A stretch of DNA of 35,979 nucleotides, from positions 1-35,979 of the forward strand of contig CAZZMU010000001.1 of assembly GCA_964655345.1 (NCBI GenBank). Direction: 5' to 3'. Each line of letters begins with the position of its first letter. Positions within the stretch are counted from its first letter, which is position 1. Shown here in pieces: positions 1 through 35,979 of the stretch. This stretch comes from an uncultured Clavibacter sp. GTDB taxonomy: Bacteria > Actinomycetota > Actinomycetes > Nanopelagicales > Nanopelagicaceae. Below the pieces are notes generated by a model, which worked only from the letters and a program-made list of their open reading frames with translations, did no database searches and was not told where the DNA came from. The position numbers and the translations under genes were made by a program.

Positions 1-628
1 CAACGAGCCTTTCACAAACGAGCGCTGCCTCTGGATCGTTTCGATGAAGATCAAGTAGCGCACTTTGAACTTCTGAATTAGCTTCATATGGTTTTGAGAA
101 ATCTCGATTCAGTATTGATTCTGGGATTTTAAATCCACGTGAGTGAACATACTTCAATGTGCTATCCCACAACGATGGAGCTTTCATTAACGACTCGACT
201 TTGGCACGATCGTCAGGCATGAGGTGAGAAGCGGCACGGTTATCTCTACGTCCAAGGATTGCTTCTACTTCCCGAAATTGTGCAGATTGGAAACCACTGG
301 AGGCGCCGAGTCGATCACGGAAAGAGTTGAATTGCAGTGGCGTCATGGTTTCTAAGATGTCGATCTGAGCAACGCAGATCTTCATGATGGTGCGAATGCG
401 GCCAAGGATGGCAAGTGAGTAATGGGTATCCCCGGCTTCTAGAGATTTCTGGGCCGCTTTATATTCATGAATCATCTCTTTGAACCAGAGTTCGTAGGTT
501 TGATGGATGACTATGAAGAGAAGTTCGTCGTGTTCGGGGCCTTCTGATAGTGGCTGTTGGAGTTTGAGCAGCTCATCCACCTTCAAATATGAGCTGTAAG
601 TCAGCGCTGCTTCGTGATTAGTGCTCAT
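1..628 (-). CDS. kynA: tryptophan 2,3-dioxygenase (N-terminal ~209 codons; 3' end beyond left edge)
   Basis: Absent from the ORF track because it runs off the window. Minus-strand translation from ATG 628..626 reads MSTNHEAALTYSSYLKVDELLKLQQPLSEGPEHDELLFIVIHQTYELWFKEMIHE..., the typical bacterial TDO N-terminus. Its ATG overlaps the kynU stop (ATGA). Confidence 0.8.
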   Translation of the reverse strand, partial: MSTNHEAALTYSSYLKVDELLKLQQPLSEGPEHDELLFIVIHQTYELWFKEMIHEYKAAQKSLEAGDTHYSLAILGRIRTIMKICVAQIDILETMTPLQFNSFRDRLGASSGFQSAQFREVEAILGRRDNRAASHLMPDDRAKVESLMKAPSLWDSTLKYVHSRGFKIPESILNRDFSKPYEANSEVQSALLDLHRNDPEAALVCERLV

Positions 629-1890
629 GTAACTCGTGAGCCTCCTGTTGTCACTTTCTCGTATTGGCGAGTGCTAACGAGATCTCGAAGACGTTGGAAT
701 CCGTCAAACACCTCGGTGTAGGAAGTCGCCAATGGAGAGATCGCTACGCGAATCGAATTAGGAACGCGGTAATCAGGAATCACGTTGGCATATTGGCGAA
801 GTGCTATTGCTATTTTTTCTGCTTCGGGATGAACCAGGGAGATGTGACCACCACGTTGTTTTGGGTCTCGTGGAGTATTAAGTGTGAAACCGAGCGGAGC
901 CAGCCACTCGTCAAAAAGTTCAATCATCATCTCTGTTCCACGCGCTGCTTTCTTTTCAATGTTCTCAATACCGGCTTCTTCAATCATGGAGAAAGCCGAT
1001 TTGATACAGCGAAGACCCATGAGTGAAGGACTTGCAATTTGAAAACCGCGAATCGAATCATCGCGTTCAAAAGTTGGTCCCATGGCAAATTGGTCGCGTT
1101 GTGCGAACCATCCTTGAATGGGAACCCGCAACTCCTTCTGCATTGATGTGGAGACATAAAGCCACGCCGGCGCACCAGGTCCAGAGTTTCCATATTTATA
1201 AGTACAGCCAACAGCAAGTTCAACACCGTTGGCATCGAAATTCATCGCGACGGAACCGACAGCGTGCGCTGCATCCCAGAGCATTAGCGCTCCGTGACTC
1301 TTTACTAGATCGTTTATCGCTTTAATATCTTGGCGCGCACCGGAACGGTACTGCACAACTTCAAGTGAGACGAGCGCGACATCGTCATTGAGATATTTCT
1401 CTAGAAGTTGTGGGGTGATTAATTCGTTAGAGGAAATTGAAGGGTCTTCATTGTTGATCGTAATGAGTTTCAGGCCATGGTGTTCTGCAAGACCCTGCAT
1501 GATGTAGCGATCAGTAGGAAAATTAGCAGCATCAATAATGATGGTTTTACGATTGGGGCGAGCTTTGATTGCTGCTGATGCGAGTTGATAAAAATTAACG
1601 GAAGTAGTGTCACAGGCGAGAACTTGTCCGGCAGCCGCACCAAGTGCGCTTCTACCAATCAGATCGCCAGCGGATTGAGCTTCATCGACCCAATGCCCCC
1701 AGCCAGTTACTACTTCGGGGCCCCATTCGTGAGTGAGGAAATCATTGATTGCTTTTACTGTGGCATGAGGTAAACGGCCAAGTGAGTTTCCATCGAGATA
1801 ACACATATCTGGGTCGGTAATAACAAAATCATTCTTGAAATGATGAAGGGGGTCCTGCGCATCAAGTTTTTGCGCGGCCGAGCGATCCAT
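625..1890 (-). CDS. kynU: kynureninase (PLP-dependent)
   Basis: 421-aa ORF. YLDGNSLG near the N-terminus and WDAAHAVGSV...AVGCTYKYGNSGPGAPAWLYV match kynureninase signatures. It is translationally coupled to the TDO gene. Confidence 0.85.
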   Translation of the reverse strand: MDRSAAQKLDAQDPLHHFKNDFVITDPDMCYLDGNSLGRLPHATVKAINDFLTHEWGPEVVTGWGHWVDEAQSAGDLIGRSALGAAAGQVLACDTTSVNFYQLASAAIKARPNRKTIIIDAANFPTDRYIMQGLAEHHGLKLITINNEDPSISSNELITPQLLEKYLNDDVALVSLEVVQYRSGARQDIKAINDLVKSHGALMLWDAAHAVGSVAMNFDANGVELAVGCTYKYGNSGPGAPAWLYVSTSMQKELRVPIQGWFAQRDQFAMGPTFERDDSIRGFQIASPSLMGLRCIKSAFSMIEEAGIENIEKKAARGTEMMIELFDEWLAPLGFTLNTPRDPKQRGGHISLVHPEAEKIAIALRQYANVIPDYRVPNSIRVAISPLATSYTEVFDGFQRLRDLVSTRQYEKVTTGGSRVT

Positions 1891-1943
1891 ACTCAGCAGT
1901 CTACGTCAGCGTTGAAGTGGTTGGGAAGAAAAGCGAAACGCTA

Positions 1944-2222
1944 TTAACTCAGGAATGCGATGAGTATCTGAGTTCCAAAAAAGAGCGCAATAAATGAGAG
2001 ATCCAGGGCTACCGGGCCCATTCGGAGTGGCGGTATGAAGCGTCGAACAAAGCCCAATGGTTTATCAGTAATCATGTAAATAATCTCAGCGATAGGAAGA
2101 ATGATGCCGCGTGGTCGCCATGAGGGACGAAACATTCGAACATAATCCAAAATCAGCCTTGCAAATAGCGCAATCAGAAATAAATTGAGGGCAAGAACCA
2201 CCCAATCACTGAGATTAATCAC
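1944..2222 (-). CDS. yggT: YggT family membrane protein
   Basis: 92 aa with two hydrophobic segments, in the conserved position directly after sepF in the actinobacterial dcw tail. Confidence 0.7.
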   Translation of the reverse strand: MINLSDWVVLALNLFLIALFARLILDYVRMFRPSWRPRGIILPIAEIIYMITDKPLGFVRRFIPPLRMGPVALDLSFIALFFGTQILIAFLS

Positions 2223-2234
2223 GATAGACGTTCT

Positions 2235-2687
2235 TTAGCTCTGATTGAAGAGACTGGCATTTGCAGCAGCAGTCTTTTCTTCAGAACTCACCATCACATT
2301 AGGCGGTGAGAGTAAGAAAACTTTTGAGGTAACGCGCTCGATTGTTCCAGCATGGCCGAAGACTAGACCAGATGCAAAATCGATGAGTCGTTTGCGTTCT
2401 GACTCTTCCATGTCGCTGAGATTCATGATGACTGGATTACCTTCGCGGTAATACTCGCCAATCGCACGAGCTTCGCTATAAAAACGAGGAGTGATCGTCA
2501 CGATGCGATCGATGGGCGCGGCTTCCTGAGTTGCGGTTGAGATTGGAAGTTGAGGAGCGACGCTTAACGTTGGGGTTGGACGTTTGACCGGAGCAACTTT
2601 CGGTTTTACAGCAACAGATTCTGGAGTTGATCCATCATCCTCGGTGAGACCTAGGTAGTTGGTCATTCTTCTAATGGCGCTAGACAT
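2235..2687 (-). CDS. sepF: cell division protein SepF
   Basis: 150 aa. N-terminal MSSAIRRMTNYLGL amphipathic start, a Pro/Ala-rich linker, and a C-terminal core (IVTITPRFYSEARAIGEYYREGNPVIMNL...RLIDFASGL) typical of SepF. It sits between yggS and yggT. Confidence 0.85.
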   Translation of the reverse strand: MSSAIRRMTNYLGLTEDDGSTPESVAVKPKVAPVKRPTPTLSVAPQLPISTATQEAAPIDRIVTITPRFYSEARAIGEYYREGNPVIMNLSDMEESERKRLIDFASGLVFGHAGTIERVTSKVFLLSPPNVMVSSEEKTAAANASLFNQS

Positions 2688-2709
2688 AGGTGAAATTTTA
2701 GGGTGAGGG

Positions 2710-3375
2710 TTAACGAGAGCCGAGGATTGAACTACCTATTCGAACATGTGTCGCGCCATATTTCATGGCAATTTCAAAATCTCCACTCATTCCCGCTGAA
2801 ATATAGGTCGCTGAGGGGATGATCTCTTGAAGTTCGTGACTTGCTCTTTGAAGACGAGCAAATGCAGGGGCTGGGTCCTGATGAAGTGGTCCGACACCCA
2901 TCACTCCCACAATTGTTAGCCCCGGTAATTGTGCCGATCGTTCTGCAAAGGATTTTAGTTCAGTTGGTGAAATACCGCTGCGATGAGTCTGACTTTCATC
3001 ATTTGAATCAAGATTCACCTGGATGAAACAGTTCTGTTTCTTTCCCATTTCGTGCGACATATTAGAGATCTTCTCGGCATGAGAGAGATCGTCTAGTGAA
3101 TGAATGAAATCACTCCATTGCACGATCGAGCGCAATTTATTGCTCTGTATTCCGCCTTGGAAATGCCAGATGGAATCGTCGGCAAGTAACTCAGATTTTT
3201 CCGCACCTTCGGAATCTCTGTTCTCTCCAAAATTCCGTTCCCCAAGTTCGTAGAGAATTTCAATATCACTTGCGGGGAAAGTCTTCGTGACAACAATCAA
3301 CGTGACATTACTAGGTATGCGCGAGCGCACTTCAGCTAGAGCTGTGGTGATCTCTTGCGTGCGTTGATAGCTCAT
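2710..3375 (-). CDS. yggS: YggS family pyridoxal-phosphate homeostasis protein
   Basis: 221 aa. LIVVTKTFP (PLP lysine context), HFQGGIQSNK and a C-terminal RIGSSILG motif. dcw position after pgeF. Confidence 0.85.
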   Translation of the reverse strand: MSYQRTQEITTALAEVRSRIPSNVTLIVVTKTFPASDIEILYELGERNFGENRDSEGAEKSELLADDSIWHFQGGIQSNKLRSIVQWSDFIHSLDDLSHAEKISNMSHEMGKKQNCFIQVNLDSNDESQTHRSGISPTELKSFAERSAQLPGLTIVGVMGVGPLHQDPAPAFARLQRASHELQEIIPSATYISAGMSGDFEIAMKYGATHVRIGSSILGSR

Positions 3376-4055
3376 AAAGTGATGACTCCTGCTTGGCGGC
3401 CAGTCACTCCATCACGCCGATACGAGAAATAACCTGGGTCATGAAGCGTGCAGAGTCCTGAGGACTTCCATGAAATGCCCGCCAACTCTAATTTTGAAAC
3501 CAGACCCGCTTCAATGTTGAGACAGCTTTGAGATGTATTGTCAGCAGTCGCCGGAATCTGAGTCGTAACATCGCGGAACATCTGGCTATCAACTTCATAG
3601 CATCGACCACAAATCGAAGGTCCTAATTCAGCCGTTATGTCATTAGTGGAAATACTGTGTTGAGCAAAAACTTCAAGAGTTTTTTCAAACACTCCTCGTA
3701 CCAAACCCTGGCGACCTACATGGACGGCCGCAACAGCGCGCTGCGAGCGAAGTAATAACGGGATGCAATCCGCAATAAGGGTGACTAGGAATCTTCCCTG
3801 AATGGTTGTAAAAAGCGCATCTGCTGTGGGTACATCCGAAGGTGAAGAGTCTTCTGTGACTATGGAGATGTCGTTTCCATGTACTTGATTCATGAAATGA
3901 AAAGCTGTCGGAGCTGCGCCACAATTCGACGCCAGAATCTCTCGATTCTTTGTGACGGAACCTGGATCGTCCCCAACATGCAGCGCAAAGTTCAAACTTT
4001 CAAACGGCGCAACGCTCACACCGCCATTGCGCGAGGTGAATAACGACCTCGACAT
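3372..4055 (-). CDS. pgeF: YfiH/PgeF (DUF152, laccase-domain) peptidoglycan editing factor family protein
   Basis: 227 aa. NQVHGNDI, ADCIPLLL and CGRCYEV motifs typical of the YfiH family. Immediately downstream of ftsZ, as in Actinobacteria. Confidence 0.8.
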   Translation of the reverse strand: MSRSLFTSRNGGVSVAPFESLNFALHVGDDPGSVTKNREILASNCGAAPTAFHFMNQVHGNDISIVTEDSSPSDVPTADALFTTIQGRFLVTLIADCIPLLLRSQRAVAAVHVGRQGLVRGVFEKTLEVFAQHSISTNDITAELGPSICGRCYEVDSQMFRDVTTQIPATADNTSQSCLNIEAGLVSKLELAGISWKSSGLCTLHDPGYFSYRRDGVTGRQAGVITL

Positions 4056-4064
4056 AGCGAGTGG

Positions 4065-5195
4065 TTATTTCATGAAGTCTGGAATATCAATCTCGTCTTC
4101 TTTGACGAGCTCTTCAAAAGTAATACGACGGCGAGCTGGGGCCGCAGGCGCATCCATGGCCACAGCGATTGGGTCATTCGCAGGAATCGGATTTGCTTGA
4201 CCATTAAGAGCTGCACTTGAAATCACGGGAACAGAAACCTTCTTTGGCGCTCCCCCATCGAAACCTGCGGCGATAACCGTCACACGAACTTCGTCACCGA
4301 GAGCATCGTCAATGACAGTTCCGAAGATGATGTTTGCATCTGGATGAGCACACTTAGCTACAAGTTCAGCAGCTTCACTAATTTCGAAGAGACCCAAATC
4401 AGAGCCGCCTGCGATGGAGAGTAGGACACCATGGGCGCCATCAATGGATGCCTCGAGAAGTGGTGATGAGATTGCTAGTTCTGCTGCGCGAGTTGCACGA
4501 GCTTCGCCACGAGCAGAACCAATTCCCATCAGAGCTGAACCGGCACCATCCATAACGCTCTTCACATCTGCGAAATCTAAATTGATAAGACCTGGAGTTG
4601 TGATGAGATCCGTAATGCCCTGAACTCCAGAGAGAAGTACTTGATCAGCAGTTTTAAATGCTTCAGGAGCAGAAATCGATCGATCAGAGATAGAGAGCAG
4701 ACGATCATTTGGAATAACGATAAGAGTGTCGACTTCTTTTCGAAGATTTTCAATTCCCTCTTCAGCTTGTGAAGCGCGACGCTTTCCTTCAAAACTAAAT
4801 GGACGAGTAACAACACCAACTGTCAAAGCGCCAAGTTCTTTGGCAATCTTTGCAACTACAGGCGCGCCGCCCGTTCCAGTTCCGCCGCCTTCTCCAGCAG
4901 TAACGAAAACCATGTCAGAACCGCGAAGTACTTCTTCGATTTCTTCAGTGTGATCAATAGCGGCTTGCTTTCCAATTTCCGGAGCAGCTCCTGCACCAAG
5001 ACCGCGAGTGAGCTTGCGACCGATATCAAGTTTCACATCGGCATCACTCATGAGAAGCGCTTGTGCGTCTGTGTTAATAGCAATGAACTCGACACCTTTT
5101 AAACCAGCATCAATCATTCGATTTACTGCGTTCACTCCACCGCCACCAATTCCTACAACTTTGATGACTGCTAAATAATTCTGTGGTGTCGCCAC
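4065..5195 (-). CDS. ftsZ: cell division GTPase FtsZ
   Basis: 376 aa. [17 protein letters not shown], the tubulin signature [13 protein letters not shown], and a C-terminal DIPDFMK peptide. GTG start with GAGAGG upstream. Confidence 0.97.
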
Positions 5196-5332
5196 TTTTT
5201 CGCCTCTCTATGAACCCTAATTCTCAACTTTAGACTTAGAGTTTCGCTTTTCTGTGCGCGCAAAAGTAGGCGTGGGGCCTTGTTGTGGCAAACACCGACA
5301 CGAAAGTTTTTACTTAAGTTTTTTCTCGCAGA

Positions 5333-6118
5333 TTACTTTGCAATTGGTGAAACAGGATTGGAGAGATTGAAATAACTTGCTCGTTTATTCTCTTTGAGTT
5401 CCAATAATCGCTCTAAAACTTCTATTTTGAGGGAAAGTTCGTTGACACTTCCCCAATAAATATCCAATTTCCTACCATCTTTCGAGATAGCGCTACTCAG
5501 CTCGGTCGGACTCTTCACGGTGATTTGCAGCGCTCGATACCCCTTGTCAGAGAGAGCGTTGATCAGCGCTTTGATTTCATCTCGGATTTCTCGGTTCGTG
5601 TCTCGGGGATCGCCCTGATACTCACCTTGGAAACTAATTTCTGGAATCCTCCCCCAATTTGTCTCACCTGTTGCGATGGCATTTGTTACAGCGTTTCTGG
5701 GGAGGTAGAAAACCTCGAGATCAGCTCCCAAAAAACCAACACTGTCTACAGATGTGCTGGAGGCTGGAGTCAACCTTCCAATGGGATCTCGCGGGATTAC
5801 CTGAATGCTCACTTCGCCAGATAAAAGTTTGCGATTGAGCTTGATGTTTTCGACCCAGAGCATTTCACGTAATCGAGATGCGATCGAACGTCGATCAACT
5901 CGGGCCAGCGGGTCACCAATCTTCACCACAGCTGGATTCTCTAAGAGTTTCGCTTGTACCTCTTGTGCTACTTCTTTGTTCTTTGTCTCAATCACTATTG
6001 ATTCCACGACAAAAATCTTGCTCCATCCCAACAAGTATGCAGCGCCGGCGAGGATCACAATGCTAAGAAGAAGTGTGGGGCGCGGAAAGCGTAGCGATAA
6101 TCGAAATTTAGGTTTCAT
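5333..6118 (-). CDS. ftsQ: cell division protein FtsQ (DivIB-like)
   Basis: 261 aa. One N-terminal TM segment (LLLSIVILAGAAYLLGW) followed by a POTRA-like start (VVESIVIETKNKEV). Conserved slot between murC and ftsZ. Confidence 0.7.
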   Translation of the reverse strand: MKPKFRLSLRFPRPTLLLSIVILAGAAYLLGWSKIFVVESIVIETKNKEVAQEVQAKLLENPAVVKIGDPLARVDRRSIASRLREMLWVENIKLNRKLLSGEVSIQVIPRDPIGRLTPASSTSVDSVGFLGADLEVFYLPRNAVTNAIATGETNWGRIPEISFQGEYQGDPRDTNREIRDEIKALINALSDKGYRALQITVKSPTELSSAISKDGRKLDIYWGSVNELSLKIEVLERLLELKENKRASYFNLSNPVSPIAK

Positions 6119-6124
6119 TAAGGA

Positions 6125-7528
6125 TCAGGATTGGGCGCTACTAGTTTCAAGATTGCGAATGATCAACGGTCCAAGTGCGCTTACATCGCCAGCGCCCAAA
6201 GTGATGATGAGATCTCCGCTGGTTGCCATTCGTGAGACCGCGTCCACAACCACTGGCATTGATGGCTCATACGAAACTTGGGACTTATCCATCTTGCTCG
6301 CAATCAGACTTGAGGTAACTCCGGCAATTGGTTGTTCACTTGCTGCGTACACTTCCAATAAATAAGTGTGATCCGCAGCGGAAAGAGCTTTCGCAAAATC
6401 ACTAGAAAAGGCTTGAGTTCGGCTATATCGATGAGGTTGGAAAACGGCAAAAACTCGTCCGGTACCTGCGTAAATCCGAGCAGTGTCCAGCGTCGCGCGA
6501 ATTTCAGTGGGGTGGTGTCCATAGTCGTCAATCACAGTAATTCCATTAACGACGCCTTTGATTTCAAAACGACGGCGGGCTCCTGTGAACAACTTCAATC
6601 CAGCCATCACATCCAAGGGATTGGCACCTAAAGCGTGAGCAGCGGCTAAAGCTCCAGCCGCATTGAGGATGTTGTGGCGACCAGTGATTGATAGTTCCAT
6701 CTCGCCGAGTACTCGACCTTTCATTACTACTCTCGCACTCGCGTTTTTTGGTCCAACGACAATGCGATCAAGTTTTACATCGGCCAGAGAATCTTCGCCG
6801 TAAGTGAGTATGTTCAATTGAGAATTGTTTGATGTCCGAATTTCGTTTATGAGTGACTGAGTCCCGGGATCATCAGCGCACAGAACAATGAATCCCCCAA
6901 CTTGAATCGTCTTTACGAAATCACGAAAGATCTTGTTTATTTCATCTAGACTTTTAAAATTATCTACATGGTCTAGTTCAATATTTGTGATGATAGCTCC
7001 GAGCGGTTTATAGGCGGTGAAAGAGCCATCAGATTCATCGGCTTCAACAATAAAAGTATCTCCAGAACCATGGTGAGCATTAGTCCCAGAATTTCTGACC
7101 GTTGCTCCGATAGAAAAGGACGGATCAAAACCACAATGTTGCAGAGCGACGGTCAACATTGATGTTGTGGTGGTTTTTCCGTGAGTGCCTGCAATCGCAA
7201 CTGACCTCTTTCCAATCATTAATGCAGCCAGGGCTTCTGCGCGTTCTACGATCTCAATGTCACGGGATTTAGCTACAAGTAATTCGGGATTCTCACGAGG
7301 TATCGCACTTGATCGGATCACCAAATTTGCATCGCCCACATTGTCAGCATCATGTCCGACGTGCACAGTGATTCCCAGGCTTCGAAGCCCCTTCAAACTC
7401 GAGGAATCATGGATATCTGAGCCCGAGACGCTGGCGCCGCGAGCCGCCATGATTCTGGCAATTCCGCTCATACCTGAACCGCCGATACCGATGAAATGTG
7501 CGCGGGTTTGGCTCCAATCACGGGTCAT
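6125..7528 (-). CDS. murC: UDP-N-acetylmuramate--L-alanine ligase
   Basis: 467 aa. HFIGIGGSGMSGIA N-terminal Rossmann motif, the Mur ligase P-loop AGTHGKTTTTSM, and DDYGHHPTE. Confidence 0.92.
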   Translation of the reverse strand: MTRDWSQTRAHFIGIGGSGMSGIARIMAARGASVSGSDIHDSSSLKGLRSLGITVHVGHDADNVGDANLVIRSSAIPRENPELLVAKSRDIEIVERAEALAALMIGKRSVAIAGTHGKTTTTSMLTVALQHCGFDPSFSIGATVRNSGTNAHHGSGDTFIVEADESDGSFTAYKPLGAIITNIELDHVDNFKSLDEINKIFRDFVKTIQVGGFIVLCADDPGTQSLINEIRTSNNSQLNILTYGEDSLADVKLDRIVVGPKNASARVVMKGRVLGEMELSITGRHNILNAAGALAAAHALGANPLDVMAGLKLFTGARRRFEIKGVVNGITVIDDYGHHPTEIRATLDTARIYAGTGRVFAVFQPHRYSRTQAFSSDFAKALSAADHTYLLEVYAASEQPIAGVTSSLIASKMDKSQVSYEPSMPVVVDAVSRMATSGDLIITLGAGDVSALGPLIIRNLETSSAQS

Positions 7529-8589
7529 GCGACTAATCCCAACACAAGGTCAGCGATGCGAGTAGCCGCGTGAATATTTGTGAGATCAGGGCTCGAAGAA
7601 AATGACATTGCGCTCTTGATAGCGGAAGAAAGATTCTGATGAAGCCAAGGGGCTGAGAATTCCGCATTTGCAACCATGATTCCAGCGCCTTTATTAACAA
7701 GAGATTTCGCATTGTCGACTTGTTCTCCATTGCCGTGTGGCAAAGGGATCAAAATGGCGTACTTACCCAGAGCTGATAATTCCGAGCATGTAACCGCACC
7801 ACTTCTGGTCACCAAGAGATCGGCGCTGCCATAAATCGCCGCCATGTCATGGAAATATGGAACTGGCAAATAATTCTTCTGGCTCTGAGGTAATTGATTA
7901 TTGATTCCTACGGCATGGATTATTTGGATATCAGTTCCATTTTTTACAAATTCGGCTACAACTTGATTTATATGCGCTGAACCTTGAGAGCCCCCAAAAA
8001 TTGCAACAATCGGTAGTTCAGGGCTAAAGCCCCATGATTCAGCATGTAATTTTCTAAAACTTTCCCGATCGCCAAGCGAGACTAAGCTCTCAAGAGACTT
8101 ACGAATGGGCATTCCGGTCAGAATTGAACCGGGCCATTGTTGTTGCACATCTGAAAAATTGACCGCAATTATCCGGGCGAATTTTCGACCCAGTCTATTT
8201 GCCCACCCCGGTTTTGCATTTGCCTCATGAATGACGATGGGGATTCGTTGAAAGAAAGCCGCCACATACGCAGGAGCCGCTACATATCCCCCAAATCCAA
8301 TCACTACATCCGCTCCGCGAATCTCGCGAAAAGTCTTTCCAATTGCAGCGGTCAATCGCAAGGGAAATGTGAGGAGCGATAGCGAAATCTTCCGCGGCAA
8401 TACAACTTTAGGAATAGTTCGCAATCTATAGCCGCGCTTTGGGACCAGTAATTTTTCTAACCCGCCATCTGTTCCAAGAAACTCACAGATTGCAGTGGAA
8501 TCGAGTTCGACGAGAGCATCTGCGACTGCGAGGGCCGGCTCGATATGTCCTGCGGTGCCTCCACCCGCCACGATGAAGCGATGCGACAT
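7525..8589 (-). CDS. murG: undecaprenyldiphospho-muramoylpentapeptide beta-N-acetylglucosaminyltransferase
   Basis: 354 aa. AGGGTAGHIEPALAVA N-terminus and GGSQGS motif. ATGA overlap with murC. Confidence 0.92.
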   Translation of the reverse strand: MSHRFIVAGGGTAGHIEPALAVADALVELDSTAICEFLGTDGGLEKLLVPKRGYRLRTIPKVVLPRKISLSLLTFPLRLTAAIGKTFREIRGADVVIGFGGYVAAPAYVAAFFQRIPIVIHEANAKPGWANRLGRKFARIIAVNFSDVQQQWPGSILTGMPIRKSLESLVSLGDRESFRKLHAESWGFSPELPIVAIFGGSQGSAHINQVVAEFVKNGTDIQIIHAVGINNQLPQSQKNYLPVPYFHDMAAIYGSADLLVTRSGAVTCSELSALGKYAILIPLPHGNGEQVDNAKSLVNKGAGIMVANAEFSAPWLHQNLSSAIKSAMSFSSSPDLTNIHAATRIADLVLGLVA

Positions 8590-8594
8590 AAGGT

Positions 8595-9776
8595 CTATCC
8601 TCTCGCAGATCGGACCGATTTACGTTCGCGAATCTCAGCGGCGATTTCGGGGTCGCGCCGCAATACGCCAAGTACAAATCCAATGGCGACGAATGTCGCT
8701 AGTAGCGATGATCCGCCGTAGGAAATAAATGGAAGTGTCACGCCCACAACGGGGATAACGCTGATGACGGTTCCAATATTAAGAATGACTTGAACCGCAA
8801 ACCAGCAACCAATGCCAGCACAGGCATATCGTTCGAACGAATTATCCGCTCGTAGTGCAACTCGAAATATCCCAAGAATAAGTAGTGCGAAGAGCGCAAG
8901 AACGGCAAGTGTTCCAAGCAGGCCCAATTCCTCTCCAATGACAGAGAAAATAAAATCGGTATGCGCTTCAGGAAGATTTCCCCACTTCTGTTTGCTGCTC
9001 CCAAGGCCGGTTCCCAGTGGACCGCCAGAAGCAAGACCCATAATGCTATGTGCTTGTTGCCATCCGACGCCTTTGTAGTTTGCTTCTGCAAATGGATCGA
9101 AGAATGCAGAGAAGCGATTCATTCGATTACTTGAAGTCAAAACTAAACTCGCAAAGCCAAGTCCTACGACAACGCCGAGCGCCCCAATGATTCGCATTGA
9201 GATTCCCGAGATAAATAGAGTTCCACCAACAATTCCGGCAACGACGACTACTGTTCCTAGATCGCGACCCCACAGAATCAGAATCATCACCAGCGCAATA
9301 CCCGGAACAACAAGTTTGGCGGGATTGCTCTCTTCTCCTTGGCTCGCTCTTTGATCGTGAATACGAAGTCGCATCGCGCACCACAAAATTATCCCTACTT
9401 TGGCAAACTCACTGGGCTGAATTGTGAAACTACCAATACCAATCCAGTTGGTATTTCCACCAACAGTTTTTCCAACGCCAGGAATTTGTGGCAGAGTTAA
9501 AAGAATGCACGAAACCAACAACGCTGTCTGGGCGATTGGCTTCCATAGTTCGGCTCGAAGCTTCATCGCAACCCAGGTCATTGCTACGGATAGCGCAAGA
9601 AACATCGCTTGTCGGAGCACGTAGGCAAAGGAATTCCCCGATTCCGTAAGCGCTTTGACGGAAGAGGCGCTAAGAACCATGACCAGGCCAAGAGCTGATA
9701 ACGCAACAACCGAACCCAATATTAAGTAGTAAGCCGAAGCAGGTCGTGAAAATAGCGATTTTGAATTACTCACCAA
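8595..9776 (-). CDS. ftsW: FtsW (SEDS family) peptidoglycan glycosyltransferase / lipid II-associated division protein
   Basis: 393 aa polytopic membrane protein. IQPSEFAK, PEAHTDFIFSVIGEELG and LPFISYGGSS are SEDS family signatures. Confidence 0.9.
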   Translation of the reverse strand: MVSNSKSLFSRPASAYYLILGSVVALSALGLVMVLSASSVKALTESGNSFAYVLRQAMFLALSVAMTWVAMKLRAELWKPIAQTALLVSCILLTLPQIPGVGKTVGGNTNWIGIGSFTIQPSEFAKVGIILWCAMRLRIHDQRASQGEESNPAKLVVPGIALVMILILWGRDLGTVVVVAGIVGGTLFISGISMRIIGALGVVVGLGFASLVLTSSNRMNRFSAFFDPFAEANYKGVGWQQAHSIMGLASGGPLGTGLGSSKQKWGNLPEAHTDFIFSVIGEELGLLGTLAVLALFALLILGIFRVALRADNSFERYACAGIGCWFAVQVILNIGTVISVIPVVGVTLPFISYGGSSLLATFVAIGFVLGVLRRDPEIAAEIRERKSVRSARG

Positions 9777-11133
9777 TCTTCTCCTTTACCGCCTGCGCAA
9801 AAAAATCTCCGCGTTCGGCATAATTTTTAAATTGATCCATGGAAGCACAGGCCGGAGCAAGGAGAACTACATCTCCCGATTTTGCTTGCAAGTGAGCTAA
9901 AGACACTGCACGGCGCATAACTTCAATTCCCTTTAATCCAGGATCAATTGACGCAATTTGAATTTCAGGTGCGTACTTGCGCAAGGCGGTCTCGATTATG
10001 TGGGCATCAGTACCAATCAATATTGCGACTTTAATCCGTCCCTTGCATCGCTCTATCAATTCATCCATGGAAGCGCCTTTTGCAAGACCGCCTGCAATCC
10101 AGATCGAAGAAAGCTGTGATTGAAGCGCGGCCATTGCGGCATGTGGATTTGTGGCTTTGGAATCATCAATCCAAGTGATTCCGTCTTTTTCTGCGACGAC
10201 TTCTAGTCGATGATGGTCGAGTTTGAAATTTTTGACAGCGTTAGTAATTGATTCTGAGGTAGCTCCAACCGATCGGGCCAGACCTGCAGCAGCCATTGCG
10301 TTTAAAAGGTTATGAGGGACTGCAGGTTTGATATCACTCAATTCAAAGAGCGCTTCGGCTTCATCCACGATGAAGGCACGATCCACCACGAGATTTTCAA
10401 CCAGACCAATCTGATGTGGCGCCGGAGTATTGAGCGAGAACCAGATAATCCGATGTGGGAGATTCGTGGATCTTGTAACAATTTCTGGATCATGGCTATT
10501 GAGTATTACCGACTTTGCTCGGTCTGTGATTTTGAACTTCGCCGCAGCATATTTTTCGAAGGTTTCATGCCAATCGATATGGTCTTCAGCAATATTCAAA
10601 ATTGCCACAGATTCGAATTCGGCTTCATTGCTCCATTCCAATTGAAATGAAGAGAGTTCGAGAATCAGAATTTCTGATTTTGTCTGAGTGACGGCTTCAA
10701 TGGCCGTAAATCCAACATTGCCGCATGCAGTCGCATCGAATCCAGATTCTCGGAGCATCGCTTCCGCCATTTGAACGGTGGTGGTCTTTCCGTTCGTACC
10801 GGTCAGGGCTAACCAGCGTTGATCAGGAGCCAACTCACATTTGGTTCGCCATGCAAGATCGATTTCACTGATAATTTCAATTCCATTGGAACGAACTTCG
10901 TCAATGAGTGGGTGATGGAGCTTCCATCCCGGCGACACGACAGCAAACGAGAAATTCATTAACTCTTGGTTGACGAGAGAATTAACTACTCCGGGTTCGC
11001 TCACTTTTTCATCTACAACTAGAACATCTACTCCGCGACTTCTTAAAAATTCAATCGTGGGCGCCCCTGTAACTCCCGCACCAAAAACTAGAACTTTCTT
11101 ACCTGGAAGAGATTGAATAAAAGAAGGGTTCAT
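9766..11133 (-). CDS. murD: UDP-N-acetylmuramoylalanine--D-glutamate ligase
   Basis: [11 protein letters not shown] Rossmann motif and [10 protein letters not shown]-loop. I prefer the internal ATG at 11133 (MNPSFIQSL...) because it makes an ATGA overlap with the mraY stop. The 22-codon Cys/Trp-rich extension to 11199 looks spurious. Confidence 0.9.
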
Positions 11134-12188
11134 GCAACCACCCATTGGGCATAGAAGAGGCCAAGGCCAGCGGCAACACAGAGTCCAGCAATGATCCAAA
11201 ACCTAATGACGATAGTAACTTCACCCCAACCAAGAAGTTCAAAATGATGTTGTAATGGCGCCATTTTGAATACTCGCTTACCGCCACTAATTTTGAAATA
11301 CGTAGTTTGAATAATCACAGATAATGTAATGATGACAAATAGGCCACCCAATGGAATCAGAAGCAGCTCAGTTCTAAGAGTCATTGCAAGTCCAGCAAGT
11401 CCTCCGCCTAATGCAAGTGAGCCAGTATCACCCATGAAGATTCGCGCGGGGGATGCATTCCACCAGAGGAATCCACCGCAAGCACCAGCGAGGGCCGCTG
11501 CCAGGACTGCGAGGTCGAGCGGATCACGAACTGTGTAACAGTTTGTTCCCGCAGCTACTTCGCAACGTTGGCCGAATTTCCAAACTCCAATCAACACAAA
11601 CGCAAGAAATGACATGACTGCAGCACCCGTAGCAAGCCCATCAAGTCCATCCGTGAGATTGACGCCATTGCTTGTTCCTAGCACCATGAAAATTGCCCAG
11701 ACTACAACCAGGACTATTCCTAATTTGATTGATGTATCGCGAACAGTAGAGAGATATTCCGACATAGGGGTCAGCCCCAAGTCATCGGGGAATCTAGTTG
11801 CAAGAACTCCGAATGCGCCAGCAACTAGCGCTTGTCCCAGAAGTTTTTCCCGAGCTCGTAAACCTAACGACCTTTGCTTCACTACTTTGAGCCAATCGTC
11901 GAGATAACCGACAAGTCCAAGTCCCACAATCAGACCAATAACAAGTAGTGCTGATGTCGTCATTACGACGCCCGTTACAAGATGAGAAACGAGATAACCA
12001 ATAATGGTCGCGAAAATCAGAACGATGCCGCCCATGGTTGGGGTGCCGCGTTTGACGTGGTGAGTTTTTGGCCCATCATCACGAATTTGTTGTCCATATC
12101 CGCGACGAGCTAGAAACTTGATGAATGCAGGAGTGGCTAAGAAACTGAAGAGAAAAGCGATTGCCCCCGAAATTAGTATCCCTCTCAT
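11130..12188 (-). CDS. mraY: phospho-N-acetylmuramoyl-pentapeptide transferase
   Basis: 352 aa, about 10 TM segments. Kx[20 protein letters not shown] and APLHHHFE-like ([12 protein letters not shown]) motifs. Confidence 0.95.
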
Positions 12189-13567
12189 ATTCGCTCCCCT
12201 TCCTCGTTATTCCAGCGATCAATTATTGAGTCTGCCAATACTTCAAGATGTTCAGCGCGCGAGGCTTTCACCAAAATGACATCGCCAGCTTCTAATTCAT
12301 TTAAGAGAGGAAGTACTTCATTCACCGTCTCAAAATAGTGTGTGGTCATGTTTGTGTCAGGAAGTTGAGCTAGATATTGATCGTTTGCTATTGCCACAAG
12401 ATGATCTATTCCAAGCTCGGCCGACAGTGCGCCGATGTCACGATGCATTTGTGCTGAATCCGGACCCAGCTCGTGCATCGTTCCTAGAAAGGCCCATGAT
12501 CTTCCACCGCGCTCTTGGGTCAAGAGCACAACCGTGCGAAGTGCAGACTCCATGCTCTCCGGATTTGCGTTGTACGAATCATTGATGAGGAGCATCTCGC
12601 TGCCCTCGTGAATCTCCATACGCCATTTGTTGGCGCTCACATGTGTTGATAGCGCACTCGCGATACGAGTAGTTGAGACACCTAACGCGTGGGCAATTGC
12701 TGCAGCAGCAAGGGCATTTGAAACTTGATGAAGACCAATTACGCGTAGCTCCACGGGTTCGCGACTTTCTGGAGTAACTAGATCAAAGTGTGCAAAGCCA
12801 CCACGAAATTCGATATCTGCGGCCCTTACAGAACAATCATGAGTTTCGCCGAATGTAAGTCGATTTACACCTTGGGGAATTGGCATTTGTGGAGTGAATT
12901 TGTCGTAAGTGCCGAGGATGGCGATTGCACCAGGCTGCAGACCGGCAATTAATTCGCCTTTGGTGGCGGCAATCTTTTCTTGTGAACCAAATTCTCCGAT
13001 ATGCGCATTTCCAACCTTGAGAACCACTCCCACATCAGGCTTGGCAATGCGAGTGAGCGCAGCGATATCTCCTCCATGTCGGGCACCCATTTCAACAACG
13101 CAGAATTTTGTTTCATCTGTGCAGCGTAAAAGCGTCAGTGGCACGCCGAGATCGTTATTAAACGATCCTTTCGCCGCAACGGTTTTTCCTTCATTGGCCA
13201 AAATCGAATTCACCATGTCTTTGGTAGTAGTTTTTCCTTGAGACCCAGTGATGCCTATAACTTTTAATCCCGTGAGATTTCCGCGGACATAAGCTGCGAA
13301 CTTGCCAATCGCCTTCAATACATCGTCGACAATGATGTATGGGACATTGACTTGTTTTGTTGCAATGGCCAGTACTGCACCGCGATTAAAAGCATCATCG
13401 ACAAAATCGTGGCCATCGACGGATTCTCCTTTAAGGGCCAAGAAAACGTCACCTTTCTTAATCGCTCTTGAATCAAATTGAAATTCAGTACTTACCGTCA
13501 TTTCTGCAGAACCATACAAAGTTCCACCCATAATGGAGGCTAATTCATTGGCTGAAATCTGAATCAT
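12185..13567 (-). CDS. murF: UDP-N-acetylmuramoyl-tripeptide--D-alanyl-D-alanine ligase
   Basis: 460 aa. [15 protein letters not shown]-loop, [11 protein letters not shown]. Position between murE and mraY. Confidence 0.9.
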
Positions 13568-15066
13568 GTAAGTGCCTCAATCGCGCGTTCGAGCTCATCG
13601 CGATCATCAAAGGGATATTTCTCCCCTTTAATTTCTTGACCAGTCTCATGGCCTTTTCCAAGTACCACGACGATATCTCCCGCATTCGCACTAGCGATTG
13701 CCGTCGCAATAGCTTCACGTCGATCGGCAATCACCATGGCGGTATCGTCAAGAACAATTCCTTCAGTCATTTCCTTCAGAATCAGCCCAGGATCCTCATC
13801 TCTGGGATTGTCACTTGTGAAAATTGCGATATCACAACCATTTCGGAGCGCTTTTCCCATCAATGGGCGTTTGCCAGCATCACGATTTCCGCCACAACCT
13901 AAAACGCCTATTACTCGCCCGCTTTCTTGCGTTAAAGAATTCAAAACCCGATTAACTGCATCAGGTGTATGGGCATAGTCAACGAGAACTGAAAAGTCTT
14001 GGCCACGATCAATTTTTTCCACTCTTCCTGGGGCGCCCTTAAGAATCTTAAGCGCATTTCCAATAACTATCGGATCCACTCCGCTATGAAACGCGAGCGA
14101 GACTGCCAAAAGTAAATTCTCAACATTGTGCTCACCTAAGAGATTGAAGTGACCTTCAATCAAAATGCCATTCTCGCCACGGATAGACAAGTCCCAACCC
14201 AGTTTTGTACTTGTCATTGACTCGCAATACCAGGTTGCTTTTTTATTTCGCAATGAGATCGTGGAGGTTGGAATAGCGATTTCTTCAGATAAACGCTTGC
14301 CATATTCATTATCGATATTAATAAATGCGCTTTCGGATAATTGAGTTTCGAAAAGCTGGCGTTTAGCCTGGTAGTAATTCTCCATCGAGCCATGGAAATC
14401 AAGATGATCTTGACTCAGATTAGTAAAGCCTGCCGCTGAAAATCTGACTCCGTCGACTCTATGTTGGTTAAGTGCATGGCTACTTACTTCCATTGTGGCA
14501 CAGCGAATGTGTCTTTCTGACATTACCGATAAGACGTTATGCACTACATCAGATTCAGGAGTCGTTCGTTGCGCAGGATAAAAGTCTTCACCAATCGTTA
14601 TGCCTATAGTCCCCATCAAGCCCGATTCGATCCGCGCAAATTGCCAGATTTGGTGGAGTAAATATGTCGTCGTTGTCTTGCCATTTGTTCCAGTTATTCC
14701 GGCCAAGTACATCTGTCGACTCGGTGAGGAATGGAACCAGTCAGCTAAATAGCCGCTCTGGGAGCGCGGATTCGGAACTACTAACACGGGGATTGCAGAA
14801 TCACGAACGGAGGAAAGTTCGCTTCCTGCGATGTCAGTGAGAACCGCCCTCGCACCACGCTCCACAGCGGATGTAAGGAATGCGCCTCCATGAGATTTCT
14901 CTCCCGGAAGTGCAATGAAAAGATCGCCATTTTCGATGTCATGTGAGTTACTACATAATCCAGATATTTCAATCAACTCAGCAACGTTCTTGATTTCTGC
15001 ACCTAGAAATGCCGCGATCTCGCCTAATGTCTTGATATTAGGTTCGTATCGCCGCACTTCAGTCAT
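13564..15066 (-). CDS. murE: UDP-N-acetylmuramoyl-L-alanyl-D-glutamate--2,6-diaminopimelate (or L-Lys) ligase
   Basis: [15 protein letters not shown]-loop, DYAHTPDA, and a GGNRD-containing segment (GCGGNRDAGKRP). Start chosen at ATG 15066 (MTEVRRYE...), an 8-nt overlap with ftsI. The alternative start is 15111. Confidence 0.88.
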   Translation of the reverse strand: MTEVRRYEPNIKTLGEIAAFLGAEIKNVAELIEISGLCSNSHDIENGDLFIALPGEKSHGGAFLTSAVERGARAVLTDIAGSELSSVRDSAIPVLVVPNPRSQSGYLADWFHSSPSRQMYLAGITGTNGKTTTTYLLHQIWQFARIESGLMGTIGITIGEDFYPAQRTTPESDVVHNVLSVMSERHIRCATMEVSSHALNQHRVDGVRFSAAGFTNLSQDHLDFHGSMENYYQAKRQLFETQLSESAFINIDNEYGKRLSEEIAIPTSTISLRNKKATWYCESMTSTKLGWDLSIRGENGILIEGHFNLLGEHNVENLLLAVSLAFHSGVDPIVIGNALKILKGAPGRVEKIDRGQDFSVLVDYAHTPDAVNRVLNSLTQESGRVIGVLGCGGNRDAGKRPLMGKALRNGCDIAIFTSDNPRDEDPGLILKEMTEGIVLDDTAMVIADRREAIATAIASANAGDIVVVLGKGHETGQEIKGEKYPFDDRDELERAIEALT

Positions 15067-16903
15067 TATTCTGAACTCGACTCTGATTTGTTGTCTTTGA
15101 CTTTGCAGCATCTTGTGCTGCCATTTTCGCCTTCAAATCCTTTTCATTTAATGCATAAGTAAACTCGGCTGGCTTGGTTGGTGCGATGTGCTGGTCTTTC
15201 AATACAAAACTCATTACTTTCTTGAAGACTGGTCCGCCAAGATATCCACCCCAGTGAAGGCCTTTGGGATCTTGGATCGTTACTGAAACCACAAATTCAG
15301 GTTTGTCAGCTGGTGCAAAACCAATAAATGATGCTGTGTAGCCACGGTAACAGCCACATGAATCGTTATGACGTTGTGCTGTTCCCGTTTTTCCAGCAAC
15401 GCGATAACCAGGAATTGCCGCGGCCGGAGCGGTACCGGATGCTGACACAACGCTCTCCATCATCAATCGCATCTTTTGAGCAGTATCTGCGCTAATAACC
15501 CGCACTGACTTCTGTTTATTTGCTGGGGTATATCGACCGGCGGCATCGCTTACACCCGCGATAACGGTGGGAGTAACCCTCACTCCATCATTTGCGATGG
15601 TTGCAAAGACTGATGTCGCTTGTAGGGCAGTCAATGAATAACCTTGACCGAATGCCACTGTTGGAGCGGTAGTCCCCGACCATTGGCTAACATCGAGAAG
15701 CTTTCCGGTTTCTTCACCTGGTAATCCAGAGCCTGGTTTTTCAGCAATTCCAAATTTCTTTAAGTACGAGTGAAGTTTGTCGTTGGAGAGCATCTCGCCA
15801 ACTTTTATAGCACCGGTATTGCTCGATACTGCAAGCGCTCCAGCAAGTGTGAGCTTTTGAACTGGATGCGGTTCGTGATCATGGAAAACCTTGTTGGATC
15901 TCTTCAATTTGTAGGGAATTGTCATGACAGTTTCCGGGGCAATTTTTCCTTCTTCAATCGCGGATGCAATCGTGATTATTTTTCCTGTTGAGCCAGGCTC
16001 GTACACCTCTTGAACTGAAGGGTTCTTCCATCGATACGGATCTACACCTTTTGTGTTTCCCGGCTCGAAAGAGGGATATGAGGCATGAGCCAGAATCTCG
16101 CCAGTTTTAGGGTTCATAACAACAACAGTTCCCGAAAGTGCGCGAGAACTCTTCACCACAGTTCTAATTGCTTCTTGCGCCACCCATTGCACATCACGAT
16201 CGATTGTCAAACGAATAGTGTTTCCGCGAATTGCTTCCGATGTGATTTTTTGTGTTCCAGGGATAATCGTTCCAGCCGCATTTGCATAGGTGTATTCGCC
16301 ATTTACTCCAGCCAGGGTGGAATTCATGCTGTATTCCAAGCCCGCCGCACCTAAACCTGCACGATTGATAAAGCCCACCACTGCCGCACCCAATTCACCT
16401 TCGGGATATTCGCGAATATAAATTCGTTCTGCGAAGAATCCAGCCAGACGTTTAACAAAGCCATTCTTCTCTTCAGAGACGGCTGCGTTGTATTGATCGA
16501 TTGCTGATTCAAGTTTGCGCCAAACATCTGGTTTCACAGACTGACTTATGACGACATATCGACGAGTTCCAGTTAATTCTCTCTCGAGAGTGCTGGCGTT
16601 CATTCCAAGAATTGGGGCTGCAAGTTCGGCCAACTTCTTCGGGTAATCAATAATCGCCTGGTCGGCCAGAATTCGATAAGCAGTCACGCTACGAGCAAAT
16701 TCCACACCGTTGATATCTGTAATCGCGCCCCGTGGAGCCATAATGATGGATTTCTTTGCTAATTCCATATCTGCGCGGTTTGCGTAGCCGGCTGCTCGAA
16801 CCGCTTGAACATCAACGAGGCGGACCGCGAAAGCGATAAGAAGTACCAGGGATATGGCAACGACATAACGGATTCGACGCTCTACAAGTGAGTAGTGGCT
16901 CAT
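15059..16903 (-). CDS. ftsI: class B penicillin-binding protein / septal transpeptidase FtsI
   Basis: 614 aa. N-terminal TM segment, then the transpeptidase motifs STGK (EPGSTGKIIT), SSN (AVSSNTG) and KTGT (AGKTGTAQ). Confidence 0.9.
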   Translation of the reverse strand: MSHYSLVERRIRYVVAISLVLLIAFAVRLVDVQAVRAAGYANRADMELAKKSIIMAPRGAITDINGVEFARSVTAYRILADQAIIDYPKKLAELAAPILGMNASTLERELTGTRRYVVISQSVKPDVWRKLESAIDQYNAAVSEEKNGFVKRLAGFFAERIYIREYPEGELGAAVVGFINRAGLGAAGLEYSMNSTLAGVNGEYTYANAAGTIIPGTQKITSEAIRGNTIRLTIDRDVQWVAQEAIRTVVKSSRALSGTVVVMNPKTGEILAHASYPSFEPGNTKGVDPYRWKNPSVQEVYEPGSTGKIITIASAIEEGKIAPETVMTIPYKLKRSNKVFHDHEPHPVQKLTLAGALAVSSNTGAIKVGEMLSNDKLHSYLKKFGIAEKPGSGLPGEETGKLLDVSQWSGTTAPTVAFGQGYSLTALQATSVFATIANDGVRVTPTVIAGVSDAAGRYTPANKQKSVRVISADTAQKMRLMMESVVSASGTAPAAAIPGYRVAGKTGTAQRHNDSCGCYRGYTASFIGFAPADKPEFVVSVTIQDPKGLHWGGYLGGPVFKKVMSFVLKDQHIAPTKPAEFTYALNEKDLKAKMAAQDAAKSKTTNQSRVQNND

Positions 16904-17316
16904 GGTGTGACCTTTTCTGGAGCGTCGGCGTTAACTGAAGGTGAGATATCAAGGAATGTTGGTGTGCCGCTAGGAACCATGCCTAGAGAAATAGCTCGCG
17001 CGGCGAGGGCTTCAGAAGTGGATAAGCGTGCAACTTCGCGCAGCGCGGCTTCCCGGTCTTCGTTAATTGCGATGGCCTCAAGTTTAAGTTCGCGAATTCG
17101 CACTGCATCATTTCCAAGAAGGATGTTAATGCCGAGCAAACCAAGCAATCCGGTAATTAAGATCGCTGCAAGAACTCCATAGAACACGTTATCTGTTGCT
17201 TGTTGCCCAGCGACTGGTCGAAGTTCGGGCACAAGTTTGAGTACAACTTGGGAAGATTTCTTGACAACTGCCTTACGCGAACGTTCAAAGGCTGGTGCGA
17301 GAGCTGATAGCGCCAT
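16900..17316 (-). CDS. ftsL: FtsL-like septation membrane protein
   Basis: 138 aa. Single TM segment (VFYGVLAAILITGLLGLLGINILLG) followed by a helical segment (IRELKLEAIAINEDREAALREVARL). Sits between rsmH and ftsI with overlaps at both ends. Called by position and topology only. Confidence 0.55.
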   Translation of the reverse strand: MALSALAPAFERSRKAVVKKSSQVVLKLVPELRPVAGQQATDNVFYGVLAAILITGLLGLLGINILLGNDAVRIRELKLEAIAINEDREAALREVARLSTSEALAARAISLGMVPSGTPTFLDISPSVNADAPEKVTP

Positions 17317-18263
17317 TAGATTGCCACCCGCTCTATCGCACGCAGTCTGACGGATTGGGAACGTGAATTTTCTTCGATTTCATTCGGTGTTGCTTTTTCG
17401 CTGCCACGGAAAACTAATTGAAACTTCGCCGCTAATTCAGCAATCTCGATTGGTAGATCACGGGGTGTACGAGACTGCGTCGCAGCAGCAAAGAATTTCT
17501 TTACGATCTTGTCTTCAAGTGATTGGAAGGACATCACAACCATCCGACCACCAATCGCAAGACGTTCCATAGCACGAGGAATCGCTCTTTCAAGAACAGC
17601 TAATTCTTGATTCACTTCAATTCGCAGCGCCTGAAATGTGCGCTTTGCAGGATTTCCGCCAACGCGACGAGTAGCTGCAGGAATGCTTCTTTTTACGAGT
17701 TCTGCAAGATCCGAGGTATTTTTAAGTGCACCGGAATTTCGAGCTTCGATAATGTTGTCGACGATTCGGGTCGCAAATCTTTCCTCGCCATATTCACGAA
17801 TCACTCTTACTAAGTCATTTCGCGAGTATGAGTCCAGCACATCTTGCGCTGTCATTCCTTGTGACTGGTCCATTCTCATATCCAGCGGCGCGCTGTGAGA
17901 GTAGGAAAAACCACGCTCTGATTGATCAAGCTGTAGAGATGAAACTCCGAGATCGAAAAGGATTCCATCAACAAAAGTCAGACCGAGCTTGTCGAGAACT
18001 GAAGGCATCTCGTCATAAATTGCGTGAATAATTGTGACCCGATTGTGGAATATGTTCAGACGATCTTGAGCTTTGGAAATCGCACTTTGGTCGCGATCAA
18101 GACCGACGATTCTTAATTGAGGAAACTTCTCAAGGAGTGCGTAGGAGTGGCCGCCTAATCCAAGAGTGGCATCAACGACGACAGGTGAAGAAGATTTTTC
18201 AATTGCTGGAGCAAGAAGCGTGATGCAGCGATCTAACATCACAGATGTGTGCTCCGCCTTCAT
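17316..18263 (-). CDS. rsmH: 16S rRNA (cytosine1402-N4)-methyltransferase
   Basis: HTSVMLDR..., DATLGLGGHS and FDLGVSSLQLD motifs. Start set at ATG 18263 (MKAEHTSV), which is preceded by the strong SD GAAGGAGGGGAAG. The ORF-track start at 18278 is a TTG inside that SD. Confidence 0.92.
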   Translation of the reverse strand: MKAEHTSVMLDRCITLLAPAIEKSSSPVVVDATLGLGGHSYALLEKFPQLRIVGLDRDQSAISKAQDRLNIFHNRVTIIHAIYDEMPSVLDKLGLTFVDGILFDLGVSSLQLDQSERGFSYSHSAPLDMRMDQSQGMTAQDVLDSYSRNDLVRVIREYGEERFATRIVDNIIEARNSGALKNTSDLAELVKRSIPAATRRVGGNPAKRTFQALRIEVNQELAVLERAIPRAMERLAIGGRMVVMSFQSLEDKIVKKFFAAATQSRTPRDLPIEIAELAAKFQLVFRGSEKATPNEIEENSRSQSVRLRAIERVAI

Positions 18264-18316
18264 CTTCCCCTCCTTCAACTTTCTCGTTATTTCTTAGTAA
18301 CTTCCTTTTTAACTTT

Positions 18317-18418
18317 CTCTCTCCTCTGGTCACCGCCGGCCGACGGATCTGGGGGGTTAAACGGCGCCGGGGAAGGGGCGTCGCTTAGTTGAAGGTCGGC
18401 GGTGGCCACAAGAGAGAT
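18317..18418 (-). promoter_or_regulatory. GC-rich structured RNA leader between mraZ and rsmH (possibly the actinobacterial mraW RNA motif)
   Basis: Outer arms 18328-18337 (ggtcaccgcc) and 18398-18407 (ggcggtggcc) pair with one mismatch and are extended by CU/AG runs. Inner hairpin 18361-18384 is acggcgcc/ggcgtcgc with an 8-nt loop. GC content is clearly above the surroundings. Confidence 0.4.
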
Positions 18419-18424
18419 CTGCCC

Positions 18425-18856
18425 CTAGAAGAGGCCTGGAAATACCTCCTCAGAAACATCGGCAAATCCTTTTTCACGATCTTTGAGGTAGCTCTTCCAC
18501 GCTTTGGAATCCCAGATTTCAACGCGAGTATTTGCACCAATAACAACGCATTCTTTTTCGAGATCTGCATATTCACGTAATCCACTTGGAATTGTGACGC
18601 GACCTTGTTTATCTGGAATTTCGTCATGCGCACCGGCAAACATCACACGCATGTAATCGCGAGCTGCTTTTGCAGTGAGTGGCGCTTGTTTTAACTGCTC
18701 TGTGATGCGAGCAAATTCAGTTGTTGGAAAAACAAAGAGACAACGTTCTTGTCCTTTTGTAATTACTAATCCTGATGCCAATTCATCACGGAATTTCGCG
18801 GGAAGAATCAATCGACCTTTGTCATCAAGACGAGGTTCATGGGTGCCAAGAAACAT
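18425..18856 (-). CDS. mraZ: transcriptional regulator MraZ
   Basis: [26 protein letters not shown] and a second DKQGRVTIP repeat (two SpoVT/AbrB-like halves). ATG 18856 is preceded by the GGGGAGG SD. The ORF-track start at 18880 is an upstream TTG. Confidence 0.92.
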
Positions 18857-18883
18857 GTGAACCTCCCCGTCTTGCCTCAAACC

Positions 18884-18901
18884 GCAGAACCCCCGTTCTG
18901 C
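18884..18901 (-). promoter_or_regulatory. perfect 7-bp inverted repeat GCAGAAC-N4-GTTCTGC in the mraZ leader (GAAC-N4-GTTC core)
   Basis: Read directly: gcagaac(18884-18890) cccc gttctgc(18895-18901), 28-45 nt upstream of the mraZ ATG. Confidence 0.35.
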
Positions 18902-18904
18902 TTA

Positions 18905-18954
18905 ATTCCCCACTTTACTCCCTTTTACTCCATTTTCAACCACCCTACTCCATC
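18905..18954 (-). promoter_or_regulatory. five phased TGGNG-type direct repeats (candidate MraZ operator)
   Basis: The minus strand reads GATGGAGTAG GGTGGTTGAA AATGGAGTAA AAGGGAGTAA AGTGGGGAAT. Positions 3-7 of each 10-mer are TGGAG/TGGTT/TGGAG/GGGAG/TGGGG. Confidence 0.45.
18912..18939 (-). promoter_or_regulatory. candidate sigma-A promoter of mraZ/dcw (TTGAAA-N16-TAAAGT)
   Basis: Minus strand: TTGAAA at 18939..18934 and TAAAGT at 18917..18912. It is embedded in the repeat array. Sequence match only. Confidence 0.3.
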
Positions 18955-19002
18955 ATGACGCGGGGGCCCAAGGCGTTCTCTCCACTGCCTGATTTGGGGC
19001 AT

Positions 19003-19026
19003 AAAAAAACCCGCCACGAAGGCGGG
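19003..19026 (-). terminator. rho-independent terminator after the DUF3040 gene
   Basis: Minus strand: CCCGCC-TTCGT-GGCGGG followed by TTTTTTT (plus-strand A-run 19003-19009). It starts 19 nt after the stop at 19045. Confidence 0.75.
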
Positions 19027-19044
19027 TAGAAAGTGAGGACTTAC

Positions 19045-19410
19045 TTATTCATCAAGGTTGCGTCGATCCCAACGCTCTTCAAATCGGGCGCTCCACTTCG
19101 AACCACCCTTAGGGGCGCGAGGTGCGGTCGCCTTGGAGACCATCCCATTCATCAAGCCACCGAGATTGGAGATAGCCAAGACCGCTCCAACCAGCGAGAG
19201 GATGAAGCCTGCAATTCCCAATGGTGGCGTCTGGGAGATCAATCCGCCGAAGAGAACAAAGATTCCAATGACGATGAGGCCAAAACCCGCAACGACTCGG
19301 GAACGACTGGGGGTCTTGCCGCTAAACGTCGAAATGAGGCGGGGGTCATCGGCTGCAAGAGCTTCTTCCATCTCCGCCAAGAGACGTTTTTCGTGCTCAG
19401 AAAGTGGCAT
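19045..19410 (-). CDS. DUF3040 family membrane protein
   Basis: MPLSEHEKRLLAEMEEALAADDPRLIS followed by two TM segments, the hallmark DUF3040 layout. It sits in the slot upstream of mraZ, as in many Actinobacteria. The start could also be GTG 19419. Confidence 0.75.
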   Translation of the reverse strand: MPLSEHEKRLLAEMEEALAADDPRLISTFSGKTPSRSRVVAGFGLIVIGIFVLFGGLISQTPPLGIAGFILSLVGAVLAISNLGGLMNGMVSKATAPRAPKGGSKWSARFEERWDRRNLDE

Positions 19411-19466
19411 GGCGCCCACAATAGTAGAGCGACGGAATTGTGGAAAGTCGAATCGGGGTGAAGAAA

Positions 19467-20669
19467 CTAGTAATTGTCTGGGCTTTCACGTGATGGCTCT
19501 TCATCCTCGCCAACGAGTCTCGCTGGCAACACAGAACCGCGCCCAAATCTCATGATTGCTCGATCGATAGCGGCTTGAGCTTCACGCCACCCAATTTCAC
19601 GCTCCCCTAGCTCTAATTGTTCGACCGCTCCGGTCTCATCAGAAAGGTTCTCTAGAGATACGCCAAGCAAGCGGATTCGTGCGCCATCAATTTTGAGAGC
19701 AAGAAAGAGTTCCTTTGCGATCTCGTAAATCTCATGCGTTCCATTGATGGGTAGCGCCACAGTCTTCGAGCGAGTGATGGTTGTGAAATCTGAAAAACGC
19801 ACTTTCAGTCCAATTGTCTTACTTCTCAATTCTCTCTTTCTTAAACGATGAGTGGCTCGTTCCGTGAGTCGTAACAGTTCACGGAAAATCTCTTCGCGAT
19901 CTTCTAAATCATAGGAGAACGTTTCGGCTGCGCTAATGCTCTTCTCCGGCGCATCAGGAACAACTTCTCGATAATCACGAGCCCAGGCCAATTCATAAAG
20001 CGCAACTCCTGCGCTTTCACCGAGGGCACGTTTGAGAGTTTCGATTGGAGTGTGAGCGATATCTGCAACGGTGCGTAGCCCCAATCTTTGGAGTTCTTCA
20101 TTAGTTTTCGGACCCACTCCCCAAATTTCGTTGACAGGGAGTGGATGGAGAAATGTCAGTATTCGATCGTGTGCGATTTCTAGCACTCCGTCAGGTTTGC
20201 AACGACCTGATGCCAATTTAGCGATGAACTTAGTCGTAGATATCCCAACAGAGCAGGTTATTTTCTCTTGATCCGATACTCGCTTTCGGATTGCTTGTGC
20301 GATCTCTCGACCGCTTCCGAATAAACGACGTGATCCTGTGACATCAAGAAAAGCTTCATCAAGTGAGAGTGGTTCAACGTATGGCGTGTACTCAAAGAAG
20401 ATCTCCATCACCCGTCGCGAAACCTCGGAATATCGTTCGTGATCAGGCGGAATAAAGATTGCGGTGGGGGCCATTCGTTGTGCGCGAGCAACAGGCATAG
20501 CAGCGCGGATACCGAATTTGCGAGCTGCGTAATTTGCAGAGAGGACTACACCACGTGAGCCAGCGCCCACAACTAATGGTTTTCCACGATATTGGGGGTA
20601 ATCAAGTTCAGAGACTGATGCAAAGAATGCATCCATATCTACATGGAGAATCGTGGAGTGTTCAGGCAT
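19467..20669 (-). CDS. dinB: DNA polymerase IV (Y-family, catalytic residues intact)
   Basis: ILHVDMDAFFASVSE and LSLDEAFLDVTG (catalytic D, D/E and steric-gate F present), plus IWGVGPKT. Start set at ATG 20669 (or GTG 20672), 4 nt after the dnaE2 stop. The longer ORF to 20753 overlaps dnaE2. Confidence 0.9.
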   Translation of the reverse strand: MPEHSTILHVDMDAFFASVSELDYPQYRGKPLVVGAGSRGVVLSANYAARKFGIRAAMPVARAQRMAPTAIFIPPDHERYSEVSRRVMEIFFEYTPYVEPLSLDEAFLDVTGSRRLFGSGREIAQAIRKRVSDQEKITCSVGISTTKFIAKLASGRCKPDGVLEIAHDRILTFLHPLPVNEIWGVGPKTNEELQRLGLRTVADIAHTPIETLKRALGESAGVALYELAWARDYREVVPDAPEKSISAAETFSYDLEDREEIFRELLRLTERATHRLRKRELRSKTIGLKVRFSDFTTITRSKTVALPINGTHEIYEIAKELFLALKIDGARIRLLGVSLENLSDETGAVEQLELGEREIGWREAQAAIDRAIMRFGRGSVLPARLVGEDEEPSRESPDNY

Positions 20670-20673
20670 CACA

Positions 20674-23600
20674 TCACTCACAAACCGCGAGATTACGCCA
20701 CTTTTCATAAGCAGCTGATAATTCCCATGCGCCTGTGGCGCGGATAGAAACACCGCGTGGTCCAGTACGACGTATCTCGCCGCGAACTAATAAGAGCCTT
20801 GAGTTGTAAAGAGTCTCGGCGCATGTACGTTGCATATCTTCAAAGAATGTCGCATCGCTACATCCATGTCCGTCATCGAGCGTTAAGAACATAACTCGTT
20901 TACCGGATCGAACAGGCGGTGTTTGGAGCGCGACTTTTACTCCAGCGACAAGGACTGAGGATTTTGAACGTTGGCGTAACAAATCGCTGGATTTGATAGC
21001 GCCGATCTGGTTGAGGAATTCAGAGTAAAACTCAATCATGTGATGAGAGATGTCCATGCCTAGGAATTCGATTTCATGAGTGACCCGTTCGTATGCTTTT
21101 AAATCTGGTAGGCCAGTCTTTGATAGTGGTGGCGTAAAACCAAAAGTGAGTTGAGAGCCTCCAATCCGTGAGAGTGATTGTGAGGCAGACCATTTATAGA
21201 GATCATTGAGGTGTAGTAATAAATCGCGGCGATTGAGTTCTGAGGAGTAGAGCGAATCGAAAGCTCCGACCATAAGTAAGGCTTCGCATGTCGGTCGACT
21301 AACGCTGCTACGGTGTACGAAATCTGCGATATCGATAAATGGTCGATGAGTGATGATGGCATCGACTTCAGCGCTTGAGATGCCACTGATATCAGTTAGC
21401 GCGATGCGGATCTGATTTTCGCCTTCGACGCGATATGTGCGATCGGAGAGGTTGATGTCAATCGGTGCGATGGTAAGACCACATTGTCGAACCTCATCCA
21501 AAATCAATCGTTTGGGGTACATCCCAGGTTCATGAGTAAGGACTCCGGCAAGAAATGCAGCAGGATGGTGAGTTTTGAGCCAGGCTGATTGATAAGTAGG
21601 AAGAGCGAAGGCTGCAGCATGGGCTTTGCAGAAACCAAAAGAAGCAAAAGCGCGTAATACATCCCAAACTTTGGTGATTACATCTAGCGGATATCCGCGC
21701 GCAGTAGCAGCAGGGAAGAACCAATCGCAGACTTCTTGTTGCCCTTCTCTATGACCAAGAGCTCGCCGCTTCTCATCAGCTTCAGCCAGTGTGATTCCAC
21801 CTAAAGTGGCGATGATTTCGATGACTTGTTCGTGAAAGACGACAACGCCTTCGGTGTCATCGAGAATCTCGCGCAGATCAGGATGGAATATTTCGCGTGA
21901 AGCCCAACCTTGGCGGGCGTTAAGAAATGGAGTGATCATGTCGCTTTTCACTGGACCTGGGCGGAAGAGTGAAATATCAATGATCAAATCGGTAAAAGTC
22001 TCAGGAGCGAACTTTCCAACAAGTTCACGCTGGCCGGGGCTTTCAATCTGGAATAGCCCCAGAGTCTTCGTGGATTGGATTAATTCAAAAGTCTTTTTAT
22101 CATCGAGTGGAATGGAGTCAAGATTCACAACGGTTTTTGTGGTGCGCTCAATTTCAGAGACCGCATAAGCCAACGAAGATTGCATCCGCACGCCGAGAAT
22201 GTCGAGTTTAAGAAGTCCGATTGCTTCTACATCATCTTTATCCCATTGGACCATCGGGTAATTACTGGCATTTTTCTCAATCGGGGCTCGGTCATATAAA
22301 CCGCCATCAGAGATCACGACAGCGCATGGATGCATCGCGAGATTGCGTGGCAGCCCATCAAGTTTTTCTGCGATGCCAATCGCCATCTTCCAGGTTGAGG
22401 AAGTGAGGTTGAGGTTACGAAGTTCAGGTAAGTTCGATAGCGATTGAGAGATATTGCGGGCCCGAATATGTGGCAGAGATTTAGCGACTAAATCAATCTC
22501 CATGGGAGGTAGTGAAAGCGCAGCGCCAACATCGCGGATTGCGTGGCGAGCACGGTAAGTATCGAACATCGCAACCGTTGCGCACCGCTCTTGATAAGCA
22601 TCGAAGACTTGGTCGTAGATCTCAAGACGTCGCGCTGATTCAACATCGATATCAATATCAGGAAGTGCGCTACGTAGCGGAGAACAGAAACGTTCCATCA
22701 ATAGTCCAAGTGATAAAGGTTCAACGCCAGAAATACCTAAGAGATGACAGACCAGTGAACCAGCGCCGCTACCGCGAGCTGCGACTCGAATTCCACTAGC
22801 GCGAGCGCGATCGGTGATGTCAGCAACGGTTAAGAAATAAGACTCGTACCCCAAATGCTCGATGATGGAGAGTTCTTTTTCGAGACGTTCGTGAACATCA
22901 GGGCGAGAGTGGCCGTATCTCCAGTCGATGCCAGCTGTTGCTCGATTGCGAAGTTGGGCAGTGAGTTCGTGGTGATCGCGCGCTCCTACTACATGAGGCT
23001 CAGGCAAATGGATCGAACCAATGCCGATATCGTCGCGTGGCGATAATCGAGCCCGGTCAGCCCATTCGTGAGTGGTGTTGAGTAACTTCTTCCAACGCCG
23101 CTCCCCCGCAGCAAGTGAGATTTTTTCAGCAAGCGATTCCATCTCTTCTGTTGATTTAAGGAAGGCTTCTGCGTTCTTGCGTTCGATGATGTTCTTGTGA
23201 AGTGGAAGTAAATGGCGCGTGGCATCAAGAACGTCAGCAACGGGTGCATCCTCACGAGTGCGCATCCGAGCTGCATTAGTGAGAACTGCAGGGAAATCAT
23301 GGTCACGCGCAAAGCCCAACATCCGAGCGGCATGAATCGTAGATTTTGGTCCATCGCCATAAACCAGATGTGAGACGCATTCGATTGCTTGGTCGAGGAA
23401 TAGTTCGCGAGTTGAGTTAAAGAGAGCAAGAGATTTATCGTAGCGGCGCGAAGTAAGAGCACGACCAATCTCAGAGTCAGGGCCGTATAGAGCGAGAAGA
23501 TGAGTTGTGTAGCGCGAGTGTTCTTGAAGAAATGCGAGATTACATGGTGCGCCATATCTCTTAAGTTCGGTAACAATCCTTATAAGAGATGACCAACCTT

Positions 23601-23847
23601 CGCCAGGAGTTGCAATCAGAGTCATGCGAGTTTGATTTTCGTACTCGATATCAACTCCTAATATCGGAGCAATCTGATTTTCGATACAACTCTGGGTGAA
23701 GCGAATTGCGCCAGCTAAGCCATCGCGATCAGTCAAAGCTAAAGAATCCATTCCATATTCGCGGGCTTGTTCGACTAAAAGATGTGGCAGGGTTGTGCCA
23801 TATTTAAATGAGAAGCCGCTAGCAAGATGAAGATGAGTAAAGCTCAT
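20674..23847 (-). CDS. dnaE2: error-prone DNA polymerase III alpha-like subunit DnaE2
   Basis: 1057 aa. N-terminal MSFTHLHLASGFSFKYGTT...LALTDRDGLAGAIRF (DnaE2-style PHP domain), FCKAHAAAFA, and a size typical of DnaE2 rather than about 1180-aa DnaE1. The operon carries a LexA box. Confidence 0.88.
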   Translation of the reverse strand: MSFTHLHLASGFSFKYGTTLPHLLVEQAREYGMDSLALTDRDGLAGAIRFTQSCIENQIAPILGVDIEYENQTRMTLIATPGEGWSSLIRIVTELKRYGAPCNLAFLQEHSRYTTHLLALYGPDSEIGRALTSRRYDKSLALFNSTRELFLDQAIECVSHLVYGDGPKSTIHAARMLGFARDHDFPAVLTNAARMRTREDAPVADVLDATRHLLPLHKNIIERKNAEAFLKSTEEMESLAEKISLAAGERRWKKLLNTTHEWADRARLSPRDDIGIGSIHLPEPHVVGARDHHELTAQLRNRATAGIDWRYGHSRPDVHERLEKELSIIEHLGYESYFLTVADITDRARASGIRVAARGSGAGSLVCHLLGISGVEPLSLGLLMERFCSPLRSALPDIDIDVESARRLEIYDQVFDAYQERCATVAMFDTYRARHAIRDVGAALSLPPMEIDLVAKSLPHIRARNISQSLSNLPELRNLNLTSSTWKMAIGIAEKLDGLPRNLAMHPCAVVISDGGLYDRAPIEKNASNYPMVQWDKDDVEAIGLLKLDILGVRMQSSLAYAVSEIERTTKTVVNLDSIPLDDKKTFELIQSTKTLGLFQIESPGQRELVGKFAPETFTDLIIDISLFRPGPVKSDMITPFLNARQGWASREIFHPDLREILDDTEGVVVFHEQVIEIIATLGGITLAEADEKRRALGHREGQQEVCDWFFPAATARGYPLDVITKVWDVLRAFASFGFCKAHAAAFALPTYQSAWLKTHHPAAFLAGVLTHEPGMYPKRLILDEVRQCGLTIAPIDINLSDRTYRVEGENQIRIALTDISGISSAEVDAIITHRPFIDIADFVHRSSVSRPTCEALLMVGAFDSLYSSELNRRDLLLHLNDLYKWSASQSLSRIGGSQLTFGFTPPLSKTGLPDLKAYERVTHEIEFLGMDISHHMIEFYSEFLNQIGAIKSSDLLRQRSKSSVLVAGVKVALQTPPVRSGKRVMFLTLDDGHGCSDATFFEDMQRTCAETLYNSRLLLVRGEIRRTGPRGVSIRATGAWELSAAYEKWRNLAVCE

Positions 23848-23859
23848 GGCGTAAAAAAG

Positions 23860-24195
23860 TTATGCAGGACGAGATGTGGGACGAATACGCCACAAGTTAA
23901 AAGGGGGTTGGCCATAAGGGTTTGGGCTCGCAGACAAATCGGGAACTGATTCAAGACGTTCTATTTCAAAAGTTTTCATTACGCCGATAGGAGCAGCCTC
24001 GACTCTCCAGAGAATTCGTGAACCATCATCGGGCCGAAAGAAACCATCGCTAGCGCGGTTCCACCAGCCACCAGATTCATGCCACGAAGAGAGGATTGAA
24101 TGAATCCGAAAACGCTGGCCATTGTGGGTGAACTCGATCGGTTCACCGCCAGCCAGAAAGATTTCGGGGCGCGGGGTATCTAGATTTTCGAACAT
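23860..24195 (-). CDS. small (111 aa) protein resembling the C-terminal module of ImuB
   Basis: The ORF ends 12 nt upstream of dnaE2. NGQRFRIHSILSSWHESGGWW...GFFRPDDGSRILWRVE resembles, from memory, the ImuB C-terminal G-x2-H-x-V...ERI-x2-EWW...RDYYRVED-x2-G-x-R-x-WLFR block. Start set at ATG 24195 because the GTG at 24231 lies upstream of the predicted promoter. Confidence 0.5.
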   Translation of the reverse strand: MFENLDTPRPEIFLAGGEPIEFTHNGQRFRIHSILSSWHESGGWWNRASDGFFRPDDGSRILWRVEAAPIGVMKTFEIERLESVPDLSASPNPYGQPPFNLWRIRPTSRPA

Positions 24196-24203
24196 TTGTT
24201 CGA
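24188..24203 (-). promoter_or_regulatory. LexA (SOS) box TCGAAC-N4-GTTCGA
   Basis: tcgaacatttgttcga is a perfect match to the actinobacterial/mycobacterial SOS box consensus. It overlaps the ATG at 24195..24193 of the first gene of the dnaE2 operon. Confidence 0.8.
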
Positions 24204-24225
24204 ACTCTAGCGAGGTCCCCCGACA
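24204..24225 (-). promoter_or_regulatory. RecA-NDp/PafBC-type promoter motif TGTCGGGG-N8-TAGAGT
   Basis: The minus strand reads TGTCGGGG GACCTCGC TAGAGT, against the mycobacterial consensus tTGTCRgtg-N8-TAnnnT. The -10 element abuts the LexA box. Confidence 0.5.
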
Positions 24226-24287
24226 CGGCACAAGCGACCTAAACCGTTACCAAAGCGACACCCGCGCCACACTCTCGCGTTACGCGA

Positions 24288-26348
24288 TTGGCCTACATCC
24301 TGTGTGAGTATCCGCCCGTGATCACTCATACATCCACCTCAAAGGCCCAGGGTCGCTCCCTCCGCCTTCGAATCTCATCTGTCGTAAGCGCCCTCGCACT
24401 TTCGACTTCCGCACTCGTGGTGCTCACTTCCCCGCAGGTTACTGCCGCTGATGCATACGCAGTTCCTGCAGCGCCATCCATCGTTCGGGCATATGTAACC
24501 AACAAGGGAATCCAAGTTCGGTTCAATCCCGTCACAGCAAGTCCTGCAGTTACAAATTATGTTGTTAGCGCTGGGCAAGGTTCATGCCCGGTAATTCTTC
24601 CTGCTAACACAACAGGATCAGTAACTCTGCCAGTTCTTGAAGGCCAAACATCCGCCAATGTCACAGTTCAAGCTGTCAACGCCTACGGATTCTCCGCTCC
24701 TGCAAAATGGGCAACAACATTTACCGCAACAAGTCTTGCAAAGGCTTCACGTTCATCTTTGAAGAATATTCAATTACTCCAACTCAGCGACTTCCATGGT
24801 GCAATTGAAGGAACTTCAACAAATGCTGGAACTGCTCTGCTCACGACTGCATTTGCTGCAGATCGCAAAGCAGTAGCTTCAACCTTTACTCTCTCAACCG
24901 GAGATAACTTTGGTGCGGCTCCAGCAATCTCAAGCCAATTCGAAGAAATTCCAACAGTTGAATCAATGAACTCAATGAAGTTCGATGTATCGACTTTTGG
25001 TAATCATGAACACGATCGCAACCTTGCACATGTTCAGAAAGTAATTGGGCTATCTGATTTTCAGTGGGTTGCCTCAAACTACAGCTCACTTGAGCCTTTG
25101 AAGTCTGGTACAAAATCAGCAAAGAGCTATGTCATTATTGATCGCGGCGATATCAAAGTTGGTGTTGTAGGCGCTAATACTGAAGAAACTCCAGAAGTTG
25201 TATTCCCTGGCAACCTCGACTACACCGATGCATCAGGAGCGAAAAAGACTATTGCGATCTCCAACACCGTAGCTGGCGTAAACAAAGCAATTGTTGATGC
25301 CAAAGCTGCGGGCGCAAATCTTGTCGTCGCTCTCATTCACGAAGGTTGGTCTGAGAATGCCGATGGTGTCGCTAAAGGCAATCTCATCAATATCGCTAAA
25401 GGCATTAAGGGTGCCGACGTTATTTTCGGAGGTCACAGCCACCAGCTCTACAGCAGCGTTAATGCTGCCGCAAATGCCCGTGCAAACACCACGTTGGTAG
25501 CGGAAGTTCCCAACGCTGGCGTTTCCTATAACCGGGTTCAGGTATGTCTCAATCCTGGTAACAACAAAGTTGTCGGAACCTCAATCGAAAACGTCACAAC
25601 ATCTGCGATTTCGAAATTGACTCCTGATGCGACCGCTGCAGCACTTGTAAAGAAATACAAGGATCAACTTGTTTCTAAGCTTGACGTAAAGATTGGTCAA
25701 GTCTCTGACTTGTTCCCACGTGGTGGATCACCAGCGGTCGAACGCTCTGGTGAAACTCCCATGGGTAACTATTTAGCTGATTTGATGAAGAAGGAATTGA
25801 AGACTGACTTTGCTCTTACGAATGGTGGCGGTCTACGCGATACCTTCCCAGCCGCAACCTACAAAGTTGTTGATGCAACTTATAAGCGCCCTGGTGCAGG
25901 AGCTACTGGTCCATTTGATGTGACCCTAGGAGACGCAATCTCAGTACTCCCATTCGGTAACTCAGTTGCTGTTGCAACGATTACCGGAACTCAACTGTGG
26001 GCTGCACTTGAAAATGGTGTCTCGCAATTCCCATCTGGTGGTCGATTCCCACAGATCTCCGGATTTAAATTCTCATTTGACTCAACGAAAGCAGTTGGTT
26101 CCAGAATTACTGCTGTAACACGAGTTGATGGGACTGCGATCGCTAAGGATGCTAAGACCTACACCGTAGCTACCAATGACTTTATGCTTTACGGTGGCGA
26201 CGGTTACACGATGCTCAATCCTTCTACCGCTAAATTCCCTGGCAAATTGCTGCTAGATATTTTGGTAGACGGAATTAAGGCTGATCTTGCCGCAAAGCGA
26301 GTCACTCAGACTCCTAAGGCTGATGGCCGCATCACCAAAGTTGGCTAA
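24288..26348 (+). CDS. secreted bifunctional metallophosphatase/5'-nucleotidase with an N-terminal FN3-like domain
   Basis: Signal-peptide-like RSLRLRISSVVSALALSTSALVVLTSPQVTAADA, then a beta-rich ~90-aa module. Calcineurin-like motifs follow (LSDFHG, GDNFG, GNHEHD, IHEGW, GGHSH), then the 5'-nucleotidase C-terminal domain (NGGGLRD, TNDFMLYGGDGY). The start codon is uncertain (TTG 24288 or GTG 24318). Confidence 0.85.
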   Translation: MAYILCEYPPVITHTSTSKAQGRSLRLRISSVVSALALSTSALVVLTSPQVTAADAYAVPAAPSIVRAYVTNKGIQVRFNPVTASPAVTNYVVSAGQGSCPVILPANTTGSVTLPVLEGQTSANVTVQAVNAYGFSAPAKWATTFTATSLAKASRSSLKNIQLLQLSDFHGAIEGTSTNAGTALLTTAFAADRKAVASTFTLSTGDNFGAAPAISSQFEEIPTVESMNSMKFDVSTFGNHEHDRNLAHVQKVIGLSDFQWVASNYSSLEPLKSGTKSAKSYVIIDRGDIKVGVVGANTEETPEVVFPGNLDYTDASGAKKTIAISNTVAGVNKAIVDAKAAGANLVVALIHEGWSENADGVAKGNLINIAKGIKGADVIFGGHSHQLYSSVNAAANARANTTLVAEVPNAGVSYNRVQVCLNPGNNKVVGTSIENVTTSAISKLTPDATAAALVKKYKDQLVSKLDVKIGQVSDLFPRGGSPAVERSGETPMGNYLADLMKKELKTDFALTNGGGLRDTFPAATYKVVDATYKRPGAGATGPFDVTLGDAISVLPFGNSVAVATITGTQLWAALENGVSQFPSGGRFPQISGFKFSFDSTKAVGSRITAVTRVDGTAIAKDAKTYTVATNDFMLYGGDGYTMLNPSTAKFPGKLLLDILVDGIKADLAAKRVTQTPKADGRITKVG

Positions 26349-26362
26349 CTAACAAACTAGAG

Positions 26363-26398
26363 AAAAACCGCGCCTCACCTGGGGCGCGGTTTTTCTTT
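26363..26398 (+). terminator. rho-independent terminator after the nucleotidase gene
   Basis: aaaaa-ccgcgcc(26368-26374)-tcacctgg-ggcgcgg(26383-26389)-ttttt. The flanking A and T runs make it potentially bidirectional. Confidence 0.8.
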
Positions 26399-26416
26399 GC
26401 CGACACGCCGATTTAG

Positions 26417-26445
26417 TTGAAATTTCAATAAAATTGGTTTATTCT
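26417..26445 (+). promoter_or_regulatory. candidate promoter of doxX (TTGAAA-N17-TATTCT)
   Basis: TTGAAA at 26417-26422 and TATTCT at 26440-45, about 35 nt upstream of the AAAGGAA SD and ATG 26479. Sequence match only. Confidence 0.35.
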
Positions 26446-26478
26446 TCAACTAATTCTGTACCCCTACGAAAGGAACTC

Positions 26479-26892
26479 ATGGATATCCTCCTTGTGATTG
26501 GTCGCGTACTTTTCGCGCTCCTCTTCATCAACTCAGGTATCGCTCACCTCACCAAACTCGAAGCAATGACTGGCTACGCGCAATTCAAGAAAGTCCCCGC
26601 TGCCAAACTCTCGGTCATCGTCACAGGCCTGATGCTCGTCATCGGTGGCCTCTACGTCGCTCTCGGCGTCTATGCAGACCTCGGTGGTCTGCTTCTTGCA
26701 ATCTTCCTCATTGTCTCCGCATTCATGATGCATAACTTCTGGACTCTTCAAGATCCACAAGCGAAGCAGAACGAGACAATCAGCTTCTTCAAGAATCTTT
26801 CTCTAGCTGGCGCTGCGCTCATCATCTTTGTCCTCGTAGGCTCAGGTGTTGACTTCGGCCCTTCTATTACTGAAGGTTTCTTTAACCTCTAG
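26479..26892 (+). CDS. doxX: DoxX family membrane protein
   Basis: MDILLVIGRVLFALLFINSGIAHL... with four TM segments, DoxX-like. Start at ATG 26479, preceded by aaaggaa. Flanked by terminators on both sides. Confidence 0.78.
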   Translation: MDILLVIGRVLFALLFINSGIAHLTKLEAMTGYAQFKKVPAAKLSVIVTGLMLVIGGLYVALGVYADLGGLLLAIFLIVSAFMMHNFWTLQDPQAKQNETISFFKNLSLAGAALIIFVLVGSGVDFGPSITEGFFNL

Positions 26893-26905
26893 TTAATTCT
26901 GGGTG

Positions 26906-26942
26906 AAACCCCTGTGTGACGAGTAGTCGCGCAGGGGTTTTT
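26906..26942 (+). terminator. rho-independent terminator after doxX
   Basis: A long hairpin aaacccctg...caggggttt (26906-26914 / 26932-26940) with an inner gtgac/gtcgc extension, followed by a T-run to 26942. Confidence 0.72.
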
Positions 26943-26968
26943 CATTTCGCTACCGATACCGTCTGAGA

Positions 26969-27718
26969 GTGGAGATCCTGCTCGCTATCGTCTGTGGAAT
27001 TGGAATCGGATCTGTACTCGGATATGTCGGAGCCGGTGGTTCCATGCTGGCAGTACCGGCATTTATCTATATTTTTGGATTAACTCCAGTTGCCGCAACA
27101 ACCGCATCTTTGATTGTCGTGTTCGTCGGGGCAGCATCAGGAGCTTTGCCAAAGTTACGGCGGAACGAAATTCTTATTAAAGAAGCGCTCGTGATTTGGG
27201 CGATTGGCCTAACTACAAATCTCACTGGCGCTTACTTTCTCCCGCAGATTCCCGAGAAAGTTGTGCTGACCGGTTTTGCACTCGTCCTAGTCACGGCCGG
27301 TCTTTCGATGTTGATTCCTGGACCTTCACAATCTACTGAGCGAAAAGTTTCTCCGATTGCTCTCATTGTGATTTCGCTCGTTATCGGTGCGCTTACTGGA
27401 TTATTTGGAATCGGCGGCGGCTTCTTGGCAATTCCAATATTGATTCTCTTTTACAACGTTGCGCCAGCTAGGGCAGCAGGAACATCACTCTTCATCATCA
27501 TGATCAACACGTTGACTGGATTCTTCGCCCACTTCAGACATTGGGATGAAGTTAATTGGCTCATTCCTTCAATTATTGCCCTCGTTGCTCTCATGGTCTC
27601 GCGTTACGCATCACACCATAGTTCTCGCCTCTCCCCCGTGACATTGAAACGTTCCTTTGCATATTTCGTTTTTGCCATTGCATTATTTACCTTACTAGAA
27701 ACCTGGGTGGTCACATGA
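26969..27718 (+). CDS. TauE/SafE (DUF81) family anion permease
   Basis: 249 aa, about 8 TM segments. Two internal halves each carry a G-x-GGG/GAGGS motif (YVGAGGSMLAVP; FGIGGGFLAIP), typical of TauE/SafE. GTG start. Confidence 0.8.
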   Translation: MEILLAIVCGIGIGSVLGYVGAGGSMLAVPAFIYIFGLTPVAATTASLIVVFVGAASGALPKLRRNEILIKEALVIWAIGLTTNLTGAYFLPQIPEKVVLTGFALVLVTAGLSMLIPGPSQSTERKVSPIALIVISLVIGALTGLFGIGGGFLAIPILILFYNVAPARAAGTSLFIIMINTLTGFFAHFRHWDEVNWLIPSIIALVALMVSRYASHHSSRLSPVTLKRSFAYFVFAIALFTLLETWVVT

Positions 27719-28353
27719 ACGTACGAAAATTGTCATTCGAGTTTTTCGGTACCGCAACTTTGCTTATTGCTGTTGTTGGTTCATCTTTTATGGCTTCATA
27801 CCTCAAGGCGGATTGGGCTTTGGGATTATTGATTAATGCTTCGGTGACGGCTTCCGTATTGGCAATTATTATTAAAGTCGGCGCGCCCATAAGCGGTGCT
27901 CATTTCAACCCCGTCGTATCGCTGACATCGTGGTTGCTGAAGAAATCCACTTTTGGACAATTTATTTCATATTCTGTCGCACAAGTTGTAGGTGCTGTTA
28001 TCGGTGTACTTATAGCCAATGCAATGTTTTCATCTGACTTTATTGGCTCAAGTTCAATGCAACGAAGTGGCACCGGACTGTTTATAGGAGAGATTGTCGC
28101 AACCATCGGTCTGGTTTATCTCGCACTTTCATCGAATGAAAAGAGCGCATGGAAGCTCATTCCACTCTGGATTTTTGCGGCTTACTTCTTCACCTCGTCA
28201 ACATCTTTTGCTAATCCCGCTGTCACAATCTCGCGAGTGCTCACCGAAGCTCCAGCTGGAATCGAACTTAGCTCTGTCGGCGCATTTATCCTTGCTCAAA
28301 TCATTGGTGCGCTGATTGCACTTGTTTTATGGAAAGCTGAGAAAAATGACTAA
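27715..28353 (+). CDS. MIP/aquaporin family channel (AqpS-like)
   Basis: 212 aa, 6 TM segments. SGAHFNPVVSL and FANPAVTISR are the two NPx half-helix motifs. ATGA overlap with the permease and an 8-nt overlap with arsC. Confidence 0.85.
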   Translation: MNVRKLSFEFFGTATLLIAVVGSSFMASYLKADWALGLLINASVTASVLAIIIKVGAPISGAHFNPVVSLTSWLLKKSTFGQFISYSVAQVVGAVIGVLIANAMFSSDFIGSSSMQRSGTGLFIGEIVATIGLVYLALSSNEKSAWKLIPLWIFAAYFFTSSTSFANPAVTISRVLTEAPAGIELSSVGAFILAQIIGALIALVLWKAEKND

Positions 28354-28741
28354 GCGATCGTCTGTACTTTTTGTATGCGTTCATAATGCGGGTCGTTCTC
28401 AAATGGCGGCGGCATATTTGACTCACTTTGCCGGAGATTGGGTGGAGGTACGAAGTGCTGGATCTGCCCCCGCTAGTTCGATTAACCCCGCGGTTGTAGC
28501 GGCTATGTTGGAAGAAGGAATCGACATCAGCAAGGAAATTCCCAAGGTACTTACGACGTCGGCGGTCGAACAATCCGATGTCGTCATCACTATGGGTTGT
28601 GGAGATGCATGTCCTTTCTTCCCAGGAAAGCGATATTTGGATTGGAAATTGAATGACCCTGCTGGACAAGGCGTTGATGCGGTCCGGCCCATACGCGATG
28701 AGATCAAGTCGCTAGTAAAGGAACTCATCACAACTCTCTAG
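28346..28741 (+). CDS. arsC: arsenate reductase, LMW-PTPase family
   Basis: VLFVCVHNAGRSQMAAAYL (CX5R(S) P-loop) and ITMGCGDACP. Start set at ATG 28346 (MTKRSSVLF...). Confidence 0.85.
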   Translation: MTKRSSVLFVCVHNAGRSQMAAAYLTHFAGDWVEVRSAGSAPASSINPAVVAAMLEEGIDISKEIPKVLTTSAVEQSDVVITMGCGDACPFFPGKRYLDWKLNDPAGQGVDAVRPIRDEIKSLVKELITTL

Positions 28742-28752
28742 AATCACTACTT

Positions 28753-29241
28753 ATGGATGGCGTCCTAGAAAAAGCTGCTGTGCAACGTGCACAAGCAGCG
28801 CTCAACAAAAATCAGATGCCCGGAAAAATTACAGTGCTCGCCGACAGCGCTCGTACTGCAGCTGATGCCGCAGCCGCACTAGGAATCCAGGTTGGACAAA
28901 TTGCATCCTCCCTTGTCTTTAAGCTTCCAGACGAAACTGCGTTACTTGTCATAACTTCTGGTCGTCACCGCGTTGATACTGCAATGGTTGCTTCACTTCT
29001 TGGTGTTGAGTCATTGGGGCGCGCTGACGCAGATTACGTGAAAGAAGTTTCAGGTTATTCCGTTGGCGGCGTCGCTCCAGTTGGATGGGTCAATCTCCCC
29101 CATACGACTCTGATAGATGAAGCGCTCAATGAATATGACATTGTCTGGGCCGCAGCCGGACATCCGCACGCGGTCTTTCCCACGAGCTTTTCGGAACTAC
29201 AACGAGCAACAGGTGCCACGCCCACAAAAGTTGGCGATTAG
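28753..29241 (+). CDS. YbaK/EbsC/ProX-type aminoacyl-tRNA deacylase domain protein
   Basis: 162 aa. ...IASSLVFKL... and SGYSVGGVAPVG resemble the YbaK-family editing-domain core. Confidence 0.7.
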   Translation: MDGVLEKAAVQRAQAALNKNQMPGKITVLADSARTAADAAAALGIQVGQIASSLVFKLPDETALLVITSGRHRVDTAMVASLLGVESLGRADADYVKEVSGYSVGGVAPVGWVNLPHTTLIDEALNEYDIVWAAAGHPHAVFPTSFSELQRATGATPTKVGD

Positions 29242-30033
29242 ATGTATCCACTTCATCACGAAATATCTGGAACTGGAGAACCGCTAGTTCTCATTCATGG
29301 AATGGGATCAGCTAGTACCGCCTGGAAACCTATCCGGTATGAATTGAATCAAGATTTCACAGTCATCACTGTTGATTTACCTGGCCATGGAAAAACTCCC
29401 TATGTCAAAGGCCAACCTATGGATCCACATTCATTGGGAACTTATGTTCTTGAGCAATTGAATACATTAGGGATTGATCGATTTCATCTTGCTGGTAATT
29501 CACTTGGTGGTTGGGTCTCATTAGAGATGAGCAGCGCTGCACCAGATCGAGTTCGCTCACTCATCGGAATCGCTCCGGCAGGCTTATGGCTCAACCCATA
29601 TAACGCTCGCTACCCTGGCACAGCGGTCGCTCGCTTTCTTGCGCGTTACACAGCGAAGTTGGCGCCGACTGCACTTCACTTTGAAGCGGCCCGCAAATTA
29701 GGTTTTTTTGATGTAAGTCCACGATGGAAAGATTTCAGTTATGAACTCTGTCTTGATGCGACGATGGCCATGTCGACGGCAGAAGGTTATTACCCAGCTT
29801 GGGATGGAATGTTGATGAAACGTTTCGATAGCTTCATTCCTGACAAAATTCCGGTGACAATAATTTTTGGTGATACAGATCGGACGCTTCCTGCAACAAC
29901 GTGCCAAGAGCGTTCGGTTGCACCTAACCACGCGAAGTGGATCATCTTTCCCAACACTGGACATGCACCAATGTGGGATTCTCCTTTAGATGTCATTGAT
30001 GAAATTAAGAAGACAGTCGCACTCGCCTCATGA
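29242..30033 (+). CDS. alpha/beta-fold hydrolase
   Basis: PLVLIHGMGSAS, the nucleophile elbow GNSLGG, and C-terminal GHAPMWDSP. Confidence 0.8.
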   Translation: MYPLHHEISGTGEPLVLIHGMGSASTAWKPIRYELNQDFTVITVDLPGHGKTPYVKGQPMDPHSLGTYVLEQLNTLGIDRFHLAGNSLGGWVSLEMSSAAPDRVRSLIGIAPAGLWLNPYNARYPGTAVARFLARYTAKLAPTALHFEAARKLGFFDVSPRWKDFSYELCLDATMAMSTAEGYYPAWDGMLMKRFDSFIPDKIPVTIIFGDTDRTLPATTCQERSVAPNHAKWIIFPNTGHAPMWDSPLDVIDEIKKTVALAS

Positions 30034-30695
30034 TTCAGATTTATTTCTGGAAAATCCGTCGTCGCCACATTCCCTGGGCGATCGCACGAATGGCACTTGA
30101 TCGAATAACTCTGTGGCGGATGGAAAGTATTTCCTTTTGGAAATTGTTAGGTGCTGGCAAAGGCGAAACTTTTACACCACGCGATGCTGATCCAGTTCGG
30201 TGGGGACTTCTCATTGTCACCAAACAGGGAAGTGGCTCCGATATTCGCGAATCCGCGATAGTTAAACGATGGCGAGCAAAAGCGCTTTCGGAATTCTCTG
30301 CAGACTTAGCTCCGATTTCGATTCATGGATTGTGGTCAAGAAAAGAACCTTTTGCTGGAATTGACAGTGCGGATATGAATTGGAGCGGTACTATCGCTGC
30401 GATTACTCGTGCGCGAATTAAATGGCGTAAAAACTTGATTTTCTGGCGATCAGTACCGCCAGTTACCGCAAGTCTCCACAATTCCAATGGTCTGATTGCC
30501 GCAATCGGGATTGGAGAAGCGCCAATCGGACTTCAGGGAACTTTCTCTTTATGGAGTTCTGCAGATGCCGTTCGCCAATTCGCTTATCGAGGTGAGGCCC
30601 ATAAAGCAGCTATCGCTGCGACCCATCGTGAAAAATGGTACGCGGAGGAGATGTTCGCTCGCTTTGCGGTCACTCGTAGTTCAGGAGATTTGTAA
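30030..30695 (+). CDS. CrtA-like (spheroidene monooxygenase family) protein
   Basis: 221 aa. FWKLLGAGKGETFTPRDADPVRWGLL resembles the conserved FWKL-G-G-G-GFTP block that I recall from CrtA-type carotenoid oxygenases. It lies directly upstream of carotenoid genes. Memory-based call. Confidence 0.5.
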   Translation: MIQIYFWKIRRRHIPWAIARMALDRITLWRMESISFWKLLGAGKGETFTPRDADPVRWGLLIVTKQGSGSDIRESAIVKRWRAKALSEFSADLAPISIHGLWSRKEPFAGIDSADMNWSGTIAAITRARIKWRKNLIFWRSVPPVTASLHNSNGLIAAIGIGEAPIGLQGTFSLWSSADAVRQFAYRGEAHKAAIAATHREKWYAEEMFARFAVTRSSGDL

Positions 30696-30709
30696 GGCAC
30701 AATTGCCTT

Positions 30710-31516
30710 ATGTCGATTCGCAACTACCGACCTCGGCGTGATGCACGACGCTCTATTTCTCCAACAAAAAATTTCCTGCTAATCACCGTCTTAACAGTTG
30801 CACTTGCGCTACAAATTTCTTATCCACTTGCCGAAGGCGAAACTCTTCGACTCGTAACGATAGCTACCGTGTATTGGGCGGCAGGAGCAATGTTGCTCCA
30901 TGCCCTCTTCGCATATGGATGGAACTATGCGCTGAGATTTCTGTTCATCACATTCCTTTATGCACTCTTAATTGAACAAATCGGAATGCGCACAACATGG
31001 CCGTTCGGAAGCTATGAATATTCGCCAACCTTGGGTTATCAGATTTACGGTGTTCCGCTTGTCGTGCCTTTTGCTTGGGTGATGATGGCCCATCCAATTT
31101 TCATTGCGGCGCGCAGGCTGGCACCGAAATTGGTATTCCTTGTCGGTGGTTATGGATTAATGGCATGGGATTTATTCCTCGATCCACAGATGGTTTCAGC
31201 AAGTCGGTGGACGTGGGAGATTTCTGGAAGAACAGTTCCATTCCAACCAGAAATACCGCTCTCTAATGCCTTTGGTTGGTTGCTCGCAGGAATGGGTTTA
31301 ATGGCGTTACTCAACATCGCTCTGCCAAAAGAACGTCGCTCTCTTGGTTACAGCAGAGCCGTTCCAGAATTCTTTCTAGCTTGGACCTGGATTGGTGGCG
31401 TGATTGCGAATCTATTTTATTTTGATCGCCCCGGAGTCGCTTTCATTGGTGGAATATCTCTTGGCTTGATTGTCATTAGCTATTTTATTTCCGTGAAGTT
31501 TGGCCGTCGAGACTAA
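30710..31516 (+). CDS. carotenoid biosynthesis membrane protein (CruF-like, Caroten_synth/DUF422 family)
   Basis: 268 aa polytopic protein. WPFGSYEYSPTLGYQIYGVPLVVPFAWVMM resembles the family core. Flanked by GT2 and CrtI-family genes. Confidence 0.5.
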   Translation: MSIRNYRPRRDARRSISPTKNFLLITVLTVALALQISYPLAEGETLRLVTIATVYWAAGAMLLHALFAYGWNYALRFLFITFLYALLIEQIGMRTTWPFGSYEYSPTLGYQIYGVPLVVPFAWVMMAHPIFIAARRLAPKLVFLVGGYGLMAWDLFLDPQMVSASRWTWEISGRTVPFQPEIPLSNAFGWLLAGMGLMALLNIALPKERRSLGYSRAVPEFFLAWTWIGGVIANLFYFDRPGVAFIGGISLGLIVISYFISVKFGRRD

Positions 31517-32607
31517 TGCTTGATTGGGCTCAAGGGATTTCTTCGCTACTTGTTTTGTTTATAGCCGGAATCTGCCTCTCCAATCTTCTGCTGGTGAGGC
31601 GCATTTCAGCCCAAAATCTTGAGGATGTAACTTCCTCAGTTTCGATTCTAGTTCCGCTGCGAAATGAAGCCACAAACGCGAGTGAAGTAATCGAGAGTCT
31701 CCTACATCAGAACCGCCTGAATGATTATGAGGTGATTGCACTTAATGACGGATCTGACGATGGCACCGAAAAAATACTTCAAAGCATTTCTCATCCGCGA
31801 TTTAGTTACATTGATGGCGAGCAGTTACCTGATGGATGGCTGGGAAAGAATTTTGCCTGTCACCAACTCGCATTGAGATCTCATGGTGAGATATTGGTTT
31901 TTGTTGATGCTGATGTCCGTCTCCATCCTCTAGCAGTGAATTCTTCCATTCATTCTATGAATCGATGGAAGTGGAGTTTTATCTCTCCATATCCACGACA
32001 AATAGCAATCTCATTTATCGAGCGCTTAGCTCAACCTCTTCTGCAGTGGTCGTGGTTTTCAACTCTGCCACTTCGTCTAGCTGAGAATCTAAGAAAGCCA
32101 TCAATGATTGTCGCTAATGGCCAATTTTTTATAGTTGCTAAGGCGGCTTACATTAAGTCAGGAGGACACGAGTCAATCAAGAATGAGGTCTTAGATGATC
32201 TAGAACTCGCTCGCTCCCTGATCAAGTCTGGCTTTAAGGGCCATGTAGCCGAAGCATCAGCGATTGCAGAATGTCGAATGTACTCGCAGCCAAAAGAACT
32301 CTTTGAAGGTTATTCGAAGTCGCAATGGCGTGCATTCGGAAATCCACTTGGCGCATTATTTGCTTCCCTACTCCTAATACTCACGTCAATTTACCCACTA
32401 CTTTCAGGACTTTCGGGAAACCTCAATGGTTGGTTCGGTTACTTTGCCGTAGTAGGAACTCGAATTCTTGTAGGCGTGAAAACTCGATCGACGTTAAGCA
32501 CCGCTTTTCTGCATCCATTCAGTGCAGCTCTCTGGATTTTCCTCATCGCTCTTTCGTGGTACCGGAAGATGAATGGAACTCTTCAGTGGCGAGGCAGAAC
32601 GGTATGA
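31516..32607 (+). CDS. family 2 glycosyltransferase (membrane-anchored)
   Basis: SILVPLRNEA...YEVIALNDGSDDGT and VFVDADVRL (DxD), with C-terminal TM segments. Confidence 0.8.
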   Translation: MLDWAQGISSLLVLFIAGICLSNLLLVRRISAQNLEDVTSSVSILVPLRNEATNASEVIESLLHQNRLNDYEVIALNDGSDDGTEKILQSISHPRFSYIDGEQLPDGWLGKNFACHQLALRSHGEILVFVDADVRLHPLAVNSSIHSMNRWKWSFISPYPRQIAISFIERLAQPLLQWSWFSTLPLRLAENLRKPSMIVANGQFFIVAKAAYIKSGGHESIKNEVLDDLELARSLIKSGFKGHVAEASAIAECRMYSQPKELFEGYSKSQWRAFGNPLGALFASLLLILTSIYPLLSGLSGNLNGWFGYFAVVGTRILVGVKTRSTLSTAFLHPFSAALWIFLIALSWYRKMNGTLQWRGRTV

Positions 32608-34124
32608 GCCATCACCGGCCAACGAAATCACCTAAGAAGATCGTCATCGTGGGCGCAGGAATGGGCGGACTTGCGACTGCGGCTCGCTTAGCGAAAAAAG
32701 GTCATAGCGTCTCAATTTTTGAAGCCTCAAGTTTTGCTGGCGGAAAATGTCGGACAGAGAACTTTGCTGGTTACACATTCGATACTGGTCCATCGCTTCT
32801 AACGTTACCCGCGGTCTATCGAGATCTATTTTTAAAAACTGGCACGAGACTTGAACACGTTCTCAAACTTCAGCCAGTAGATCCAGCGTTTACATATATA
32901 TTCCATGATGGTACAAAGATAGTTTTTCCCAATCTCTCTCACAACGGTACGGTTTCGGCGATATCGGAAGTTTTGGGAGAAGAAGCGGGACGCAATTGGC
33001 ACGCATTGCTTCAACGCGCTGAATCGATGTGGGAAGCTTCGCGAGAATCTTTCATCGAGGGTGAGTTACGGTCTCCCCTCCAATTCTTGCAGCGACCTAC
33101 ATTCATAAAAGATTTGAAGACTATTGCTCCATTTAAGTCACTCAGAGCTCTTACCGCTACCTATACGAAGAATCCTTATCTGCGAAAAATTATCGAGAGA
33201 TATGCAACGTACACTGGTTCAGATCCCAGAAAAGTTCCAGCTGTGTTATTGACCATTGCTTTCGTTGAAGAGGCGTTTGGCGCGTGGCATATCGAAGGAG
33301 GGCTGGGACGGCTGCCTATCGCGCTTGAAGAACGTATCCGAAATCTTGGTGTAGATCTTCATCTGAATACAAGAGTGAAAAAGATTATTGTTGAAAATGG
33401 CATTACTTCGGGGATTGAATTATCTAACGGTGATGTGATTTCAGCCGATATCGTTATTGCTAATGCTGACGCTCATTTAGTCTATAACCAGCTTGTTGAC
33501 CCACTACCTCAAACTAGATCGCCACGTCGTTCCCTTTCTAAATCTACTCCCTCACTATCAGGGTTCAGTCTGCTACTAGGCTTAAAAGGAAAGTCCGATC
33601 TCAATCATCACACAGTTTATTTCCCTGAGAACTATGACGATGAGTTCGATGCAATTTTTGAGAGAAAAGAGCCGGTGCCAGATCCAGCCATCTATATCTG
33701 CAATCCTCACGATAACGCCATGAGGCCTGATGACGAACATGAAAGTTGGTTTGTTTTAATAAATACGCCTCGACATGAACCGCTCCATGGTTGTGATTGG
33801 ACAAAACCAGGATTGAAGGAAACTTATGCAGAACACATCATTGATTTACTAGAGAAGAAGGGATTAGAGATTCGCTCCAGGTTGGAAGTTTGTGAGATTC
33901 GAACTCCCGCAGATTTAGAAAGTAGTACTAATGCCCCAGGTGGGTCTATTTACGGAACCTCTAGCAATGGTGTTCGCTCAGCCTTCCTGCGCGCAAAAAA
34001 TAGGTCACCGATAAGGAATTTATACTGTGTAGGAGGTTCTGCTCACCCAGGTGGCGGATTACCACTAGTGGGAATTAGCGCTGAGATTGTCGCAGTAGCG
34101 GTCGAAGAAAGCGTAGAACTGTAA
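32604..34124 (+). CDS. phytoene desaturase (CrtI) family FAD oxidoreductase, CrtD-like by context
   Basis: Start at ATG 32604 (MSHHRPTKSPKKIVIVGAGMGGLATAARLAKKGHSVSIFEASSFAGGK, a dinucleotide-binding fold). C-terminal NLYCVGGSAHPGGGLPLVGISAE is the bacterial-type phytoene desaturase signature. The 93-codon upstream extension in the ORF track overlaps the GT2 gene. Confidence 0.85.
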   Translation: MSHHRPTKSPKKIVIVGAGMGGLATAARLAKKGHSVSIFEASSFAGGKCRTENFAGYTFDTGPSLLTLPAVYRDLFLKTGTRLEHVLKLQPVDPAFTYIFHDGTKIVFPNLSHNGTVSAISEVLGEEAGRNWHALLQRAESMWEASRESFIEGELRSPLQFLQRPTFIKDLKTIAPFKSLRALTATYTKNPYLRKIIERYATYTGSDPRKVPAVLLTIAFVEEAFGAWHIEGGLGRLPIALEERIRNLGVDLHLNTRVKKIIVENGITSGIELSNGDVISADIVIANADAHLVYNQLVDPLPQTRSPRRSLSKSTPSLSGFSLLLGLKGKSDLNHHTVYFPENYDDEFDAIFERKEPVPDPAIYICNPHDNAMRPDDEHESWFVLINTPRHEPLHGCDWTKPGLKETYAEHIIDLLEKKGLEIRSRLEVCEIRTPADLESSTNAPGGSIYGTSSNGVRSAFLRAKNRSPIRNLYCVGGSAHPGGGLPLVGISAEIVAVAVEESVEL

Positions 34125-34716
34125 AAACTGAGATAACTTGTATAGCAGCCCAGATAATGGAAACTGATTCTGCTATTTGAATATCAAAACTTCGACCTAT
34201 CAAGACGATAAAAATCATGCTAGCTCGGATTGGTCTTTCAGAAATTGTCACAACTCCAATTTCATGAACTCCAAGACCGCCAGCACGAGCTCGCAAATAT
34301 TCCTGAGTAAATGAAGCCACCCATGCAATCAATACCCAGATCAATGGCGCACCAAGTTGATACAGACCAATAACCCATAGCGCCTCTACGACTCGATCAA
34401 CTATGGAATCCAGAGCGGCGCCAAATCGAGTGATTCGATGAGAAATTATCGCTAAAGTCCCATCAAGGCCGTCTGCCATAAGTGATAACACTAAGAAAGC
34501 AATAGCCCAGTCCGTGGCGATGTAATTCAGATACAGGGCAGCAAATATCAGCGACAGCAGCGTGAGTGAATTAGGAGTGAGCCGTAATTTAAGGAGGATC
34601 CGACAAGTCTTATAACTTACTGTGAGCCAGGCGCGGACTACCCCAGTAATTTTCGCATTACCGTGTAGTGAACTCCATTGCTGAAAAAAATCACTTCGAT
34701 TCATCACTTGCTTCAT
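34075..34716 (-). CDS. CDP-alcohol phosphatidyltransferase family protein
   Basis: 213 aa membrane protein. ADGLDGTLAIISHRITRFGAALDSIVDRV fits D-G-x2-A-x8-G-x3-D-x3-D. ATGA overlap with metF. Confidence 0.75.
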   Translation of the reverse strand: MKQVMNRSDFFQQWSSLHGNAKITGVVRAWLTVSYKTCRILLKLRLTPNSLTLLSLIFAALYLNYIATDWAIAFLVLSLMADGLDGTLAIISHRITRFGAALDSIVDRVVEALWVIGLYQLGAPLIWVLIAWVASFTQEYLRARAGGLGVHEIGVVTISERPIRASMIFIVLIGRSFDIQIAESVSIIWAAIQVISVFTVLRFLRPLLRQSQR

Positions 34717-35564
34717 GGTCTAAGTCCGATGCGTTTCACAATTTCTAGCGTCGATTTCGCTGAGTTCATTGTGTAGAAATGTATTCCAGGAACTCCAAAA
34801 TCCAGGAGCTCAGAGCACAAGGAAGCAGCCACCTCGATACCGATCTCACGAACTTTCTGTGGATCATTCTCGACAGAACCAATCCGATCTTCTATTTCGG
34901 AAGGAATGGGTGTTCCAGAAAGTTCCGCCATTCTTTTCAGTTGCAATACGTTTGTAATCGGAAGTACACCGGGATATATCGAGAGGCGCGAACCACGTTC
35001 TTGTAATTGCCTCACCAGATGGAAATACCGTTCCGCCTTGAAGAAGAATTGAGTGGTCGCAAAAGTTGCGCCTCGGCGTTCTTTCTCGAGAAGGACATCG
35101 ATATCTTGTTTGAAATTTCCTAGCGATGCTGGGTGTCCATCAGGAAACGCTGCAACACCAACCTCAAAACCTTCAGTGGCTGCCAAAGAAACAAGTTCAT
35201 CAGAATGATTAAAGCCATCAGTTGTGTGAACCCATGGAGCACGCGGGCCACCTTGAGGATCGCCACGAAGTGCAAGAATTGATTTGATTCCTGATGACGC
35301 GTACTGATTCAAAATATTCTTTAATTCAATTTTGCTCGAACCAACACAAGTTAAGTGAGCAATGGTGGGAATACCTGTGCGTGAGGTTACTTCGGTAGTA
35401 CATCTAATTGTTCGATCACGAGAAGATCCCCCGGCGCCGTATGTCACAGAGACGAAATCAGGCGCCGCCTCATTGAGAGCAGCAACAGCGTTCCATAAGC
35501 GAGTTTCGCCCACTTCATCTTTGGGCGGAAAGAACTCGACTGAGAATGTGGGCGCGCTAGACAT
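34713..35564 (-). CDS. metF: methylenetetrahydrofolate reductase
   Basis: FSVEFFPPK, VTYGAGGSSR, AHLTC and LALRGD motifs. Start set at ATG 35564 (MSSAPTFSVEFFPPK). The TTG at 35600 would overlap the divergent gene. Confidence 0.88.
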   Translation of the reverse strand: MSSAPTFSVEFFPPKDEVGETRLWNAVAALNEAAPDFVSVTYGAGGSSRDRTIRCTTEVTSRTGIPTIAHLTCVGSSKIELKNILNQYASSGIKSILALRGDPQGGPRAPWVHTTDGFNHSDELVSLAATEGFEVGVAAFPDGHPASLGNFKQDIDVLLEKERRGATFATTQFFFKAERYFHLVRQLQERGSRLSIYPGVLPITNVLQLKRMAELSGTPIPSEIEDRIGSVENDPQKVREIGIEVAASLCSELLDFGVPGIHFYTMNSAKSTLEIVKRIGLRP

Positions 35565-35588
35565 ATAGCGGGAGGGTACCGTTGCGCC

Positions 35589-35979
35589 GTGGCTTCTCAA
35601 GAATTAACCGAGTTACGAGCTTCAATAGATTCGATTCTTCATGAATTTACCAAGGCTAGAAGTCGAGCGCTGACGGACATTGGTTCTGAACTTCAACCAG
35701 TTGCCTCCGCTATGAGCGATTTCATCACAGACGGTGGTAAAAGATTTCGGCCCATCTTTGCGTACTTGGGATATTTAGGGACTGGAGCCTCCCCTCGCCA
35801 CGAAGTTAAGCGCGCTTGCACCGCACTAGAACTAGTTCACGTCTGTGCTCTGATTCATGATGATGTGATGGATGGTTCAGATACCAGACGCAATAAACCA
35901 GCAATTCACAAATTATTCCAATCGCTTCATGATGATCAGTCTTACAAAGGTGACTCTGAAAGATTTGGATTGGCGTCTG
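35589..35979 (+). CDS. polyprenyl diphosphate synthase (GGPP synthase-like; 5' part, runs off right edge)
   Basis: Absent from the ORF track because there is no stop in the window. Translation from GTG 35589: VASQELTELRASIDSILHEF...GGKRFRPIFAYLGY...LELVHVCALIHDDVMDGSDTRRNKPAIH (first Asp-rich motif). GGGAGGG lies 12 nt upstream. Confidence 0.85.
   Translation, partial: MASQELTELRASIDSILHEFTKARSRALTDIGSELQPVASAMSDFITDGGKRFRPIFAYLGYLGTGASPRHEVKRACTALELVHVCALIHDDVMDGSDTRRNKPAIHKLFQSLHDDQSYKGDSERFGLAS

Follow-up and report, generated by a model that had tools for sequence, protein, structure and literature searches.

A probable LexA-controlled imuB-C - dnaE2B - dinB operon in a streamlined freshwater actinobacterium

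Split mutasomes and the locus among them

DnaE2-based mutasomes are responsible for damage-induced mutagenesis and the evolution of drug resistance in mycobacteria and other bacteria, and their split versions reveal the modular assembly of the ImuB scaffold. The free-standing form of ImuB-C, with its connections to DinB and DnaE2, was defined by Aravind et al. 2013 (PMC3765255), and ImuA-less variants were described by Timinskas & Venclovas 2019 (PMC6511836). A 2026 survey (PMC12926913) describes a system of "DnaE2B + apparently active PolY + stand-alone ImuB-C + RecA" in Actinobacteria only and reports a good, confident tetramer model for the Tessaracoccus lapidicaptus system. Experimental evidence comes from the Deinococcus deserti cassette lexA-imuY-imuB-C-dnaE2, for which RecA-dependent UV mutagenesis has been demonstrated (PMC8072749); of the split versions, it alone has a role in UV mutagenesis that is proven genetically.

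The locus studied here lies in a window of 35,979 nt (the whole stretch of DNA that was analysed). The host is a Nanopelagicaceae (acI) actinobacterium, a member of a low-GC freshwater lineage with genomes of 1.2-1.4 Mb. The locus is probably a LexA-repressed imuB-C - dnaE2B - dinB(polY) operon belonging to the published putative-mutasome class DnaE2B-PolY-[ImuB-C]-RecA. The first-pass annotation had not recognised the architecture as described; because PMC3765255, PMC6511836 and PMC12926913 already define such split modules computationally, it is not new. The locus is thus no new kind but a clean minimal example, with one Y-family gene per genome, a fixed site and a perfect LexA operator.

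As in the T. lapidicaptus system (PMC12926913), an apparently active PolY-core protein with a RecA-N-terminus-like tail, a free ImuB-C and an apparently non-canonical DnaE2 are all encoded in the operon, and the class, to which the window locus probably belongs as well, is restricted to Actinobacteria and found in genomes without ImuA and ImuB. The two differ in the length of DnaE2 (1057 aa in the window, 1277 aa in T. lapidicaptus) and in the number of Y-family genes, which is two in T. lapidicaptus and one in the window's lineage, as judged from sister genomes in the same survey. The LexA box at the start codon is seen at the window locus and is not discussed for T. lapidicaptus in PMC12926913; in a term search of that paper neither LexA nor an SOS box came up.

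The D. deserti cassette likewise combines a free ImuB-C, a Y-family protein and DnaE2 under LexA/RecA control (putative in the window) and has no ImuA. Its ImuY, however, is predicted to lack catalytic activity, while the PolY of the window is intact, and it differs in gene order and in carrying lexA inside the operon, which the window operon does not. The canonical ImuA(ImuA')-ImuB-DnaE2 mutasome of M. tuberculosis, Caulobacter and Pseudomonas also unites an SOS-inducible C-family polymerase (inducibility being predicted in the window), a Y-family organiser (with clamp motif and RecA-N-terminal motif) and an ImuB-C domain, and the operator type of the window locus is that of a Streptomyces canonical cassette. 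By contrast, the canonical cassette has an inactive ImuB that carries ImuB-C as a fused domain, an ImuA and a DnaE2 of the A group, whereas the window's Y-family protein is intact and ends in a RecA-N-terminus-like tail, ImuB-C is a separate ORF and there is no ImuA or ImuA'. Two further arrangements hold one polymerase where the window has two, namely Geobacter sulfurreducens lexA-imuB-C-polY, a free ImuB-C with an active PolY (PMC6511836), and the Arthrobacter-type DnaE2B-[ImuB-C] pairs, a free ImuB-C with DnaE2B alone (PMC12926913).

Three genes and their products

The ORF list of the window holds three minus-strand ORFs (23860..24231, 20674..23847 and 19467..20753; features in Table 1). 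As read from the sequence, the stop of the small gene is followed by 12 nt and the dnaE ATG, and the dnaE stop TGA by 4 nt (TGTG) and the dinB start ATG-CCT-GAA-CAC (MPEH...); the ORFs, sizes and both spacings agree with the first-pass annotation. The gene neighbourhoods of relatives bear out the arrangement, since the small ORF and the array are kept in all informative GTDB loci (those of the 80 related loci in which the contig extends far enough), with invariant three-gene order and at a fixed chromosomal site adjoining DUF3040-mraZ-rsmH.

Table 1. Features of the locus (window coordinates)
Feature	Position	Strand	Basis
Stand-alone ImuB-C / DUF6504 protein, 111 aa	23860..24195	-	Pfam PF20114, hhalign
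DnaE2-type (DnaE2B-like) C-family polymerase, 1057 aa	20674..23847	-	domains, similarity ranking
QLTFGF, residues 899-904, candidate internal beta-clamp motif after (HhH)2 domain	21136..21153	-	gsQL..gF consensus
Y-family polymerase of DinB / PolY-core type, 400 aa counted from M29	19467..20669	-	NCBIfam and Pfam
QLELG, candidate beta-clamp-binding motif in DinB tail	19605..19619	-	eQl.LG consensus, 68 distinct tails
RecA-N-terminus-like motif GWREAQAAIDRAIMRFGRGSVLPARL in DinB tail	19515..19592	-	tail conservation, profile alignment
LexA (SOS) operator TCGAACAAATGTTCGA	24188..24203	-	perfect TCGAAC-N4-GTTCGA match
Candidate -10 TAGAGT (TAnnnT), abutting the operator	24204..24209	-	read from sequence
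Possible -35 TTGTGC, 18-nt spacer to -10	24228-24233	-	read from sequence

The small ORF encodes 123 aa from a GTG or 111 aa from the ATG at 24195. Its product scores 30 bits (E 6.5e-7) with Pfam DUF6504 (PF20114), above the gathering score of 24.2, and this family is also carried by all full-length close homologues (six short or partial matches lack it) and by most of the C-terminal fragments that their sources name 'protein ImuB'. A profile of stand-alone relatives with the window protein first (A2) aligned to a profile of ImuB C-termini (A3) in hhalign with a probability of 96.1% and E 3.2e-9. The small-protein profile also aligned to a single Rhizobium ImuB (E 3.3e-5, at residues 417-463 of 505), while a single actinobacterial ImuB, from Streptomyces, was not significant against the profiles (E 0.08), though at the right place. 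The spacing from G-x-R-x-R-[IV] to the WW pair, counted by hand, is equal in the small protein and the ImuB C-terminus consensus. The likeness to the ImuB C-terminus noted in the first-pass annotation holds in Pfam as well as in profile comparison, and the sequence supports counting the small protein as a free-standing member of the family of ImuB C-terminal domains. Among the best 150 matches listed in an exhaustive HMM search with the close-relative profile, there were only short stand-alone proteins and a few repeat giants and no full-length ImuB; the link to ImuB therefore runs via the separate ImuB-C profile. The published ImuB-C of T. lapidicaptus is 30% identical (E 3e-5).

The small ORF is not a chance reading frame: it has 84 close homologues, its matches form 272 representative clusters (E<=0.001), and GTDB species genomes contain at least 459 confirmed stretches. 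Twenty-six columns are invariant in an alignment of 27 close relatives, and W38, W44, W45 and W102 across 48 sequences, distant ones included. An AlphaFold2 model is all-beta with six strands (pLDDT 82), so that the traits of the domain, a small all-beta fold and conserved tryptophans including a C-terminal one, are present. The fold of ImuB-C is called novel in PMC12926913, and our searches agree with this: in a Foldseek search of PDB with two AlphaFold2 models (pLDDT 71 and 82) no match fell below E 0.8, the weak matches to PARP WGR and a cystatin-like affimer being dismissed as noise, and a PDB sequence search with the stand-alone profile returned a chance DHFR match only (E 0.5). A full-text literature search for 'DUF6504' found no paper.

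The DnaE paralogue comprises PHP, DNA_pol3_alpha, finger, HHH_6 and OB domains and none after the OB fold; its translation shows the motifs PDIDIDV and KLDILG, and its catalytic motifs, like those of DinB, are intact. It stays below the cut-offs of both the NCBIfam DnaE1 model (659.8 bits, cut-off 1002) and the error-prone DnaE2 model NF004225 (630.7 bits, cut-off 939). Identity is 42-45% to dnaE paralogues from Streptomyces, Embleya and an Arthrobacter plasmid and 39% to T. lapidicaptus DnaE2B over the first ~400 residues, which is all that is printed in the supplement, compared with 29% for E. coli DnaE and, among genes annotated 'error-prone DNA polymerase', canonical DnaE2 included, 27-29% in most cases (one partial match reaches 30.7%). 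This similarity ranking fits a DnaE2B-like placement. The consensus gsQL..gF around QLTFGF comes from 68 sequences (67 distinct relatives and the window), and a clamp-binding role is suggested by where DnaE1 has its clamp motif.

The third gene had been read as a DinB with its catalytic residues kept rather than an ImuB, and this reading stands. The translation contains HVDMDAFFASV and SLDEAFLDV, with the DMDAFF and SLDEAF motifs in place, and it passes the NCBIfam Pol IV model NF003015 with 372.7 bits (cut-off 367) as well as the Pfam models IMS, IMS_HHH and IMS_C. It is 48% identical to the published T. lapidicaptus PolY (E 2e-120), tail included. In this tail the conserved QLELG may bind the clamp, and a second conserved element has the consensus GW.eA..AiDrA.aRFG.GSv.PaRL, whose profile resembles the RecA N-terminal helix and FGKGSVM weakly and over a short length (E 1.1e-3, 17 columns); BLASTP and Pfam comparisons of the tail with RecA gave nothing. 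The same motif occurs in the T. lapidicaptus PolY tail, with which the DinB tail is collinear. Both an active-type Y-family polymerase in the same operon and a PolY tail like the RecA N-terminus, as in the class DnaE2B-PolY-[ImuB-C]-RecA, are thus found at the locus.

The cassette had also been noted to lack a gene of the ImuA/RecA fold, and neither Pfam nor tblastn found one in the window: ImuA, ImuA', RecA and ImuB are absent from its long ORFs in Pfam scans, and two ImuA types, RecA and two ImuBs as tblastn queries gave nothing significant in the 36 kb. A 221-aa ORF without a family (30030-30695) was considered as an ImuA' and rejected, as tblastn with ImuA, ImuA' and RecA had no match there. 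Neither Rfam nor a tRNA scan gave any match in the window. The complete genomes of Ca. Planktophila and Ca. Nanopelagicus, of the same family, have one Y-family gene (PolY-core), no DnaE2A and one DnaE2B (PMC12926913); with this single Y-family gene there is therefore no ImuB elsewhere in them. By the same published table a canonical imuA'-imuB pair at another site is not found in these sister genomes and, by analogy, the rest of the present genome probably lacks imuA and imuB too.

The origin of the small gene is a separate matter. The suggestion that an adaptor was split off ImuB and combined with an active Pol IV survives in part: a free ImuB-C does stand beside a DnaE2-type and an intact Y-family polymerase, but the direction of the split is not supported, and PMC6511836 proposes the opposite, with ImuB formed when a PolY and a free ImuB-C fused.

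A LexA operator at the start codon

The operator reads TCGAAC-AAAT-GTTCGA, and the small gene's start codon ATG (24195-24193) falls within its 4-nt spacer. Its form is the one that Davis et al. 2002, a study cited in PMC2897130, reportedly gave as the consensus for the actinobacterial LexA operator, TCGAAC-N4-GTTCGA. The perfect form occurs once in the window; the shorter GAAC-N4-GTTC occurs four times against 0.55 expected. The same box surrounds the start codon at 78 of 79 related loci, and in nearly all box-carrying loci the flank as printed has a TAnnnT hexamer where the window has its candidate -10. Because a strict sigma-70 consensus scan of the region found nothing, the -10 and -35 elements are candidates that we infer. 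The conserved box around the ATG implies that the SOS response controls the operon and that its transcript has no leader or almost none, and an operator fused to the start codon would also fix residues 1-3 of the adaptor (MFE). Neither this arrangement nor a dual role of a sole PolY appears in the ImuB-C literature of PMC3765255, PMC6511836 and PMC12926913.

One machine or two

In the mechanism that we propose, DNA damage would lead via activated RecA to self-cleavage of LexA and to the leaderless or near-leaderless operon transcript. The beta-domain of the free ImuB-C would dock on the PHP domain of DnaE2B, and PolY would provide the contacts to the clamp and to RecA, with RecA in the place of ImuA. 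The thumb of PolY may touch DnaE2B, by analogy with the AlphaFold models published for the T. lapidicaptus tetramer and for mycobacterial ImuA'-ImuB-DnaE2; formation of a four-protein complex is likewise predicted from published AlphaFold models of another species. Both polymerases are presumably active, and with a single Y-family enzyme in a small genome PolY would therefore have a dual role, as ordinary Pol IV and ImuB-like organiser at once. PolY might, for instance, insert opposite the lesion and leave extension to DnaE2B. We tentatively put forward, at somewhat less than even confidence, that the only TLS system of streamlined freshwater Actinobacteria consists of two active polymerases, with DinB doubling as organiser of DnaE2B, a free ImuB-C as PHP adaptor, and the whole switched by a LexA operator that takes in the start codon of a leaderless mRNA.

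The main competitor is that two separate machines are merely co-regulated, ImuB-C serving DnaE2B alone and DinB being an ordinary Pol IV that shares an SOS promoter in a streamlined genome. The Arthrobacter plasmid has DUF6504 and dnaE without PolY and PMC12926913 has a group of DnaE2B whose one link is to ImuB-C; with ImuB-C and DnaE2B but no PolY at such loci, PolY need not belong to the complex. Moreover, ImuB-C directly precedes dnaE2 and not dinB, and DnaE2B has its own candidate clamp motif. We nevertheless consider it unlikely in view of the 4-nt dnaE2-dinB junction, the invariant gene order in all informative loci and the RecA-like PolY tail shared with T. lapidicaptus, for whose system the tetramer model is confident (PMC12926913).

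Considerably less probable is that the small protein is chiefly a damage-sensing DNA-binding module that guides polymerases to lesions instead of a protein-protein adaptor. This function was proposed by Aravind et al. 2013 (PMC3765255), who also found stand-alone ImuB-C with Ku/ligase, photolyase-like and SRAP genes without DnaE2, and the absence of a catalytic residue pattern together with conserved Arg and Trp would suit it. Published models, however, put ImuB-C on the DnaE2 PHP domain and ImuA (PMC12926913), the C-terminal extension of mycobacterial ImuB binds DnaE2 and ImuA' according to work cited at second hand from PMC6511836, and fold searches gave no nucleic-acid-binding fold above noise. 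That the DnaE paralogue is a spare or specialised replicative alpha subunit outside translesion synthesis, with the small ORF as a passenger, is very improbable: its best NCBIfam match is the DnaE1 model, although below cut-off as for DnaE2, and its catalytic motifs are intact, but the LexA operator, the obligate linkage to ImuB-C and a Y-family polymerase, the lack of a domain after the OB fold, the DnaE1 already present in sister genomes (PMC12926913) and the clear constraint on the small ORF in its invariant columns and four tryptophans all speak against it.

As the locus is minimal and comes in hundreds of natural variants, it is well suited to the question of whether an active PolY can stand in for a dead ImuB, and it should lend itself to a study of the interface between ImuB-C and the DnaE2 PHP domain by co-variation or AlphaFold-multimer. 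Our results also indicate that abundant lake bacterioplankton (acI) keep an SOS-inducible pair of mutagenic polymerases despite genome reduction.

The small protein and its two polymerase partners

Re-reading the window bore out the first-pass layout of co-directional genes for a small protein, a DnaE paralogue and a Y-family polymerase, with junctions of 12 nt and 4 nt (see table). The small protein had been suspected, from its motif spacing, to resemble the C-terminus of ImuB. Both the Pfam family DUF6504 (30 bits, cut-off 24.2) and profile comparison confirm this likeness, and Rhizobium-type ImuB C-terminal fragments, named 'protein ImuB' at source, mostly bear PF20114, as the small protein does. 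A profile of 50 stand-alone sequences with the window protein placed first (A2) matched the ImuB C-terminus profile A3 (96.1% probability, E 3.2e-9) over residues 7-70 of the window protein; a narrower stand-alone profile (A1) reached E 1.9e-5 against ImuB C-termini. One full-length Rhizobium ImuB was matched at residues 417-463 of 505 (E 3.3e-5), and one Streptomyces ImuB at E 0.08 only, though at the WW motif near its C-terminus. Counted manually on translation and consensus, the stand-alone and ImuB families have one spacing in common: G-x-R-x-R-[IV], then WW 18 residues past the G. Judged by these matches, the small protein is ImuB-C-like.

An AlphaFold2 model from 48 sequences is all-beta (pLDDT 82, pTM 0.69), and sequence and structure searches returned no significant PDB neighbour, which agrees with the published description of ImuB-C as a beta-barrel of novel fold (PMC12926913). 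An SH3-like barrel was once suggested for ImuB-C by Aravind et al. The stand-alone profile also matches the giant proteins P0103 (2087 aa), P0223 (803 aa) and P0107 (6211 aa); the first two are built of many ~65-residue repeats (...KVEAQYKGKSKFYPGVISRCRLNGTYDIDYDDGEKE...), Tudor/SH3-like in appearance. The giant-protein hits are probably summed weak matches.

The DnaE paralogue comprises PHP, Pol III alpha, finger, (HhH)2 and OB domains, with none beyond the OB fold, and scores below both NCBIfam cut-offs (659.8 vs 1002 for DnaE1; 630.7 vs 939 for canonical error-prone DnaE2). Right behind its (HhH)2 domain lies a conserved gsQL..gF, and in DnaE1 the internal clamp-binding motif sits just after that domain. 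This conserved QL(T/S)(F/L)GF motif is a candidate clamp motif, through which DnaE2B may contact the beta clamp directly, in contrast to mycobacterial DnaE2, which reportedly has no clamp binding of its own.

The third gene had been read as a catalytically intact DinB, and it does encode a complete polymerase, which scores above the cut-off of a Pol IV model (372.7 against 367) and keeps the catalytic motifs DMDAFF and SLDEAF. Its mechanical ORF reaches 20753, overlapping the preceding dnaE gene. Across 68 distinct tails the C-terminus has the consensus eQl.LG.Re.GW.eA..AiDrA.aRFG.GSv.PaRL, after which comes an acidic end. The first element (eQl.LG) resembles a beta-clamp-binding motif and is a candidate for one; the second is collinear with the PolY tail of Tessaracoccus lapidicaptus. 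As a profile, this second element weakly matches the N-terminal helix of RecA together with FGKGSVM (17 columns, E 1.1e-3); BLASTP and Pfam returned no RecA similarity for the tail.

Features of the triad and its surroundings in the window
Feature	Position	Strand	Remarks
Small-protein ORF	23860-24195	minus	111 aa from ATG; 123 aa if started at upstream GTG, 24231
DnaE paralogue ORF	20674-23847	minus	1057 aa
Y-family polymerase ORF	19467-20669	minus	400 aa counted from M29
QL(T/S)(F/L)GF, candidate clamp motif	21136-21153	minus	DnaE2 residues 899-904
LexA box TCGAAC-N4-GTTCGA	24188-24203	minus	perfect; the window's only such actinobacterial box
LexA box plus TAnnnT hexamer	24188-24209	minus	
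GAAC-N4-GTTC palindromes	18887-18898; 482-493; 29438-29449		one precedes the mraZ ORF start by 7 nt
DUF3040-mraZ-rsmH side of triad	17316-19419		
5'-nucleotidase/metallophosphatase gene	24288-26348	plus	secreted-looking
MIP-family channel and low-molecular-weight phosphatase; carotenoid set	27715-28741 and 30710-34124	plus	Caroten_synth, GT2, amine-oxidase/desaturase
ORFs without Pfam family	5333-6118; 30030-30695		first in ftsQ position

A start codon within the LexA operator

The spacer and right half-site of the LexA box read AA-ATG-TTC-GA. The operator thus encloses the small gene's start codon and dictates the first residues, M-F-E. For the same reason MFE begins the close homologues, and longer gene calls among them read '...FE[QH]MFE', the translated operator. 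The embedded arrangement recurs in 78 of 79 testable loci (TCGAAC-A[AT]AT-GTTCGA in 73, a TAGAAC variant in five), and a TAnnnT hexamer adjoins the box in nearly all box-bearing loci. The embedding is missing in more distant relatives; in a canonical Streptomyces cassette the boxes lie upstream of imuA'. We infer an mRNA with no leader, or almost none; LexA would block both its promoter and its start. A precedent for leaderless SOS genes is the leaderless lexA mRNA of M. tuberculosis (PMC2897130). The three other palindromes of the window lack the full TCGAAC/GTTCGA half-sites and are therefore probably not LexA sites.

Conservation and chromosomal site

Scanning GTDB with a sequence pattern, each species represented by one genome, confirmed at least 459 relatives; the named homologues are Candidatus Nanopelagicaceae, acI freshwater Actinobacteria. 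Gene-neighbourhood analysis, as proposed at first pass, found the triad order conserved: among the best 80 loci the small gene precedes the DnaE paralogue in all 80, and the Y-family gene follows wherever the contig is long enough. In most loci with sufficient contig the triad is immediately followed by DUF3040-mraZ-rsmH, with which the dcw cluster begins (DUF3040 seen in 63/80); the dinB stop and the DUF3040 start are only ~45 nt apart. The conserved order and fixed site show that the triad is a vertically inherited chromosomal operon and not a mobile cassette.

The window (GC content ~48%) carries on this flank the dcw genes DUF3040, mraZ, rsmH, ftsI, mur genes, ftsW, ftsZ and sepF, and on the other a 5'-nucleotidase, transporters and carotenoid genes. 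The 5'-nucleotidase gene is oriented divergently to the operon, and its upstream region therefore adjoins the SOS promoter; of the 80 related loci only 30 have the gene here, which marks the flank as variable. The MIP-family channel and the adjacent low-molecular-weight phosphatase resemble an arsenic-resistance pair.

Place among known mutasomes

The first-pass annotation, which had noted the lack of an ImuA/RecA-fold gene, was right on homology and architecture and wrong on novelty. No imuA, imuB, recA or lexA gene was found in the rest of the 36-kb window. Stand-alone ImuB-C copies beside DinB, DnaE2 and other SOS genes were reported when the superfamily was defined (Aravind et al. 2013, PMC3765255), and a 2026 survey, which splits DnaE2 into groups A, B and X and reports ImuA and ImuB to be absent from DnaE2B genomes, has described the DnaE2B-PolY-[ImuB-C]-RecA class computationally (PMC12926913). 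The proposed splitting of the module from ImuB found no support; the published view is fusion, the opposite direction (PMC6511836).

Against the T. lapidicaptus representative, the window PolY is 48% identical (E 2e-120), the small protein 30% (E 3e-5) and DnaE 39% (E 7e-76) over the first ~400 residues, all that the supplement prints. Membership in the class is near certain. The survey table lists Ca. Planktophila dulcis, sulfonica and versatilis and Ca. Nanopelagicus limnes, each with two C-family polymerases (DnaE1 = 1, DnaE2B = 1, DnaE2A = 0) and one Y-family polymerase (PolY-core = 1) (PMC12926913). The suggestion that an imuA'-imuB pair elsewhere might make this an ordinary dnaE2 locus fails for these four sister genomes.

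The triad is likely an SOS-inducible mutasome of this class. The survey modelled the T. lapidicaptus system as a 'good tetramer complex' (PMC12926913), and we lean towards such a complex for the window's proteins. Experimental support is limited to a cousin system, that of Deinococcus deserti, in which imuY, dnaE2 and recA are each required for UV mutagenesis (PMC8072749). The main rival, though unlikely, is that ImuB-C and DnaE2B form one unit while DinB acts separately; ImuB-C plus DnaE2B pairs without PolY exist. On the conjugative plasmid pYA7-1a of Arthrobacter sp. YA7-1 (3707-7996), a DUF6504 gene lies immediately 5' of a DnaE2B-like dnaE (43.8% identical to the window DnaE), with an imperfect LexA-like box ~33 nt ahead of the annotated start; next, on the opposite strand, comes a gene for an SOS-response-associated peptidase, and there is no Y-family gene. 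We give little credence to ImuB-C as a DNA-damage sensor. Least credible of all, in view of the LexA box and the linkage of the genes, is a role of the DnaE paralogue as a spare replicative polymerase. The locus belongs to a system class so far described computationally; the start codon embedded in the operator and the constant position next to the dcw cluster add a little to the ImuB-C literature.
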